64,000 bases of DNA, taken from the NCBI GenBank assembly GCA_041393395.1, contig JAWKKG010000003.1, positions 640,713 through 704,712 on the forward strand, read 5' to 3'. Under the pieces are notes generated by a model. That model made no database searches. It was not told the DNA's origin and worked only from the letters and a program-made list of their open reading frames with translations. Every line of letters begins with the position of its first letter. Position 1 is the stretch's first letter. Source of the DNA: a bacterium (lineage in GTDB: Bacteria > ARS69). Shown in pieces: positions 1 to 64,000 of the stretch. The position numbers and the translations under genes were made by a program.

Positions 1-8
1 TCCAGCCG

Positions 9-2933
9 GTGACGTACGACGTTCCGTTCCTGCTCTCGCGCCTCGCGTTCGTGGCGGTGGGTCTGCTGGCCGCGTTCGCGGCCGAGGTCCACTTCGCGCG
101 GACGCTGCGCGGCGAGAAGGCCCCCCGCGAGCGCCGCGGCTTCCTTCGCGGCCGGCGGGTTCGGTCCGCCCCCGCCGCCACGGGTCTCGCGCCCTCGGCG
201 TTCGAGGGCAAGTCGCTCGCGTCGCTGTCCATGCAGAGCCGCCGTCCCGGTTTCCTGCGGACGGTCCGCGACGTGCTCTCGGTGGAGGCCCGGGCACTCG
301 CCACGTCACCCGGTCTGTACATCTTCGCGCCCCTGATCATCCTCGAGATCGTCAGCAACGACCTGTTCGAGACGGGGCCGTTCGAGGTGCCGATGCTCTC
401 GACGCCGGGCACGGCCGCCGTTTCGGCGCTCGGTCTGCTCACGACGATCCTGTGCTTCCTGCTGCTGTTCTACACGACGGAGTCCGTGCTGCGCGACTTC
501 CACCGGAACCTCGCGCCGATCTCCCACGCCACGCCGGCCCGCACGGGCGCGATCCTGCTCGGCAAGGCGCTCGCGAACGGGATCGTGGCGGCGGTGATCC
601 TTGCGGCGGCCGCGATCGGCAACGTCATCATCATGCTCGTGCAGGGGAAGATCGCCCCCGACCTGGGCCCGGTGCTGCTCGTTTGGGGCGGACTCGCCGT
701 CCCCACGGTCATCCTCTGGGCGACGTTCGTCACGTTCGTGGTGGCGCTCACCGGGAGCCGCTTCGCCACCTACGGGATCGGTCTCGGCGTGATGTTCTTC
801 ACCGCCTGGAAGAACTTCCGCGGGGAGATGAACTGGGTCGGGAACTGGAGTCTCTGGAGCACCGCGCGCTGGACGGACTTCGGCGGTCTCGCGCTGAACG
901 AGTCCGCGTTCCTCTGGAACCGACTGTTCTGGCTGTCCATCGCCGCCCTTCTGGTGGCGCTCGCCGTGAAGCGATTCCCGCGCCGCGAGTTCGACGACGC
1001 CCGCCAGCACGCGAGATGGACGCCGAAGCAGCTCGGCAAGAGCGCGCTCCGCCTGTCGCCGTTCCTGGTGCCGGCGCTCGTGCTCGGTGCGGGCCTGTAC
1101 GTGAAAACCACGCACGGATTTCAGGGAAGCGCCGCGGAACGTCGCGAGAAGGAGTACTGGGGACGGAATTACGCCACCTGGGCCGACGCCAGCACTCCGG
1201 AGATCGGTGGCGTCGACGTGTCGCTCACGCTGGACCCGGCGGAACGCGCGTTTGCGGTCGACGGGGAGTACGTGCTCGTGAATCTCTCGGACGAGCCGAT
1301 GCCGCGGTTCCCGATGTCCGTGGGCGATCACTTCCGCGACATCTCGTGGACGCTGAACGGGGAGGAAGCGAAGCCCGAGCACCGGGCGCGTCTGTACGTC
1401 TTCACGCCGGATACTCCGCTGATGCCGGGCGACAGCCTGCGCGTCGGCTTCGCGCACCACGGCGCGTACCCGGACGGCTTCACGAAGAACGGCGGCGGCA
1501 TGGGCACGTTCATCCTCGAGTCTGGAATCGTACTCACGTCGTTCGAAAGCGCGTTCCTGCCCCTCCCGTTCTTCGAGATCGGCCGCGGGATCGAGAAGGA
1601 CAACCGCATGGATCCCCGGGACTACCCGCCCGACTACTGGCACGGCATCACGAAGCCGGGCATCGGAAGCGGCGCCCGCTTCCCGGTCCGGCTCACGATC
1701 GACAGCCCGGCCGAGTACGAAGTTCACGGGGTGGGGGTGCGAACGTCCGACTCCACGGAGAACGGACGCCGCACGGTGGTGTGGGAGGCGGATCACCCCG
1801 TGAACTTCTTCAACGTCGTCGGATCCAAGCGCTGGGATTGCCGCCGGGGCGATGGCGTGGAGATCTGGCACCTGCCCGAGCACACCTACAATCTGGACGA
1901 GATGGTGACGGCGCTCGAGGGCGCGCGCCGCTGGTACTCGGAGTGGTTCTTCCCCTACCCCTGGCGGGACCTCCGCGTGAACGAGTTCCCGGGACTCGCT
2001 TCGTACGCGCAGGGCTTCCCCACGAACATCACGTTCTCCGAGGCGATCGGCTTCCTCACGCGCGACACCGATGAAGTGGACGCCGCGTTCCTCGTCACCG
2101 CGCACGAGGCCGCGCACCAGTGGTGGGGCAACATCATCCTCCCCGGGGAGGGCCCCGGCGGCAACGTGATCTCCGAAGGGGCGGCGCACTACTCCACGAT
2201 CCTCCTGCATCGTCAGGTCAAGGGGGAGAAGGCGCGACGGTCGTTCTGCGAGCGGATCGAGAAGCGCTACGGCGACGCCCGGCAGGTCGACTCGGAGCGA
2301 CCGCTCCCGCGCGTCGACGGCTCGAAGGGCGGGGACAACACCACGATGTACGACCGCGGCGGCTGGGTGATGTTCATGCTCCACGAGCTGATGGGCGAGG
2401 AGGCCGCGATCGCGGGCAATCACGACTTCATGCAGCGCTTCCACGCGAGCCGCGACTTCCCGGTGATCGACGACTGGGTCGCCGTGATGCGTGAGCACGC
2501 GCCCGACCCGGCCGCGTTCGACGACTTCGTGAGCCAGTGGGTGTACGACACCGTGGTGCCGGAGTTCCGCTGGCGGGAACCGGTCCGCGAACGGGACGGC
2601 GAGGGCTGGGTCGTGCGCGCCAAGCTCGAGAACCTCGGTACCGGGCACGTGACGGTGGACGTCGCGGTGACGGCCGGCGAGGAGTTCCCCGACGAGGGCG
2701 ATAGCTCGGACAGCGAGTCGGCCGCGCCGACCTGGCGGTGCGAGCGCCGGCGGGTGACGATCGGTCCGGGCGAGACGATCGACGTGGAGCTTCGATCCGC
2801 GTTCGAGCCGGAGAGGCTCGTCGCCGATCCCGACGTGATGGTGCTGCAGCTCAAGCGCGACCACGCCACGGCGGATCTCGGCAAGACGAGCGGCCAGGCC
2901 GAAACTTTGGCGACGTCTACCTCAGCAACGTGA
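9..2933 (+). CDS. M1-family zinc aminopeptidase (HEAAHQWWG...E gluzincin motif) fused to an N-terminal polytopic membrane region (~300 aa, ABC-2-permease-like); probably 5'-truncated at window edge (frame open to nt 3)
   Basis: 974-aa ORF; HEXXH-X18-E motif TAHEAAHQWWGN; hydrophobic N-terminal third; GTG at nt 9 with no upstream in-frame stop. Confidence 0.8.
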   Translation: MTYDVPFLLSRLAFVAVGLLAAFAAEVHFARTLRGEKAPRERRGFLRGRRVRSAPAATGLAPSAFEGKSLASLSMQSRRPGFLRTVRDVLSVEARALATSPGLYIFAPLIILEIVSNDLFETGPFEVPMLSTPGTAAVSALGLLTTILCFLLLFYTTESVLRDFHRNLAPISHATPARTGAILLGKALANGIVAAVILAAAAIGNVIIMLVQGKIAPDLGPVLLVWGGLAVPTVILWATFVTFVVALTGSRFATYGIGLGVMFFTAWKNFRGEMNWVGNWSLWSTARWTDFGGLALNESAFLWNRLFWLSIAALLVALAVKRFPRREFDDARQHARWTPKQLGKSALRLSPFLVPALVLGAGLYVKTTHGFQGSAAERREKEYWGRNYATWADASTPEIGGVDVSLTLDPAERAFAVDGEYVLVNLSDEPMPRFPMSVGDHFRDISWTLNGEEAKPEHRARLYVFTPDTPLMPGDSLRVGFAHHGAYPDGFTKNGGGMGTFILESGIVLTSFESAFLPLPFFEIGRGIEKDNRMDPRDYPPDYWHGITKPGIGSGARFPVRLTIDSPAEYEVHGVGVRTSDSTENGRRTVVWEADHPVNFFNVVGSKRWDCRRGDGVEIWHLPEHTYNLDEMVTALEGARRWYSEWFFPYPWRDLRVNEFPGLASYAQGFPTNITFSEAIGFLTRDTDEVDAAFLVTAHEAAHQWWGNIILPGEGPGGNVISEGAAHYSTILLHRQVKGEKARRSFCERIEKRYGDARQVDSERPLPRVDGSKGGDNTTMYDRGGWVMFMLHELMGEEAAIAGNHDFMQRFHASRDFPVIDDWVAVMREHAPDPAAFDDFVSQWVYDTVVPEFRWREPVRERDGEGWVVRAKLENLGTGHVTVDVAVTAGEEFPDEGDSSDSESAAPTWRCERRRVTIGPGETIDVELRSAFEPERLVADPDVMVLQLKRDHATADLGKTSGQAETLATSTSAT

Positions 2934-3975
2934 GCTTGCCGGAGTCCGTTCCGTCCTCGCCCTCCAGCAACCACAGGTACATGCCGCCGGCCGCCGGGCG
3001 GCCGAGCCAGTCCGTGCCGTCCCAGTAGACGTTGTGGATGCCGGAGGGGCGCGGCCCGTCCGTGAGCGTCCGCACGAGCGCGCCGCGGAAGTCCAGGATG
3101 CGGACGCGCGCGTTCTGCGCCCGCGGCAACGTGAACAGGATGCGCGTCTGTGACGTGAGCGGGTTCGGGATCGGCGGGAGGGCGCGCACGCGCGATTCGT
3201 CGAGCGTGCCTTCCGGCAGCGGGGCGAGGCCGCCCGCGTCGTCCGCAACGACCGCCTGCAGGACGGCGCCGTCCGAATCGCGTTGTGCGAACACGATCGC
3301 GCCGAGACGTCGCTCGTCCCACGCCGGATTCAGCGGGATCAGGTGTCGCACGAACTGGACCTGTCCGGGCACACCGGCCGTGAGCGTCTCGTCGGGCAGC
3401 ACCTGGCGGGCCACGCGCGGCCAGCTCGATTCGCCGCCCGGGCCGCAACACTCGATCACGCCGCCCTCGTAGATGACGGCCCGGATCTTCCACTGCGCGG
3501 GCACCGGGACGCTCTCGCCGTCCGGGATCTGCAGATCCACGTTCAGCGTGCCGGCGAGCGACTCGCCGTCGAAGTTGTACGACGCTTCCATGAGCAGCGG
3601 CGACCCCGAGCCGGCGATGGTCTCGGCCAGGGTGCGGTACGCGAACGAGACGTCGCCGCCGCCGGCCACGGACTCCGTGCCGCCGAAGATCGCGGTCGGA
3701 AGCGTCGGCGCTCCGTAGTACGCATGACGGGCGATCGCGTCCGCGTTCGCGAGCGGGCCCTCCGCGTGGTACTCCACCGTCACCACGGCGAGGGAGTCGT
3801 CGCTCTCGAGCGCGGTGAGTCCTGCCCGTGCGTCCACGCAATCCGGGCAGGCCACGGATCCGAACAGTTCCACGAGCGCGCCGCGCGCGACCGGCTCCGC
3901 CGCCACGGCGACCGGCACGAGCGCCACCGCAGGGGCGACGACGAGGAACGTCTGAAACGCGCGCAAACGCCACAT
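2917..3975 (-). CDS. secreted thioredoxin/DsbA-fold protein (ELFGSVACPDC CxxC) with C-terminal T9SS-type (FlgD-Ig-like) sorting domain
   Basis: Signal peptide MWRLRAFQTFLVVAPAVALVPVAVAAEP; CPDC motif in DsbA-like context; C-terminal tail RVRILDFRGALVRTL...IHNVYWDG...GMYLWLLEG typical of Por-secretion tails; start chosen at internal ATG within longer ORF. Confidence 0.6.
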   Translation of the reverse strand: MWRLRAFQTFLVVAPAVALVPVAVAAEPVARGALVELFGSVACPDCVDARAGLTALESDDSLAVVTVEYHAEGPLANADAIARHAYYGAPTLPTAIFGGTESVAGGGDVSFAYRTLAETIAGSGSPLLMEASYNFDGESLAGTLNVDLQIPDGESVPVPAQWKIRAVIYEGGVIECCGPGGESSWPRVARQVLPDETLTAGVPGQVQFVRHLIPLNPAWDERRLGAIVFAQRDSDGAVLQAVVADDAGGLAPLPEGTLDESRVRALPPIPNPLTSQTRILFTLPRAQNARVRILDFRGALVRTLTDGPRPSGIHNVYWDGTDWLGRPAAGGMYLWLLEGEDGTDSGKLTLLR

Positions 3976-4177
3976 GAGGTGATCCGTCGGGGGCAGGGAT
4001 CGGGAACCGGACCGAGGATACGACTTTTCGCGGCCACCTGTGACCGCGATCGTGAGTCGCGGTCCGTCGGCGGGTCGCGGAGCCGGTCGGGGCCGTCGAC
4101 TCCCCACGAGGAGGCTGGGAACGCCGTCGGACCTCGTGCTACGTTCGCCGCGCCCCCCCCACGTTCCGGAGGTCGTC

Positions 4178-4705
4178 ATGCGCGCTCGTGCATTCGTTTC
4201 GTTCCTGCTGGTCGTCGGTTGCGCGAGCGTGGTGTTCGCGGCTTCTTCCGGCGGTGGAGACTCCCGCGACAAGAAGTCGGCCGACGCTTCGTCCGGCGCC
4301 GACGACACCGCCGCGATCTACGACCGCGGCATGGAGCTCGTGAAGAAGGGTGACTACGAGGCTGCGCTCGAGCGCTTCCGCGCCGCGGCCAAGAAGGACA
4401 AGGGCAACGCCGAGTACGTGAACATGGTGGCGTACACGCTCCGCAAGACCGGCCGGCTGGACGAAGCGTTCGAGATGTACGCGAAGGCGTTGAAGATGAA
4501 GCCGGAGTTCCCACAGGCCCGCGAGTACCTCGGCGAGGCGCACCTGCAGGCGCTCCTCGAGCAGGTCGACCTTCTCCGGAGCTACGGTCCGTCCGGGCAG
4601 AAGGAGTACGACCAGCTCGTGGCTGCGCTGGCGGAAGCCGCCACGGCGCTCAGCTCCGACGTCGTGAGCGCCAAGACCAAGGTCCCGGACAAGAAGTCCT
4701 GGTAG
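4178..4705 (+). CDS. TPR-repeat lipoprotein/secreted protein
   Basis: GGAGG 5 nt upstream of ATG 4178; signal peptide + Cys (LLVVGCAS); TPR-like helices (YDRGMELVKKGDYEAALERFRAAAKKD). Confidence 0.65.
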   Translation: MRARAFVSFLLVVGCASVVFAASSGGGDSRDKKSADASSGADDTAAIYDRGMELVKKGDYEAALERFRAAAKKDKGNAEYVNMVAYTLRKTGRLDEAFEMYAKALKMKPEFPQAREYLGEAHLQALLEQVDLLRSYGPSGQKEYDQLVAALAEAATALSSDVVSAKTKVPDKKSW

Positions 4706-4707
4706 AC

Positions 4708-4890
4708 CTGCCCCTGGCCGAGTGGGCCTGCTCCGTGTGCGGCTCGCCGAACGAATCCCTGGTGGATCCGGCGCTCGGGGCCACGCAGAAGTTCACGGAG
4801 GACTGTGCCGTGTGCTGTCGACCGAACCTGCTGCGGGTCACGGTCGACGCGGACGGCGACGTGCTGGTCACGGCGGAGTTCGACGAATGA
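4708..4890 (+). CDS. CPXCG-motif cysteine-rich small protein (zinc-ribbon-like, C..C...C.VCC)
   Basis: Frame encodes ...WACSVCGSPNESLVDPALGATQKFTEDCAVCCRPNLLRVTVDADGDVLVTAEFDE*; matches CPXCG family pattern (CxxCG ... EDCxVCCRP); no ATG/GTG/TTG at expected start, start coordinate approximate. Confidence 0.45.
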   Translation: MPLAEWACSVCGSPNESLVDPALGATQKFTEDCAVCCRPNLLRVTVDADGDVLVTAEFDE

Positions 4891-4937
4891 CGAACGGGGG
4901 ACACGCGGGGACTTCCCGCGCGTCCCCCGGCTTCGCG

Positions 4938-6587
4938 CTAGCGTCCGAAGTCGATCGGTGACGACGTCACGCGTCGTTCCCCGAACGAGTCCAGCATGAC
5001 GTCGAACAGCGCTCCGGCCGCCGTCGGATCGACGAAGAACGGATGGAATCCGAGGACCACCGTGCTTCCGTGCCGCCCGGGCCCTGCGAGCTGGGCGATG
5101 GCGATGGGGCTGCCGGTGTCGTCCGCCGTGTAGACGACCTCGGCGGGCGCGAGCGGCGAGATCCCGCGATCGTAGTAGCCGAATCCCTGCACGGAGCTCC
5201 CGTTCGGGACCGTGCTCGGGTCGAACGGAAGATCCGGCCACCCCGGTCGCTGGCTTCGCGCCACGGCGAGCTGCAGTGTCGGCGAAGACACCGTGTTGCG
5301 GACGACCTGCTCGGTCGATCCCCAGGCGAGCTGTGTGGCGGCGAGATGGGGGATGTAGTCCGGGGAGTCGAGCGTCGCGGCGAAGTCGATCGGGTCGTTC
5401 AGTGCATAGTCCGCGCCGCAATCGGGGCGGGCGAGATACCGGAGGGCATCCGTCGGATTGACGCCGCAGATCACGAGGTTCCCGCCCGCTTGCCGCCAGC
5501 TCGCCAGGAGCGAGAGGTCGGGCGCGATCGTGGAGACTGTGTGGCGGAGCGTCGAGCTGTCGCCGTCGAATGCGCTCGCCCCGTGCACCCACACGATCGT
5601 CGACACGCGGGCCAGGACTTCGGCATCGAGCACGTCGCTCTGGCCCCGGGCCGGGAGCACCGTGAGGTCGCGATTCCCGAGCCATTCATTCGTCACGAGT
5701 TCGAGTTCTCTCGCGTCGTAGTCCGAGGAAACCGCGCCGTCGCTCTCGAGCGCGCCGGTCGTCGGTGTGTCGATCACGGCGAGCACACCGCGTCCCCGGG
5801 GCTCGAGTACGTTCAGCTCGATCCCCAGCACTCGCTCGAAGCCGGCGAGATCGTGGGTACGGACCCAGAACGTGACGGGACCCGCGTCCGGGATCCACGG
5901 CGCTTCGCCCTCCGGAGGGAAGACGCCGCCGCCCTCATCGGCCGGTGTCCAGTTCTCCGGTGATCCGATCGCCCACTCGGTCAAGACCGGGGGGCTCCCG
6001 CTCGATCCGGGAGATGCCTGCCAGGTGAAGCGCAGTCCGGTGCGGAAGATGTTCGCGGAGGTCGTGGCATCGGCCGAGGACCAGCACCCGCCCAGGTTGG
6101 ATTGAAGCGATACGAGGGGACCGGAGACGTTCGTCAGCACCCGGAAGATGCGGAAGTTGGTCGGCGCCATCAGTCCAGCGGCCGCACCGTCGCCATCGAC
6201 CGAACGAACGGCGAAGATCCAGAGGTCGCCATTCGAGCTCGTCTCCAGATCAGAGAACTCGATCCCGAGGTCGGTCGTCGCGGTCCAGCCCGGGCGATCC
6301 GTGAGCCAGGAGATGATCTCGGTGATGACGGCGATGTCGCTGCCTGTTTCCTTCAAGTAGTCGGCGGTCCGGGCGAGCGTCCATTCGTAGTGGTCGGCGG
6401 CGGGATCGGCCTGCCACTCGAACGGCACGTTCGGGGACCAGATCCCGAGGTGGTTCGGGCCCAGCGTGATCGTCGGCGACACGTTTCCGCCGCGCGAGTC
6501 GGGAGAAGTCGGTGCCTGCGGCGATTCGTGCCCACAGGAAGCGAGCGCGAGCCCCAGGACGATCGGGGCGAGAAGCGAGCGGGACAT
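4938..6587 (-). CDS. hypothetical lipoprotein (550 aa)
   Basis: GGAGG then ATG; signal peptide MSRSLLAPIVLGLALASC (lipobox); coding-like codon usage; upper part of 794-aa ORF judged read-through artefact. Confidence 0.6.
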   Translation of the reverse strand: MSRSLLAPIVLGLALASCGHESPQAPTSPDSRGGNVSPTITLGPNHLGIWSPNVPFEWQADPAADHYEWTLARTADYLKETGSDIAVITEIISWLTDRPGWTATTDLGIEFSDLETSSNGDLWIFAVRSVDGDGAAAGLMAPTNFRIFRVLTNVSGPLVSLQSNLGGCWSSADATTSANIFRTGLRFTWQASPGSSGSPPVLTEWAIGSPENWTPADEGGGVFPPEGEAPWIPDAGPVTFWVRTHDLAGFERVLGIELNVLEPRGRGVLAVIDTPTTGALESDGAVSSDYDARELELVTNEWLGNRDLTVLPARGQSDVLDAEVLARVSTIVWVHGASAFDGDSSTLRHTVSTIAPDLSLLASWRQAGGNLVICGVNPTDALRYLARPDCGADYALNDPIDFAATLDSPDYIPHLAATQLAWGSTEQVVRNTVSSPTLQLAVARSQRPGWPDLPFDPSTVPNGSSVQGFGYYDRGISPLAPAEVVYTADDTGSPIAIAQLAGPGRHGSTVVLGFHPFFVDPTAAGALFDVMLDSFGERRVTSSPIDFGR

Positions 6588-6721
6588 GGGGAACCTCCGT
6601 GCCGGCGCCTCGGGGGGAACGCCAGTTTCGTCGGGGAGCACGGGGGGACTTGATGAACTCTGGGCCCTGGGGTGGGAAACGTCAAATCCGGGGCCTGAGG
6701 GGCTTGCCCGGCGGGTGAGAC

Positions 6722-7360
6722 CTACGCGGGTCTCGATCCCGAGGACCGACGCCGCGGGCGTGGCCCGGGCCGAGAGACCCCATCGTGACGAAAACAATCC
6801 ACGACGTGGTCGTTGACCATCCCGACCGCCTGCATGAACGCGTAGCAGATCGTGGGACCCACGAACGTGAAGCCACGCTTCTTGAGCGCCTTGCTCATCG
6901 TGCGCGCTTCGTCCGTCTCCGCCGGAATCTCCTTGAGCGAGCGAGACCGGTTCCGGATCGGCTCGCCGCCGACGAACCGCCACAGCCAGTCCGAGAAGCT
7001 CCCGGTCTCGCGAACGATCTCGAGATAGGCCCGCGCGTTCTTGCGCGCGCCCTCCACCTTGAGGCGGTTGCGCACGATGTCCGGATTCTGCAGGAGGCGC
7101 TCGATCTTCGCGTCCGACCAGCGGGCGATCTTGGCCGGGTCGAAGTCGTCGTAGGCCTTCCGGTACCCCTCGCGCTTGCGAAGGATGGTGATCCAGGCGA
7201 GGCCGGCCTGGGCGCCCTCCAGGATCAGGAACTCGAACAGCCGGCGGTCGTCCCGGACCGGCACGCCCCACTCCTCGTCGTGGTAGGCGACGTAGAGCGG
7301 ATCCTCCCCGCACCAGGCGCAACGCTTCTTCGTGGTTTCTTTCGGGGGCTGCTTCGCCAC
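6722..7360 (-). CDS. tag: DNA-3-methyladenine glycosylase I
   Basis: Strong Tag-family similarity (CAWCGEDPLYVAYHDEEWGVP, zinc-binding C-terminal HVVDCFRH). Confidence 0.85.
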   Translation of the reverse strand: MAKQPPKETTKKRCAWCGEDPLYVAYHDEEWGVPVRDDRRLFEFLILEGAQAGLAWITILRKREGYRKAYDDFDPAKIARWSDAKIERLLQNPDIVRNRLKVEGARKNARAYLEIVRETGSFSDWLWRFVGGEPIRNRSRSLKEIPAETDEARTMSKALKKRGFTFVGPTICYAFMQAVGMVNDHVVDCFRHDGVSRPGPRPRRRSSGSRPA

Positions 7361-7474
7361 TGGACCCTCCCGATCGGCTCTCGTATACCTTGCGAGGCAG
7401 TCATTTGTCTAGTAGTCTCCGCCGGCCGGACCAGAAGGCGGGCGAGGCGGCCGGGCGGAGAGGCGGAGGCCAAG

Positions 7475-9994
7475 GTGGACGTCGAGCGGTTCCTGGAGCG
7501 CATCGAACGATCCCGCGACTACGGCGGGCAGATCGCGCACGTGGAAACCCTGCCCGAGCGCCCGGCGCGCTACGAGCCGCTGGCCGAGCCGTTCCCTCCC
7601 GCGATCCGGAAGGCGCTGCAGGGCCTCGAGATTTGCGATCTCTACTCGCACCAGGCGCGTTGTGTGGCGGAGGCGCGCGAGCGGCGGAACGTCGCGGTCG
7701 TCACCGGCACGGCGTCGGGCAAGACCCTCGCGTACACGCTCCCCGTGCTCGAGCGACTGCTCGCGAACCCGGAAGGCACCGCCCTCTTCCTCTATCCCAC
7801 GAAGGCGCTGGCCCAGGATCAGCTCCGCGGCCTGCTGCGCATCGCGGAACTCTCGGAGGAGATCGCGGGGCTGCTGCGCACCGGCACGTACGACGGCGAC
7901 ACGCCGTCCGTCGGTCGCCGCAAGCTGCGCGACGAAGGCAATCTGATCCTCTCGAACCCGGACATGCTGCATTCGGGCATCCTGCCGTACCACGCGAAGT
8001 GGTCGCGCTTCCTCTCGCGCCTCGAGTTCGTGGTGATCGACGAGATCCACGCGTACCGCGGGATCTTCGGCTCGAACGTCGCGAACGTGATCCGGCGGCT
8101 GCGTCGCGTGTGCCGTCACTACGGATCGGATCCGCAGTTCCTGCTCGGGTCGGCCACGATCGCGAACCCGCGCGACTTCTCCCGCTCGCTCGTCGGCGCC
8201 GACGTCTCGCTCGTGAACGACGACGGCTCGCCCCGCGGCCGCAAGAAGTTCGTGCTCTGGAACCCGCCGTTCCTGGACACCGCGAACATGGATCGTCGGA
8301 GCTCGAACGTGGAGGCGCACTGGCTCTACACCGAGCTCGTGAAGGATCGCGTCCAGACCATCTGCTTCTCGCGCGCCCGCGTCACGGCGGAGCTGATCCA
8401 CCGCTACACGCAGGAGATGCTCACGCGCAGCAAGCCGGAGCTCGCCGGTCTCGTGCGTGCGTACCGTGGCGGTTACCTGCCGCGCGAACGCCGCGAGATC
8501 GAGAAGGCGCTGTTCTCGGGCGAGCTGCTCGGCGTGAGCTCCACGAACGCGCTCGAGCTCGGCATCGACATCGGCAGTCTGGATGCCTCGATCATCACGG
8601 GCTTTCCGTCCACGATCGCATCCTTGTGGCAGCAGGCCGGCCGGGCGGGGCGGGGGAGCGAGGAGGCGGCGACGTTCTTCGTGGCCTACAACGATCCCAT
8701 CGACCAGTACCTCGTGCGCCATCCCGAGTACCTGTTCGCGCAGTCGCCCGAGAGCGCGGTGATCGATCCCGAGAATCCGTACATCCTCACCGGGCATCTG
8801 GAGTGCGCGGCGTTCGAGCTGCCGCTCGGCGCGGACGAGCCGGAGCTGTTCGGCGAGATCGCGAAGGACCTGATCCGGCTGCTGCGCGAGCATGGTCGGG
8901 TGCGCGAGGTGGACGGCCGCTCGTACTGGGCGAACACGGACTTCCCGTCGCGCCAGGTGAGCCTCCGTCACATGTCGGACGACACGTACACGATCATCGA
9001 AGTGCCGGCGGACACGGGGAAGGGAGACGCCTACCGTCCCCGCACCGGACCGGACTTCGCGCCGCCGGATCCGCAGGAGGCGAAGGTCATCGGCAACGTG
9101 GACGCGACGTCCGCGCTGGAGCTGCTCTATCCCGAGGCCGTGTACCTTCACGACGGCGAGACGTTCGTGGTACGGCACCTGGACCTGGAGGGGAAGGCCG
9201 CGTACGTCGAGCGGCGCGAGGTGGACTACTACACGAACCCCGTGCTGGAGCAGCACCTCGTGCTGCGCGAGGAGCGCGAGCGGGACACATTCGGCGGAGC
9301 CGACACCGGCTTCGGCGACGCGACCGTCACCTGGTTCACGGCGTTCTTCAAGAAGATCCAGTTCTTCTCCACGGACTCGATCGGCTACGGCAACCTCGAT
9401 CTGCCGCCGCAGAACATCGATACGACCACGGCCTGGATCACGATCCCGGCCGATCTCCGGGGCGCGCTCAAGCGTCTCGGCAAGAACCCGGTGGAGGGTC
9501 TCGCCGGTGTACGCAATCTGCTGATCAGCGTCGTGCCGCTGTACGCGATGTGCGATCGCGCGGACATCGGCGGCGTGGTGGACAGCAAGAACCTCGGCCA
9601 GCCCACGATCTTTCTCTACGATCGCTATCCGGGCGGCCTCGGCTTCGTGGAGCACTTCTACCGCAAGCCGCGCACGATCCTCGAGTCGGCGCGGGAGCTG
9701 GTGGAGGAATGCCCGTGCGATGGCGGTTGTCCGTCGTGCGTAGGGCTGCCCGTGCTGCGGCCGGCGCAGCACCAGGACCCGGACGTCGGCGGCGCGTGGC
9801 CGATCCCGGACAAGGACGCGGCGCGGATCATCCTCGAGGAGCTCGTCACACGCGCGGCGGAGATCGAGCGGCAGGCGGGCGGCGAGGGAACGGCGCGGAG
9901 AGTCGCGCCATCGCCCGTGCCGCGAGAACGCACGACCCCGTCGATCGCCTCCGGCCCTTCGTCCGGCGTCGCCGGCGACGATCTTCCGTTCTAG
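7475..9994 (+). CDS. mrfA: DEAD/DEAH-box helicase with C-terminal DUF1998 four-Cys domain (MrfA/YprA-like)
   Basis: GGAGG 5 nt before GTG 7475; Walker A GTASGKT, DEIH box, helicase C domain, C-terminal CPCDGGCPSC; upstream part of 1069-aa ORF is non-coding read-through. Confidence 0.8.
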   Translation: MDVERFLERIERSRDYGGQIAHVETLPERPARYEPLAEPFPPAIRKALQGLEICDLYSHQARCVAEARERRNVAVVTGTASGKTLAYTLPVLERLLANPEGTALFLYPTKALAQDQLRGLLRIAELSEEIAGLLRTGTYDGDTPSVGRRKLRDEGNLILSNPDMLHSGILPYHAKWSRFLSRLEFVVIDEIHAYRGIFGSNVANVIRRLRRVCRHYGSDPQFLLGSATIANPRDFSRSLVGADVSLVNDDGSPRGRKKFVLWNPPFLDTANMDRRSSNVEAHWLYTELVKDRVQTICFSRARVTAELIHRYTQEMLTRSKPELAGLVRAYRGGYLPRERREIEKALFSGELLGVSSTNALELGIDIGSLDASIITGFPSTIASLWQQAGRAGRGSEEAATFFVAYNDPIDQYLVRHPEYLFAQSPESAVIDPENPYILTGHLECAAFELPLGADEPELFGEIAKDLIRLLREHGRVREVDGRSYWANTDFPSRQVSLRHMSDDTYTIIEVPADTGKGDAYRPRTGPDFAPPDPQEAKVIGNVDATSALELLYPEAVYLHDGETFVVRHLDLEGKAAYVERREVDYYTNPVLEQHLVLREERERDTFGGADTGFGDATVTWFTAFFKKIQFFSTDSIGYGNLDLPPQNIDTTTAWITIPADLRGALKRLGKNPVEGLAGVRNLLISVVPLYAMCDRADIGGVVDSKNLGQPTIFLYDRYPGGLGFVEHFYRKPRTILESARELVEECPCDGGCPSCVGLPVLRPAQHQDPDVGGAWPIPDKDAARIILEELVTRAAEIERQAGGEGTARRVAPSPVPRERTTPSIASGPSSGVAGDDLPF

Positions 9995-10003
9995 GAGCGC
10001 GCC

Positions 10004-10870
10004 GTGACTCCGAGCGACGTCCAGGCGACCGGTATCCGACAGCACATCGCCGCGCTCCTGCGGGGCGAGCGTCGGCCGTCGCCCGCGGCGCCCGTGCGGC
10101 TCGCGGACTCGACCCTGGCGACGTTGCGGGGCGCGCGCACCACGCAGATCGACGGCGTCTCGGTGTTCGAGATCCGGCGCGACTTCGAGGAGCTGCTCCC
10201 CGGCGAGGACGCGTGGCGCGCGCTGCGCGACGGGATGGGCCACCTCGCGACGAAGGAAGAGGAGGAGATCTACGCCGGGCTCCGGCCCGCGATCGGCGCC
10301 GATCCTGCGCGCGTGGCGATTCTCGATCTCGAGACCACGGGGTTCTGGGGCTGCCCGATCTTCCTGGTGGGCCTGCTGCGCGTCGAGAACGGTCGCCTCG
10401 TCACGCGGCAGCTGCTCGCGCGCGACTACCCGGAGGAGGCGGCCGTGCTGCGCGCCGCCGCCGCGCTCCTGGACGAGAGCGCGCTCGTGATCACGTTCAA
10501 CGGGAAGTCCTACGACGTGCCGTGCTTCGCCGAGCGCTGCTCGATGTTCGGCGTGAAGACGAAGCTCCGTCGCCGCCCGCACGTGGACATCCTGCACGTC
10601 GCGCGGCGTCGCTGGCGCGGAGAGTTCGAGGACTGCCGACTGCAGACTCTCGAGCGACACGTCACGCGACTCACGCGCCAGGGCGACATCCCATCGGCCG
10701 AGATCCCCGCCGTGTACCACGACTTCGCGGCCACGGGCGACGTTTCGCGGCTGGAGCCGATCCTGCATCACGGTCGCGTGGACGTGATCACCACGCTGCG
10801 CCTGTTCACGGCGCTCGCGGCCGATCCGCCGGCGCCGCTGCGACCGCGGAAGCGGAAGGTGGTTTCCTAG
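10004..10870 (+). CDS. mrfB: RNase-H-like/DnaQ-fold exonuclease (MrfB/YprB-like)
   Basis: Exo I motif ILDLETTG; immediately downstream of DUF1998 helicase, conserved two-gene arrangement. Confidence 0.7.
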   Translation: MTPSDVQATGIRQHIAALLRGERRPSPAAPVRLADSTLATLRGARTTQIDGVSVFEIRRDFEELLPGEDAWRALRDGMGHLATKEEEEIYAGLRPAIGADPARVAILDLETTGFWGCPIFLVGLLRVENGRLVTRQLLARDYPEEAAVLRAAAALLDESALVITFNGKSYDVPCFAERCSMFGVKTKLRRRPHVDILHVARRRWRGEFEDCRLQTLERHVTRLTRQGDIPSAEIPAVYHDFAATGDVSRLEPILHHGRVDVITTLRLFTALAADPPAPLRPRKRKVVS

Positions 10871-13149
10871 GGCTGCAGGACCACCACCCGGCGGGTCGTC
10901 TCCGACGTTCCGGCCACGACACGCGCGAAGTACACCCCCGGCGCGACCCGCCGGCCGCTCGCGTCGAGCGCGTCCCAGGTCGCGCAGCCCGAACCGTCGG
11001 CGCGCGTGACGATCGGCAGCGCCGTGACTCGCCGCCCCGCCACGTCGTAGATCGCGAGCTCGGGCCGCAAGCCGGCCGGCGTCCGCACGTCGAACGCCAC
11101 GCTGCTTCGCGCGGGATTCGGCCGGGCGACGAGCTCGAGGCCGGAGTCGAGCGGGGCCGCGACGACGGGCGAGTCCGTCGCGGAACTCGGGTCCATCGCC
11201 CATACGCCGGCGTGCTCCGTGCCTACGAGGATCTGGCCGCTCGTCGGGTCGCGGACGATCGACGTGCACTTCGTGGTCGCGAGACCGGCCGTCACGAAGC
11301 CGGTGCCTTCGATCCAGGGGCCCTGCGACGCCGTCGCGAGGAAGAACCGATCCGTCGCGGGGTCCCAGTCGCCGCCGCGAAGCGTCACGCCGGGGAGGAC
11401 TCCGCGATCCGTCCAGGTGACGCCGGCGTCGTCCGAGCGCCACACGCCCTGGCTCCGGTACACGGCCGCGAGGCGGCCGGGATCGGACGGATCGAGGACG
11501 AGGTTCAGCGCCAGGCCGGTGGGAAGACCCGTATCCCGCGCGGTCCACGTGGCGCCGCCGTCCGTCGTCAATCGAACCGAACCGTCGTACGCGCCGATCG
11601 CGAACGCGCGCGAGTCATCCGTGGGATCGACGACCATCGCGGCGGCGGACCAGGAATGAAAGTACTGGATCGGAAAGGTGACACCGCCGTCGTCGGAGCG
11701 GTGCAGGACTCCGGTGTCGATCCAGAGCCAGACCGGGCTCGATGCGGTCGCGCCCGCCGCCATGCACACCGGGGTCTCGAAGAGACCGAACGGGTCGATG
11801 GACAGGGCGCTCCACGTCTGGCCGTCGTCGGTACTGCGCTTGATCGAAGGGCTGCCGGTGTCGAACGACGAGCTCCAGCCCGCCTGGAACACGACGCCTT
11901 GAATCGCGGGATGGGGGAAAGGAAATGTCACGCCGGAGCTGCCGAGCGCGAGCGGACCCGCGGTCCACGGCGCGCCGGGTGACGGTGCGCGCCAGAGTCG
12001 CGAGCCGCCCGCCGCCCAGATCGCGCCTCCGGTGGCCGGGGCGAGCGCGTGGATCGCCGTCCCGGAGAGGCCGTCGACCGTGTCACTCCACGTCGCGCCG
12101 CCGTCCGTGGATCGACGCAACCCGCGCGTGAACCTCTCGGTCGAGGTCACGAGGTAGACGCGATCCGGATCGGCGACGTCGAACCGAAGCGCGGTCAGTC
12201 GCTCCTCGTCGAAGTAGGGAGCCGAGAACGAAGTCCCGAGGCTTTCCCAGCTCGCGCCGCCGTTCGTCGTCGTGACGACCTGACTCGCTCGTCCCCAGCA
12301 GTCCGCCGTGCAGTAGTAGTCGAAGCGCGTGGCGTACGCGCGATCCGGATCCACGGGGTCCGCGACGATCCCGACCGGTCCGCAGTCGATTCCGCAGGAC
12401 GGGTAGGTGATCGCCGTGAACGTGAGTCCGGAGTCGGTGCTGCGCTGATAGCCCGTTTGTCCGCCGGCCGCCCAGACTCGGGTCGGATCCGTGTCGCAGT
12501 AGGATACGAACCGGAGGAATGTGCCGACCGAAGCGCTCGGGGTCCACGTCGCGCCCGCGTCCGTCGTTCGCACGATCGACGTTTCGTTCGCGAGCAGCGC
12601 TTCGCCCGGATTCGTCGGGTGCCACGCGATGTGGTGCGGGTCGACGTTGCCCGGGCCGATGCCGGCGGCCGTCCAGCTCAGACCGTCGTCGGTACTGCGG
12701 AAGAGCCCGCCCGAACCTCCGACGGAGACGAGCACGACGCCCGGCACCAGCGGCGCGAACGAGATGTCGCGGCATTCGGACCAGCTAGCTCCGACCGGAA
12801 CGCTGTTCCAGGTGACTCCACCGTCCGTCGAGCGGCGTAGAGCGGTCGGGACACTCGAGTCATGCAGCAGCAGGAGATCGGAATCGAACGGCGAGATCGT
12901 GATCGCGTCCAGCGGTGCCGTTTCGCGCGGCAGATCCACGTCCACACGGGACCACGAGTCCCCGCGATCGTCGGAACGAAAGACGCCCTGGCGACTCGGA
13001 AGCGCGACGAGGCGTGTGGGCGTAGAAGCGGACTGGGCGAAACCTTGAATCGAGCCACCGTCCGGTCCGATCGACTCGAACGCCGAAGCGAAGGCGGGGG
13101 AGATCCAAGTGCCGAGAAGGACGAGCGAGAGTATCCGGGCGCGGGGCAT
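10867..13149 (-). CDS. secreted BNR/Asp-box repeat protein (sortilin/xyloglucanase-like beta-propeller) with C-terminal T9SS-type sorting domain
   Basis: At least 9 S/T-x-D-x-G-x-T-W motifs (STDGGVTW, TTDAGATW, STDDGQTW...); signal peptide MPRARILSLVLLGTWISPAFASA after GGAGG; C-terminal ELAIYDVAGRRV...GVYFARV tail. Confidence 0.75.
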   Translation of the reverse strand: MPRARILSLVLLGTWISPAFASAFESIGPDGGSIQGFAQSASTPTRLVALPSRQGVFRSDDRGDSWSRVDVDLPRETAPLDAITISPFDSDLLLLHDSSVPTALRRSTDGGVTWNSVPVGASWSECRDISFAPLVPGVVLVSVGGSGGLFRSTDDGLSWTAAGIGPGNVDPHHIAWHPTNPGEALLANETSIVRTTDAGATWTPSASVGTFLRFVSYCDTDPTRVWAAGGQTGYQRSTDSGLTFTAITYPSCGIDCGPVGIVADPVDPDRAYATRFDYYCTADCWGRASQVVTTTNGGASWESLGTSFSAPYFDEERLTALRFDVADPDRVYLVTSTERFTRGLRRSTDGGATWSDTVDGLSGTAIHALAPATGGAIWAAGGSRLWRAPSPGAPWTAGPLALGSSGVTFPFPHPAIQGVVFQAGWSSSFDTGSPSIKRSTDDGQTWSALSIDPFGLFETPVCMAAGATASSPVWLWIDTGVLHRSDDGGVTFPIQYFHSWSAAAMVVDPTDDSRAFAIGAYDGSVRLTTDGGATWTARDTGLPTGLALNLVLDPSDPGRLAAVYRSQGVWRSDDAGVTWTDRGVLPGVTLRGGDWDPATDRFFLATASQGPWIEGTGFVTAGLATTKCTSIVRDPTSGQILVGTEHAGVWAMDPSSATDSPVVAAPLDSGLELVARPNPARSSVAFDVRTPAGLRPELAIYDVAGRRVTALPIVTRADGSGCATWDALDASGRRVAPGVYFARVVAGTSETTRRVVVLQP

Positions 13150-13282
13150 GACGGCCTCCGAGATCGTTCGGTTCGAGGCCTCCGGGGTCGTGGGTATCTT
13201 AGCAGGCCAGCGCGTCCGAATGAACCGGGTTGGACCGGGTCGGTGCCCGGACGACGGCGGTGTTCGCTTTCGAACGATCGGA

Positions 13283-14047
13283 TCAGCGCACCCGCACCGC
13301 CCGCAACGATCCGATCCTCGAGTCCGGGCGTAGCGCCACGAAGTAGACGCCGGCCGCCACCGGCTGACCGTGGTCGTTGCGCCCGTCCCAGGGCACGTCG
13401 TGCACGCCGGCGTCGAGCGGCTCACCGGACAGCAGGGAGCGAACCCGCTCGCCCGTGGCGCCGTGGACGGTGAGATCGAACCGGGCGGGCGTCGCCACGT
13501 CGAACCGGACCGTCGTCGTCTCTCGGAACGGATTCGGGAACACGACGCGAAGAGTGGAGATCGCCGGCAACGAGTCGCCGGACGCGGGTCTCAACTCGAA
13601 CGTCAGCTCGCGCGAGATCGCGTCTCGCAGGAGCGGATGCAGCTCGAAGACGAGCTCGCGCGAGACGGCGTCGACGGAGAGCGCCCGAAGGTCGATCACG
13701 ACTTCACGTGAGGTGGCCTCCCGGCCGCTCGGAGCGAGGTCGATCACGACCTCCCGCGAGATCGCGTCCAGCGGCAGCGGGCCGAAATCCACGACGACCT
13801 CCCGCGCGACCGCATCCGCGACGCGCGGGAGAAGCGCGATCACGAGCTCTCGCGAGACCGCGTCGGGAACGGTCTGCTTCAGGTACACGGCGACCTCGCG
13901 CGACACGGCATCCCGGCGCGTCGCATCGAGAAGGAGGATCACGGAGCGCGACACGGCGTCCGTGGCGACACCGCGCGGCGGGGCGGCGACGGCCGCCCCG
14001 GCCCACAGGATCATCGCGATCCACCCGCCCGCGAGCCGACGTTTCAT
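13283..14047 (-). CDS. secreted tandem-repeat protein (DAVSRE-V/L-V-I/V repeats x8) with C-terminal T9SS-type sorting domain
   Basis: Signal peptide; eight ~15-aa repeats; C-terminal VFPNPFRETTTVRFDV...HDVPWDGRNDHGQPVAAGVYFVAL tail; start overlaps upstream gene stop (TAATG). Confidence 0.7.
   Translation of the reverse strand: MKRRLAGGWIAMILWAGAAVAAPPRGVATDAVSRSVILLLDATRRDAVSREVAVYLKQTVPDAVSRELVIALLPRVADAVAREVVVDFGPLPLDAISREVVIDLAPSGREATSREVVIDLRALSVDAVSRELVFELHPLLRDAISRELTFELRPASGDSLPAISTLRVVFPNPFRETTTVRFDVATPARFDLTVHGATGERVRSLLSGEPLDAGVHDVPWDGRNDHGQPVAAGVYFVALRPDSRIGSLRAVRVR
13583..13963 (-). repeat. in-frame ~45-bp tandem DNA repeats encoding the DAVSRE repeat array
   Basis: Recurring gacgcggtctcgcgcgag-like units visible in sequence. 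Confidence 0.6.
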
Positions 14048-15318
14048 TACGGGAGAACCGCGCGCGCCTGAATGGCGGAGAGTCCGTTCTCCACATCAGT
14101 GAGTGCGATCTCCCAGGTGGTCACGTTGCCGCCGCTCGAGACGAAGGCCGCCGGCAGCGGGCCGATGTGATCCCCGCCCGTGCGCGTGACGAACACGTTC
14201 ACGGTCGCGTCCGAAGGCACGTTCGTTCCCTCGAGCCGCACGGTGATCGCGCCGTTCGCTCCGTCGAGCGCCTCGTCCTGCCAGGGGAAGGCGAACGTCG
14301 CTCGCGGATCGTCCGGCACGGCCAGACCGTTGAGGCTGACGATGCGCAGCGAAGGATCCGTCGCCTCCGGCCAGATCTGCGCGGTCGCGCCGCTCGCGAG
14401 GAGCACGAGACTCGGCGCCGGGAAGATCGAACCCGTGCCCCCGAGGACGCCCGTGGACTCGACGCGAATCCGCCCCTCGCCCGCCGTCTGGAAGCCGCCG
14501 GTCGCCACCAGCGTTCCGTTCACGGTGACGCCGTCGGCGATGAGACGGATCGCGCCGCCGCTGCCGGATCCGGCGCCGTTGTCGCCGCGCGCTCCGCCGC
14601 GCGCGTTGATCGTTCCCGTGACCTGGATGTCTCCGGCGCACGCCACGAGGATCGCGCCGCCTCCTGCGCCCGCGCTCGACGAGTTCCCGGCGCCGCCCGA
14701 CCCTCCGATGAGCGGCACGATCCGCGATCCGCCGTAGGTCGGAGCGCCACCGCCGCCCGCGGTGGCGTAGCTGCCGTCCTGGGAGAGCCCCGCGGCGCCA
14801 CCCCCGGGGCCGAATCCCGCACCGCGCGGAACGCCGAGGAACGTCCCGTTGCCGCCGCGGAATCCTCCGGGACCCGGCAGCGACGAGAACCCGGACGAGG
14901 TTCCTGCTTCGCCCGCGATGTTCACGGTCCCGGTGATCGTGACGTTGCCGGTCACGAGCCAGACGACCGGGGCGCCCGACGGATGATTCGCGAAGTCGAG
15001 AGTCGCTCCGGCGCCGATCGTCACGTCGGTGTAGTGGTAGACGATCGCCCACTGCGTCGCGTCGAAGACGCCGTCCCCGGGCTGCCACGCGGCATCCGTG
15101 GGCTGGACGTTCCAGTCTCCGGTGATGGCCTGCGCGAGATCGATCGTCGTGCTGGCGCTGATCGTGAGGCTGCCGTCCCAGTCCTGACCGGGGACGTCGA
15201 TCTGGGCGAGGGCGAGCGGCGCCGCCAGGATCACCGACCCCGCGGTCGCGCAGACGAGGGCTTGGCGGCGGACGGCCGAGATCGTCCGATCTCGAACGGG
15301 GTTCGCGAGTGGCGACAT
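14047..15318 (-). CDS. secreted glycine-rich beta-helix-like protein
   Basis: GGAGG then ATG; signal peptide; long G/A/S-rich segment with periodic hydrophobics (GGAGNSSSAGAGGGAILVACAGDIQVTGTINARGG...). Confidence 0.65.
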   Translation of the reverse strand: MSPLANPVRDRTISAVRRQALVCATAGSVILAAPLALAQIDVPGQDWDGSLTISASTTIDLAQAITGDWNVQPTDAAWQPGDGVFDATQWAIVYHYTDVTIGAGATLDFANHPSGAPVVWLVTGNVTITGTVNIAGEAGTSSGFSSLPGPGGFRGGNGTFLGVPRGAGFGPGGGAAGLSQDGSYATAGGGGAPTYGGSRIVPLIGGSGGAGNSSSAGAGGGAILVACAGDIQVTGTINARGGARGDNGAGSGSGGAIRLIADGVTVNGTLVATGGFQTAGEGRIRVESTGVLGGTGSIFPAPSLVLLASGATAQIWPEATDPSLRIVSLNGLAVPDDPRATFAFPWQDEALDGANGAITVRLEGTNVPSDATVNVFVTRTGGDHIGPLPAAFVSSGGNVTTWEIALTDVENGLSAIQARAVLP

Positions 15319-15601
15319 GGGAGGACTCCGGAGGTTCCTGGGTGGAATGGGCGGTGCGCGCGCGATCGCTTCGCGGGACGGCCGTCCGGGGCAGGGTTCG
15401 GCCGTCAAGGCGTCAACGGGGCCGAGAAACGGACATTCGGGGAGAGATCTCCCCTCCCGGACTCCGGAGATCCCGGTATGTTTCCGAGCGTGGAGGGCTC
15501 CCGTGAGGTCGCCGGCGGGGACGCTGGCCCTTTGCGGTCAACTACAGCCGTTCTCTAGCCGATCCTAGCAGGGAGTGAACTGCGGATCGGAGGGACCCTC
15601 G

Positions 15602-16606
15602 ATGAGCACGTCCGGACTCACTGTCTGCCTCATCATCAAGAACGAGCGCTCGAACCTGCAGGAGGTCCTGCCGGATCTCGTGCTGGCGGCCGACGACGTC
15701 GTCGTGGTCGATACGGGCTCGAGCGACGGTTCGGTCGAGCTGGCCCGCGCGCTCGGCGCTCGGGTGTTCACCCATCCCTGGAACGAGCACTTCGCGGACG
15801 CGCGGAATCGCGGCCTGGAAGAGGTCGCCACCTCGCACGCGATGTGGCTCGACGCCGACGATCGCATCGATCGATCCGACCTGGAGCGGGTTCGTGCCGC
15901 CTGTCTGGAGCACGGCCCCGAAGCCGGCTTCACGCTGATCCTGGACTCGGACGGCGCGAAACCGGAGTTCCGGAGTACGTGTCGCCAGCTTCGCGTGTTC
16001 CCCGCGCGACCGGAGCATCGCTTCACCGGTCGGGTGCACGAACAGATCCAGCCGTCGCTCGAGCGCACGGGGACGCGGGTCGTGCCGCTGGACGTCACGG
16101 TGCGTCATCTCGGCTACTCCACCGACGACATCGTGCGCGCGAAGTCGCGACGAAACCTCGAGCTGTGCCGACGCGAATGGATCGAGGGGGCGAAGACGCT
16201 CGCGACCGCGTATCACTACGTGCAGGCGGCGTCGCTCGCGGGCGAGTACGCGGAAGGCGCGAACCTCGTGCGCGAGGTGCTGGCGGCGACGAAGCCCGAT
16301 TCCGCGGAGGACATCGTCCAGAACCTGCGCGTGACCCTCGGACATCTCGAGGAGAAGCAGGGCCGGATCCCGCGCGCGGAGTCCGTCTACCGCCACGCGG
16401 TGTCGCTGCACGCACGCGATCCCTGGGCGGCCTGGCATCTCGGGGATCTCCTCGCCCGCACGGGTCGGGGAGAGGAAGCGATCGCGTGGCTGGAGGTCGC
16501 GGCATCGGCCGACCCGCTGAGCTCGCGCGTGCCCCTGCCGCTCGCGGGCGTTCGCGCGGCGGCGGAGAATCGCTTGCGGGAGCTGCGAGCCGGCACCCCC
16601 GCCTAG
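15602..16606 (+). CDS. family-2 glycosyltransferase with C-terminal TPR region
   Basis: GGAGGG before ATG; GT2 N-terminus (VCLIIKNERSNL...VVVDTGSSDGS...DADD); TPR-like C-terminal helices. Confidence 0.7.
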   Translation: MSTSGLTVCLIIKNERSNLQEVLPDLVLAADDVVVVDTGSSDGSVELARALGARVFTHPWNEHFADARNRGLEEVATSHAMWLDADDRIDRSDLERVRAACLEHGPEAGFTLILDSDGAKPEFRSTCRQLRVFPARPEHRFTGRVHEQIQPSLERTGTRVVPLDVTVRHLGYSTDDIVRAKSRRNLELCRREWIEGAKTLATAYHYVQAASLAGEYAEGANLVREVLAATKPDSAEDIVQNLRVTLGHLEEKQGRIPRAESVYRHAVSLHARDPWAAWHLGDLLARTGRGEEAIAWLEVAASADPLSSRVPLPLAGVRAAAENRLRELRAGTPA

Positions 16607-16859
16607 TCCTTCGGCCGAGGCACGCCGGCAGCGCCCCGCGCCGACGTGTCGCTCGGCCACGGAAATGCGTCACCCGCACACGGGCCCGCCCCCCCCCGGA
16701 CGCGTCGCGCGCCCTTCAGAAGCCCGCGAAACCGACATCCGACACTGGCACGCCTCGTGCAGTAGCCCTGCCCGGACATGCGTCGCGCACTCTCGCCGAC
16801 GCACCGGACTGGGGAACCGCCCGCCGCGCCGGCGCGCGGCTTCGCCGAGGGAGGCCGTC

Positions 16860-17600
16860 ATGCGCCGCACTTTCGAGATCACCCTGCTCGGCGCCCTGCT
16901 CGCCGCCATGTCGCTCGCCGACGCCGCCCCGGCGCTCGCGGGCTCGCGCGTGAAGACGCGCGTCTACCGTGTGCCCCCGTCCCACTCGTACCAGCGCGCG
17001 CACACGCCCCCGACGTTCGCGGCCATCAAGGTCGGCGGCTACGCATTCACCGGGGGCGACGCTGGCGACGCTCTCGGCGGCCTGCTGCTCGGCGGCGAGG
17101 TCGGCGTGCGCCCGTCGCCTTACGTGGAGTTCGGTCTCACGGCGGACTGGGTCCGCCGGCGGAACGCGCGCAGCGAGGTGTTCCTGCTCGACACGCCGTA
17201 CGACCTGCCGGTCGAGGGGGTCATCGACCTGGAGCGCTCCGAGACGGATCTCGTGCCGATCGGCGGTCTCTTCCGCGTGCGCTTCCCGAACGCGAATGCG
17301 CCGGTCGTTCCCTTCGTGACGGGTGCGTTGACCGTGGATCTGTTGCGGATGGGAGCGAGCGAGAGCACGCCGTCGGGTCAGCTCGTGTTCGACGACGCCG
17401 AATACTTCACGGGCCTCGGCGGCACGATCGCCGCCGGTCTCGAGGGAGCGATCGCGCCAGGGGCGTCGCTTCTGTTCGAGGCCGGCTACCATCACTCGCG
17501 GCCGGACAAGGAAGTGGACTGGTTCGGGGATCCGATCCGGGCCCGCGTGGACGCGAGCGGAGGCTACGCGCGGATCGGGGTCACGTTCTCGGCCGGCTAG
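16860..17600 (+). CDS. outer-membrane beta-barrel protein (porin-family-like)
   Basis: GGGAGG before ATG; signal peptide; alternating amphipathic beta-strands; aromatic C-terminus (IGVTFSAG). Confidence 0.6.
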   Translation: MRRTFEITLLGALLAAMSLADAAPALAGSRVKTRVYRVPPSHSYQRAHTPPTFAAIKVGGYAFTGGDAGDALGGLLLGGEVGVRPSPYVEFGLTADWVRRRNARSEVFLLDTPYDLPVEGVIDLERSETDLVPIGGLFRVRFPNANAPVVPFVTGALTVDLLRMGASESTPSGQLVFDDAEYFTGLGGTIAAGLEGAIAPGASLLFEAGYHHSRPDKEVDWFGDPIRARVDASGGYARIGVTFSAG

Positions 17601-17612
17601 CCGATCAGGCGG

Positions 17613-17715
17613 AGAAAGCCCGACGGGCGGGCACGCAGCGAGCACCGCATCATGCGCCCGCCCGTCGTTCCATCTGGAGGACGAATCGGCCGCCGCGCTC
17701 TTCCGCGGCGGCCGA
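17613..17715. terminator. two GC-rich hairpins between convergent genes
   Basis: First hairpin: 11-bp inverted repeat GACGGGCGGGC...GCCCGCCCGTC. Second hairpin: perfect 15-bp stem GAATCGGCCGCCGCG-CTCTTC-CGCGGCGGCCGATTC. No U-tracts, as is common in high-GC genomes. Confidence 0.4.
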
Positions 17716-17720
17716 TTCCG

Positions 17721-18977
17721 CTAAGGCAGGAACTGCTTCGGATTCGCGAGCTTGCGCGGCAGGTACTCGTCGATCACGTAGTTCAGGCCGTGCTTCGCGA
17801 GCGCCTGCTGCTCGACACGAACCCCCATCTTGATCAGCTTCTCGAGCGCCTTTCGCCACGGCGCGTAGTGCTGGATGAACGGATCGTTCTTGATCGCGTC
17901 CTTCGCGCGCTTGACGTCGACTTCCTTCAGGGGGTGCGTCGGCAGGTCGTACTCGGTGATGTCGTCCGGCGTGACACCCAGGAACTTCGCCTGCGGCACG
18001 CAGAAGTACTCGTTCAGGTGGGCGGCGTTGCCGCTGCCGACCTTGAGCGTGCGGTAGATGTTCGAGTACCCGTACGGGTCGCCGTCCACGAACACGTACA
18101 CCGGCAGCTTGCACTCGTCCGAGAGGCGGCGGATGAAACGTCGGCACGCGCGGGTGGGCACCCCGCCGAGCGAGACAAGGATGCACTGGGCGCTCCGCCA
18201 GTACGTGTGCTTCACGAGGCGCTGGAACATACCGGCGGTCTCGATCGCGAGCACGAACTTCGCGTCCGTCTGGAACTGCAGATCCTCCACCGAGATCGGG
18301 ATCGAGTAGGCGCCGCTGCCGAAGCGCGTGCAGTCGATCTCCAGCTCTTCGCCCGTCTCGCGGTCGTGGTCCATCACCACGAGCTGGCCGGCCACGTCGC
18401 CGCCCTTCTCCTCGGGGATGAATCCGAGCTGCTCGCGGTTCACGCCGAACAGCGCCTCCACGTCCTCCATGACGGCGTCGCTCTCGGGCTGCTCGTTGAA
18501 CCGGCAGTCGTCCCAGTTCTTGCTGACGTAGTACGCTTCTCGCTTCGTGGCGATGTCGTCCGTCTGCACGAGCTCCTTGCTGAAGGACATCATGCGCAAC
18601 GTCTGGGCGAACGTCTTCACGGTGCCGACCGTGAGCGTGCGCTCCTTCTTCTTGCCCTTGATGCGGAAGAAGCCGTCCGACTCCCGGTACACGACGTTGT
18701 TCAGCGAGCGCAGCGGGAAGCGCAGGCTCGGCGTGGCCGACTTCAGGATCTTGTCGCGAACCTGCGTGGCCTCCCCTTCGATGCGACTCACGACCTCCCG
18801 GCCGCCCGCGAGACCGCCGGACTTGCCCTTCGCCTTCGCGGCCCTCCGGGCGCCGGACTTCCCGCTCGCGCCGGCGGCGGACTTGGCGGCGCCCTTGGTC
18901 TTCGCCTTCGCGGACGCCTTCGTCTTGGTCTTCGCCTTCGCGTCGCCCTTCTTCGCGTTCGTCTTGCGGCTGGCCAT
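17721..18977 (-). CDS. top6A: DNA topoisomerase VI subunit A (Spo11/Top6A family) with N-terminal Lys/Ala-rich histone-H1-like tail
   Basis: Toprim DxD (FVDGDPYG), conserved E (LAIETAG), 5Y-CAP region; N-terminal ~60 aa KAKTKTKASAKAKTK low-complexity. Confidence 0.8.
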   Translation of the reverse strand: MASRKTNAKKGDAKAKTKTKASAKAKTKGAAKSAAGASGKSGARRAAKAKGKSGGLAGGREVVSRIEGEATQVRDKILKSATPSLRFPLRSLNNVVYRESDGFFRIKGKKKERTLTVGTVKTFAQTLRMMSFSKELVQTDDIATKREAYYVSKNWDDCRFNEQPESDAVMEDVEALFGVNREQLGFIPEEKGGDVAGQLVVMDHDRETGEELEIDCTRFGSGAYSIPISVEDLQFQTDAKFVLAIETAGMFQRLVKHTYWRSAQCILVSLGGVPTRACRRFIRRLSDECKLPVYVFVDGDPYGYSNIYRTLKVGSGNAAHLNEYFCVPQAKFLGVTPDDITEYDLPTHPLKEVDVKRAKDAIKNDPFIQHYAPWRKALEKLIKMGVRVEQQALAKHGLNYVIDEYLPRKLANPKQFLP

Positions 18978-18986
18978 GGGCTCTCC

Positions 18987-20729
18987 TTACATCTTCCGGC
19001 TGCGTTCGAGGGTGTCGGTCAGCGTCTCGACGATCCGCTTCTCCTCGGCCGTTTCCAGGTCGAGGATCTCGCGCAGGGCGATGCCGATGTGCGGGATGTA
19101 CTTCTCGATGTAGGCGCGCTTGCGGGCGGCGTCGCGCTCGCGCTGCCCGCGACGGATGTAGCGTCCGAGCTTGCGACCGGCGTCCTGCAGCGCGAGCTTC
19201 AGCTCCTTCAGGATCTCGTCGTAGCTCGCGACCGCTTCCTTGCTCTCGCTCGTGAACGGCACCCACACGCTCGCGACGTGGACGAGCAGCACCATCGGCG
19301 CCGCCGGCAGCGCGCCCCGACTCTGCTGCAGTCCGTACGAACGCCAGTTCGTCTGGAGGACCGCCTTCGTGATCGCGCAGGCACCCTGCTGGTACTGCAG
19401 CGGCACGCGATTCGCGAACCGGTGCAGCGAGCACAGCTCCTCGGCCGGGAGCTTCCCCCCGTACGCGAGGCCGACCTCGACCTGGAACGGGTTGCCGCGG
19501 TAGACGGAAGGCGTGCGCGTGACCGCCGTGACGAAGTCCGCGTTCATCTGCTCGGTGAGACTCGCCTCCAGACGCTCGGCGCCGATGGGGGAGAGGCAGT
19601 TCGTGGGCGGCGCGGGGATCTTGGTTCGCCGGATCGACGCGAGGAGCCGCTCCGCGGTCTCCGTGGTGAGTCGCTTCGGCGACGTCTCCGGCGAAAGCCC
19701 CGCTCCCTCCACGAGCGTCTCGGCCATCTTCGGTCCGACCCGGCTGAACTCGTGCTGGAAGAACGCCTTGAGCTGGCGCGACTTGGAGTCCAGCGCCATG
19801 CGCAGGAGCATGCCGAGCTCCACGCCGTAAGGATGTGGCTGGATCTCGAGCGCCTCCTCCGGGAGCGTGTCCGTCGCGCGCTCGAGAATCATCTCGGCGC
19901 CTTTCGGGTCCACGTAGCGGAGCCGGACGTGCGGATTCGCGAGCACGGTCTGACGAAGATACTCCTCGGTCCCGTGGCGTCCTCCCTTGTACACGCCTTC
20001 GAGCTCGATCTCCACGCGCGTGCCGTGTTCCTTGGGCCCCCAGTCCTTCTCCGTGTCCTTCTTGACCACGGGCTCGTTCTTGAGCGTGTCGATCACGAGC
20101 TCGAACCGGTGGGCCGGGCTCCGGCCGTCGATGCGGCTTTCGATCACGACCGGCTTGCCGGTCGTGAGCTGCCCGTACATGCCGGCCGCACTGATGCCGA
20201 TGCCCTGCTGGCCGCGGCTCTGTCGCAACCGGTGGAACTTCGAGCCGTACAGGAGCTTGCCGAAGATGCGCGGCACCTGCGCCTTCACGATGCCGGGACC
20301 GTTGTCCTCCACGACCACGCGGTAGCGGTTCTCCGAGACCGGACGGATCTCCACGAGCAGCTCGGGAAGGATCCCGGCCTCCTCGCAGGCGTCCAGCGAG
20401 TTGTCCACCGCCTCCTTGATCGTCGTGAGCAACGCCTTGGTCGGACTGTCGAATCCGAGCAGATGCCGGTTCTTCGTGAAGAACTCGGAGACCGAGATCT
20501 CGCGCTGCTGCGCCGCCATCGTGGTGGCGGTGGCCCGCGGGGCGTCGTCGCCCCTCTTGCGCGCGCCGCCCGCCCGCGGTTTCCGCGTCGCGGCCTTGTC
20601 GCCGGCCGGCTTCTCCGCGCGGGCGGAGCCCTTGGTCTTCGCCGCGCGTCCGCCGCCCCCTCCTCCGCCCTTCGCGGCGGCCTTCTGGGGGGACGAGATG
20701 CCGAGCTCGAGTTGGGTTGCGGGATTCAA
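18987..20729 (-). CDS. top6B: DNA topoisomerase VI subunit B (GHKL ATPase + transducer) with N-terminal Lys/Ala/Gly-rich tail
   Basis: Bergerat-fold motifs ([29 protein letters not shown]); TTG start preceded by GAGGAGG. Confidence 0.8.
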
Positions 20730-20864
20730 GGAGCCTCCTCGGTTGCGGGGCCGCGGGCCGCGTCGGCGGGCACGCGGGGCCCGGGCATTCGCGGCATCCT
20801 ATCCACGCGACGCGAGGCTGTCACGCCCTGGCCGTCGCGTCGGCCGGCGCGCTACGCTGTCACC

Positions 20865-21851
20865 ATGAGTCCCGAAGACGCGCCCCGACGCTACGACCTG
20901 TCCTGCCGCGTGGATCCGTATCGCGATGGCTGGACCCTCGCCAACTTCCTCGCGCACCGGTTTCGCTACCACCCGCCCGAGCAGTGGCGGGAGCGGCTCG
21001 CGGCCGGCGTCGTGCGCGTGAACGACACGGTGGCCGGCGCCGAGACGACCGTCCGCAAGGGAGATGTCGTCCGCTACACGATCTGGCACGCGGAGCCCGC
21101 CGTCGACTTTCGCTACGAGATCCTCCTCGACGACCCGGCGGTGCTCGCCGTGGCGAAGTCCGGGAACCTCCCGGTCCACGCCGGCGGCAAGTTCCTGAGC
21201 CACACCCTGATCGCCCGCCTGCGGGAGGATCTCGCGGAGCCGGAGCTTCGCCTCGTGCACCGGCTCGATCGCGAGACGTCCGGGGTGGTGCTGCTGGCGC
21301 GCACGACCGAGGCCGCTCGCGCGCTCGAGGTGCAGTTCCGCGAACGGACGGTGGAGAAGGAGTACGTCGCCGTGGTTCGCGGGCTCCTCGAGCGCGAGCT
21401 CGCCGTGGACGGGCCGATCGCACGACGCGAACCGGCAGAGCCTCCGTACTTCCGGGTGGTCGCGGCGGGCGGAAAGCCCGCGCGAACGACGTTCGTGCCC
21501 CGGGAGACCGGCGACGTGTCATCGGGCCCGGTCACCCGGGTGGAGGTCCGCCCCGACGGCGGTCGCACCAATCAGATCCGCGTACACGCCGCGCACGTCG
21601 GACACCCGCTTCTCGGCGACAAGATCTATGGAGTGGAGCCCGCACTCGCGCGTCGGTTCGTGGCCGAGGGCGAGTTTCCGGATCTGCTGGCGGCGGCCGG
21701 CGCGCCTCGACACCTGCTGCACTGCCGCTCGCTCTCGTTCGCCCACCCGACCACCGGCGCGTGGCTCCGGTGCGAGGCGCCGGAGCCCGCCGATCTGCTC
21801 GCGCCGTTCGGGCCCCCCGGGCCCGCGATCGGCCGTGGAGCAGCCGCGTAG
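20865..21851 (+). CDS. RluA-family pseudouridine synthase
   Basis: HRLDRETSGVVLLA catalytic Asp motif, GRTNQIRVH motif, N-terminal S4-like region. Confidence 0.85.
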   Translation: MSPEDAPRRYDLSCRVDPYRDGWTLANFLAHRFRYHPPEQWRERLAAGVVRVNDTVAGAETTVRKGDVVRYTIWHAEPAVDFRYEILLDDPAVLAVAKSGNLPVHAGGKFLSHTLIARLREDLAEPELRLVHRLDRETSGVVLLARTTEAARALEVQFRERTVEKEYVAVVRGLLERELAVDGPIARREPAEPPYFRVVAAGGKPARTTFVPRETGDVSSGPVTRVEVRPDGGRTNQIRVHAAHVGHPLLGDKIYGVEPALARRFVAEGEFPDLLAAAGAPRHLLHCRSLSFAHPTTGAWLRCEAPEPADLLAPFGPPGPAIGRGAAA

Positions 21852-21951
21852 GGGGTTTTCCGGACCCCCTTTGTCCGGGATTTCCCCTGCGGGACGCGGT
21901 ATCTTCGGAAATCCGAAACCCTGGAATCCGAGCCGAAACCGAGGGCGAACC

Positions 21952-24311
21952 GTGAAAACGATGATGAAAGAGGATCTCGAAGCCCGGTTGGAGGAGCTCT
22001 CCGGGCACTGGGAGCAGTGGGAGAAGGTCAAGGACCTCGTCGACTCCATGATCGACATGATGCTGAACTACCGGCAGAGCGGTCACCCCGGCGGCTCCCG
22101 GAGCAAGGTGCACCTCCTCGTGACGACCCTCCTCGGCGGCGTCATGCGCTGGGACGTCCGTCATCCCGAGAAGGCGTACGGCGACAAGTTCATCCTCGTG
22201 GCCGGCCATACCGTGCCCCTCGTGTACGCCACGCTCACGGTCTTCTGCCACGCGCTGCGTCTGAAGTACGAGAAAACCGGCGATCCGCGCTACCGGATCG
22301 AGAATCCGGAAGAGCGCTCCATGATGTGGGAGGACCTGCTCGATCTCCGGCGGAACGGTGGCCTCGCCGGACACGCCGAGATGGAAGGCAAGACCCTCTT
22401 CTTCAAGTTCAACACGGGCCCCTCGGGGCACGGCTCTCCCGCGGCGGCCGGCGAGGCGATCGCGCTGAAGCGCGCGGGCGCCGGCGACGTTCGCGTGTAC
22501 GCGTTCGAGGGCGAGGGCGGACTGACCGCCGGTGCCTCCCACGAGACGCGGAACACCGGCTGGGGCCTCGGCCTCGACAATCTCGTGTACGTCGTGGACT
22601 GGAACGACGAAGGCATCGACCCGCGACGTTGCTCCTCCGTCGTCTACGGTTCCCCGCGTGACTGGTTCGGTTCGGCCGGATGGAAGGTCACGGCCGCGGA
22701 GAACGGCAGCGACTGGGCCGACGTGAGCCGCGCGCTGCTGGAGGGTGTGCACGGCGCGAACGAGGGACACGTGCCCGTGTGCGTGTACGGCAAGACGCTG
22801 AAGGGTCGCGGCTACCCCACGACCGGCTACAAATCGCACGGCGCCGCCGCGCCGCAGAACGGAGAGGGTTACTGGAAGGTCCGGCGCGAGTTCACGGAGA
22901 AGTACGGCATCGAGTTCGAGGGCCAGGATCAGCCGGCGCCCACGGACGCGGCGACGTTCCGCGCGCAGGTCGCGACGAACCTCCAGCGCGCCCTCTCGCT
23001 GTTCGAGCGCGATCCGAAGCTGCTCGACTACCTGGCCGATCGGCTGGTGGAGATCGGCGACTCCGTTCCGCAGACCGTGAAGGGCGCGAAGATCGATCCT
23101 GCCGTGACGCCGTTCGAAGACACGGAGTTCTGGGACTACGAGAAGTACCCCAGGGAGATGTGGCTGGAGCCGGGGAAGAAGGGTCCGAACCGCGGCGCGT
23201 TCTCGCAGTGGGGTGCGTACGTGAACGCGCTCGGTCGCAAGAAGTACGGGCGCCCGCTGTTCCTCGCGATGTCGGCCGATCTCGCGGACTCCACGAACAT
23301 CTCGGGGTTCGCGAAGGGCTTCGGCGACCTCGAGGGCTGGGGCTGGTACGACCGCAACGAGAACCCCGACGGCGCGCTGCTGCCGCAGGAGATCACCGAG
23401 TTCACGAATTCGGGCGTCTCCGTGGGCATCGCGTGCGTGAACGTGCACCCGCAGCCGTTCGAGAAGTTCAACGGGTTCTATTCCGCCTGCTCCACGTACG
23501 GATCGTTCTCCTATCTCAAGTACGGTCCGATGCGTCTGTTCAGTCAGATCGCCCAGGACTCGGACATCCAGGTCGGGAAGGTGCTCTGGGTCGCGGGCCA
23601 CTCGGGACCGGAGACCGCGGAGGACTCGCGCACGCATTTCGGGATCTTCGCACCCGGTGTCACGGATCTGTTCCCCGAGGGCCACATCTGCAACCTGCAT
23701 CCCTGGGAGCACAACGAAGTGCCGGTCGTGCTCGGCGCGGCCTTCGCCTCGAAGTTCCCGATCATCGCGCTGCACCTCACGCGGCCGGCCGTGAAGATCC
23801 CGGATCGCGAGGCGCTCGGCGTGGCCCATCACTTCGAGGCGGCACGCGGCGCGTACCTCATCCGCGACTGGGAGAAGGGCAAGCCGCGCGTGGGCACCGT
23901 GCTCGTGCAGGGCACCATGACCACGGCGAATCTGTTCGAGGTGCTGCCGGAGATCGACAAGGCGGGCCTCAATGTCCGCATCGTGGCCGCGATCAGCCCG
24001 CAGCTGTTCGCGCTGCAGTCCGCGTCCTACCGCGAGCGCATCCTGCCGGCGTCGGCGCAGGCGGATCTCATGGCCGTCTCCAACCGTTCCAAGCGACTGC
24101 TGTGGGACTGGGTGAAGAATCCGATCGCGTACGAGTACTCGCTCACGTCCGACTGGGACGATCGCTGGCGCACCGGCGGCTCCGTCGACGAGGTCCTGGC
24201 CGAGGCCAAGCTCTCTCCCGACGATATCCTGGCCGGCATCGAGCGGTTCGTGCGCGAGCGGCCCCGTCGCCTCGCTCGGGCTCGGGATCTCCTGAACGAG
24301 CTCGACGCGGG

Positions 24312-24315
<4 letters not shown>
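21952..24315 (+). CDS. transketolase-family thiamine-diphosphate enzyme, atypically long (787 aa)
   Basis: GAGGG before GTG; TK signature SGHPGGS and GH..PL.YA; [13 protein letters not shown]-site region; lacks canonical TK length, insertions present. Confidence 0.7.
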
Positions 24316-26671
<2,356 letters not shown>

Positions 26672-26764
26672 GCCCGCCGGTCTTCGCCGCGTGCGAGGGG
26701 AAGAAAGAGGGCCCCGTCCCGGAGGACGGGGCCCTTCGTGTCGCGGAACCGAACCGAGGACCGA

Positions 26765-27508
26765 CTAGCGGTACAGGTTCTTGATCGTGCCCCAGGTCTG
26801 CGAGTCGACCGAAGTCGTGCAGGACAGACCCACGTCGATCACCAGCTGCGCATCGCAGACGCCGTCGTTCAGGGCCGAGCCCGGGCAGAGCGGCGAGGTG
26901 GCCGTACCGTAGTAGAACGAGTGGTTCTCCCGGTTCGACGGGAAGCACGTGCCGCACGCAGCCGGACCGGTCGGGCCGACGGCCGGGTGGTCCGTGGCGA
27001 TCGCCATCGGATTGGGGATCGACGCGTTGCTGGTCTCGTACACGATCGCGAACGACGCGTCCGGAACGACCGTGCCCGACCAGCTGACCTGGTTCCAGCC
27101 GGAGATGGGCAGGTACGCCTGCGTCGCGACCGGCGCGCCCGCCGGGCAGCCGTTCAGGTCCGCGTCGTACACGTGGAAGTTGCCGGTAAAGCCGTAGCCG
27201 GACGGAGCGCCCGTCGTGAACAGCGCGAACATGTCGTTGAGGGCCGTCGTGTTCTGCGCGCAGCACGAGTCGAAGGACACGCCGAACTGGTCGCCGGGCG
27301 ACCAGCCGCTCCAGATCCAGATCCATCCGGTGCAGATGTTGTAGTACACGACGGAGCAGCTCGTGGCGCCACCGCGCCAGCCGTCCTGCTGCACGCCGTC
27401 CTTGTCGATCGCGAGGGCGCTCGTCTTCTCGAGAGCGATGCCCGGAGTCGCGAACGCGAGCACGGCGATCATCGCCGTCGCGGAAATCCACTGAAACGCA
27501 GTCTTCAT
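26765..27508 (-). CDS. hypothetical secreted Cys/Trp-rich protein
   Basis: GAGGAG before ATG; signal peptide MKTAFQWISATAMIAVLAFATPGIALE; 14 Cys. Confidence 0.6.
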   Translation of the reverse strand: MKTAFQWISATAMIAVLAFATPGIALEKTSALAIDKDGVQQDGWRGGATSCSVVYYNICTGWIWIWSGWSPGDQFGVSFDSCCAQNTTALNDMFALFTTGAPSGYGFTGNFHVYDADLNGCPAGAPVATQAYLPISGWNQVSWSGTVVPDASFAIVYETSNASIPNPMAIATDHPAVGPTGPAACGTCFPSNRENHSFYYGTATSPLCPGSALNDGVCDAQLVIDVGLSCTTSVDSQTWGTIKNLYR

Positions 27509-27911
27509 CCCCAATCTCCTCGCTGAGACGGAAGTTCGTCGAACGCTGCGGTCCGCCGACGGTTCACTCGCCGCCACTCTGACGCGCCCGCCGGAGCCGG
27601 CATCGTCCGACCGCTTCCCTCCCTATCGGCAACTTTCGCACCGGCTTGACGCTCCGCAAAGGGAGGTTTCCGAGAAGGTTCGTAACTGGCAGTAAAAACA
27701 AGAGCTTTGCCGATTCTTGCCGGGTATCGCGACGACTCGCGGGCGGACGGACCGCGAACGAACGGGCGTGCCCCCTCGCGTTCGCGGCTCCCGGGCGCGC
27801 CCGAGTCCGGGGCGGCCCGGGTCGCAGTATCCGGAGCACGCGTCCGCGCGCGCAGAGCGAACACTCATTGCGGTGGAATCGAGCGTCGCCGCGCGAAAGA
27901 TCGTGTGCATC

Positions 27912-27941
27912 TTGACGGTCTCGCGGCGAGATCTCTATCAT
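27912..27941 (+). promoter_or_regulatory. sigma-70-like promoter TTGACG-N18-TATCAT
   Basis: Near-consensus hexamers with 18-nt spacer in otherwise GC-rich intergenic DNA; no CDS follows for ~300 nt. Confidence 0.35.
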
Positions 27942-27947
27942 GGAAAC

Positions 27948-28191
27948 GTCGGCGCGAGCCGACACGTCGGATGGAACCCTGCGATGCGCGATCAGGAGTC
28001 TTGGTATTTTTATCCTAATGCTGATTGAAGGGGGGCCTCACATTCGGCTGGGACGCCGACTGCCTTCGCGGCGAGTCGGCTGAACGGGTCGTGCGGGCTC
28101 CCACCTTGACCTTCGGGTCAGGTCCTTGGCTTCGAACGGCAAAGCGGGGCATCCGATCGGAGAGGGCGCGAGCGATCGCGCCCTTTTCATT
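27948..28191 (+). ncRNA. candidate ~240-nt small RNA or cis-regulatory leader (promoter to intrinsic terminator), contains AT-rich island TTGGTATTTTTATCCTAATGCTGATTGAAGGGGGG
   Basis: Bounded by predicted promoter and a canonical hairpin+U-tract terminator; no convincing ORF; family not recognised. Confidence 0.3.
28164..28191 (+). terminator. rho-independent terminator GGGCGCGA-GCGA-TCGCGCCC + TTTTCATTT
   Basis: 8-bp GC stem, tetraloop, U-rich tail; ~57 nt upstream of hydrolase start. Confidence 0.55.
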
Positions 28192-28248
28192 TCCGCCCGC
28201 AACCGACTCTCCCGTGACCGATTCTCCCGTGACCGAGGACGGATCCGC

Positions 28249-29022
28249 ATGAGGTCGACGTCCGCGATCGAGCACACGGGGAGCGTGCGCGCCTGGATCG
28301 AGCAGGAAGTCCAGGAGAACGTGCCTCCCGCGCAGCGATCGTTCGCGCGGGGTGACGTCGAGGATCCGGCATGTCCGATCCTGTTCCTTCACGGGGGCGG
28401 AGGCGGGCCGGCCGACTTCCATCCGCTGGCGCGCGCGCTCGGAGCGCCGACTCTCTGTCCGCTGCTGCCGGCCCATGGTCGCGGGGAGGACGCGCTCGCC
28501 GCACTGACGTTCGATTCGCTGGTGATCCGCGCGCGGGAGGCGTACGACGTTCTCGCGGCGTCGGGTCGCTCACCGCTCGTCGTCGCGCAATCGCTGGGCG
28601 CGATCGTCGCGGTGCGTTTGCTCGCGGACCGCCCGGCGGCGGGACTCGTCGCGCTCGCGCCCGCGCTTCGTCCGCGCACGGCGCGCCGCGCGGTCGGGGT
28701 GCTGCGGACGTTGCTCGTCTCGCCCCGACGCGCGTTCGGAAGCTACCGCTGGCAGACCGAGGCCCGGCGCGCGATCCGGGCGACCCCGCCGCGACTCGCG
28801 GGCCTGCGCTGCCCGCTGCTCGTCCTCGTCTCGACCGACGATCCCACGGTGTCGCCGGCGGGTGCGCGCGCGTTCCACGACCTCGCGGCCGCGGAAGACA
28901 AACAGCTCGTGGTTCTCGAGGGCCAGGGGCACGTGCTCTCCGCCGCGCCCGACCTGGAGACGGTCGCCGCTCCGATCCGCGAGTTCCGGGCCCGGGTCGG
29001 GGCGAGCGTCGCCACGTTCTAG
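28249..29022 (+). CDS. alpha/beta-hydrolase-fold esterase/lipase
   Basis: HGGGGG oxyanion region, nucleophile elbow AQSLG, C-terminal GHV; preceded by two tandem 15-nt repeats CTCCCGTGACCGATT. Confidence 0.8.
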   Translation: MRSTSAIEHTGSVRAWIEQEVQENVPPAQRSFARGDVEDPACPILFLHGGGGGPADFHPLARALGAPTLCPLLPAHGRGEDALAALTFDSLVIRAREAYDVLAASGRSPLVVAQSLGAIVAVRLLADRPAAGLVALAPALRPRTARRAVGVLRTLLVSPRRAFGSYRWQTEARRAIRATPPRLAGLRCPLLVLVSTDDPTVSPAGARAFHDLAAAEDKQLVVLEGQGHVLSAAPDLETVAAPIREFRARVGASVATF

Positions 29023-29774
29023 CTCGGGAGATCGAATCCGAAGTCCGGATCGGCCCGCTGAAGGCGCTGGACGGCCTCGTCCAGGCGACGACGATTCCCC
29101 TCCTCCGGATTCTGGTGCCAGGCCCAGTAGGCGTCGAGAAACTGATCGCGGAGGTCGGCCACGGAACCCGGCTCGGGCTCGGGAAGATCCGGACCGGCCG
29201 GCGGCAGTGCGCCGAGAACGTCGTCGCGCAGGCGCTCGTAGAGGTGGAAGTACTCGCCACGCATGTGGAACAGCACGTCGACGTAGCGCTCGAAGTCCCG
29301 GGACAGATGCGCGAGTACTTGCGCGAACGCGGGGGAGACCGCGGGCAGACGCTCCAGATACGAGGCGGCGTAGTGGTAGTACGCCTTGCCGCGACCGATG
29401 CGCTCGCGCGCGGTGCCGTCGAACTCGCGCCGACCCTCCCGCGCGACGTACGGGGTGTCCGTGAACAGACTCGTGGAGAGCAGCAGTTGATCGGCCGTCG
29501 CGCGATACACGGCGCACTTGTGGCGCGGATCGCCGCTGTCCTTCACCGCGTGGAACACGTCGATGTCGCGTTCCGGACCCGCGAGGAGCGAGTGACCGAG
29601 GACGAGGCGGGACAGCAGGTGAACGAGGTAGATGTTCACCTCCTCGTCGTACTGCCGCTGGTTGGATTCGAATCCGCAATCGATGCGGGATCGCAGCAAC
29701 GCGTCGAGAACGAAGTACGCGGTCCGTTCCTGACCGTCGCGCGGTCCCATCTCCCAGTACGACGAGTCCAGCAT
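29019..29774 (-). CDS. hypothetical protein (251 aa), no recognisable domain
   Basis: GGAGGTG before ATG; coding-like composition; convergent with hydrolase gene. Confidence 0.6.
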   Translation of the reverse strand: MLDSSYWEMGPRDGQERTAYFVLDALLRSRIDCGFESNQRQYDEEVNIYLVHLLSRLVLGHSLLAGPERDIDVFHAVKDSGDPRHKCAVYRATADQLLLSTSLFTDTPYVAREGRREFDGTARERIGRGKAYYHYAASYLERLPAVSPAFAQVLAHLSRDFERYVDVLFHMRGEYFHLYERLRDDVLGALPPAGPDLPEPEPGSVADLRDQFLDAYWAWHQNPEEGNRRRLDEAVQRLQRADPDFGFDLPS

Positions 29775-29977
29775 GATTCACCTCCGGCGCTCGACCCCGC
29801 CGCGCCTCGCGGAGGCGCTCCGGCGGTCGTTCCCGGGTCCTTCCCGTGCAAGTGCGGTGCCAGGAGCTCCCCGGTGTCGACGAGCCGCACTTACGCTAGA
29901 TTCTAGCAAAGGAACCGTGCAGGCCGAGCGCGGGTTCCGGTCCGGCGTCGTGCGGAGCGAGTCATGGCAGTCGCGTT

Positions 29978-30859
29978 TTGCGAATCGTGGGCGGGCTTGT
30001 GAAAAGTCGAACGAACGAAGGACGAGAAGGGGGAAACCAGGCCGCCCCTCGCGCGCGCCTCGGATTCCTGCAGCTGCGGCCCCGCTTCGGGCGCCCGGAG
30101 GAGAATCTCGCTTCCGCGGCGGCGGCGATCGAGCGCGCGCCGGAGTTCGACGTTCTCGTGCTCCCGGAGCTGTTCGCGAGCGGCTATGCGTTCCGCGACC
30201 GCACGGAGGCGTTCGCGCTGGCCGAGGACGAAGACGGTCCGACGACCCGCTTCCTGCGGGAGATCGCCGCGCGTCGAGGGGCGTGGCTTGCCGCGGGGTA
30301 CGCGGAGCGGGACGGGGGCGCCCTCTACAACTCGGCTCGCCTGGTCGGCCCTCGCGGGGAGACCTTTCTCTACCGAAAGGTCCATCTGTTCGATCGCGAG
30401 CGTGAGATCTTCGATCCCGGCGATCGACCGTTCCGGGCGGTCGACCTCCGGGTCCCCACGGGCGTGCTGCGGGCCGGTTTGATGATCTGCTACGACTGGC
30501 GCTTCCCCGAGTCGGCGCGATCGCTCGCCCTCGACGGGGCGGAAGTGCTGCTCCACCCCTCGAACCTCGTGCTGCCGAACTGCCAGGACGCGATGATCGT
30601 GCGGTGTCTCGAGAATCGTGTGTACTCCATCACCGCGAACCGGACGGGCGTGGACGACCGCGGCGACTTCTCGATCGAGTTCACCGGGCGGAGTCGGATC
30701 GTGGGGCCGGACGGTGCCGTGCTCGCGACCGCGCCCATCGACGCGGACGCGCTGGAGATCGTGGACGTGAATCTCGCGCCGGCGCGCGACAAGCGAATCA
30801 ACACGCGCAACGATCTCTGGCAGGACCGAAGGCCGGAGGCGTATCGCCCCGACCGGTGA
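29978..30859 (+). CDS. carbon-nitrogen hydrolase (nitrilase-superfamily) amidohydrolase
   Basis: Catalytic triad contexts LPELF (Glu), RKVHLF (Lys), MICYDWRFPE (Cys); start uncertain. Confidence 0.8.
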   Translation: MRIVGGLVKSRTNEGREGGNQAAPRARLGFLQLRPRFGRPEENLASAAAAIERAPEFDVLVLPELFASGYAFRDRTEAFALAEDEDGPTTRFLREIAARRGAWLAAGYAERDGGALYNSARLVGPRGETFLYRKVHLFDREREIFDPGDRPFRAVDLRVPTGVLRAGLMICYDWRFPESARSLALDGAEVLLHPSNLVLPNCQDAMIVRCLENRVYSITANRTGVDDRGDFSIEFTGRSRIVGPDGAVLATAPIDADALEIVDVNLAPARDKRINTRNDLWQDRRPEAYRPDR

Positions 30860-31315
30860 CGTCAACCGCGGAAGACAGCATTCTCCCGAAAGTCGACACT
30901 CGGGGCGTCGCGCGCTGTCGTGCCTCGTCGCAAGTGCTTCCGCTCGGGACGTTTGCGAGTCTCCGGCGGTTCCGCGCTTCCGGGCCCGCGGCTTGCAATG
31001 CGATGCCTCGTCGGCTCGGGCGACGCCGGCGGCGATCCGCGGGCACGGATCCTCGCCACCCGGGCCGGCCCGGATCTCGGAGACGGCGGAGGGCGTTGGC
31101 CAGGCCCTTTGCCGAACCGGGACCCGGGGTCGTGCCGGGAGCGTTCCGAGAGGAGAGTCCTCGCACCGGAGGCGTAGCCGGGGAGATGCGCCTTTCGGTC
31201 GGGACGCTCCCGGCCGTTCGGGGAGTCCGGCGGACCGTGCAACGCAAGGCACGACGGACGTGCGGCGGAGTGTGCGGCGGAGTGTGCGGCGGAACGCGAC
31301 GAGCCCGGTGCCGGA

Positions 31316-32086
31316 CTACGACGTCTCGCTCTGCTGCTCCATCGCGGCGGCGAGAGTGGCGCGCAGCGTCTCGCGCGTCAGATTGCGCGTGAGCCGACCA
31401 CCCTTCGCGTGCGAAACGGTGCCCGTCTCCTCGGAGACCACGATCACGTCGACGTCGGTCTCTTCCGAGATTCCCAGCGCGGCGCGGTGGCGGGTGCCGA
31501 GCGTGCGGGACAGTCGGGGATCCTGGGTCAGCGGAAGGATGCACCCCGCTGCGAGAATCTGATCGCCCTGGATGATGACGGCGCCGTCGTGGAGGGGGCT
31601 GCGCGTCTGGAAGATCGAGAGCAGCAACTCCTCGCTGATTCGCGCGTGGAGCGGTGTGCCCGTCTCGATCACGCCCTTCAGCCCGCCCCCGCCGAGAATC
31701 ACGATCAGCGCCCCGGTGCGCGAGTCCGCCATCTCGAAGACAGCGCTCACGAGGGTGCCCGCCGCTTCGCTCACGCGCGTGCGCGAGACGAACGGTCGCA
31801 CGATCGGATTCTGGCCGAGCGTGGAGAGGGCGCGTCGCAGCTCGGGCTGGAACACGATGAGGAAGCCGATCAACCAGATGGTCTTGAGGCTGCTGATGAT
31901 CCAGTTCAGGCCGTGAAGACCGAGGAATCCGGCGAGGAATCCGGCGCCGATGATCACGAGCAGTCCGAGGAACATGGTCACCGCGCGGGTCGAGCGGATG
32001 AACATGTACAGCTTGTAGAAGAGGACCGTCACGATCCCCACGTCGAGCACGTCGAGCGCCCAGTGATTGCCGAGGAAGCTCAGCAC
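31316..32086 (-). CDS. cdaA: diadenylate cyclase (c-di-AMP synthase), membrane-anchored
   Basis: 3 N-terminal TM helices; DAC motifs DGAVII, GTRHRAALGIS, SEETG. Confidence 0.85.
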   Translation of the reverse strand: MLSFLGNHWALDVLDVGIVTVLFYKLYMFIRSTRAVTMFLGLLVIIGAGFLAGFLGLHGLNWIISSLKTIWLIGFLIVFQPELRRALSTLGQNPIVRPFVSRTRVSEAAGTLVSAVFEMADSRTGALIVILGGGGLKGVIETGTPLHARISEELLLSIFQTRSPLHDGAVIIQGDQILAAGCILPLTQDPRLSRTLGTRHRAALGISEETDVDVIVVSEETGTVSHAKGGRLTRNLTRETLRATLAAAMEQQSETS

Positions 32087-33000
32087 GACGCCTCCGAGGA
32101 CGCGCGGGGCATCGTGCGCGCGCGCAGTACGGCCTCGGTCACCTCGACCGACTTTCGATTCGCGGCCACGTCGTGGACACGAAGAATGGAGGCGCCCCCG
32201 ATCACGGCGAGCACGGTCGTGGCCAACGTTCCCTCCAGACGGTCCTCGGAATCCTCGCCGTCGTAGCGGGCGAGGAACGACTTCCGCGAAGCCCCGACCA
32301 GGATCGGCCGGCCGAGGCGAAGGTACTCCGGCAATCGCCGGAGGATCTCGAGATTGTGGTCCGCCGACTTCGCGAAGCCGAGGCCGGGGTCCACCACGAT
32401 CCGATCCTCTCTCACGCCGGCTCGGATGGCCCGGTCCACCGCGTGGTCGAGGAAGCGGATCGTCTCCTCCACGACATCGTCGTAATCGGTGAGATTCTTC
32501 ATCGTCCGGGGGGTTCCGCGCATGTGCATGAGCACGAGGCCGGCCCCGGCGGCCGCGCAGACGTCCGCGATCTCGGGATCGTGCTGGAGTCCCGTGACGT
32601 CGTTGATCCAGGCGGCACCCGCCTCCAGCGCCGCGGCCGCCACGGAGGCCTTCATCGTGTCCACCGAGATCGGGACGCCGAGCGGCGCCACGCCCTGGAG
32701 TACCGGAAGCACCCGGGCGATCTCTTCCGCGGCCGGGACCGGTTTCGCGCCGGGACGGGTCGACTCGCCGCCGAGGTCCAGGGCGTCCGCGCCCTCCTCC
32801 ACGAGGAGCCGTGCCCGCTCGATGGAGGCGAGCTCGGTCGGATCGAGCCCGCCGTCGTGGAATGAATCCGGGGTGAGGTTCAGTACCCCGAGCAGGCGGG
32901 TTGCCCGCCCGGGATCCCGGCGCGGGAGAAGCTCGGCCAGCGGGTCGGGGGCCGTGGGGTCGGCCCAGTGGCCGACCGGATCCAGACGGTCATCCGTCAA
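32080..33000 (-). CDS. folP: dihydropteroate synthase
   Basis: Pterin-binding motifs ILNLTPDSF-like (GVLNLTPDSFHDGG), DLGGESTRPG, VDPGLGFAK; TTG start after GGGAGG; operon ftsH-folP-cdaA. Confidence 0.85.
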   Translation of the reverse strand: MTDDRLDPVGHWADPTAPDPLAELLPRRDPGRATRLLGVLNLTPDSFHDGGLDPTELASIERARLLVEEGADALDLGGESTRPGAKPVPAAEEIARVLPVLQGVAPLGVPISVDTMKASVAAAALEAGAAWINDVTGLQHDPEIADVCAAAGAGLVLMHMRGTPRTMKNLTDYDDVVEETIRFLDHAVDRAIRAGVREDRIVVDPGLGFAKSADHNLEILRRLPEYLRLGRPILVGASRKSFLARYDGEDSEDRLEGTLATTVLAVIGGASILRVHDVAANRKSVEVTEAVLRARTMPRASSEASC

Positions 33001-33017
33001 GACGGGCCCAACCTCCC

Positions 33018-35014
<1,997 letters not shown>

Positions 35015-35018
<4 letters not shown>

Positions 35019-35608
35019 CGCTCATCCTCAGGTCGTCTGGAGGGTGCGGCATCCAGTGACGGCAACGCGTTCCCGTCCAGGACCGTGATGTAGGGCAGAT
35101 TCCGGAAGCGCTGGGCGAAGTCGAGTCCGTAGCCCACCACGAATTCGTCCGGAATGTCGAAACCGATCCAGTCCAGCGGCACCTCGGCCTTGCGGCGGCT
35201 GGGCTTGTTCAGAAGCGTGACGATGCGGAGAGAGGCGGGGTTGCGCGCCAGCAGCAGCTCGCGCAGGTACTCCAGGGTCAATCCCGTGTCCACGATGTCC
35301 TCGACGATCAACACGTGGCGCCCGTCGAGGTTCAGTCCGAGATCGGCCAGGATCCTCACCACGCCGGAGGACTCGGTCTTGTCCTCGTAGCTGGAGACCA
35401 CCATGAAGTCGATCTCGCAGGGAACGGAGAGCTCCCGCGCGAGATCCGCGAGGAAGATGAATCCCCCCTTGAGGATGTTCACGAGGATCGGCGCCTCGCC
35501 CGCGTACACGGCCGAGATCTCCCGGCCGAGAGCCGCTACGCGCTCACGGATGCTTCGCTCGTCGATGAGGACGTTTCCGATGCGCTCGGCCATGGGGGTA
35601 GAACTCAT
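35015..35608 (-). CDS. hpt: hypoxanthine-guanine phosphoribosyltransferase
   Basis: PRPP motif VLIVEDIVDTGLT; stop overlaps ftsH start (ATGA). Confidence 0.85.
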
Positions 35609-37059
35609 CCTTCGCTCCCGATCGCCCCTTCCGCGGGGTCCATCCAGGGGGGCCGGCCGATCAGCTCGATCCGGTACGCCCTTTGGGTTTCTTCGGTGAT
35701 TCTCGACCTCCGGTCGACCCGGAAACCGGGAATCCAGACGATTCCTTCGTGGTCGGTCACCACCGGGACCGAGTCCCGCCACGGCCGCGGGATCTTTCGA
35801 TCCACCAGAAGGTCCTGCACCTTCACCGACCCGTCGAGCCCGAGCGGCCGGTAGCGATCCCCGGACCGCCGCGTGCGGACCGCGAGCCCCCCCACGATAC
35901 GACCGGCGTCCACCCAGGCGATCCGCGGCCCCGACGCCCGCCGCGGATCCTCCGGCGGCGCCGTCTCGGTCACCGTGAGATGCAGTTCCGCCCCGATCGG
36001 ACTCGGACCGGAGAGGCGGACGCGACCCGGCACGCTCAGCTCGTGGACCGGAACGGAAAAGCCGGCCTCATCCGGCCGGCGGATCTCCAGCCGAAGCTGG
36101 CTCTCCGTCCGCGAGACCCGGATCCCTCCCGGGAGCTCCCGGACGAACGGCACGCCGAGCTGCCATCCGACCACGACCTCGCGCCACGCGGATCGGCCGA
36201 TCGCGGCCGAACTCACGCCCCGCGCCCGCACGACGAGCCGGAGCAGCGTCGTCAGCACGTTGGCATCATAGGTAGCGGCCCGAGGGCCATCAAGGACCAA
36301 CTCCCCCGGGCTCTCGTGAACCACGAGCGCCTCCGCCGCGGCCTCCGCGAGGGCCTCGAGCAGATCGTCGGTCTCGCCCAGCAACGTCGCGGCGCGCCCG
36401 ACCACCCGCGCGACGGCGGGGTTCTCGCGGCGGAGAGCCGGGATCACGTCCGCGCGCAGCCGGCTGCGCAGATTCGAGCGGTCCCGGTTCGTGGGATCGT
36501 CCCGCCACGTCAGGCCGCGCTCCCGAAGCCACGTCTCGATCTCGTCGCGGGTCACGTCGAGGAGGGGGCGGATCACGCCGTCCTCGCGGCGGTAGCGCGG
36601 CAGAGACAGTCCGCGCGGTCCGGCGCCGCGCAGGAGCTGGATCAGGAAGGTCTCGAGCCGGTCGTCCGCGTGGTGCCCGACCGCGATCGTGGCGCCATCC
36701 GCGGCCGCGGTCCGGCGCAGGAACTCGTAGCGCACTGCCCGGGCACGCGCCTCGACGTCGGCAATCGGCGCGCCGCCGAGACGATCCCAGTCGACGCGCT
36801 CGCGGTGGCACGGAACGCCGAGTGAGCGACACGTCGCCTCCGTGAAGTCCGCGTCCGCCTCGGAATCGGGTCGGAGCGCGTGGTCGAGCGTCGCCGCGCG
36901 GAGCGTGCAACCGATCTGTCCGGAGATCTCGTGGAGGACTCGCAGGAGCGCGATCGAGTCCGCCCCGCCGGAGACGGCGACGAGCACCCGGTCTCCCCGG
37001 TCGAGAAGACGCTCGCGCTCGATGGTCCGGCGAACCGAGAGTTCGAGGGGCGGGTTCAT
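35605..37059 (-). CDS. tilS: tRNA(Ile)-lysidine synthetase
   Basis: PP-loop SGGADS; conserved tilS-hpt-ftsH order. Confidence 0.85.
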   Translation of the reverse strand: MNPPLELSVRRTIERERLLDRGDRVLVAVSGGADSIALLRVLHEISGQIGCTLRAATLDHALRPDSEADADFTEATCRSLGVPCHRERVDWDRLGGAPIADVEARARAVRYEFLRRTAAADGATIAVGHHADDRLETFLIQLLRGAGPRGLSLPRYRREDGVIRPLLDVTRDEIETWLRERGLTWRDDPTNRDRSNLRSRLRADVIPALRRENPAVARVVGRAATLLGETDDLLEALAEAAAEALVVHESPGELVLDGPRAATYDANVLTTLLRLVVRARGVSSAAIGRSAWREVVVGWQLGVPFVRELPGGIRVSRTESQLRLEIRRPDEAGFSVPVHELSVPGRVRLSGPSPIGAELHLTVTETAPPEDPRRASGPRIAWVDAGRIVGGLAVRTRRSGDRYRPLGLDGSVKVQDLLVDRKIPRPWRDSVPVVTDHEGIVWIPGFRVDRRSRITEETQRAYRIELIGRPPWMDPAEGAIGSEG

Positions 37060-37106
37060 GGCGCCCCCGCGGTGCGGACGTTGCCGGTGCACTCCCGGCG
37101 GCAGGA

Positions 37107-37183
37107 TGGTAGCGGTGCAGGGACTCGAACCCCGGACACGCGGATTATGATTCCGCTGCTCTAACCAACTGAGCTACACCGCC
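37107..37183 (-). tRNA. tRNA with CAU anticodon, elongator type (tRNA-Met or lysidine-dependent tRNA-Ile2)
   Basis: Cloverleaf: acceptor GGCGGUG/CACCGCU, D-loop AGUUGGUUA, anticodon stem GCGGA/UCCGC loop AUCAUAA, T-loop UUCGAGU, encoded CCA; not initiator (1-72 paired, no GGG/CCC anticodon stem). Confidence 0.8.
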
Positions 37184-37914
37184 CCAAGTCGATCCGATTC
37201 GGCGGTCGGTCGGTCCGCGGGCGCTCCGGACACGAGCCACGGAGCCGGGAACCAGCCGCCCGGGCCCACGGTGTCACCCCGAGTACGGGGGGGCCGAAGG
37301 GGTCGGAATCGGTGGCGAAGAAGGTACGAGCGGGCCCGACGGGTGTCAAGAATCCGGGCGGATCGGGCGGTTCTCCCGGTCAGGACTGCGTCGGCCGGAT
37401 CGGGACTCGGAGGGGGTCGGTCGGTCGGAGTCCCGGGCGAGCGGGTCGTGGGGGGCCGAGTGCCGTTGGCCGTCCCGAGAGGGGAGGGCGACCGCGCCGC
37501 GGAGCTTTCGATGTGGACCGAAAGGCAGCCTCTTACTCCTCCTGGCTCTCCCGGGCCGTCCCAGAACCGGGGCCAAGCTCTCGAGTCCGAGGTCCGGACG
37601 CGGTCTCCTCCCGCAACTCGCGGTGGAATGTCGAAGAGTGAGGGCGCGCCGACGGGGTCGGGGCGATGGCACCCTTCGGCGCGCGGCATGTGTGCGATCT
37701 CGGCGGCGCGGAATCCCGGATGACTGGCCGAACGCGCGACCACTTTCCGAATGCTTTCACGGATCGTCAACCGAAGCCGACGCGAGAAACGTCCGGCGGC
37801 GTCAGCTTCCCTCGCCGGAACCGATCCGTGGTCCCGGGGTATCGCTGGCGAGCCCCGGAATCCGCTGCTAGACTCCCGCCTCTCGAATTTCGTCCCCTCG
37901 GGAAAGGAATCCGC

Positions 37915-39099
37915 TTGTCGGTGTTCGAAAACGGGCGCGACTACCGCGCTCGCGCGTTGTTGACGCTCGCCGGTCTCGCGTCGCTCACCGCGCTCGCAGC
38001 GTGCGCGAGTCGTGGAGACAACGGCGTCGGCGTCGCGTTCATCGACGAACAGGCTGCGGACAGGGAAGTCGTTCTCACGGAGATCGGGCCGCCCGACTCC
38101 ACGACGGATTTCCAGGCTCCCGGCGTGCCCGCGACGGTCGGCCAGGGCACGACCTTGATCGTCGGCGCGCGCACGGGCTATCGCCTGCGCTCACTCGTCC
38201 GCTACACGGCGTCGTCGTTCCCGGATTCCGGCACCGTGGTCGACAGCGCGTTCGTGTCGTTCTTCTTCCGGAACGAGTTCGGGGACGGACCGCTGTCGAT
38301 GAGCGTCCACCGCACGACGAAGGAGTGGTTCGAGGGCCGCATCCCGTTCGACTCGCTGCCGACGTTCACGGCCGCCGCCGACACGATCGACGTTCCGTTC
38401 CGCGACGTCACGGTGGACACGGTCACGTTCCGCCTCGACGACTTCGTGCGGTTCTGGGTCGATCATCCGGATTCGAACTTCGGACTCCTCCTCGAGCCGC
38501 TCGCCGGACAGACGGACGAGGTCGAGTTCGGCTCCCGCGAGTCGCTCGACGGCTCCCAGCTCACGATCCACACGCCCGACGGCGCCGTGACGCCTCCCGT
38601 GGACCGCGACACCTGGTCGTTGCAGACGGTGGTGCCTTTCATGACGCTCGCGGGAGACCCGGGCCACCTCACGATCTCGAACGGTCTGCCCGTGCGCTCC
38701 CTGGTCCGCTTCGATGTTCCGGACTTCGGGGATCGGGCCACGATCAACCGGGCCGAGCTTCTCTTCCGCGTGGACGACACCGCCTCCGCCTACGGCACGA
38801 TGCGCTGCGGATTCCAGCGCGCGACGGGACCCTGGCAGGACGACAGCACCGAGGTGGAAGCGATTCTGTACGGCATCCGCGACGTGGAGTCCGGCGCGGA
38901 CTCCCTCTCGTTCGACGTGACGTCGCTGCTGCGCGTGCTCCAGACGCAGGACAACGAGGGCTTCCTGTTCCGGAGCTCCGACGAGCGGCGGAACACGGAC
39001 TACCTCCGCGTACACGGCGGTCCCGGCGCGGACCCCGCGCTCGCACCGAAGCTCCGGGTCTGGTACACGCCCGGTGACGAGATCGGAGGGACCCCATGA
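37915..39099 (+). CDS. hypothetical lipoprotein (394 aa)
   Basis: AAGGA then TTG; lipobox LTALAACAS; coding-like; stop overlaps downstream start (ATGA). Confidence 0.6.
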   Translation: MSVFENGRDYRARALLTLAGLASLTALAACASRGDNGVGVAFIDEQAADREVVLTEIGPPDSTTDFQAPGVPATVGQGTTLIVGARTGYRLRSLVRYTASSFPDSGTVVDSAFVSFFFRNEFGDGPLSMSVHRTTKEWFEGRIPFDSLPTFTAAADTIDVPFRDVTVDTVTFRLDDFVRFWVDHPDSNFGLLLEPLAGQTDEVEFGSRESLDGSQLTIHTPDGAVTPPVDRDTWSLQTVVPFMTLAGDPGHLTISNGLPVRSLVRFDVPDFGDRATINRAELLFRVDDTASAYGTMRCGFQRATGPWQDDSTEVEAILYGIRDVESGADSLSFDVTSLLRVLQTQDNEGFLFRSSDERRNTDYLRVHGGPGADPALAPKLRVWYTPGDEIGGTP

Positions 39100-40346
39100 C
39101 GAGGGAGATGACCTCCCGCCGCGACGCGCGGCTCCTCGTCTCGCTCGGAGCCGTCGCGCTGTTCGCGCTCGCGACGTCACCGGCCGCCGCCGAGTCCCGC
39201 TACTCCTTGCGCGGATTCGGAGAGCCCACGTTCCCCTGGCGCGCTGATCTTCGTGCGCTCGCCGGGGCCGCCTCGGCCGCCTCCATCCCGAGCATCGCCG
39301 GCAATCCGGCTGCGGTCGGTTTCCTGGAACGTGGCCTGTTCACCGGCACGTACCAGACGGAATGGGTGTCCACCGAGGAAACGCTCGACGGCGGGACGAC
39401 GCGCGATCGTGCGGAGTACAACAGCTTGATCCCGAATCTGAGCCTGCAATGGCCGGTCGGCCGCGGTCTCGCGATCGGCGTCGGCTTCCTCGTGGAACGT
39501 CGGCGCGGCGGCATCATCGAGACGGACGCGATGACACCGGACAGCGTCGCCTACCGCCAACGCTACGAGGCGAGCGGCAACCTGCTCACGATTCCGTTTG
39601 TGGTCGGGCTCGACCTCGAGCACGCCCAGCTCGGTGTAGCCGCCGACGTGACGCTCCTGAATTCCAAGGAGCGCTGGCGCAACATCTTCGACGTCTCGGG
39701 ATACGCGAGCAGCAACGATCTGGATCGCGAGAACGAGATCGGGCTCGGCGCGCGGTTCGGATTGCGGGTGCCGTACCGGAACGTCGGCGCGATCGGCGCG
39801 TGGACCTCGCTGCCGGCGAAGATCCGCGGCGAGCGTCACCTGCAGAACGACGACATCATCGCCACGGCGGACGAGTTGCGTGCCGGCATCTGGGCCGAAC
39901 TCCCCACGCGATACGGTCTCGGTCTGGAGCTGACGCCGGTGGCGGCATGGCGCGTGCTCGGCGACTGGACGCACGAGGCGTGGTCCGACGCGAAGTCGGG
40001 CGAGATCACGGACGAACGCATCGACGTGGACCGGGTGTCCGCCGGTGTGGAGTGGACTTCCACCCGCGCCTCCGGCCTCACGATTCCCGTGCGCCTCGGG
40101 TTCCGAACCGAGAACCTCCACTTCCTCGACGCTCGGCAGCAGGAAGTGCGCGAGACCGCGCTCACCGCCGGCACCGGGTTCGGTTTCGCGGGAGGACGCG
40201 GTCAGTTCGACTGGCTTCTCGAGTACGGCTGGCGCGGCGACGCGAGCACGGAGTACGAGGAGAAGTTCGTGCGGTTCGGTGTCTCCGTGAGCGGGTACGA
40301 GGAGTGGTCCCGCCGCACGGCGCCGGAGGCCGAAGAGGACTGGTAG
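39096..40346 (+). CDS. outer-membrane beta-barrel protein (416 aa)
   Basis: Signal peptide MTREMTSRRDARLLVSLGAVALFALATSPAAA; alternating beta-strand pattern; translationally coupled to upstream lipoprotein. Confidence 0.6.
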   Translation: MTREMTSRRDARLLVSLGAVALFALATSPAAAESRYSLRGFGEPTFPWRADLRALAGAASAASIPSIAGNPAAVGFLERGLFTGTYQTEWVSTEETLDGGTTRDRAEYNSLIPNLSLQWPVGRGLAIGVGFLVERRRGGIIETDAMTPDSVAYRQRYEASGNLLTIPFVVGLDLEHAQLGVAADVTLLNSKERWRNIFDVSGYASSNDLDRENEIGLGARFGLRVPYRNVGAIGAWTSLPAKIRGERHLQNDDIIATADELRAGIWAELPTRYGLGLELTPVAAWRVLGDWTHEAWSDAKSGEITDERIDVDRVSAGVEWTSTRASGLTIPVRLGFRTENLHFLDARQQEVRETALTAGTGFGFAGGRGQFDWLLEYGWRGDASTEYEEKFVRFGVSVSGYEEWSRRTAPEAEEDW

Positions 40347-40411
40347 GTCGCCCCGTGCACTCCCCGCCGGGACGCCTTGGAAAGTTGCGGAGGAAGTTGC
40401 GGAGGAAAAGA

Positions 40412-40441
40412 GAAGGCGGGGATCCGAAGATCCCCGCCTTC
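40412..40441. terminator. bidirectional terminator hairpin GAAGGCGGGGATC-CGAA-GATCCCCGCCTTC
   Basis: Perfect 13-bp stem between convergent genes; T-rich tract on minus strand side (CTCTTTTCC); preceded by tandem GTTGCGGAGGAA x2. Confidence 0.5.
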
Positions 40442-40478
40442 CTTCGCTCCGGGTCGGCCGGGCCGCCCGGCTTCGCTC

Positions 40479-41351
40479 CTAGCTCTCGTCGTCACCGATC
40501 AGGCCGTACGGGATGCCCCACGCGACGTTGTCGTACGGCGCGACGTCGTCGTAGAGCGTGCCGTTCGAGAGGACGTCGACCACGAGGTGACGCGGACCGC
40601 GGCGGCCGTTCGTGAAGAACGTGCCGGAGTAGGTGCCGTCGCCGTTGTTCGTGAGTTCGAGCCGGCGGCCGAGGTGGCGCAGGTGCAGGAACACGCCGTC
40701 GGTCGCGTCGCCGGTGGTCACGGTGACGGTGACCTCCTGGCCGCGCGGCAGGCGCGTGATCTCCTCGACCGGCACCAGGCTCTCGACGTCGTCGATGGTG
40801 ACGTCCACGTCGCCGGCCTGCAGCCGCACCGACTGGATCTCCCGGGTCGTGTTCTCGGAGCGAATCAGCACGCCGGACAGCGCCTGGACCTGCCAGCCGC
40901 GATGCGGTCGATCGATCGGCCGGTTCTTCTCGAACAGCATCGAACGCACGGCGCTGTCCGCGAACTCCTTCTGGTACTCGGTGCGCGTGCTGTCCTCGCA
41001 CACGAAGAGGTGGAGGATGCCGGTGGCGTCCGCGTGCACGACGACCTCGGCGATCGACGGACCTTCGTCCGGATTCTCCACGTGGATGTCCACGGTCTTG
41101 TCGAGCGACAGGAGCTCCCGACGCCACCAGTTCGTCGCGATCGCGGCGTTCTCGGCGTCGGAGCTCGCGTCGTCGTAGAACCGCACGTCCGGATCGGCGA
41201 GATCGGCCTGTTCCTCGAAGAGGACGTTCTGGATGCCCTCCTCGTCCGTGGTCAGACTGTCCGAGGGGCCGGAGCTGGAGTCGAAGCAACCCTGGAGAAG
41301 GACGGCCGTCGCGACCAGTCCTCCCGTCATCAGCATCGAGTGGCGGATCAT
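40479..41351 (-). CDS. hypothetical lipoprotein (290 aa)
   Basis: Signal peptide with lipobox LLQGC; coding-like. Confidence 0.6.
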   Translation of the reverse strand: MIRHSMLMTGGLVATAVLLQGCFDSSSGPSDSLTTDEEGIQNVLFEEQADLADPDVRFYDDASSDAENAAIATNWWRRELLSLDKTVDIHVENPDEGPSIAEVVVHADATGILHLFVCEDSTRTEYQKEFADSAVRSMLFEKNRPIDRPHRGWQVQALSGVLIRSENTTREIQSVRLQAGDVDVTIDDVESLVPVEEITRLPRGQEVTVTVTTGDATDGVFLHLRHLGRRLELTNNGDGTYSGTFFTNGRRGPRHLVVDVLSNGTLYDDVAPYDNVAWGIPYGLIGDDES

Positions 41352-41552
41352 GGCAACTCTCCCGCGTTGGTGGTGGCCTCATCGGCCGGGGGTCGGACTC
41401 GGTGGGATCGCGTCCGGATCCCTTGCCCGACCCTCTACGCAGGGCGCGTGCCATTCGATGGTCGACGTTTCAAGTCGTTGATTCCAGTGGAGATCCGCGT
41501 GAACCGGGGTGCGGTCCGGGCCCGCTGCTCGCGGTCGACTGAACGTCCCGGT

Positions 41553-43013
41553 TCAGTTTCCTGAACCGGGCGGGACAGGCACCCCGTCCTCGGCCGGGAT
41601 CTCGTCCGGCGGGATCGGCTCCACGATGACCCGCGGGCGATCCGGGGAGCCCGCTTCCTCCGGCACCGCGGCCTCTCCCGAGGACTCCCGTTCGATCTCC
41701 AGCAGCGTGCGTGCGTGATCCTGCCAGCCCGCCTCGAGCGCGCTCGTGGTCAATCGCGTGTGGGCGTAGAGCGCGTCTCGGAACGTCTCGCCCGCGGCGA
41801 GGTCCTTCGCGATCGCTTCCACGGCGTCGATTCCGTAGAAGAACGCGAGATGGTCGATCAGTGCGCGCGCGAGCAGGGGGCCATCCGGCGTGAGGAAGAG
41901 CTGCGGATCCAGCACGTTCTCGTAGGACGGGATGCCGCGGCGGGCGAGGATCGATCGGTACGCCGACTCGAGTTCGGGACTCGGCGGATAGACGCGCGCG
42001 TGCGCCAGGCCGTGGACCCACCAGCGCGGAGCGTCGCTCTGGTTCGGAGCGAGCTCCATGATCAGGGCCCAGCGCATGATCTCGCGCAGTCCCGTGGTGG
42101 ACGGCACGGCGGCGCTCGTTCCCGGCATCTCGACGTAGAGGAGAGACTTGCCCCGAATCGACCCGACGACCTGCACGTGCAGGAACTCGCCGGTCGCCCG
42201 TTCGAGCGACGAGTGGTCGGGGAACGCGACGACCGTGATCGGTCGGGCCGTGAACCCGAGCTTCTCGGCCATGCCCTGCACCACGCCGGACGTGATCTTC
42301 GCGATCGTCTCGCCCTCCTGTTTCTTCGCCTGCGGAGGGCAGCGGAACGTGATCGGCTCGATGTCGTACGTCGAGTAGTCGGACGTGTCGACCGGCTCCG
42401 ACGGCGTGAGCCGCTCTCCGCCCGCCGAGAACGTACCGACGGCCGCCGTCAGGGCGAGCCAGGGCAACGACCCGGCGATCCAGCGACGCCAGACCACCAC
42501 GCCCCACTCGCGCAGTCCCCACACGGTCCAGATCACGGCGAGAATCACGAACGGATTCGTCAGCGCGAAGATCGCGTGCCAGCCCGGCGACACGTCGTCG
42601 CTGAGGAAACTCAGGTTCAGCGGCGGATCCGGTAGGCGGGTGAGCCACGCGAGCGCCGTCTTCGCGAACAGACCGATCGTGATCCAGAGCGAGGACCAGG
42701 CGACGAGCGAAGTGATGCACGAGTACGGACGGGATCCGCCCAGGAGGCGGAGGACGATCCAGGTGACCGCGCCGAGCAGGAACGTCAGTACGATCGGGAC
42801 GATCGACGACCCGACCAGGAGCATGAGCTGGAAGCTGCTTCGCAGCTCCGACTCCGTCACGGTCGCCTGCGAGAGCATCGCCGGCGCGATCATCGGGAAC
42901 GCGATGCGGAAGGCCACGGTGGTGTACACGAGCGCGGCCGCGACGAGCGCGAACATCGGCAGAATGAACGTGGGCGCGCCGTCGAGCGCGGCGAACAAGG
43001 TGCGTGGCCGCAC
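41553..43013 (-). CDS. Yip1-like polytopic membrane protein with soluble C-terminal domain; start uncertain (GTG 43013 or ATG 42956)
   Basis: 5 predicted TM helices then ~280-aa soluble region; lower part of 820-aa ORF only. Confidence 0.55.
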   Translation of the reverse strand: MRPRTLFAALDGAPTFILPMFALVAAALVYTTVAFRIAFPMIAPAMLSQATVTESELRSSFQLMLLVGSSIVPIVLTFLLGAVTWIVLRLLGGSRPYSCITSLVAWSSLWITIGLFAKTALAWLTRLPDPPLNLSFLSDDVSPGWHAIFALTNPFVILAVIWTVWGLREWGVVVWRRWIAGSLPWLALTAAVGTFSAGGERLTPSEPVDTSDYSTYDIEPITFRCPPQAKKQEGETIAKITSGVVQGMAEKLGFTARPITVVAFPDHSSLERATGEFLHVQVVGSIRGKSLLYVEMPGTSAAVPSTTGLREIMRWALIMELAPNQSDAPRWWVHGLAHARVYPPSPELESAYRSILARRGIPSYENVLDPQLFLTPDGPLLARALIDHLAFFYGIDAVEAIAKDLAAGETFRDALYAHTRLTTSALEAGWQDHARTLLEIERESSGEAAVPEEAGSPDRPRVIVEPIPPDEIPAEDGVPVPPGSGN

Positions 43014-43057
43014 GAAGTCCGAGAGCCGGGGGCGCGCCGCGAGATGCGGCGCGGGCG

Positions 43058-44158
43058 TCAAGCCGGGACCTCCACCAGGGCCTTGGTCACGGGAGTCAGG
43101 ATCTCGGGCGCGCCGTCCGTCACGAGGATGGTGTCCTCCACGCGGACGCCGCCCACGCCCGACACGTACACGCCGGGCTCCACCGTCAGCACCATTCCCG
43201 GTTCGAGCACGAGTTCGGACGCATCCGAGTACCCGCCGCCGTCGTGAACGTCGAGGCCGATCGAGTGTCCCAGTCCGTGGATGAAGCGCCCGGCGAACTC
43301 CGTCTCGTCGATGCGACGCGTGACGTGACGGTGCACGTCGCGGGCGGGGGTGCCCGGCCGCGACATCGCGACCGCCTCGACCTGGGCGTCGTGCACCACG
43401 TCGAACATGCGGCGCTGCTCCTTCGTCGCCCGACCGTACAGATACATGCGGGTGATGTCCGAGCAGTAGTGGTCGCGCTTCGCGCCGAAGTCCACGAGGA
43501 CGAGATCGCCGGGCCGCAGCGGAACGTCGCCGGGACTGTAGTGCGGCTCGGAGCCGTTCTTGCCGAAGCCCACGATCGTGGAGAACGCGTTCGAGCCGCC
43601 CCGATCCTGGATCGCGCGCGCGACGCCGGCGGCGACCTCCGCCTCGGTCACGCCCTCGTGCAGCATCGCGGGGATCTCGGCCGCCACCTCGCTCGTGATC
43701 GCGCAGGCGCGCCGGATGAGGTCGATCTCCCGCGCGTCCTTGACCACGCGTGCAGCCGTCACCGCGGCGCTCACGTCCCGGAAGTCCGCGTCCGGCGCGG
43801 CGGACTGCAGGGCCCGCACGCTCTCCCACGTGATCGCCGGGGCGTTGAGGCCGATGCGGCGGAGCCCGCCGAGCAGGGTCCCGAGGATCTGCTGGCGCGC
43901 TTCCCGGGTCTTGTACGGCAGGATCTCGCACTCCGAGGCGGCCGAGGCGCTCTCCGCCTCCATCTCGGACACGACGAGCGCCGTGGCCTCGCCGGGGCGG
44001 AGCACCGCGGCGCACCCGCCGTAGCCGCCGCTCGTCACGCCGGAGACGTACCGGAACGTGCTGTCGAACAGCGCCGACGTCCCGTTCATGAGGACGATGG
44101 CCTCCGGGCGATCCCCTTCGGGAATCGCCTCGAGAATCCTGCGCGCGCGGACCCGCAT
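43058..44158 (-). CDS. M24-family Xaa-Pro aminopeptidase/dipeptidase
   Basis: Pita-bread fold metal ligands (DFGAKRDHYCSDITR, HGLGHSIGLDVHD, VLTVEPG, VRVEDT). Confidence 0.85.
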   Translation of the reverse strand: MRVRARRILEAIPEGDRPEAIVLMNGTSALFDSTFRYVSGVTSGGYGGCAAVLRPGEATALVVSEMEAESASAASECEILPYKTREARQQILGTLLGGLRRIGLNAPAITWESVRALQSAAPDADFRDVSAAVTAARVVKDAREIDLIRRACAITSEVAAEIPAMLHEGVTEAEVAAGVARAIQDRGGSNAFSTIVGFGKNGSEPHYSPGDVPLRPGDLVLVDFGAKRDHYCSDITRMYLYGRATKEQRRMFDVVHDAQVEAVAMSRPGTPARDVHRHVTRRIDETEFAGRFIHGLGHSIGLDVHDGGGYSDASELVLEPGMVLTVEPGVYVSGVGGVRVEDTILVTDGAPEILTPVTKALVEVPA

Positions 44159-44265
44159 GCGAATCTCCAGGGTTGGGAGCCGGGAGCGATCCGGGATCGG
44201 GCCCGGGTCGCGAGTCGGGGCGCGAAACCTTACCAAGGCCTCCCGCGGATCGGCAAGCCGGGGCC

Positions 44266-45380
44266 TTAGCGCCCGGCCTCGAACCGGCGACGCGTCTCGG
44301 CGAGCGTGTCCGCCCCGAAGGTTTCCAGGAAGGCCGCGGCGAGCTCGAACGCCACGACGGCCTCGCCGATCACGCTCGCGGCGGGGAGGGCGCAGATGTC
44401 GCTCCGCTCGTAGGCGGCGTCCTCGGCGTCCCCGGTGCGGAGATCCACGGAGCGCAGCCGACGGCCGAGAGTGGAGATCGGCTTCTTGGCGGCGCGCACG
44501 ATCAGCGTCTCGCCGTTCGTCATGCCGCCTTCGAGGCCGCCGGCGTGGTTCGAGGCGCGCCGGAAGCGGCTGCCCTCGCCGGGGAGGATCTCGTCGTGGG
44601 CCGCGGAGCCTCGCCGGCGGGCGACGTCGAACGCGTGCCCGATCTCCACGCCCTTCACCGCCTGGATGCCCACGATGGCGGCGGCGAGGCGCGCGTCGAG
44701 GCGATCCTCGCGACGGAAGCAAGAGCCGAGTCCGATCGGCAGCCCCGTCGCGCGCACCTCGAAGATTCCACCGAGCGTGTCGCCGTCGCGCCGCGCCGCG
44801 TCGACGGCGGCCTTCATCGCGTCCTCCGCGCGCGGGTCGGGGCAGTAGACGTCGCTCGCATCACGTCGCGCGACGAGCTCCGCGAGCGGGAGGTCGGAAT
44901 CCACTTCGCTCGCGACGTCGCCGAGTTCCGTCACGAAACCGGCGACCTCGATCCCGAATTCCGTGAGCAGCGCCGCCCCGAAAGCGCCGGCTGCCGTGCG
45001 CGCCGCGGTTTCCCGCGCGCTCGCGCGCTCCAGCACGGGTCGGCAGTCGTCCGTCTCCCACTTCACCGCGCCCGCGAGATCCGCGTGACCGGGCCGGGGG
45101 CGGTGGAGCGGCGGTGCCTCGTCGATGCGATGGTCGCGGTTCGGGATGCGGAGTGCGAGCGGTGAGCCGATCGTTCGGCCACGCAGCACGCCGCTCAGGA
45201 TCTCGATCTCGTCGCGTTCGATCTTCTGACGCCCGCCGCGCCCGTACCCGCCCTGGCGGCGGCGCAGCATGTCGTTCGCCCGCTCGAAGGGTACGTCGAG
45301 TCCGGCCGGCAGACCTTCGATCAGCGTGACGAGACACGCCCCGTGGCTCTCTCCGGCGGTGGAGAAGGTGAGGCGCGGCA
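44266..45380 (-). CDS. aroC: chorismate synthase
   Basis: GESHG, signature motifs of AroC; start overlaps trpF stop (TGATG). Confidence 0.9.
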
Positions 45381-46031
45381 TCAGGCGGGGCCGAGCGACT
45401 GCTCGTGCTCTCGGTCCGCCGCGCGCACCGCGTCGATGAACGCGCGGATGCGCTCCGCGCTCTTGAGGCCGGGCGAATCCTCGACACCGCTGGAAACGTC
45501 GACGCCGAACGGACGCACGGTGGCGATCGCATCCCCGACGTTCTCCGGCGTCAGGCCGCCGGCCAGGATCATTCGGCCCAGCTCCGCGGCCCGCCGGGCG
45601 AGCGACCAGTCGAAGCGCTCGCCGGTGCCGCCGGCGACGGTTGCAGACCAGGAGTCGAGCAGGAACGTCGGCTCGGCGCGCTCGCGGATCTCCTCGAGCA
45701 CTTCCTCGCCGCGGGCGCGGAACGCCTTGAGCACCCGGGTGCCGGCGAGTTCGCGCACCATCGGCTCCTCGAAGCCGTGCAGTTGCACGCGATCGATCTC
45801 CGTGGCCGCGATCACACCGGCCACCTTCGCCGGAGACTCGTCCACGAAGACTCCGACCCGGAGCACGTGGGGCGGCAGATCGCGAACGATCGCGCGGACG
45901 AGCTCCTCGGAGACGCGACGCGGCGACTCGGCGAACACGAAGCCGAGCGCGTCGGCGCCGGCCTCCGCCGCCACCAGCGCGTCTTCGAGGCGGGTGATCC
46001 CGCAGATCTTGATCCACGTACGGCGGGACAT
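45381..46031 (-). CDS. trpF: phosphoribosylanthranilate isomerase
   Basis: IKICGIT N-terminus, TIM-barrel PRAI motifs. Confidence 0.85.
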   Translation of the reverse strand: MSRRTWIKICGITRLEDALVAAEAGADALGFVFAESPRRVSEELVRAIVRDLPPHVLRVGVFVDESPAKVAGVIAATEIDRVQLHGFEEPMVRELAGTRVLKAFRARGEEVLEEIRERAEPTFLLDSWSATVAGGTGERFDWSLARRAAELGRMILAGGLTPENVGDAIATVRPFGVDVSSGVEDSPGLKSAERIRAFIDAVRAADREHEQSLGPA

Positions 46032-46213
46032 GGGCTCTCCAGCTCGGGGGGCACAGCGTAGGGGGGCAGCGCTATCCCTGTCAAACTTCGGCACTTAGGG
46101 GCGAGGAGTTGATTCCGGGGCGTTCTCAATCCTCGGGACCGGAATGCCGATGCCGAGAAAGGTCGCACCCGCATTGCGGGCCGGTTCCGCTCTCTCGGAG
46201 AAACGCACCAAGA

Positions 46214-48124
46214 ATGACCAGAGTTGCCCGCGTTCTGCTCGTCGAGGGCGAAGACGCCTTCCGCACTGCCCTCCAGACCCGCCTCGAGCAGGCCGGGCAC
46301 GAGGTGGCGTGCGCCCGTGATCCGGAGGAAGCCCGGGGACTCCTGAATGAGGGCCTGGTACCGGACGTCGTCGTGGCGGAGGTGCCGGGAGACGGTCTGC
46401 AGGCCATGCGGGAGCTCGCGCCGCTCGCGGCCCATCTGCGCATCGTGCGCGAGCGCGAGCCCTCCCACTCGAAGACGCTCGAGGAGGCGCCCGCGGAGGG
46501 CGGACTCGCCGAGTGCTCGGCGGACCCCGGCGAAGTACTCCGTCGTATCGAGGAAGTGCTGCTCGATCACTCGCGGATCGGCGCCGACGACACCGCCGAG
46601 CAGTGCCTCGACCTCGCGCGACGACTCTCGAACTCGCTGCCGAACGTCGCGGCCACGGAGCAGCGGATCGAGCTCATCACCGAGGCGTTCGACACGTTCT
46701 TCGGAGTCGAGGGATCGTACGTCGTGCGGCGCGGCGAGAGCCCGGACAGCTGGATCGAGGCGAGTCGCGGACTCGGCGCCGAGCTCGTGACCCGGATCGG
46801 GGAAGAGATCCTCCGTCGTTCCGCGCACCGGGACATCCGTCCGTTCCTCGCGCGTCTCGACGCAGCGGGCGCCACGCACGACGTCGCCTGTGCCGCCGTG
46901 AGCGTGGGGGAGGAGGAGATCGATCTCGCGCTCGTCCTGCGCTCCGCTCCGAGCGATCCCGCGCTGCGCGAGTCGTTGATGAACCTCGTGGGAGCGGCGC
47001 TGCGCGCGGCGATCCGCGTTTCCGAACTCGACCGGGCGCGTGCGCTCGTGGAGGCCCACCAGGAGAGTTTCCGTTCGCTGCTGCAGATGTCGCGCGAGCT
47101 GTCCGAGGTCGGAGGTCAGCGGGCGCTCGCGGAACGGATTCTCGCGATCCTGCACCGCGAACTCGGCATCCCGCGCGCCGCGCTCTTCGCGCCGCGCGAG
47201 AATCAGGGCATGCTCGATCTCGTCGCGTCCACGGGATTCCCCCGAGTGGCGCTCGAGCGGATCGGTCTCTCCGGATTCCACGGAGTCGGTCACGACTGTC
47301 TCGTCGCGAACGAGCTCGTGCGACTGTCGGAAGTCGACACGGAGGGAGTGGCTGCTCGCGAACTGTCGATCCTGTTCAAGGCCGGACTCAAGTGGTCGAT
47401 CGCGCTCTCGCACGACGGTCGCGCGCTCGGACTCCTGTTCTTCGGCTCGCGCGAGGACCACTCCGGATTCCCGGAAGGCGATCGCCAGGTGCTCTACGCG
47501 CTGCGCGAGGCGACCGTGGTGGCGTTGCGGAACCTGCAGCGCATGGAAGAGCTGCGCTCTCTCGCGCTTCGCTCCCTGCGGGGACTCGTCGCCGCCACGG
47601 AGCTGCGCCATCCGGTCGACCGCGGGCATGCGGAGCGCGTCACGCGGGATGCCGTGGTCGCCGGTCGCGCGCTCGGACTCTCGGCCGTGGAACTGCGCGA
47701 CCTGGCGTACGGCGCGATGCTGCACGACGTGGGCAAGCTCGCGCTCGGGGACGAAGAGGGATCGCGGCAGCGTCTCCATCCCGTGGCCGGATCCCGGATC
47801 CTGGCAGGGGCGAACCCGGGAGCCGTGGTCGTGCAGATCGTGGAGCAGCATCACGAACGCGTCGACGGTCTCGGCCATCCCTACGGTTTGCGGGGCGACG
47901 GGATTCATCGACTCGCGCGCCTCGTCAGCGTGGCCGACGCGTTCGATCACATGATTCACCGGCAGGGTCTCGAACGAGATCAGGCGCTGGAGCGGCTGGA
48001 GCGCGGAGCCGGTCTCGTGTGGGACCCGGGAATGGTCGCGTTGTTCAGTGCCGAGGTCGGCCGGAATCCGTCCGAGTCGAAGTCGGACGAGAACTGGCTG
48101 GAAGAACTGATCGGAGCGTACTGA
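46214..48124 (+). CDS. response regulator with REC-GAF-HD-GYP domains (c-di-GMP phosphodiesterase type)
   Basis: N-terminal receiver with phospho-acceptor Asp context; central GAF-like; C-terminal HD (HDVGK) and HHERVDGLGHPYGL (HD-GYP variant). Confidence 0.8.
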   Translation: MTRVARVLLVEGEDAFRTALQTRLEQAGHEVACARDPEEARGLLNEGLVPDVVVAEVPGDGLQAMRELAPLAAHLRIVREREPSHSKTLEEAPAEGGLAECSADPGEVLRRIEEVLLDHSRIGADDTAEQCLDLARRLSNSLPNVAATEQRIELITEAFDTFFGVEGSYVVRRGESPDSWIEASRGLGAELVTRIGEEILRRSAHRDIRPFLARLDAAGATHDVACAAVSVGEEEIDLALVLRSAPSDPALRESLMNLVGAALRAAIRVSELDRARALVEAHQESFRSLLQMSRELSEVGGQRALAERILAILHRELGIPRAALFAPRENQGMLDLVASTGFPRVALERIGLSGFHGVGHDCLVANELVRLSEVDTEGVAARELSILFKAGLKWSIALSHDGRALGLLFFGSREDHSGFPEGDRQVLYALREATVVALRNLQRMEELRSLALRSLRGLVAATELRHPVDRGHAERVTRDAVVAGRALGLSAVELRDLAYGAMLHDVGKLALGDEEGSRQRLHPVAGSRILAGANPGAVVVQIVEQHHERVDGLGHPYGLRGDGIHRLARLVSVADAFDHMIHRQGLERDQALERLERGAGLVWDPGMVALFSAEVGRNPSESKSDENWLEELIGAY

Positions 48125-48165
48125 GCCGCGGGAACGCGAGCTCGCGCTTCTTCTGGGAGGCGGTC

Positions 48166-48972
48166 ATGGCGCACGTGCTCGTCGTCGAGGACGTGAAATT
48201 CATCTCGAGAATGCTCGCCGAGATCCTGCGCAAGGCGGGGCACGACGTGGAGGTCGCCGTCGACGGGCGCGAGGCGATCGGCAAGATCGCGGCGCGCCGT
48301 CCCGACCTCGTGCTCCTCGACGTGTCGATGCCGGAAGTCGACGGGCTCGAGGTCGCCGCGACACTGAAGCAGGACCCCGGCACGTCCGCGCTGCCGGTCA
48401 TCATGGTCACCGCCCGGACCGACGAGGCCACCCGCACCGAGGCGAAGAAGCTCGGCGTGGCCGGTTTCGTGCGCAAGCCGTTCGAGACGGCGACTCTGCT
48501 CCGCGAGGTTTCCGATGCACTCGACCAGGCGCCGCCGCCCCCGGAGGAGTCGATCGGACCTTCTCCGAGCGTGTCTGCGGCGTCGAACGTCGTGTCGGCT
48601 CCCGCGCAGCCCGTGCCTCGGGCCGCAGAGGAACCCGCGCCGTCACCCGGCAGTCACCGGCTGATTCCCGGTGTCGACATCGTGGAGCATCCCAAGGCGC
48701 TCGTGGTGCGTCTCGAGATCGATCGGATCGCCGACGAGCTCTTCGTCAGTCTGGAACCGGAGCTCGCGAAGTCGGCGCGGGGCGTCCTCGTGGACTGGCG
48801 CGCCCCCTCCGTCGTCGGCGAGCACGAAGTCCGTTCGTTCGCCGAGCTCGCGGCCAAGCTGGCCACGGAGAACCGCGCGCTCCGCGTGGCGAACGCGCCG
48901 GAGCAAGTGGTGCGCGCGTTCGAGGCCGGCGGTCAGGCCGCGCTTCTGCTCCGGACCGGCCGCGCGGGTTGA
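48166..48972 (+). CDS. response regulator receiver fused to STAS (anti-sigma-antagonist-like) domain
   Basis: GGGAGG before ATG; REC (LVVEDV...LLDVSMPEVDG...KPF); C-terminal STAS-like. Confidence 0.75.
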   Translation: MAHVLVVEDVKFISRMLAEILRKAGHDVEVAVDGREAIGKIAARRPDLVLLDVSMPEVDGLEVAATLKQDPGTSALPVIMVTARTDEATRTEAKKLGVAGFVRKPFETATLLREVSDALDQAPPPPEESIGPSPSVSAASNVVSAPAQPVPRAAEEPAPSPGSHRLIPGVDIVEHPKALVVRLEIDRIADELFVSLEPELAKSARGVLVDWRAPSVVGEHEVRSFAELAAKLATENRALRVANAPEQVVRAFEAGGQAALLLRTGRAG

Positions 48973-48994
48973 CCCCGGGGCCGGCCGTCGCGAA

Positions 48995-51058
48995 TCAGAA
49001 CAGCTTCTTCTTGATCGTGACGGACTCGATCTTGTCCTCGGCGAGGATCGAGTCGACGATTTCCTGACCCTTCGTGACCTTGCCGAACACCGTGTAGCGA
49101 CCGTCGAGGTGCGGCTGGGCGGAGTGGGTGATGAAGAACTGCGATCCGCCGGTGTCCTTGCCGGCGTGGGCCATCCCCACGGTGCCGCGCTCGTAGGGAA
49201 CGCGACTGTACTCGCAGCGGATCTCGTAACCCGGATTGCCCCAGCCGTTTCCGATCGGGCATCCGCCCTGGATCACGAAGTCCGGCACCACGCGGTGGAA
49301 CTCCAGACCGTCGTAGAATCCCTTCTCTGCGAGCTGCACGAAGTTCTGCACGGTGCGTGGCGCGACCTGATTCAGGAGCTCGATTTCGATCTCGCCCTTC
49401 TCGGTCGCGAGCACCGCCGTGTACCGCCCGGGGCGCGCCTTCAGGTAGCTCTCGTCGAGCGGAACCGGATCCCCCGGCAACGGACCGGGCGGCGCGATCG
49501 CGGGTCGCGGCTGCCCGACCTTCTCGAGGGAGCGCGCCGCGGCGTCGCGAACGCGCCACTCGGGATCGTTCACGAGTTCGTTCAGCACCCGCACCGCGTC
49601 CGCGTTGTCCGGGAAGTTGCCGAGCCCCTCGGCGATCTCGAGCCGGATGTCCGGCTCGGTGGCCACGTCGGGATCCTTCGCCAGCACTTCGCCGAAGATC
49701 CGCGGCGTGTTCTCCCGATGGTTCTTCGCCTCGGTCGTGTCGCTCGGAGTCATTTCGGCGAGGCCGTGGATGGCGGCCGCCGTGACGAGCGGATGGATGG
49801 TGCTCAACGCCGTGAGCAGGTTCTTGCTCTTCCAGGCCGAGTCGAACGCCCCGGAGTGGTACGCCGCCACGATCTTCTCGGTGATCGGCGCCTCCGGATT
49901 GAGAAGACGTCCGGCCATGTAGAACGAGACCGCACCGCGCCACTGGAACAGCGGCAGTCCGTCCGGCATGCGACGCGACGCGTCGGCGAAGCTCTCGTAC
50001 GCGGCGGCCACGACGTACTGACTGGAATCGCCGCACGCCGTGAAGTGCTCGGCGATCGACGTCTTCCGCTCTTCCTGTCCCACGGCGAGCACCTTCATCG
50101 TGGCGGCGCGGACCTGCGGCTCGGGGTCGGACACGAGCGGGAACAACACGTCGTCCTTCTTGTAGTGGTAGGGCACTTTCTCGAGCCCGCTCGCGGCGGC
50201 GGCGCGCACGAGCGCGTTGTCGTCCTTCGCGAGGATGGCGAGGCCGGCCAGCGCCTCGACCTGCTCCGTGGCGCCGAGCGCCGCCGCGAGCTGCACACGT
50301 ACGCGCCAGTCGGGGTCGCGCGCGAGCAAGGCGAGCTTCTCGGCCCTCTCCGGCGACTTCAGGCCGACCCGCGCGAGGGCGCCGAGGGCGGCGTGACGTA
50401 CTTCCGGGTCGGAGTCGCTGGTGAGCGCGAACAGACGCTCCGCGAGCTCGTGCCCGCGGAGGCGGCCGGCGGCCCAGGCCGCCGCGGTCCGCACCGTCGC
50501 GTCCGGGTCCGAGAGGAGCGGCGCGAGGTTTCCGGCGGCCACGCTGTCCGCGGTGGATGCCAAGGCGAGCGCGGATTGCCGTCTCACTTCCGCCGACGGG
50601 TCCGCGAGAAACGGCAGCACGGACTCAGCCGACGAGTCCCCGCTCAGCCGCCCGAGCGAACGGATCGCCTGGGATCGCTCCTCCACCGAAGCATTCGACG
50701 CGGCGACACGTCGCAGGGCGTCGCGACCGTCTTCCGATCCGATCAGTCCGAGTGCGAACAGTGTCTCCAGCCGCACCTCGGCATCGGAGTCCTCGAGCGC
50801 TGCGACGAGCGCCGGCACCGCCGACTCGTATCCGTTGCGGCCCAGCGCGAGGGCCGCCGCCGCGCGCGTCTCGGGTTGATCGTCGCGCAGCAGTTGCTCG
50901 AGACGCCCGTCGCCGTTCGAGCGGCGGTCCTCGAGGTTCGAGATCTCGAGCAGCACGCCGGTGTCGCGACGCGCGGCGGCCTCCGGGGCGGGCGCGAGAA
51001 CGAGAGCGGCCAGCGCGAACGGCGCGAGCCGGGACGGGTGCGTCGAAAACGAGAACAT
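48995..51058 (-). CDS. secreted HEAT/PBS-lyase-repeat protein fused to C-terminal cyclophilin-type peptidyl-prolyl isomerase
   Basis: Signal peptide; >10 HEAT-like repeats (DPD/SxVR motifs); C-terminal cyclophilin ([28 protein letters not shown]). Confidence 0.75.
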
Positions 51059-51098
51059 CGCTACTCCGGTCGATCGAAGGGCAAGGTCTTTGGGCGAA

Positions 51099-51740
51099 TC
51101 AGATGGAATCCGAGTCTTCGGCGGCGTCGCCTTCGTCCAGCAGTTCCTTCACGTCGCGCTCGAACACCTGGGGCGGCTGCAAGCCGACGTAGCGCTTGCG
51201 GATCCGTCCCTCGCGGTCGACCAGGAACGCGGTCGGGATGCTGCGGATGCCGCCGTAGAGCTGCACGGTCTTCGCGTCCGCCATCACGAGGCGGTAGTTC
51301 ATCTCGGTCTTCTGCGCGAACGCGCGCACCAGGTCGGCACCACTCGTGTTCGAGTTGCCGCGATCGACCGAGATGCCCACGATCTCGAGCCCGCTGTCTC
51401 CGTGCTCGGCGACGAGCGAGTTGAGATGAGGAATGCCCTTGCGGCACGGGCCGCACCACGTCGCCCAGAAATCGAGCAGCACGACCTTTCCGCGCAGCTC
51501 GGAGAGTTTCAGCGTGCCGCCGTCGAGGTCGGCGAGGTCGAACTCGGGCGCCATCTGGAAGTCGCGGGCCGCATCGACGGCCGACGCATTCGGCGCCGCC
51601 TTCGCGACGGGCTGCTCGGAGGCGGCCGTACCCTCGGCGCTCGCCGACCGCGTGTCCCCACGATCACAGCTCGCGCTGCCCGACAGGCCGACGGCGATCA
51701 CCCAACCGATGAGGAGGGGCAGGACGGAAAGACGCTTCAT
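51099..51740 (-). CDS. TlpA/ResA-family thiol:disulfide oxidoreductase lipoprotein
   Basis: Signal peptide + Cys; WATWCGPCR active site; overlaps upstream stop (ATGA). Confidence 0.8.
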
Positions 51741-52918
51741 GGATTTCTCCCGTGATTCGAGGTGACGGCTTCGGACGCCGAGCCGGATGCGGCCGAGCGC
51801 CGGACCAGGAGCGGCAGGATTCGGAGGACTTCCACGATCTCGGACTCCCGTGACGTTCGTCCGAGGGAAAAACGGAGCGAGGCGCCGGCCAGCTCGCGCG
51901 TGCGGCCCATGGCCAGCAGCACGTGCGACGGATCGGAGGCGCCCGCGTTGCAGGCGGCGCCCGTGGAGACCGCGACTCCTTCCAGGTCCAGGGCGATCAT
52001 GAGCGACTCGCCGTCCTGTCCCGGGAGAGAGACGTTGCTCGTGTTCGGAAGCCGGGGCGCGTCGAGTCCGTTGATCACCGCCTCCGGGAACGCCTCCCGG
52101 ATCCCGGCCTCGAGCCGGTCTCGAAGGGCCGCCAAGCGGATTCCCTCGGTCGAGAGCTCCTCGTGCGCCAGTTCCGCCGCCTTCCCGAACCCCACGATTC
52201 CCGGAAGGTTCTCGGTGCCGGGCCGGACCCGACGCTCCTGCCCGCCCCCGGTCTGGAGCGGGGTCAGGCGGACGTCCGGCGACAGCACGAGCGCCCCGCA
52301 GCCCTTCGGCCCCCCCAGCTTGTGGGCGGAGATGGAAAGCAGGTCGACCGGGAGCGTGGCGAGATCCAGCGGGACCTTGCCGAAGGCCTGGACCGCGTCG
52401 GAATGAAACGGCACCCCGTGCTCCCGGCAAACGCCGCCGAGGCTCGCGAGATCCGCGAGCACTCCCGTTTCGTTGTTCGCGGCCATGATCGAGACCAGCG
52501 CCGTTTCGGGCCGCAGGGCCTCGCGAAGCGCATTCGCCTCGATCCGGCCGTCGGACTCCACCGGGAGGATCGTCAGTTCGACGTCGCCGTTCGCGGCGAG
52601 GTGCTCGGCCGTTTGGAGAACCGCCTCGTGCTCGGTCGCGCCCACGATCAGATGGCGCCCGCGCCCCGCGCCGAGTGCCCCGCGGAGCGCGAGGTTGTCC
52701 GCCTCGGTGCCCCCGGAGGTGAAACAGATCCGATCCGGCCGAACTCCGAGCGCCGCGGCGACCCTCTCGCGTGCGAGCTCGCGGGAGCGGCGCGCCTCCT
52801 GGCCCCAGGCGTGTCGGCTCGACGGGTTTCCGGGCGGCCCCCCGAGCGACTCCGCCATCGCCTCCCCGACTTCGGGGCGAACGGGCGTGGTGGCATTGTG
52901 ATCGAGGTAGATGCCCAA
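51737..52918 (-). CDS. cysteine desulfurase (class V aminotransferase, IscS/NifS-like)
   Basis: IYLDHNATTP, PLP-Lys SISAHKLGGPKG, active Cys loop STGAACNAG; TTG start after GAGAGGA. Confidence 0.85.
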   Translation of the reverse strand: MGIYLDHNATTPVRPEVGEAMAESLGGPPGNPSSRHAWGQEARRSRELARERVAAALGVRPDRICFTSGGTEADNLALRGALGAGRGRHLIVGATEHEAVLQTAEHLAANGDVELTILPVESDGRIEANALREALRPETALVSIMAANNETGVLADLASLGGVCREHGVPFHSDAVQAFGKVPLDLATLPVDLLSISAHKLGGPKGCGALVLSPDVRLTPLQTGGGQERRVRPGTENLPGIVGFGKAAELAHEELSTEGIRLAALRDRLEAGIREAFPEAVINGLDAPRLPNTSNVSLPGQDGESLMIALDLEGVAVSTGAACNAGASDPSHVLLAMGRTRELAGASLRFSLGRTSRESEIVEVLRILPLLVRRSAASGSASEAVTSNHGRNP

Positions 52919-53183
52919 TCGGAGTCCTCTCACGGGGCGCTGTCGCGTCGTCGTGGTCTGGGATGCGGCCCGGACCGGGAAGGGTGCCAGAGCGCGCCCT
53001 CCGAGTCCAGAGGGGGCATGCCGGCTCCGGCGGGGCCGGGCCGGAGCTCTCGATGAGAGTCGTCGAATCGCCCGTTTTCGCCGGTTCTGATCGATCCCGA
53101 GAATTTCTTTTCCTTTCCTCGGGGGATGTTGTAGGATTTCTGCTGGGCGTTTTCCGCTCGTCACCTAGCGCTGGGGCAAGACT

Positions 53184-54287
53184 TTGAACAGCTCTGCGGT
53201 CACTGCGGCCCTCGAGTTCCTCGCCAGAACGGACGTCCCGCCGGTACGCCTGCACGCGGCCCGTACCCTGGGCAGCCCCCGGCGGTTCGGGACCATCAAG
53301 TTGCTGCGGGAGGAAGCCGCCCGGGACATGTTCGCCCGTGACGTCCGGGAGCTGTTCCTGCTGCCGTACGCCGAGGCTTGGAAGACGGATCGCCTGCGTG
53401 GACCGGCCGCGGCGATTCTCGGTCCGGTACTTTCGGGGAACGGCTCCGTCGCTCTCGACGCGCTGATCGCCCGGGGCTGCCTCGAACCGTCGCCGGCCGT
53501 GGACATCCTCCTGGACGGAATGCTGGAGCGCGCCCACCCCCGGGGCTATTTCTTCGAGCCGCACGAGCGCACCGCCGCGGAGACTGCGGCCGGGCGTCCG
53601 TCCGAGCTCGATTTCCTCGCCGTTACCGCGGCCTACCTGCGGTATCTCGTCGTGTTCGGACGGGGGCGTGATTCCCGCGTGCGTGACGGGTTCGACTGGC
53701 TCGTGAATCACCAGGACTCCGACGGCGCCTGGCGGCACCACGCGCCCCGGCACGGACTCGAGAGCTATCTCCTCACGCGGCGGGTGGCCGAGGCGTTCGC
53801 GGTCTTGCCGGCGACCGCCCTCAAGCGATGGGGTGGCGCGCGACGTCGACTGGCCGGCGCCTGGTCGGCCCGGATTCTCGCGAACTGCGACGATCCGGAC
53901 GCGGTGCTGCCGCACCTGAACGTCGCGCCGGATCCGCGCGCACGGCGACGGAGCGGTGCGCAGCTCGAGCTGCCTGCCTCGCTGACGGATCGCGTGCTGT
54001 ACTTCGCACTCGAGGATCTCGCGCTCGCGCTGGAGATCGGCGCCTCGCCGAAGCAGGACCATCTCGCCGTGTGGATCGAGTGGCTGCGCGATTCGCAGCT
54101 CACCGACGGCTCGTGGCGACTCGGCAATCCGTCGCTCCGCGAGCGACTGCTCCTCTCCGATCCGAACGGCCGTCTGCGCGCGGAGGCGCTCTACCTCACG
54201 GACGAGTGGATCACGCTGCGGGCCGCGCAGGTGATGCGGGCCGTGCAGCCTCGTTCGCGCGTGCGCGCCGCCGTCCCCGTCGAATAG
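53184..54287 (+). CDS. prenyltransferase/squalene-oxidase-repeat (alpha-alpha toroid) protein; start uncertain
   Basis: QxxxGxW motifs (HQDSDGAW, SQLTDGSW); no signal peptide seen. Confidence 0.5.
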   Translation: MNSSAVTAALEFLARTDVPPVRLHAARTLGSPRRFGTIKLLREEAARDMFARDVRELFLLPYAEAWKTDRLRGPAAAILGPVLSGNGSVALDALIARGCLEPSPAVDILLDGMLERAHPRGYFFEPHERTAAETAAGRPSELDFLAVTAAYLRYLVVFGRGRDSRVRDGFDWLVNHQDSDGAWRHHAPRHGLESYLLTRRVAEAFAVLPATALKRWGGARRRLAGAWSARILANCDDPDAVLPHLNVAPDPRARRRSGAQLELPASLTDRVLYFALEDLALALEIGASPKQDHLAVWIEWLRDSQLTDGSWRLGNPSLRERLLLSDPNGRLRAEALYLTDEWITLRAAQVMRAVQPRSRVRAAVPVE

Positions 54288-54296
54288 ACTGCGGCG

Positions 54297-55598
54297 GTGA
54301 CGTCGCCCCTCTTCTCGATCGCGGCCGCGTTCGTGGTGCTCGGCGTGGCCGGCTATGCCACGCTGGATGCGCCCGCCGCTGCCTATCCGCGGCTGATGGC
54401 CTTCGTGGCGCTCGCCTCCGTCGGCTGGTTGCTGGCGCGGCACGCCGCGCGTTCCCAGCCCGAGCGCTCGGCGCCGCTGGGGTTGATCCTGGGCCTCGCG
54501 CTGGCCGCCCGACTGCTCGTCGTCGTCCCGTACGAACCCCTCTCCGACGATCTGTACCGCTACCTCTGGGACGGTCGCGTGGCGAACGCCGGGATCGACC
54601 CCTTCGCGCACCCGCCCGCGAGCCCCGAGCTGGCGGGACTACGCGACGACGAGATCTGGCCGCGCGTGAACCACCCGGAAGTTCCCACGATCTATCCCGC
54701 CGTCGCGCAGCTCGCGTTCCGGGCGCTCGACGCCGCCGGCGGCGATCCGCGTTCGCCGCGCGCGCTCGCGGCGTTCGCGGATTTCGCCACGACGACCCTG
54801 CTCGTGGGGTTGCTCCGTCGACGCGGTCGACCGGGGGGGCTCGCGGTCGTCGCGGCCTGGTGTCCGCTCGCGATTCTCGAATCCGGGGGCGGCGGCCACG
54901 TCGACGCGCTCGGCGTGTTCCTGCTCGTGGCGTCGCTCGCCCTCGACGGCGGGACGCGCGCACGCACGCTCGCGGCCGGCTTCCTGCTCGGAGCCTCGAT
55001 CCTCGTGAAGCCCGTCGCGGTGTTCCTGCTGCCGGCGTTCGCGCTCGCCCGGCCGCGCGGCGGGCGCCTGCTCTGGGTGATCGGTGGCCTGGCCGCACTC
55101 GCGCTCGTGTTCCTGCACGCCGACGCCGGCGCGAAGATGTTCACCGGTTTCCGGACCTACGCGGAGAACTGGCGCTTCCACGATCTCGTCTACGGTCCGC
55201 TCGTGCGACTCGGATTCGGTCCGCGCGGCGCTCGCATCGTTCTCGCGGCCGCACTCGGGATCGCGTCGATCGTCGTGCCGCTGCGGGTTCGCGATCCGCT
55301 CGCGGCAGGCGGGATCGTCGTCGCCCTCCTGCTCGCGCTCTCGCCGACGGTGCATCCGTGGTACGCGCTGTGGCTGGTGCCGTTCGTGCCGTTCCTGCCG
55401 CGCGCGCTCGAGGTCGGCGCCACGACGTTTCTGCTGTTCCTGCCGGTCGTGTACGCGTCGGCGTGGACGCTGATTCGCACGGGAGAGTGGACGGAGCCGC
55501 TCTGGAGTCACGTGCTGGGCTGGGGGCCCGCGCTGCTGGTCACCGCGTGGGCGGGGTGGCGGCAGGCGTCGACGTCGCGGCGAGCTGGGAACGGATGA
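54297..55598 (+). CDS. GT-C-fold membrane glycosyltransferase (DUF2029/PMT_2-like, polyprenyl-phosphate-sugar dependent)
   Basis: ~11 TM helices; first-loop acidic motif ([12 protein letters not shown]); GTG start. Confidence 0.6.
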
Positions 55599-57231
55599 GC
55601 TCGATGAGCGCGCCGCGCCGGACGGGCTTGGTGGCGAAGGCGTCGAAGCCGGCCAGCAAGCTCTTCTGACGGTCGGTCTCCATCGCGTTGCCGGTCAGTG
55701 CCACGATCGGGCGACGGAAGCCGGCCGCGCGGAGCTCTTCCGTCGCGCCCCAGCCGTCGAGTACCGGCATTTCGAGATCCATGAGGACGAGGTCGACCGG
55801 CGGCGCCCCGTCGCTCTCGCGCAGCGCGGCGTGCACGGCCTCGCGCCCGTTCTCCACCGCGAGGACCTGCGCGCCCAGACGCTCGAGCATCCGGGTGATG
55901 AGACGGCGGTTCACGGCGTTGTCCTCGGCCAGCAGCAGGCGACACGGCGGGAGCGGATCGATCTCGTCCGGCGCTTCGCGGATCAGCTTCACGCGGGCCG
56001 CTTCCTCGGGATCGAGGAAACGGACTCCCGCGAGCGGGCCCGTGGAGAACGTCGCGCGGAACTCGGAACCCCGGCCCGGCTCGCTCGCCACGGAGATCTC
56101 GCCACCCATCATGCGCGCGAGGCGATCGCAGATCGTCAGTCCGAGTCCGGTGCCGCCGAAACGTCGCGTGGTGGAGGTGTCCGCCTGCGAGAACGCCTCG
56201 AAGATGCGGGCGATCTGCGCCTCGTCCATGCCGATGCCCGTGTCGCGCACGGAGAGTTCGAGGCGATCGGGCTCGTCTTCGGTCGCGGGCGACAGGTGGC
56301 GGAGCCCGATCACGACCTCGCCCTCCGCCGTGAACTTGATCGCGTTGCCGACCAGGTTCACCGCGATCTGACGCACTCGCGTGGGGTCCGCGTGGACGGT
56401 CTCGGGAATCGGGCCGCGAAACTCGGCCCGCAGCTCGACGCCGCGGGCCCGCGCCCGCGTATCCATCGAGTTGCGCACGTCCGTCACGAGTCGGGCGGGA
56501 GAGAAGGGCATCTTCTCGAGATCGAGCCGACCGGCCTCGATCTTCGACAGGTCGAGAATGTCGCTGACGATCTGCAGCAGGAACTCGCCGCTGCGATGAA
56601 TCGTCCGCAGTGCGTCGTCGCGATCGCTCGGGGCGAGCTCGTCGCGCAGCAGCTCCTCGGTGTGGCCGAGGATCGCGGTCAACGGCGTGCGGATCTCGTG
56701 ACTCATGTTCGCGAGAAACGACGTCTTGGATCGATTCGCCGCCTCCACGCGCTCCATCGCGACCTCGATCTGTCGCAGCGCCAGCGATTCGCGCTCCAGC
56801 ATGCCCGAGAGCTGGACCGCCTGGCTCTCGAGCTTGCGTTCGGCGTGGCGACGCAGGGCGCGTGCCTCCGCGTCGGCGATGGCGGCGGCCAGGCGCCGGC
56901 TCGAGACACGTCGCTTCAGGAGGAAGTCGTCGGCACCGGCGCGAAGCAGTCGTACGGCGGCGTCCGTGTCCTCGCGAGAAGAGAGAACGAGCACGGGACG
57001 CAGGAAACCTCGCTCCCGGAGATCCGAGATGGCTTCCTCGATCGCGTCGATCTCGCGGTCGGCGGAGGCGAGCACGAGGTGAACGTCCTCGGACTCCGCG
57101 AGCGTCACGGCGTCGGACGCTTCCGTGGCGTGGAACAGCTCGAACGCGAAACCGGGGATCTCCTCGAGGTACCGCCGGAGTACGGCGTTCTCGGCCGCGC
57201 TGACTTCGATCGAGAGAATCTTCTTGGCCAC
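55540..57231 (-). CDS. hybrid sensor histidine kinase (N-terminal receiver-like, HisKA, HATPase_c, C-terminal REC)
   Basis: H-box [15 protein letters not shown]1/G2 boxes, C-terminal receiver LLAEDNAVN...[14 protein letters not shown]. Confidence 0.8.
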
Positions 57232-57376
57232 GTTGCGTCCACCCGGTGCGAGACCCGTGCCTCGTTCCCCGGATCGGTCGCGTCGCGCAGACGCTGAATC
57301 CCGAACTTGCGTTGTAAGGTGGAGCTAATCGATCGAGCAACGGAGTGCGAACGATGTGTCGGAGAGCTTCGCGAAG

Positions 57377-58078
57377 CTAACTCGGTGTACGGCTCGCAGC
57401 GGCGCGGAAGATCGTGCCGAGGATCTTGTGGGAAGCGCGGACCGTGCCCGAGATGGTGCCCGTGATCTTGGACTTCCCCACGCGGCGCCGGTACGAGACA
57501 GGCACCTCCGCGCATCGCAGTCCGCGCTGGGCGGCCTTGACCTGCATCTCCACCGTCCAGCCGAAGTCGCGATCCGCCATCGCGAGATCGCGCAGTCGAT
57601 CGGCGCGGATCGCGCGGAAGGGTCCGAGATCCGTGAACCGGACTCCCCAGAACCAGCGGATCAGCCGAGTCGCGAGCCAGTTGCCGAACAGGGCCTGCGG
57701 CAGCAACGCGCCCCGCTCGCGCGACCCGATCATGCGGCTGCCGATCACGAGGTCGGCGCGACCTTCGAGAATCGGGGCGAGGACGAGCGGGAGCTCGCTC
57801 GGATCGTCGGAGAAGTCCGCATCGACGAACGCGACGACGTCCGGGTCGTCGACGGACGCGATTCCGGTGAGGCACGCGCTACCGTAGCCTCGACGTTCCT
57901 CCCGGAGCACGCGTGCGCCGCGTTCGCGCGCCACGTCGGCGGTGCGGTCCGTGGAGCCGTTGTCGACCACGATGATCTCGTGGATCAGCGGGCGCGGCAG
58001 CGCGTCGAGGACGAGGGGGAGGCTGTTCTCCTCGTTCAGCGCGGGGATGACGAGAGAGACGCGCGCGGGCTCACGCAT
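57377..58078 (-). CDS. GT2 glycosyltransferase, polyprenyl-phosphate sugar synthase-like (DPM1/GtrB/ArnC family)
   Basis: VSLVIPALNEE, VVDNGSTD, DADFSDDP (DxD). Confidence 0.8.
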   Translation of the reverse strand: MREPARVSLVIPALNEENSLPLVLDALPRPLIHEIIVVDNGSTDRTADVARERGARVLREERRGYGSACLTGIASVDDPDVVAFVDADFSDDPSELPLVLAPILEGRADLVIGSRMIGSRERGALLPQALFGNWLATRLIRWFWGVRFTDLGPFRAIRADRLRDLAMADRDFGWTVEMQVKAAQRGLRCAEVPVSYRRRVGKSKITGTISGTVRASHKILGTIFRAAASRTPS

Positions 58079-59624
58079 CGGTACGCGGTGCGCCGATACT
58101 CGCCGACGCGCGGCGCGGAAGCTCCAGGGACAGCAGCCCGACGTAGAGATACCCGAACAGGAACAGCACCACGAACGGTGCCGCGCCGAAGAGTCCGTTC
58201 TTCAGCGTGAACACGAGCACCCCGAGGAAGTACAGGCCGAGCAGGAGCTCGAAGATCGTGGTGCCGCTGCCGAGGCCGCGATAGGCCTTGTCGCGCCAGG
58301 TACCGCGCGTGCCGTCGATCGCGTACTTCGGCGTCCGGTGGAACGGAGAATCCACTCCGAACAATCCCTCGAGGATCGCGCGGGTGTTGTTCACGGAGAG
58401 GCCGATGGCCACGGACATCACCGCCGGGAGATACCCGACCTGACGCCGCCAGTCGCGGCGGACCTCCGCCACCGCCGCGCCGTAGAACACGAACACGGAG
58501 ATCGTGGCGAGGCTGAACAGCAGGGTCTCCACCGGCCAGGTCGTGAACCAGCCGGACGCGAAGCGCACCAGAACGGCCGGATAGACGAAGATGGAGAGCG
58601 CCAGAACGAAAAGGTACGCGACGTTCTGCGTGAGGTGCACGGAGCACTCGATCTTGTCGAACGTCGAGAGCGAGGAACGCCAGATCCGGGGCAGGATCTT
58701 CTTGGCCACCTGCACGGAGCCCTTTACCCAGCGGAACTGCTGGCCCTTGTACGCGCGCATGTCCACCGGCAGCTCGGACGGGCACGTCACGTCGCGGAGG
58801 TAGACGAAGCGCCAGCCGGCGAGCTGCGCGCGGTACGAGAGGTCGAGATCTTCCGTGAGCGTGTCGTGCTGCCAGCCGCCGGCATCCTCGATGCAACGTC
58901 GTCGCCACATGCCGGCGGTGCCGTTGAAGTTCCAGAAGAGGCCGTTCTTGGCGCGGGCCTCGTGCTCGAGCACGAAGTGGCCGTCCAGGGAGATCGCCTG
59001 GATCCTGGCGAGCATGGAGAAGTCCGCATTCAGGTGGTCCCAGCGCACCTGCACCATGCCGACCCCGGGATCCGAGAAGTACGGCACCATCCGGCGCAGC
59101 AGATCGCGGCGGGGAACGAAGTCCGCGTCGAAGATCAGGACGAGCTCGCCCTTCGCGTCGCGCAGTCCGTGCGCGAGCGCGCCGGCCTTGTAGCCCGTGC
59201 GATCGCCGCGCCGCACGTGGCGAATGTCGAGCCCGGTCGCCGCGAGACGGGCGACCTCGGCGGCGGCCACCGCGACCGTCGCGTCGTTCGAGTCGTCCAG
59301 CACCTGGATCTCGAGCTTCTCGCGGGGATAGTCGATGTCCGCGGCCGCCCGGATCAGGCGCTCCACCACGTAGCGCTCGTTGTACACGGGCAACTGGATG
59401 GTCACGTGCGGGAGCTCCGCGGGCTCCCGCTGCGCGAACTCGCGGCGGCGACCCCGGCGCGCGAGGACGAGCAGCCAGATCCGGCGCAGCCCGAGGAGGC
59501 CGAACACCGACCACAGCGCGAAGTACACGGCGATCAGGGCATCCTGGGATGGCGTGAGTGCGTGTTCGACGCCCAAATCCGTGCTCCGGGTGCGGCGGCC
59601 CGAGGGGCCGAGGGACGGCGCCAC
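58071..59624 (-). CDS. membrane-bound processive GT2 glycosyltransferase (cellulose-synthase/NodC-like)
   Basis: D, DxD (FDADF), TED (TLTEDLD), QxxRW (QQFRWVKG) motifs; N- and C-terminal TM helices. Confidence 0.75.
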
Positions 59625-59844
59625 GCGCCGCGGCGGGTTTGTCCGGGGAACGACCGGGACGGCGGGACCTTAGGGGCCCGCGGCGGTTCCCGTCAAGAAA
59701 CGCGAGAACCCCGTCCCGCGTGACTTCCACGGCGTCTGTGGGTCGAACGGAGCGTCGGGTTGACCGAGGCCCGGGGGCTCGGTAGCCTGCGTCCGCCCAC
59801 CGGTGAATCCCATTCGACCGATCCCTCATCCGACAAGGCGGAAC

Positions 59845-60459
59845 ATGAACCGAGCCGAGGACGCGGATCTCGTCCGGCGAGCCCGGGATGGCGACGAAGC
59901 GGCCTTTTCGGATCTCGTGGAGCGCCACCAGGGGCGCGTGTACAACCACGCACTCCGGATGATGGGCAACGTCCAGGACGCGGAGGAAGTGCTCCAGGAC
60001 ACGTTCGTGCAGGCCTACCGGAATCTGGCCAAGTTCGAGGAACGTTCGCGCTTCTCGACCTGGATCTACCGGATCGCCACGAACGAGGCGCTGATGCGTC
60101 TCCGGAAGGCGAGCCGAAAGGTCGAGACCTCTTTCGAGGATCTCGCACACCCGGACGGCGAGGCCTGGCACGAGGCTCTCCACGACTTCACGTCCGCGCT
60201 GGACGACGTGCAGTCGACGGAGATCCGGGAGGCCCTGGAGAAGGCGCTCGTGGAACTGCCGGAGGAGTACCGCATCGTGTTCACGCTGCGCGACATCGAC
60301 GGATTCACGAACGCCGAGGTGGCCGACATCCTGGAGATCTCGGTCGCGGCCGTGAAGTCGAGGTTGCACCGGAGTCGTCTGTTCCTGCGTGACCGCCTGG
60401 CGCAGTTCCACGAGGAGACGCGTACCCGCACTCCGCAGCCGGGGAAGGGCGACGCATGA
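59845..60459 (+). CDS. ECF-type RNA polymerase sigma factor (sigma-70 regions 2 and 4)
   Basis: Region 2 ([29 protein letters not shown]), region 4 HTH ([21 protein letters not shown]). Confidence 0.85.
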
Positions 60460-60710
60460 GCGAGAACTGCCCGCGTCAGGTCTGCGAACGGGTCCGGCAG
60501 CTGCTCTCCGAACTGCTCGACGACGAGCTGCGCGGCGTCGTGCTCGAGGAGGTTCGCATGCATCTCCGGGACTGCCCGGACTGCGTGCTCGAGGTGGACA
60601 GCGTGAAGAAGACGATCCGTCTCTACCGGCAGTGCTCCTGTCAGGACGTGCCGGTGGACATCCGGATCCGGTTGCAGGACGTGATTCGCCGCGCGAGGGA
60701 ACAGGGCTAG
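60456..60710 (+). CDS. zinc-binding anti-sigma factor (ZAS, RsrA-like; H-x3-C-x2-C)
   Basis: 84 aa, HLRDCPDC motif plus N-terminal Cys; ATGA overlap with sigma gene. Confidence 0.7.
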
Positions 60711-60784
60711 CGCGCGGAAGAGTGTGGCCCGTACGAAGGGGAGCCGGAACCGTGGGTTCCGGGGAAGGAAGAAAGGGAGCAGCG

Positions 60785-61111
60785 ATGAGCAACGCAATGG
60801 CAGTGACGGACGGCAATTTCCAGAACGAGGTTCTCGGTTCGAACGTCCCCGTGGTCGTCGACTTCTGGGCGGAGTGGTGCGGCCCGTGTCGCCTGATCGG
60901 TCCCGTGCTCGACGAGCTGGCGGGCGAGTACGGCGGCAAGATGAAGATCACGAAGCTGAACGTCGACGAGAACCCGGCCGTGGCCGGCCAGTACGGCGTT
61001 CGCTCGATCCCCACGCTCCTGTTCTTCAAGGGCGGCAAGATCGTCGATCAGGTGATCGGTGCGGTCCCGAAGTCCGAGCTCAAGAAGCGGTTCGACGCGA
61101 CGCTCGCCTGA
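60785..61111 (+). CDS. trxA: thioredoxin
   Basis: WCGPC active site, 108 aa; AAGGGAG RBS. Confidence 0.9.
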
Positions 61112-61354
61112 TCGCCGCGATCGCGCGGAGCAAGGAAAAGCGAAAGAACGCAAAGATGCGGGCCGGGGGGTGACCCTCGGCCCGCGCCTCGTTTGCGGAG
61201 GCCCGCCCCGCGCCACGGTTCCGGACGGTCGGATCGGGGAACCCACGCCCACCGGACGGGTTCGCGGAACGTCGAACGGGGATTGACCTTCCCTCTGCGC
61301 CCGTTTCGTCCGATCATTCCCGCCCGAAGACTCGAAACCCCGGGGGTCCGATCC

Positions 61355-63520
61355 ATGCGCGCTCGTCCGTTCGCGTCCGCGATGTCGCTCGCGGCAGTTC
61401 TGGTCCTCGGCGTCGGTTCGGCCGTCGCCGACGAGATCGCCCGCGCGGCGATCACCGTCGACGCCACGGCCCCGGAGGCACGCGTCACCGGCAAGCTCTC
61501 CTACACCGCGACTCTCCAGGGCGGGCCGCGCGCCGAGATCTCGCTGTGGTGGGCGCCGGGAGTCACGGTCGAGCAGGCGACGGCGGACGGTCGAGCGCTC
61601 GGCGTCGCCGAGGCGGGCGAGCGGGGGGGGCGTCGTGGCTGGAAGATCACGCTTCCGTCGCCGATTCCCGCCGGGGAAACCCGCGACATCGAAGTTTCCT
61701 GGGTCGTCACCGCGCGGGGGATGGCCGGCATCGCTCCCGGGGTCGAGACAGGACGTCTGCTCCCGGGATCCGGCTGGTTCCCGTCCACGTCGCCCGAGCT
61801 GGACGAACGGCCCGCGCACTCCCTCGACTTTCGCGGCGTCGCGGGGGCGACCGGAGTCGCCGCCGGCAACGCCACCGGCAATGGCTCCGGCTGGGCCAGC
61901 CCGACGGCGGCGCGCCCGTACGTCGTGTGGGGACCGTACCGCGCGGAGTCGATCGAGTTCGCGGGCCGTCCGGCGGTGGCGTACCGCACCCCGACCGACA
62001 CCGGCGAGGTTCCCCGTCTGGATCGTCTCGGACGGATCCTCGAGTCCATCGAAGCCGGCATCGGAAGGGACTTGGCGGCGGAGGACTTCAAGCTCGTCGA
62101 CGTGGGAGACGGCGTGGCGTGGGGCGGCCTGAGCACGCTGTTCTGGGACGAGTCCGCGACGGCCTCGATCGCCGCCGGCGGGCGTGACGCCTGGCTACAC
62201 GACCGCGATCTCGCGGGCGCGCTCGCGGCCACGCAGTGGACCGAGCGGTTCCGATTCCTCGGGGATCAGGCGGCGTTCCTGTCGCGCTCGCTCGCGCTGT
62301 ACCTCGGTGACGTCGCGACGATCACGCTCGACGACTCCGACGATCTGATTCCCACCGAGCGGATCGTCATCGGCTCGCGCAAGGACGACTTCCTCGCCGG
62401 CCGCGCCGGCGGCGATCTGCCGTTGCTCGGTCTCCCCGCGAGCGGGCCGCGCGCGACCTGGGTGCTGGCCACCCGCGGCGCTCTGGTCGCGCACATGCTC
62501 GCGGAGGCCTGTCCCTCGCGTTCGCACTTCATCTCCTTCCTCCGGACGTTTCGCGAGCACTACGAGAACCGCGACGTCGACGCCTCCGTGTTCTCGGGCG
62601 ACCTCTCCCGCGCGTTCCCGAACCAGCACACCTTCCTGGAGCCGTACTTCCGCACCACGGAGCTCCCGAACTTCGTGATCAAGGACCATGCCCCCGATAC
62701 GAAGCCGGGCGTGAAGGATCGCTACCGCGTGCAGATCGACAACGAGGGCCCGGTCGCGGGGCCGGTCGAGATCGTGACCTTCACCGGGAAGGGTCAGTTC
62801 CTGCGTTCGTTCCGCACGTTCATCGACGCGGGGCAGACCGGCGGGGTGACGTTCCGCGACGCCGGGCGGATCGCACGGATCGAGATCGATCCGCGGGGCG
62901 CCACCCTCGGGGCGTCGCGTGGCGCCTCGATCGTGGTGGAAGGAGGCGGGGAGGGGCCGCAGGAGCCGCTCGTCCCGGCATTCCCGATCATCTCGGGCAC
63001 ATCGCGCCCGTACGAGGTGCAGAATTTCTCGCTGGATCTTCCGTCTCTGAAGGTCCGCAACTTCAACGGATTCGTGCACTGGTGGCAGACCTACCACGGC
63101 CCGAGTGCCGCGACGCTGGTCGGCGAGGGGGACGTGGAGATCGTGCCGGACGGTGAGCTGGCCGCCGCGTTCGAGGCGAAGATGCACCGCACGTCGCTCA
63201 AGTTCGCCGCCCGCGACATCTTCCTCCGCTTCCCGCTCGACGCGTGGCCGCAGTTCGAGAAGCAGTTCGGTGCGGAGATGGAGTCGCTGACCGCCGAGCA
63301 GGAGCATCGCCGTCGCTTCTCCTACGAGCACTCGTTCCCGACGTACTTCTTCGAGGAATCGCGCGCGCAGGTTCCGCCGCCGGGTTCGGTGCTGGCCACG
63401 TTCGAGATCAGCGGCGACGAACGTCGCGCGTGGGTGCGCTGGCCCCAGTCCGACGGGCGGACCACGATGCGACTCTGGGATCACCTGCGCGGCACGACCA
63501 TCTGGGAGGAAACGCGCTGA
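61355..63520 (+). CDS. hypothetical secreted protein (721 aa)
   Basis: Signal peptide MRARPFASAMSLAAVLVLGVGSAVA; coding-like; no recognised domain. Confidence 0.6.
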   Translation: MRARPFASAMSLAAVLVLGVGSAVADEIARAAITVDATAPEARVTGKLSYTATLQGGPRAEISLWWAPGVTVEQATADGRALGVAEAGERGGRRGWKITLPSPIPAGETRDIEVSWVVTARGMAGIAPGVETGRLLPGSGWFPSTSPELDERPAHSLDFRGVAGATGVAAGNATGNGSGWASPTAARPYVVWGPYRAESIEFAGRPAVAYRTPTDTGEVPRLDRLGRILESIEAGIGRDLAAEDFKLVDVGDGVAWGGLSTLFWDESATASIAAGGRDAWLHDRDLAGALAATQWTERFRFLGDQAAFLSRSLALYLGDVATITLDDSDDLIPTERIVIGSRKDDFLAGRAGGDLPLLGLPASGPRATWVLATRGALVAHMLAEACPSRSHFISFLRTFREHYENRDVDASVFSGDLSRAFPNQHTFLEPYFRTTELPNFVIKDHAPDTKPGVKDRYRVQIDNEGPVAGPVEIVTFTGKGQFLRSFRTFIDAGQTGGVTFRDAGRIARIEIDPRGATLGASRGASIVVEGGGEGPQEPLVPAFPIISGTSRPYEVQNFSLDLPSLKVRNFNGFVHWWQTYHGPSAATLVGEGDVEIVPDGELAAAFEAKMHRTSLKFAARDIFLRFPLDAWPQFEKQFGAEMESLTAEQEHRRRFSYEHSFPTYFFEESRAQVPPPGSVLATFEISGDERRAWVRWPQSDGRTTMRLWDHLRGTTIWEETR

Positions 63521-64000
63521 TTCCGCGGGCGCTTCGACGCTCGCTGGGCGTCGTGGTGATTCCGCTGGCACTCGCGCAATGCGCCTCGCCGGAGTACCGC
63601 AACTACTCGCTGCCGGAAGCGCTCGCCCCCGAGCCGCCCGCGGCGGCCGGCGCCCCGTCGGCTCGGCTCGACGACACGAACTCGGAGTCGTTGCCGGGGG
63701 GCATCCGGCTCGTACACGCGGATCGCGCCCGACTCGCCCCTTCGTTCCGATTCTCCGATGCGCGCGGCGGCGTGCACACGAACGACTCGCTCGAGGGACG
63801 TGTCGTGTGGGTGGATCTGTGGGCGACGTGGTGCGCCACCTGCATCGCGGAGCTTCCGCGCGTGCGCGAGCTGCAGGGTCGCCAGCAGGCCCGGGGCCTC
63901 GTGGTCCTCGGAGTGTGTCGCGACTCCCCGCACTCCGAGTTCACGCGCATCGCGGGGAAGGCCTGGGTGGAGGGGATTGCACTGATCGACGCCTCCGCGT
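63517..64000 (+). CDS. TlpA/redoxin-like lipoprotein (WATWCATC), 3'-truncated by window; no canonical start codon (CTG/ATT at 63517-63522)
   Basis: Lipoprotein signal IPRALRRSLGVVVIPLALAQC, thioredoxin-fold CxxC; not in ORF track because frame lacks ATG/GTG/TTG upstream of signal peptide. Confidence 0.5.
   Translation, partial: MIPRALRRSLGVVVIPLALAQCASPEYRNYSLPEALAPEPPAAAGAPSARLDDTNSESLPGGIRLVHADRARLAPSFRFSDARGGVHTNDSLEGRVVWVDLWATWCATCIAELPRVRELQGRQQARGLVVLGVCRDSPHSEFTRIAGKAWVEGIALIDASA

What the first reader, a model, noticed from the sequence alone, without database searches (positions are those of the whole stretch)
10867..15318. Operon of three secreted proteins, two with T9SS-type sorting tails and one a DAVSRE tandem-repeat protein
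Three consecutive minus-strand genes are translationally linked (TAATG overlap at 14047): a glycine-rich beta-helix-like protein, a small protein built of eight ~15-aa DAVSRE(V/L)V(I/V)xL repeats ending in a T9SS/FlgD-Ig-like C-terminal domain, and a large BNR/Asp-box beta-propeller protein also ending in a T9SS tail. The repeat protein has no obvious homologue class. Its repeats are encoded by near-identical ~45-bp DNA units, which makes it prone to slipped-strand length variation. Together this looks like a co-secreted surface assembly (adhesin or S-layer-like, or glycan-binding complex).
Basis: partly seen in the sequence, partly recalled or inferred. Interest (0 to 1): 0.6.

Follow-up and report, generated by a model that had tools for sequence, protein, structure and literature searches.

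The report
Glycine-rich protein plus repeat-tether gene pair
The three genes are real, but the meaningful unit is the first two: an undescribed glycine-rich secreted protein and a small partner made of eight short "DAVSRE" strands plus a surface-sorting tail, a gene pair found across at least eight bacterial phyla in which one residue in each protein changes together, suggesting that the two proteins touch.

Summary
The three minus-strand genes exist. G1 (15318-14050) is a glycine-rich beta-helix protein. G2 (14047-13286) has eight exact 16-aa DAVSRE repeats and a FlgD-Ig/T9SS-like tail. G3 (13149-10870) is a BNR/sortilin propeller with a T9SS tail. Two claims fail. The repeat DNA units are 48 bp and only about 66% identical, so slippage is unlikely, and the one orthologue also has eight copies. 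Only G1 and G2 are coupled (TAATG overlap); G3 lies 133 nt away and is replaced in the closest relative.

The real finding is wider. G1 belongs to an unannotated family of more than 1,200 proteins, with no Pfam, NCBIfam or PDB match. Its members almost always sit beside a gene that opens with 3-11 "[DE]-A-[VI]-S-R-E" repeats. The rest of that partner varies: a T9SS tail, a dockerin, or a giant multidomain stalk. The link holds in both directions. The near-invariant G1 Arg154 co-varies with the repeat Glu: five independent Arg losses each come with Glu-less repeats (p about 1e-5, not corrected for phylogeny).

My best reading is that each repeat docks one G1, so G2 is a multivalent surface tether. 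This is inferred, not demonstrated.

The parts
14050..15318 (-). G1: secreted glycine-rich protein, 423 aa. It has a signal peptide (about aa 1-38, with an inferred ALA|Q cleavage site), N-terminal beta rungs (51-133), a highly conserved Gly-rich coil region (134-221), three beta-helix rungs (222-306) and a C-terminal 7-stranded Ig-like sandwich (323-421).
   Evidence: ORF and start. No Pfam or NCBIfam hit at E<=1. More than 1,200 homologues at about 40% identity, none with a precomputed Pfam domain among the 120 best listed. AF2 model with pLDDT 92 and pTM 0.88. No PDB sequence or fold match except a weak CBM21-like match to the C-terminal sandwich.
14851..14874 (-). G1 loop G-P-G-G-F-R-G-G (aa 149-156), which contains Arg154. 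This residue co-varies with the Glu of the partner's S-R-E motif and is the proposed contact site.
   Evidence: Translation. P150, G151 and G155 are invariant and R154 is at least 90% conserved. Co-variation.
14045..14049 (-). TAATG stop/start overlap that couples G1 and G2.
   Evidence: Sequence. The same overlap is present in L001 (position 3740), and L086 has a 4-nt overlap.
13286..14047 (-). G2: the repeat-tether protein, 254 aa. It consists of a signal peptide, eight DAVSRE repeats and a C-terminal sorting domain, with nothing else.
   Evidence: The only full-length orthologue is P0002 (73% identity, 8 repeats).
13586..13969 (-). Array of eight 16-aa (48-bp) units, x-x-x-D-A-V-S-R-E-V-V-I-D-L-x-P (aa 27-154).
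   Evidence: AF2 gives pLDDT<50 across this region, with only short strands at the E-V-V-I-D part. The motif is shared with partner proteins in at least 49 other G1 loci.
13286..13558 (-). G2 C-terminal Ig-like sorting domain (FlgD_ig / T9SS-CTD-like).
   Evidence: PF13860 at 35.5 bits (cutoff 27). TIGR04183 at 15.4 bits (below the cutoff of 23). pLDDT above 90. Foldseek matches to FlgD, PorU and PorZ. Homologous to the G3 tail.
13150..13285 (-). G2 stop codon (13283-13285) followed by the 133-nt G2-G3 spacer, which carries a GGAGG ribosome-binding site before the G3 ATG. No terminator or promoter consensus was detected.
10870..13149 (-). G3: BNR/Asp-box, sortilin-Vps10-type beta-propeller protein (760 aa) with a signal peptide and a T9SS type A tail. 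It is a neighbour and not part of the conserved pair.
   Evidence: Absent from this position in L001. Not a recurrent neighbour.
10870..11148 (-). G3 C-terminal T9SS sorting domain.
   Evidence: TIGR04183 at 24.7 bits (cutoff 23) and FlgD_ig at 27.1 bits (cutoff 27).

Best explanation
G1 and G2 are the local copy of a widespread, undescribed two-gene cassette. One gene encodes a secreted glycine-rich beta-helix/Ig protein (G1). The other encodes a partner whose N-terminus carries tandem short strand motifs with the consensus [DE]-A-[VI]-S-R-E-[VF]-[ST]-V-[FV].

Proposed mechanism: each repeat is a linear docking site that binds one G1 molecule. The contact includes a salt bridge between the repeat's Glu and G1 Arg154 in the conserved GPGGFRGG loop. 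G2 contains nothing except a signal peptide, eight such sites and a T9SS-type C-terminal domain. It would therefore act as a multivalent tether that collects up to eight G1 copies and fixes them to the cell surface through its sorting tail. G1 itself has no such tail.

Shown: the gene pairing across phyla in both directions, and the Arg/Glu co-variation.

Inferred: that the contact is stable binding rather than catalysis, the 1:1 site occupancy, the surface location, and what G1 does once displayed. G1's Ig-like end weakly resembles CBM21, so glycan or surface binding is a guess.

G3 is an ordinary neighbouring T9SS cargo gene.
For: 1. G1 family. More than 1,200 homologues of about 400-430 aa; none of the 120 best listed has a precomputed Pfam domain. 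79 genome loci span Planctomycetota, Verrucomicrobiota, Lentisphaerota, Armatimonadota, Eisenbacteria, Acidobacteriota, Hydrogenedentes, Sumerlaeota and Desulfobacterota, and Pontiella (Kiritimatiellota) comes.

2. Forward association. With a repeat HMM requiring >=3 hits of >=3 bits, 51 ORFs qualified, and 49 of them are same-strand neighbours of G1 (38 downstream, 11 upstream). Only 2 of about 4,600 other ORFs qualified, and both lie in the same loci. About 14 further loci show diverged versions of the motif by eye.

3. Reverse association. The two unambiguous prokaryotic repeat arrays found with the repeat region alone and then looked up (P0140, P0145) have G1 directly upstream. Of 16 metagenome loci picked only by a DNA pattern for two DAVSRE motifs, 11 of the 12 evaluable ones have G1 immediately upstream.

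4. Co-variation. G1 Arg154 is basic in 51 of 56 paired loci. All 5 loci with a non-basic residue (A, G, A, H, P) have repeats that keep S-R but lack Glu (SRA, SRL, SRK/T/Q, SRT, SRP/Q/F). One of these five (L092) was a prospective test. The Fisher table 48/3/0/5 gives p=1.5e-5. The five G1s are not each other's nearest relatives.

5. Partner architecture. The minimal partners are a signal peptide, repeats and an anchoring module only. The anchor is a T9SS/FlgD_ig tail here and in L001, L002 and L006, and Dockerin_1 above threshold in L039 and L051. Giant partners repeat [2-3 motifs + fn3-like module] many times.

6. The repeat array has no confident autonomous fold (pLDDT<50), as expected of a motif that orders on binding.

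7. Seven tandem G1 paralogues precede a single 4-repeat partner in L045. This fits several cargo variants sharing one scaffold.

8. The most conserved part of G1 is the Gly-rich region that holds Arg154.
Against: Co-variation shows a specific functional contact but cannot separate binding from enzyme-substrate recognition. The co-variation rests on 5 events, has 3 exceptions (L067 with R and SRA; L026 and L054 mixed), and the p-value is not corrected for phylogeny. The low pLDDT of the repeats could simply reflect a 2-sequence alignment. How G1, which has no T9SS tail, would reach the surface is unknown. Piggy-back export through the T9SS is not established (my own knowledge). About 20 G1 loci show no recognisable repeat partner; some of these are truncated contigs or distant G1 homologues. 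One lineage that lacks Arg154 (L090/L091/L093) has a partner with no SRE repeats in its first 300 aa. The presence of T9SS machinery in this genome was not checked.
Confidence: 0.45

Rival explanations
1. Enzyme-substrate pair. G1 is a secreted processing or modifying enzyme, for example a protease cutting at S-R|E or an enzyme modifying the Ser or Arg. The repeats are its recognition sites, so G2 would be diced or decorated at eight positions.
For: The Arg154/Glu co-variation is equally expected for a specificity pocket. G1 has invariant or near-invariant polar residues (D86, N111, H112, S207, S253) and two G-x-S-x-G-like strings (GGSGG, GSGSGG). The tight operon coupling resembles the layout of multi-core peptide precursors and their enzymes (my own knowledge).
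Against: G1 has no hit to any catalytic family in Pfam, NCBIfam or PDB. Most of its invariant residues are Gly, Pro or Trp, which points to a structural role. The partners carry anchoring modules (T9SS tail, dockerin) and giant structural stalks, which make little sense for a substrate meant to be cut up. Seven tandem G1 paralogues for one 4-repeat partner is odd for an enzyme.
Confidence: 0.2
2. Co-assembly into a fibre or matrix. The repeat strands and the G1 beta-helices polymerise together, by strand addition to open beta-helix ends or by donor-strand-like complementation. This would form a surface filament or S-layer-like coat rather than a simple tether.
For: Each repeat is essentially one conserved beta-strand with flexible Pro/Gly-rich linkers. 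The spacing of 16-20 aa is of the order of one G1 width (inference). G1 has a conserved strand G-R-I-R-I-E at the last beta-helix rung and a conserved extreme C-terminus. Giant partners carry dozens of motifs along a stalk.
Against: The G1 model is a closed, confident monomer with a complete 7-stranded Ig domain. Nothing shows an open groove. There is no similarity to curli, Fap, TasA or pilins in any search.
Confidence: 0.15
3. Dedicated periplasmic chaperone. G1 binds the aggregation-prone strand repeats of its partner only transiently, keeping it export-competent, and is not itself displayed.
For: The repeats are hydrophobic strand segments with no stable fold of their own. G1 lacks any sorting tail whereas its partners have one. 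The gene order, with G1 first and translational coupling, would suit a chaperone made in excess.
Against: Minimal partners consist of nothing but the repeats plus an anchor, so there would be no cargo left to chaperone. Multiple divergent G1 paralogues and the strong conservation of a 420-aa two-domain protein are more than a strand-capping role would seem to need.
Confidence: 0.1
4. This is a three-gene operon in which G1, G2 and the BNR propeller G3 form one co-secreted complex, and G2 length varies by slipped-strand mispairing.
For: The genes share a strand and are close together. G2 and G3 carry homologous tails. No terminator was found between them.
Against: G3 is not linked to the pair in the nearest relative or in any other locus. 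A 133-nt gap and a separate ribosome-binding site precede G3. The DNA repeats are about 66% identical with at most 14-nt shared words, and TRF finds nothing. Both orthologues have 8 copies.
Confidence: 0.05

Closest known systems
Cohesin-dockerin scaffoldins (cellulosome-type surface assemblies)
   Same: Both have a scaffold protein with tandem docking sites that recruits several copies of a partner and is itself fixed to the cell by a separate anchoring module. In other loci the repeat partner carries a true type I dockerin (PF00404 above cutoff in L039 and L051).
   Different: The docking sites here are linear motifs of 10-12 aa rather than cohesin domains of about 150 aa. G1 has no cohesin or dockerin signature (no Pfam hit at E<=1). 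No enzyme domains are involved. Binding itself is inferred only.
T9SS type A cargo proteins (C-terminal domain TIGR04183 / PF18962; FlgD_ig-like tails of FCB-group bacteria)
   Same: G3 passes TIGR04183. G2 has a homologous FlgD_ig-type tail whose model resembles the PorU and PorZ C-terminal domains. A third protein with this tail lies in the window.
   Different: G2 has no passenger domain other than the repeats. G1 has no tail. The G1/repeat cassette is found mostly in phyla without a T9SS as far as I know (Planctomycetota, Verrucomicrobiota), so it does not depend on T9SS.
Donor-strand systems (chaperone-usher pili, Bacteroidota type V pili, TasA fibres)
   Same: In both, a short conserved beta-strand segment of one protein is proposed to complete or extend a beta-structure of another.
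   Different: There is no sequence or fold similarity. The G1 Ig domain is predicted to be complete. The strands occur as 3-11 tandem copies in one polypeptide instead of one per subunit. This comparison comes from my own knowledge and was not tested.
Repeat beta-solenoid surface proteins (curli CsgA, ice-nucleation proteins with 16-aa repeats)
   Same: Both have short tandem strand-forming repeats in a secreted protein, and the period here is 16 aa.
   Different: The period varies from 16 to 20 aa among homologues, with Pro-rich linkers. AF2 predicts no solenoid. The motif is unrelated and always comes with a separate partner gene.
Glycine-rich beta-helix / polyglycine-II domains of phage tail fibres and giant-virus 'collagen-like' proteins
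   Same: The composition is similar, and G1 has weak Foldseek matches to BFVD models (best E 2e-6, TM about 0.3).
   Different: TM scores are low, there is no sequence homology, and the context is cellular, across many bacterial phyla.

Membership tests
T9SS type A C-terminal sorting domain (TIGR04183 / PF18962) | The C-terminal ~70-80 aa score above the curated cutoff of the CTD profile: G3. | tested here: met
   TIGR04183 at 24.7 bits against a cutoff of 23. PF18962 reaches only 17 against 27. FlgD_ig at 27.1 against 27.
T9SS type A C-terminal sorting domain (TIGR04183 / PF18962) | The C-terminal ~70-80 aa score above the curated cutoff of the CTD profile: G2. | tested here: inconclusive
   TIGR04183 at 15.4 bits (cutoff 23), and no PF18962 hit. 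However, PF13860 FlgD_ig scores 35.5 (cutoff 27), the tail is 41% identical to the G3 tail (E 6e-10), and Foldseek matches the PorU (6za2) and PorZ (5m11) domains at E about 1e-3.
T9SS type A C-terminal sorting domain (TIGR04183 / PF18962) | CTD present on G1. | tested here: not met
   No Pfam or NCBIfam hit at E<=1. The family occurs mainly in PVC phyla.
T9SS cargo | The genome encodes the T9SS machinery (SprA/PorV/PorU/PorZ and others). | not testable with these tools
   Only a 64-kb window is held. The source contig is 973 kb, but only flanks can be fetched.
BNR/Asp-box, sortilin-Vps10-type beta-propeller | Profile matches above the gathering score: G3. | tested here: met
   PF15902 at 92.4 (cutoff 33), PF02012 at 48.8 (cutoff 27), PF13088 at 33.2 (cutoff 31.4). 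The NCBIfam F510_1955 glycosylhydrolase equivalog scores 124, below its cutoff of 175, so no enzyme name is assigned.
Contingency locus / slipped-strand variable repeat gene | Tandem DNA units identical or nearly identical over the unit length, with copy number varying among relatives. | tested here: not met
   Core identity averages 66%, the longest shared word is 14 nt, and TRF finds nothing. The orthologue at 73% identity also has 8 copies. No further close relatives were found in JGI metagenomes.
Cohesin-dockerin system | A cohesin domain in one partner and a dockerin in the other. | tested here: not met
   No cohesin or dockerin in G1, G2 or G3. Dockerin_1 is present only in the repeat partners of other loci (L039 30.9 bits, L051 33.9 bits), where it serves as the anchor rather than the G1-binding element.
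Known right-handed beta-helix families (Pfam Beta_helix, NosD, Pectate_lyase, autotransporter passenger, Chlam_PMP) | Sequence profile match. | tested here: not met
   Zero Pfam families at E<=1 for G1. A PDB profile search found nothing. Foldseek against PDB gave no match at E<0.001. The beta-helix rungs are seen only in the AF2 model.
G1/SRE-repeat cassette (defined here) | A G1-family gene adjacent on the same strand to a gene with >=3 tandem [DE]-A-[VI]-S-R-E-type motifs that follow a signal peptide. | tested here: met
   Window: G1 scores 464 bits against the family HMM, and G2 has 8 motifs and overlaps the G1 stop.
G1/SRE-repeat cassette (defined here) | A basic residue at G1 position 154 paired with Glu in the repeats. 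| tested here: met
   The window has Arg154 and Glu in 7 of its 8 repeats; the first repeat has Ser.

The most novel reading that the evidence does not exclude
The G1/SRE cassette is a previously unrecognised, phylum-spanning protein-peptide docking system. A glycine-rich fold would be specialised to clamp a 10-12-residue strand motif. Bacteria from the PVC group to Eisenbacteria and Armatimonadota would use it to load many copies of one protein onto interchangeable surface anchors (T9SS tail, dockerin, giant stalk). That would make it a new modular principle for building cell-surface structures, and potentially a new orthogonal tag/binder pair.
Probability: 0.35. Interest if true: 0.8.

Novelty: new variant of a known kind. 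Interest (0 to 1): 0.68.

Why it matters
If the model is right, two sizeable groups of 'hypothetical' proteins gain a testable role: a family of more than 1,200 glycine-rich proteins and its repeat-bearing partners. These partners include many of the giant proteins (over 2,000 aa) of Verrucomicrobiota and Planctomycetota. It would add a new multivalent way of attaching proteins to bacterial surfaces that is independent of any single secretion or anchoring route. It would also point to one specific residue pair, G1 Arg154 and the repeat Glu, that can be tested directly by mutation. A short linear motif with a dedicated 45-kDa binder could also be useful as an affinity pair. If the model is wrong, the co-evolving pair still marks an unknown enzyme-substrate or assembly system that is widespread in environmental bacteria.

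Tried and rejected
- **Slipped-strand repeat variation:** rejected.
- **G3 as part of the unit:** rejected.
- **Autonomous fold of the repeat array:** AF2 gave pLDDT<50. This is uninformative beyond showing no confident solenoid.
- **PDB sequence profile search for G1:** nothing.
- **Literature searches** on the motif strings and on glycine-rich/dockerin contexts: nothing relevant.
- **Protein search with a three-repeat profile**: only 17 short fragments, all 'hypothetical'.
- **Close G2 relatives in JGI metagenomes:** none.
- **General mutual-information scan between G1 columns and motif positions:** dominated by phylogeny. Only the Arg154/Glu pair can be interpreted, because Arg154 is otherwise invariant.
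- **A strict full-length repeat HMM** under-counted the arrays and even missed the window. It was replaced by local scoring.
- **Promoter and terminator consensus scans:** empty, as expected for a 70% GC non-model genome.
- **Natural G1-repeat fusions** among longer homologues: none. The extra length comes from mis-called starts.
- **P0141 and P0147** from the repeat-only search are spurious low-complexity hits (VDAIERET repeats; no G1 nearby).
Full report
**1. What is in the window**

Three minus-strand ORFs fill 10867-15408. Start-codon context gives the following genes.
- **G1** runs from 15318 to 14050 (423 aa). GGAG lies 12 nt upstream of its start.
- **G2** runs from 14047 to 13286 (254 aa). 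It has no Shine-Dalgarno sequence, and its ATG overlaps the G1 TAA as TAATG.
- **G3** runs from 13149 to 10870 (760 aa). GGAGG lies upstream of its start, 133 nt after the G2 stop.

No promoter or terminator consensus was found anywhere in the region. This is uninformative in such GC-rich DNA.

**2. Checking the observation**

G2 contains eight matches to [DE]A[VIT][SA]R[ES] at exactly 16-aa spacing. Shuffled sequences give a mean of 0.002 matches. The repeat protein is therefore real. Three points in the finding need correcting.
- The units are 48 bp, not 45 bp.
- At the DNA level their cores are only 66% identical on average. No shared word exceeds 14 nt, and Tandem Repeats Finder reports nothing.
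- The single full-length orthologue (P0002, 73% identity) has the same eight copies.

Slipped-strand length variation is therefore not supported.

Profile searches gave these results.
- **G1:** no Pfam or NCBIfam family, even at E<=1.
- **G2:** FlgD_ig scores 35.5 bits (cutoff 27). TIGR04183 scores 15.4, below its cutoff of 23.
- **G3:** Sortilin-Vps10, BNR and BNR_2 all score above their cutoffs. TIGR04183 scores 24.7 (cutoff 23).

The G2 and G3 tails are homologous (41% identity, E 6e-10). The confident part of the G2 model (pLDDT>90) resembles the FlgD, PorU and PorZ Ig-like domains. A third ORF with this tail lies at 2917-4308. The tail therefore looks like a general sorting signal in this genome.

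**3. The unit is two genes, not three**

The closest relative (L001, a MAG labelled Gemmatimonadetes) keeps the flanking genes: GT2-TPR on one side and RNase_H_2 with the MZB helicase on the other. It also keeps G1+G2 with the stop/start overlap. In place of G3 it has an FGE-sulfatase-domain gene on the opposite strand. Clustering all ORFs from 86 G1 loci recovered three recurrent groups: G1 itself, the repeat partners, and a set of membrane Ser/Thr kinases. No BNR cluster appeared.

**4. G1 is a large, unannotated family**

G1 has more than 1,200 homologues at about 40% identity and a similar length. None of the 120 best listed has a precomputed Pfam domain, and the sources call them 'hypothetical' or, spuriously, 'plastocyanin'. 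A genome scan returned 79 loci from Planctomycetota, Verrucomicrobiota, Lentisphaerota, Armatimonadota, Ca. Eisenbacteria, Acidobacteriota, Hydrogenedentes, Sumerlaeota and Desulfobacterota. Pontiella (Kiritimatiellota) also carries it.

With a 110-sequence alignment, AlphaFold2 gives a confident model (pLDDT 92, pTM 0.88). The model has these parts.
- a signal helix
- N-terminal beta rungs
- a well-ordered Gly-rich region without regular strands (aa 134-221)
- three beta-helix rungs
- a C-terminal seven-stranded Ig-like sandwich

The most conserved positions lie in the Gly-rich segment: EPGPGGFRGG, GFGPGGG, YGN and PLIGGSGGxG. Three structure-based searches gave little.
- A profile search of PDB sequences found nothing.
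- Foldseek against PDB matched only the terminal sandwich, weakly, to CBM21.
- BFVD gave low-TM matches to Gly-rich viral proteins.

**5. The repeat is the hallmark of G1's neighbour**

In L002, L006 and Pontiella, the gene after G1 opens with a signal peptide and then DAxSRE-type repeats. Reading the downstream gene in all 79 loci shows the same pattern in most of them. There are 3-11 repeats with a period of 16-20 aa and the consensus [DE]-[AV]-[VI]-S-R-E-[VF]-[ST]-[VIL]-[FV]-[VN]-G.

Quantitatively, 51 ORFs carry at least three repeat-HMM hits. Of these, 49 are same-strand neighbours of G1 (38 downstream, 11 upstream). The other two lie a few kb away in the same loci. None of the remaining ~4,600 background ORFs qualifies. 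About 14 further loci carry diverged versions visible by eye.

The reverse test also holds.
- A full HMMER scan with the G2 repeat region alone found arrays in P0140 and P0145, both with G1 directly upstream.
- A DNA pattern for two DAVSRE motifs picked 16 metagenome loci without reference to G1. G1 is immediately upstream in 11 of the 12 that hold enough upstream sequence.

What follows the repeats varies widely.
- Nothing but a T9SS/FlgD_ig tail (this window, L001).
- A propeller-like domain plus that tail (L002, L006).
- A type I dockerin (L039 and L051 above the Pfam cutoff).
- Giant proteins of more than 2,300 aa in which [2-3 motifs + fn3-like module] is iterated (L004, L008, L011, L030, L040).

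**6. Evidence for a direct contact**

G1 Arg154, in the GPGGFRGG loop, is basic in 51 of 56 loci that have a readable partner. In each of the four loci from the first set with a non-basic residue there (L013 A, L058 G, L062 A, L081 H), the partner keeps S-R but has lost the Glu: SRA, SRL, SRK/T/Q and SRT.

I then used the G1 alignment to pick further non-Arg members and fetched their contigs as a prospective test.
- **L092** (Pro at position 154) has eight repeats reading SRF/SRP/SRQ, with no Glu.
- **A second lineage** (L090, L091, L093; Ala or Pro) has a partner with no SRE repeats at all in its first 300 aa.

The table 48/3/0/5 gives a Fisher p of 1.5e-5. The five non-basic G1s each have Arg-type G1s as their nearest relatives, so the changes are independent. 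The exceptions are L067 (Arg with SRA) and the mixed arrays in L026 and L054. A general mutual-information scan was dominated by phylogeny and added nothing.

**7. Mechanism**

The data show that G1 and the repeats are functionally and physically matched. They do not show what the contact does. I favour docking, meaning that each repeat binds one G1 molecule. G2 would then be a pure multivalent tether with a sorting tail. Four observations support this.
- The minimal partners contain only repeats plus an anchoring module.
- The anchors are interchangeable (T9SS tail, dockerin, giant stalk).
- One locus has seven tandem G1 paralogues feeding a single four-repeat partner.
- G1's invariant residues are mostly structural.

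The low AF2 confidence of the array fits a motif that orders on binding, although the shallow alignment could also explain it. There are three rivals: an enzyme-substrate relationship (G1 cleaving or modifying at S-R-E), co-polymerisation into a fibre, and a transient chaperone role. None is excluded.

**8. Comparison with known systems**

The logic resembles cohesin-dockerin scaffoldins, but none of the parts belongs to those families. The tails of G2 and G3 are T9SS-type: G3 meets the curated cutoff, and G2 is supported only by homology and fold. G3 is an ordinary BNR/sortilin propeller cargo. G1 and the repeat motif match no curated family, no solved structure and no paper that I could find.

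**9. Verdict**

The slippage claim and the three-gene complex are rejected. What emerges instead is a conserved, co-evolving gene pair of unknown function spanning at least eight phyla. I rate it a new variant of a known kind of system (a surface scaffold with its docked partner) built from undescribed components. Interest is about 0.68.

Noticed in passing
window 2917-4308 (-): A third protein in the window ends in the same FlgD_ig/T9SS-like C-terminal domain as G2 and G3 (67 bits against a CTD HMM built from the G2 alignment). Its likely start is the MWRLRAF... signal peptide. This suggests the tail is a general sorting signal in this genome.
   Followed up: partly
window 17724-20729 (-): Topoisomerase VI subunits A and B sit in what is otherwise a bacterial context (TOP6A Toprim 204 bits, Topo-VIb transducer 206 bits). 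This enzyme is uncommon in bacteria.
   Followed up: partly
window 7523-10867 (+): A DEAD/Helicase_C/MZB (MrfA-type) helicase is followed by an RNase_H_2-superfamily protein. The same pair flanks the cassette in L001.
   Followed up: partly
window 15575-16603 (+): A GT2 glycosyltransferase fused to TPR repeats is transcribed divergently from G1. The arrangement is conserved in L001 but was not seen at other G1 loci. Whether it glycosylates the pair is unknown.
   Followed up: partly
L002, L007, L013, L016, L020, L022-L024, L032, L037, L043, L046, L051, L055, L061, L064, L070, L077, L092: Membrane Ser/Thr protein kinases (N-terminal kinase, TM segment, C-terminal TPR, WD40 or FGE-sulfatase-like domain) lie next to or near the G1/repeat cassette in about 20 of 86 loci, often immediately upstream or divergent. 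No genome-wide baseline was computed, so enrichment is unproven. There is none in this window.
   Followed up: partly
L045 2188-13353: A Ca. Eisenbacteria contig carries seven tandem G1 paralogues, followed by one partner with four DAISRE/SNGREF repeats and LamG/fn3-like domains. L038, L066, L068 and L075 each have two G1 copies.
   Followed up: partly
L090, L091, L093 (downstream gene, first 300 aa): G1 homologues with Ala or Pro instead of Arg154 are followed by a ~1,930-aa Big/fn3 protein. Its N-terminus (ADNTRIEALDGGVVDLSGL...) has no SRE repeats, so this may be a different partner type.
   Followed up: partly
L069 1868-5677: Downstream of a distant G1 homologue (Bryobacterales), the partner starts with a different tandem strand motif (GVTVSFENxxxYAVGA, three copies). 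This may be an alternative docking repeat.
   Followed up: no
window 15205-15318 (-), G1 N-terminus: The G1 signal peptide contains A-V-R-R-Q-A-L-V, which is reminiscent of a twin-arginine (Tat) motif. The family consensus shows an ordinary AxA Sec-type signal, so this may be chance.
   Followed up: no
L004, L008, L011, L019, L027, L030, L040 (giant partners): In Verrucomicrobiota and Kiritimatiellota, the partner is a protein of more than 2,300 aa (3,899 aa in Pontiella, L004). It is built of iterated modules, each consisting of 2-3 VSRE motifs followed by a ~110-aa fn3-like domain (…LDWSxYN…FAVVAVDxLGN…).
   Followed up: partly
window 9-2933 (+): A large ORF with several N-terminal hydrophobic segments and an HEAAHQWWGN zinc-peptidase-like motif looks like a membrane-bound M1-type aminopeptidase. 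It was not analysed.
   Followed up: no

Follow-up and report, generated by a model that had tools for sequence, protein, structure and literature searches.

Topoisomerase VI (Topo VI) is a recognised curiosity where it occurs in bacteria. The window analysed here, a single 64-kb stretch of bacterial DNA, carries two adjacent genes that look like the B and A subunits of this enzyme, and each encoded protein begins with a lysine- and alanine-rich extension. Is this a real Topo VI, are the extensions real parts of it, and what could such extensions do?

The two genes, top6B and top6A, are co-oriented and form a tight two-gene operon with B first (Table 1). The top6B stop codon (18987-18989) is separated from the top6A start by 9 nucleotides. 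Expression is predicted to be translationally coupled, B then A. One promoter-like site was observed upstream of top6B, compared with 0.2 expected from shuffled sequences. Among related loci with a detected Top6B, both subunits are on one strand in every case (76 of 76). The open reading frames on the minus strand bear out the B-then-A order and the TTG start of top6B that the original prediction had given. It had also stated that no gyrase or topo IV is visible, and the gene content agrees: no genes for either were found within the 64-kb window.

No mobile-element genes were found in the window either, and the chromosomal context is one of housekeeping genes. A mobile island was considered and rejected, as there is no compositional anomaly and the neighbours are housekeeping genes. 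The genes flanking top6BA in the window are shared with none of 80 related loci, so a cassette-like history of the locus is possible.

Table 1. Positions of the genes, signals, tails and candidate motif at the top6BA locus, numbered from the first letter of the window.
Feature	Position	Strand	Description
top6B	18987-20729	minus	subunit B of Topo VI (580 aa, start TTG) with GHKL ATPase, H2TH region and transducer
top6A	17721-18977	minus	subunit A of Topo VI (418 aa, start ATG) with a winged-helix 5Y-CAP domain (catalytic Tyr150) followed by Toprim
Shine-Dalgarno GAGGAGG	20734-20740	minus	4 nt before top6B TTG; sequence reading
Shine-Dalgarno GGAGAG	18981-18986	minus	between top6B stop and top6A ATG, 3 nt before ATG; sequence reading
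Sigma-70-like promoter candidate	20796-20824	minus	GTGACA and TAGGAT, 17 nt apart, before top6B; consensus match only
Top6B N-terminal tail	20541-20729	minus	about aa 1-63; Ala/Gly/Lys/Arg-rich, run of 7 Gly, predicted disordered
Top6A N-terminal tail	18795-18977	minus	aa 1-61; Lys/Ala/Gly-rich, KAKTK repeats
QLELGI, candidate beta-clamp-binding motif	20697-20714	minus	Top6B aa 6-11; hexapeptide type (compare Pol IV QLVLGL)

Evidence for the identity of the enzyme is provided by domain profiles, solved structures and catalytic residues. Top6A matches the Pfam domains TP6A_N, Topo_VI_alpha and Toprim with E values from 1e-16 to 2.5e-60. The first of these reaches 60.8 bits (cut-off 26), and the last aligns from end to end (1-170 of 170, E 2.5e-60). 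Top6B matches HATPase_c (38.9 bits, cut-off 26.4) and Topo-VIb_trans (E 4e-61). On Top6B two NCBIfam equivalogs also exceed their cut-offs, namely NF003218 (702 versus 274 bits) and TIGR01052 (559.6 versus 380.7). The best equivalog on Top6A, NF003337, reaches 480 bits and stays below its cut-off of 675. This shortfall is no argument against membership of the Top6A family, since these equivalogs are narrow, lineage-specific models and the Pfam and PDB matches are unambiguous.

Top6A shares 57% identity with Top6A of M. jannaschii (PDB 1d3y, E 5e-115), and Top6B matches that of M. mazei (2q2e_B) across residues 68-568 at E 1e-157. The active-site residues of Top6A are intact. They comprise R146 and Y150 in the sequence REAYY (146-150), which aligns to R99 and Y103 of M. 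jannaschii, together with E246 (in AIET) and D298-G-D300. Likewise intact are the ATPase residues of Top6B, that is N110, the G1 box DNGPG (142-146) and the G2 box GQQGIG (173-178), and the switch lysine K497 is present within SESK. Over 56 homologues, Top6B N110, D142, G144-G146 and G173-G178 are invariant or largely invariant. The original reading of a Toprim DxD and conserved glutamate in A, and of a Bergerat GHKL fold in B, holds. The locus encodes a genuine bacterial Topo VI with all catalytic residues kept, and its product is predicted to be a functional A2B2 type IIB topoisomerase.

Other families were considered and rejected. Topo VIII is one polypeptide in which B and A are fused, and Mini-A is an A-like protein that stands alone; both are usually found on plasmids or integrated elements. 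Neither fits two separate full-length genes with end-to-end matches to canonical Top6A and Top6B in a housekeeping context. For MutL and other GHKL proteins, neither a MutL-type transducer (DNA_mis_repair) nor a C-terminal dimerisation domain was matched in Pfam or NCBIfam; the sole match outside Topo VI, at E 0.002, is to a histidine-kinase model and arises through the common ATPase fold. A Wadjet or Gabija nuclease is excluded by the full-length Top6A and Top6B matches and the gene pairing. MutL, Topo VIII and Mini-A had been named at the outset as families to be separated from Topo VI, and the profiles assign both proteins to Top6A and Top6B instead.

Both tails are real coding sequence and are translated, because GC at third codon positions (GC3) is high, each start has a Shine-Dalgarno site and the TTG is fixed by elimination. 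GC3 is 0.8-1.0 in the Top6B tail, compared with about 0.7 in the sequence preceding the TTG; in the Top6A tail it is 0.87-1.0. Top6B has two candidate starts only, TTG 20729 and ATG 20519. The conserved core of the protein resumes at R64-A-T-A, which lies upstream of that ATG, so TTG 20729, the sole start codon further upstream, must be used. The same observations, with no other start available, rule out the possibility that the tails are frame artefacts of a wrong start codon.

The composition of the tails is extreme. Residues 1-61 of Top6A include 15 Lys, 17 Ala and 10 Gly, with a net charge of +17, a pI of 11.7 and 3% hydrophobic residues, which make up 3-6% of the tails. Residues 1-66 of Top6B have a net charge of +10. 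The ratio of lysine to arginine is 15:4 in the Top6A tail versus 26:25 in the Top6A core, at a GC content of 69%. The DNA of the Top6A tail has a weak 6-nt periodicity (CTTCGC, seven copies). In the AF2 model of Top6B, residues 1-59 have pLDDT below 50, form no secondary structure and are undocked on the subunit; together with the scarcity of hydrophobic residues, this points to disorder. Residues 1-57 of Top6A have the lowest pLDDT and no secondary structure, in a model that is poor as a whole (mean pLDDT 52.7).

A Lys/Ala-rich N-terminal extension on both subunits is thereby confirmed, and it is missing from the solved archaeal enzymes and from about half of the family-wide representatives. 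The length first proposed, about 60-90 residues, is about correct at its lower end (61 residues in A, about 63 in B). Likeness to histone H1 and HU is found in composition and is not found at the profile level, where neither window protein has an H1 or HC2 Pfam match at E<=0.01. Precomputed HC2 (PF07382) matches are present on two homologues, P0029 and P0133. A nucleoid-targeting or DNA-binding role of the tails is plausible.

Basic tails are a clade-wide trait of this bacterial Topo VI lineage. Among the top 120 Top6A homologues, 107 have a tail of at least 15 residues, and the median tail is 37 residues. Pooled over these tails, lysine makes up 27% of residues, alanine 23%, arginine 10% and D+E 2%, and the net charge is at least +0.15 per residue in 104 of the 107 tails. 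Top6B tails have a median of 22.5 residues and reach at least 40 in 39 of 120. Across 132 family-wide Top6B representatives, 69 have at most 10 residues ahead of the core. Both the length and the sequence of the tails vary widely among homologues. The lineage is abundant in MAGs of Krumholzibacteriota, Eisenbacteria, Thermoanaerobaculia/Acidobacteriota and Gemmatimonadota.

The idea that the tails are purely low-complexity sequence does not survive, as a conserved linear motif lies inside them. In the window this is QLELGI, near the start of Top6B. Within the subclade of the window, residues 1-12 (MN[PS]ATQLELGIS) are kept in proteins P0121-P0123; the next 50 or so residues diverge and are unalignable. 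The tails of other relatives contain the forms QxELxF, QLxLF, QMDLF and TLDLF. Examples of motif-bearing tail peptides are KRVQLGLFEEA (locus L078), SSQAELSFGTPG (L023) and NVIQMDLFRAAE (L081).

These forms can be counted with a pattern for beta-clamp-binding motifs taken a priori from the literature, Qphi-x-[LM][FL] or Qphi-x-[LM]-x-[FL], for which the canonical motif is QL[SD]LF. The strict pattern occurs in 12 of 145 Top6B tails versus 0.21 expected, and none of 2000 shuffles reaches 12. In an independent Top6B set it occurs in 43 of 116 tails versus 0.18 expected, with a shuffle maximum of 3. Motif copies in the independent set include QLDLF (10), QLGLF (24) and QMDLF (43). QLDLF is the canonical form, and QLGLF is identical to the motif of Pol II. 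Other copies, QVELDF, QAELDF and QLILGL, differ by one residue from a validated motif, either QVELEF of Pol III alpha or the Pol IV motif QLVLGL.

Twelve apparent non-carriers start at the methionine of the motif itself, ten with MDLF and the others with MNLF and MQLF. Two of the MDLF cases, P0458 and P0474, were checked at the DNA level and are start miscalls. In 391,000 residues of open reading frames from the loci and the window, all 31 pattern matches fall in Topo VI tails. Other proteins with the same motif, from which the local form of the clamp motif could be learned, were sought in these residues and none was found.

About 73% of species loci and about 90% of the independent Top6B set retain the motif, within surrounding tail that is unalignable. 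Of 67 species loci, 25 carry it on A alone and 24 on B alone; none has it on both subunits, and 18 lack it altogether. Fisher's test for this exclusivity gives p 5e-7, a value that overstates independence because exclusivity tracks clades. The motif counts likewise come from related sequences and so represent a few maintained ancestral states rather than many independent gains.

The copy in the window ends in Ile, not Phe or Leu, and so misses the strict pattern, which it fits at the other positions. Most close relatives of the window (L001, L003, L004 and L006-L014) have basic tails without the motif. The clamp consensus calls for an aliphatic residue at position 2; this position is Gly in QGELGF, the commonest variant on Top6A, and Met in QMDLF. 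Among 120 hits, no cultured organism carrying the motif was found. The conserved clamp-consensus motif in Topo VI tails is a new result.

An ancestral archaeal PIP box on Top6B was also considered. It was rejected, as the N-terminal matches are the conserved strap helix only. One distant Top6B representative has a real C-terminal PIP box.

A model that brings tails and motif together can be proposed. In this model, the tails of a functional, translationally coupled Topo VI probably serve both as DNA anchors and for recruitment to the beta sliding clamp. The enzyme would belong to a bacterial lineage that came from a Methanococcales-like archaeal donor, and each subunit would have gained a disordered, polycationic tail at its N-terminus. 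The first job of the tails would be that of non-specific electrostatic DNA anchors, by which the enzyme binds DNA more tightly and stays on it for longer; the lysine repeats of actinobacterial topoisomerase I act in this way. The second job would fall to the short motif in one of the tails, which would dock the enzyme on DnaN (the beta clamp) left on newly replicated DNA. Each heterotetramer would present two motifs to the two pockets of the clamp dimer. Such docking would concentrate the decatenase behind replication forks, the site where precatenanes form. We infer DNA binding by the tails, DnaN binding and the replication-coupled role alike.

A related claim counts bacterial Topo VI among the clients of the beta sliding clamp. 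On this view the enzyme was connected to the bacterial replisome by having gained a clamp-motif tail on either subunit after the transfer from archaea, and that QLELGI in the window is one such motif. The chances that this is so seem about even. No bacterial topoisomerase is listed among the known beta-clamp partners in the literature, so there is no bacterial precedent.

Alternately, the tails may be purely non-specific DNA-binding or nucleoid modules like those of H1 and HU. The motif would then be unrelated to the clamp and could be a hinge or contact element, or a site for another partner such as an SMC/condensin component, much as ParC binds MukB in E. coli. This explanation is somewhat unlikely. 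It accounts well for the extreme basic composition and the disorder, for the precomputed HC2 matches on two homologues, and for the nearest relatives of the window, which have basic tails and no motif. Lysine repeats alone give processivity to Streptomyces TopA, and Topo IV is positioned by MukBEF, not by the clamp (PMC5061553). What it leaves unexplained is why some 73% of species loci and some 90% of the independent set retain a motif of five or six residues that matches the clamp consensus, with exact QLDLF and QLGLF among the copies, and why it is never found on both subunits.

The motif could also be a docking element internal to Topo VI, within or between subunits, for instance as a regulator of the ATP gate or of A-B assembly. 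A single copy for each A-B pair would then suffice, in keeping with its presence on A or B and never both, and the N-terminus of Top6B lies next to the domain-swapping strap of the ATP gate (PMC13040014). However, AF2 leaves the window motif undocked on Top6B (pLDDT about 36), and archaeal enzymes work without the motif. No co-varying receptor site is evident either, since the cores are 73-87% identical with or without the motif, whichever subunit bears it. An internal role of this kind is improbable.

It is very improbable that the tails are neutral low-complexity expansions produced by slippage, without selected function, or wrong-start artefacts: their variable length and sequence, the weak 6-nt periodicity in Top6A and the starts that gene callers misplace would suit this, but the window starts are fixed by Shine-Dalgarno sites, GC3 and elimination, lysine (AAG) is enriched against a 69% GC bias, basic composition is kept in 104 of 107 tails, and the embedded motif is conserved.

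If the preferred model of DNA anchoring and clamp recruitment is true, Topo VI would be a type II topoisomerase tethered to the bacterial clamp, the first one known, and would act as the replication-coupled decatenase in phyla without topo IV. Recruitment by a clamp peptide would offer a testable mechanism of replication-coupled unlinking in Krumholzibacteriota, Eisenbacteria, Acidobacteriota, Myxococcota and Gemmatimonadota, which are large and mostly uncultured groups. A horizontally acquired archaeal machine would have been wired into a bacterial network by the gain of a short linear motif. The beta-clamp interactome, which is an antibiotic target, would gain a new class of client.

Even without the link to the clamp, polycationic tails on both type IIB subunits are an undescribed accessory feature. 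The Topo VI family is known for weak, distributive activity. The tails probably alter both the DNA affinity and the processivity of the enzyme, an effect relevant to in-vitro work on Topo VI.

Compared with archaeal Topo VI (M. jannaschii 1d3y; M. mazei 2q2e and a 2026 cryo-EM structure; S. shibatae 2zbk), the window enzyme has the same two-subunit architecture, domains and catalytic residues. It differs in its bacterial host and in the roughly 45-60 extra basic, disordered residues at the N-terminus of each subunit. In addition, M. mazei Top6B (621 aa) has an Ig-like C-terminal domain which the window Top6B (580 aa) lacks, its alignment ending near residue 568.

Bacterial Topo VI is sporadic and was acquired from archaea by horizontal transfer, with one cluster adjoining Methanococcales (Allen & Maxwell 2024, PMC11302465). 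Its sporadic presence in bacteria is by itself not new, because it is documented there. That survey covers 17 families (in Myxococcota, Planctomycetota, Nitrospirota, Bdellovibrionota and others), and its list does not include Krumholzibacteriota, Eisenbacteria, Thermoanaerobaculia/Acidobacteriota or Gemmatimonadota. Cultured bacteria with Topo VI that it lists include Anaeromyxobacter dehalogenans, Vulgatibacter incomptus, Pirellula staleyi and Bdellovibrio bacteriovorus. According to the same paper, topo IV is missing from bacteria with Topo VI outside Pseudomonadota and Terrabacteria, whereas gyrase is usual in the host groups. Its main text does not use the words "lysine", "tail" or "disordered".

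The H1-like tails of mycobacterial HupB, Streptomyces HupS and chlamydial Hc1 and Hc2 have the same Lys/Ala-rich, low-complexity basic composition. Those tails belong to architectural proteins, whereas the window tails belong to an enzyme and lack an H1 or HC2 profile match. Actinobacterial TopA is likewise a topoisomerase of a GC-rich bacterium with a Lys/Ala-rich disordered tail, and its lysine repeats stabilise the topoisomerase-DNA complex (Strzalka et al. 2017, PMC5714199). TopA is a type IA enzyme, a single polypeptide with the tail at its C-terminus and no reported clamp motif; the window enzyme is of type IIB with tails at the N-termini.

Known clamp motifs include QLGLF in Pol II, QADMF and QVELEF in Pol III alpha, QLVLGL in Pol IV, QLNLF in UmuC and QVEMEF in RecB (PMC3716654). 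They are penta- or hexapeptides at flexible termini, with Gln first, Leu or Met at position 4 and Phe or Leu at the end, and Topo VI tails hold copies that are identical or one residue off. Experiments on polymerases and repair enzymes have validated the known motifs, whereas those of Topo VI are candidates, often with G or M at position 2.

In E. coli, Topo IV is positioned on the chromosome by the SMC complex MukBEF (PMC5061553), and precatenanes behind the fork are the classical substrate of a decatenase (PMC13220808).

The two Topo VI subunit genes of the window lie on the minus strand in the order B then A, exactly where the original prediction had placed them. Profiles for the GHKL ATPase and the Topo VI-B transducer match the top6B product, whose scores against the two NCBIfam Top6B equivalogs lie above the cut-offs (702 bits vs 274; 559.6 vs 380.7). 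Likewise, a profile search finds TP6A_N, the Topo VI alpha all-beta domain and the Top6A/Spo11 Toprim domain in Top6A. Among solved structures, Top6A matches that of M. jannaschii (E 5e-115, 57% identity over 303 residues), and Top6B matches that of M. mazei (E 1e-157, residues 68-568). Catalytic residues are intact in Top6A (R146 and Y150 in REAYY, E246, D298-x-D300) and in Top6B (N110, DNGPG, GQQGIG, switch Lys497). Judged by sequence, the window enzyme is a canonical Topo VI, as its catalytic motifs had led the original prediction to say. The identities proposed as alternatives, MutL, Topo VIII and Mini-A, are ruled out. Top6A is closer to the Methanococcales enzyme than to those of Methanosarcina or Sulfolobus, which fits the published placement of one bacterial Topo VI cluster next to Methanococcales (PMC11302465).

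Features of the window and of two related top6BA loci (L081, L082)
Feature	Location	Strand	Remarks
top6B	window 18987-20729	minus	580 aa, TTG start
top6A	window 17721-18977	minus	418 aa, ATG start
Start region of P0458 (Top6B)	L081 1351-1560		ORF continues upstream with basic segment and another Met
Start region of P0474 (Top6B)	L082 1390-1560		ORF continues upstream with basic segment and another Met
Helicase	window 6785-9994	plus	1069 aa
RNase_H-superfamily (RNase_H_2) protein	window 10004-10870	plus	directly after helicase
Two FlgD Ig-like proteins and adjoining 453-aa protein	window 2917-4308, 13283-14047, 14047-15408	minus	
Transketolase-like ORF	window 21628-24315	plus	real start probably near 21961
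Six genes flanking top6BA	window 14047-26671		
DNA glycosylase gene	L082 476-1387		directly beside top6BA
DNA glycosylase gene	L081 4294-4722		directly beside top6BA

Several lines of evidence indicate that both N-terminal tails are real, translated sequence. Third-position GC is 0.9-1.0 throughout both extensions and about 0.7 just upstream of the TTG, in a genome of 69% GC. GAGGAGG lies 4 nt ahead of the TTG, GGAGAG lies within the 9-nt gap from the B stop to the A ATG, and a sigma-70-like site precedes the TTG by about 70 nt. The next possible Top6B start is an ATG at codon 71, with no ATG, GTG or TTG between. Because R64-A-T-A, upstream of this sole alternative, is conserved in the homologue alignment, the predicted TTG start holds by elimination. 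Third-position GC, the GAGGAGG and GGAGAG sites and R64-A-T-A thus rule out a wrong-start artefact.

The Top6A tail (residues 1-61) contains 15 Lys, 17 Ala and 10 Gly, with a net charge of +17, a pI of 11.7 and 3% hydrophobic residues. The Top6B tail (about residues 1-63) has a net charge of about +10 and a run of seven Gly. In an AlphaFold2 model based on a 56-sequence alignment, Top6B residues 1-59 have pLDDT below 50 and no secondary structure, next to a well-predicted core; the model of Top6A is of low quality as a whole and adds little.

The exact window proteins are present in NCBI as MAG annotations without remark. Relatives at 66-89% identity are very numerous in MAGs of Krumholzibacteriota, Eisenbacteria, Thermoanaerobaculia/Acidobacteriota, Gemmatimonadota and Myxococcota. 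Among the best 120 Top6A homologues, 107 have an N-terminal extension of at least 15 aa (median 37, maximum 101). Pooled tail composition in this set is K 27%, A 23%, R 10% and D+E 2%, and net charge is at least +0.15 per residue in 104 of the 107 tails. Top6B tails are more variable (median 22.5 aa; at least 40 aa in 39/120). In a family-wide set of 132 Top6B representatives, one per 50%-identity cluster, 10 or fewer residues precede the core in 69; long basic tails occur mostly in query-like representatives, and a few low-identity ones have basic tails too. Solved archaeal Topo VI enzymes have no such tails. The basic tails are a trait of this bacterial Topo VI lineage.

Other Top6B representatives differ in other ways. 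In P0241, P0244, P0245, P0257, P0262 and others longer than 1000 aa, some of them bacterial-type, the query match is split around the G2-box region by an insertion of about 400-570 aa, probably an intein; P0241 also has a basic tail with QMALV. P0281, P0297, P0304, P0317 and P0386 have short, very acidic N-termini that look haloarchaeal, with [FI]QSTL[GD] within the first 10 residues.

Within the tails, short strings resembling the consensus for binding the beta clamp (DnaN) recur. In 76 species-level loci, QLSLM, QLGLF, QLRLF, QMDLF, TLDLF and QLDMF occur in-frame upstream of the Top6B core. The test pattern was fixed beforehand from the literature (QL[SD]LF, revised to Qphi-x-[LM][FL] or Qphi-x-[LM]-x-[FL]). 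This strict pattern occurs in 12 of 145 Top6B tails vs 0.21 expected, a count reached in none of 2000 composition-preserving shuffles. Among 116 independent Top6B tails, collected after the first test, it occurs in 43 vs 0.18 expected (maximum 3), including QLDLF ten times and QLGLF 24 times; a further 43 carry QMDLF. In all loci and the window (391,000 ORF residues), the pattern is found 31 times, always in a Topo VI tail.

Twelve apparent non-carriers begin at the motif Met (ten MDLF, plus MNLF and MQLF). In P0458 and P0474 the DNA upstream encodes ...SNVIQMDLF and ...GNVVQMDLF, and since the ORF continues through a basic segment to another Met, these are start miscalls. The deposited annotations at both loci lose the Top6B tail and cut the motif in two. 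Public calls place the start of P0430, P0448, P0458, P0459, P0466, P0467, P0474, P0488 and P0510 at the QMDLF Met.

In another clade, the motif sits on the Top6A tail as Q-[GA]-E-L-[GSD]-F-[GD]. Ten Top6A tails of this clade (L019, L023, L025, L030, L034, L039, L044, L046, L053, L055) have a second conserved element, K[AT]SF[ST]P, directly before the core. Both N-termini could be read in 67 species loci. Of these, 25 have the motif on A alone, 24 on B alone, none on both subunits and 18 on neither. A long motif-bearing tail on one subunit goes with a minimal tail on the other. The Fisher p of 5e-7 for the A-or-B exclusivity ignores kinship and is no true probability. Since the sequences share descent and carry the motif on A or on B according to clade, the counts show long-term maintenance, not many independent inventions. 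In the window's subclade, P0121-P0123 share MN[PS]ATQLELGIS and from there diverge completely until the core, as is usual for a functional short linear motif. Basic tails that lack the motif are found in most of the window's closest relatives.

The operon lies in ordinary chromosome. Its neighbours encode FtsH, TilS, IMPDH, CdaA, an ECF sigma factor and glycosyltransferases, and an RluA-type pseudouridine synthase gene is divergent from top6B. The 64-kb window shows no compositional anomaly and no gyrase, topo IV, dnaN or mobile-element genes; for gyrase and topo IV, this agrees with the first reading. Within 6 kb of top6BA, none of L001-L080 has a homologue of any of the six flanking genes. 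Across these 80 related loci, Topo VI cores are 73-87% identical across phyla despite unshared flanks, in line with published proposals of secondary transfer; top6BA seemingly behaves like a cassette.

Elsewhere in the window, a helicase with DEAD, Helicase_C, HRQ1 winged-helix and MrfA Zn-binding domains and the following RNase_H protein look like an MrfA/MrfB-type DNA-repair pair. Two proteins with C-terminal FlgD Ig-like domains and a Gly-rich, secreted-looking protein with no Pfam match may form a cell-surface gene cluster. The transketolase-like ORF has a long improbable N-terminal extension, and Pfam detects only its N-terminal TPP-binding domain. On two unrelated metagenome contigs, glycosylases of Fpg/Nei and 3-methyladenine type adjoin top6BA, perhaps by coincidence.

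The Topo VI is thus intact. Both its subunits have disordered polycationic tails, and one tail starts with a clamp-consensus-like peptide. The original observation of a Topo VI operon with basic tails is confirmed, and its interpretation is partly supported: the likeness of the tails to histone H1 is one of composition, and a role in nucleoid targeting or DNA binding is plausible. The tails may be electrostatic DNA anchors by analogy with Streptomyces TopA, in which lysine repeats stabilise the complex with DNA and confer processivity (PMC5714199). The Top6B N-terminus adjoins the strap atop the ATP gate (PMC13040014); a tail at this place would be in a good position both to contact incoming DNA and to reach a partner. 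The motif would dock the heterotetramer onto beta clamps remaining on nascent DNA, two motif copies meeting two pockets per clamp dimer. Docking could concentrate a decatenase at sites of precatenane formation; precatenanes are the classical decatenase substrate behind the fork (PMC13220808). According to published data, topo IV is absent from bacteria that have Topo VI and fall outside Pseudomonadota and Terrabacteria (PMC11302465), so a replication-linked decatenase role is reasonable.

Bacterial Topo VI itself is already known. The phrase "bacterial topo(isomerase) VI" is rare in the literature searched. Lysine, tails and disorder are absent from the main text of the bacterial Topo VI survey (PMC11302465). 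Within the literature searched, there appears to be no description of basic tails across the clade or, in particular, of the clamp-type motif on either subunit. A recent clamp review gives no bacterial topoisomerase among beta-clamp partners, and gives Topo I and Topo IIalpha for PCNA. At its very C-terminus, P0358 (649 aa, 37% identity) has a textbook PCNA-interacting box (...KKAEKKPQNTLDSYFG), the sole case among 150 Top6B representatives (0.2 expected); this suggests that some archaeal-type Topo VI may also be clamp-tethered.

The motifs resemble known clamp ligands to different degrees. The window's QLELGI (Top6B residues 6-11) resembles Pol IV QLVLGL, yet ends in Ile and misses the strict pattern. 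QMDLF has Met at position 2, and the commonest Top6A variant has Gly there. QVELDF and QAELDF of Top6A tails are one residue off the validated Pol III alpha motif QVELEF. Finally, QLDLF is the canonical clamp consensus, and QLGLF is exactly the motif of E. coli Pol II.
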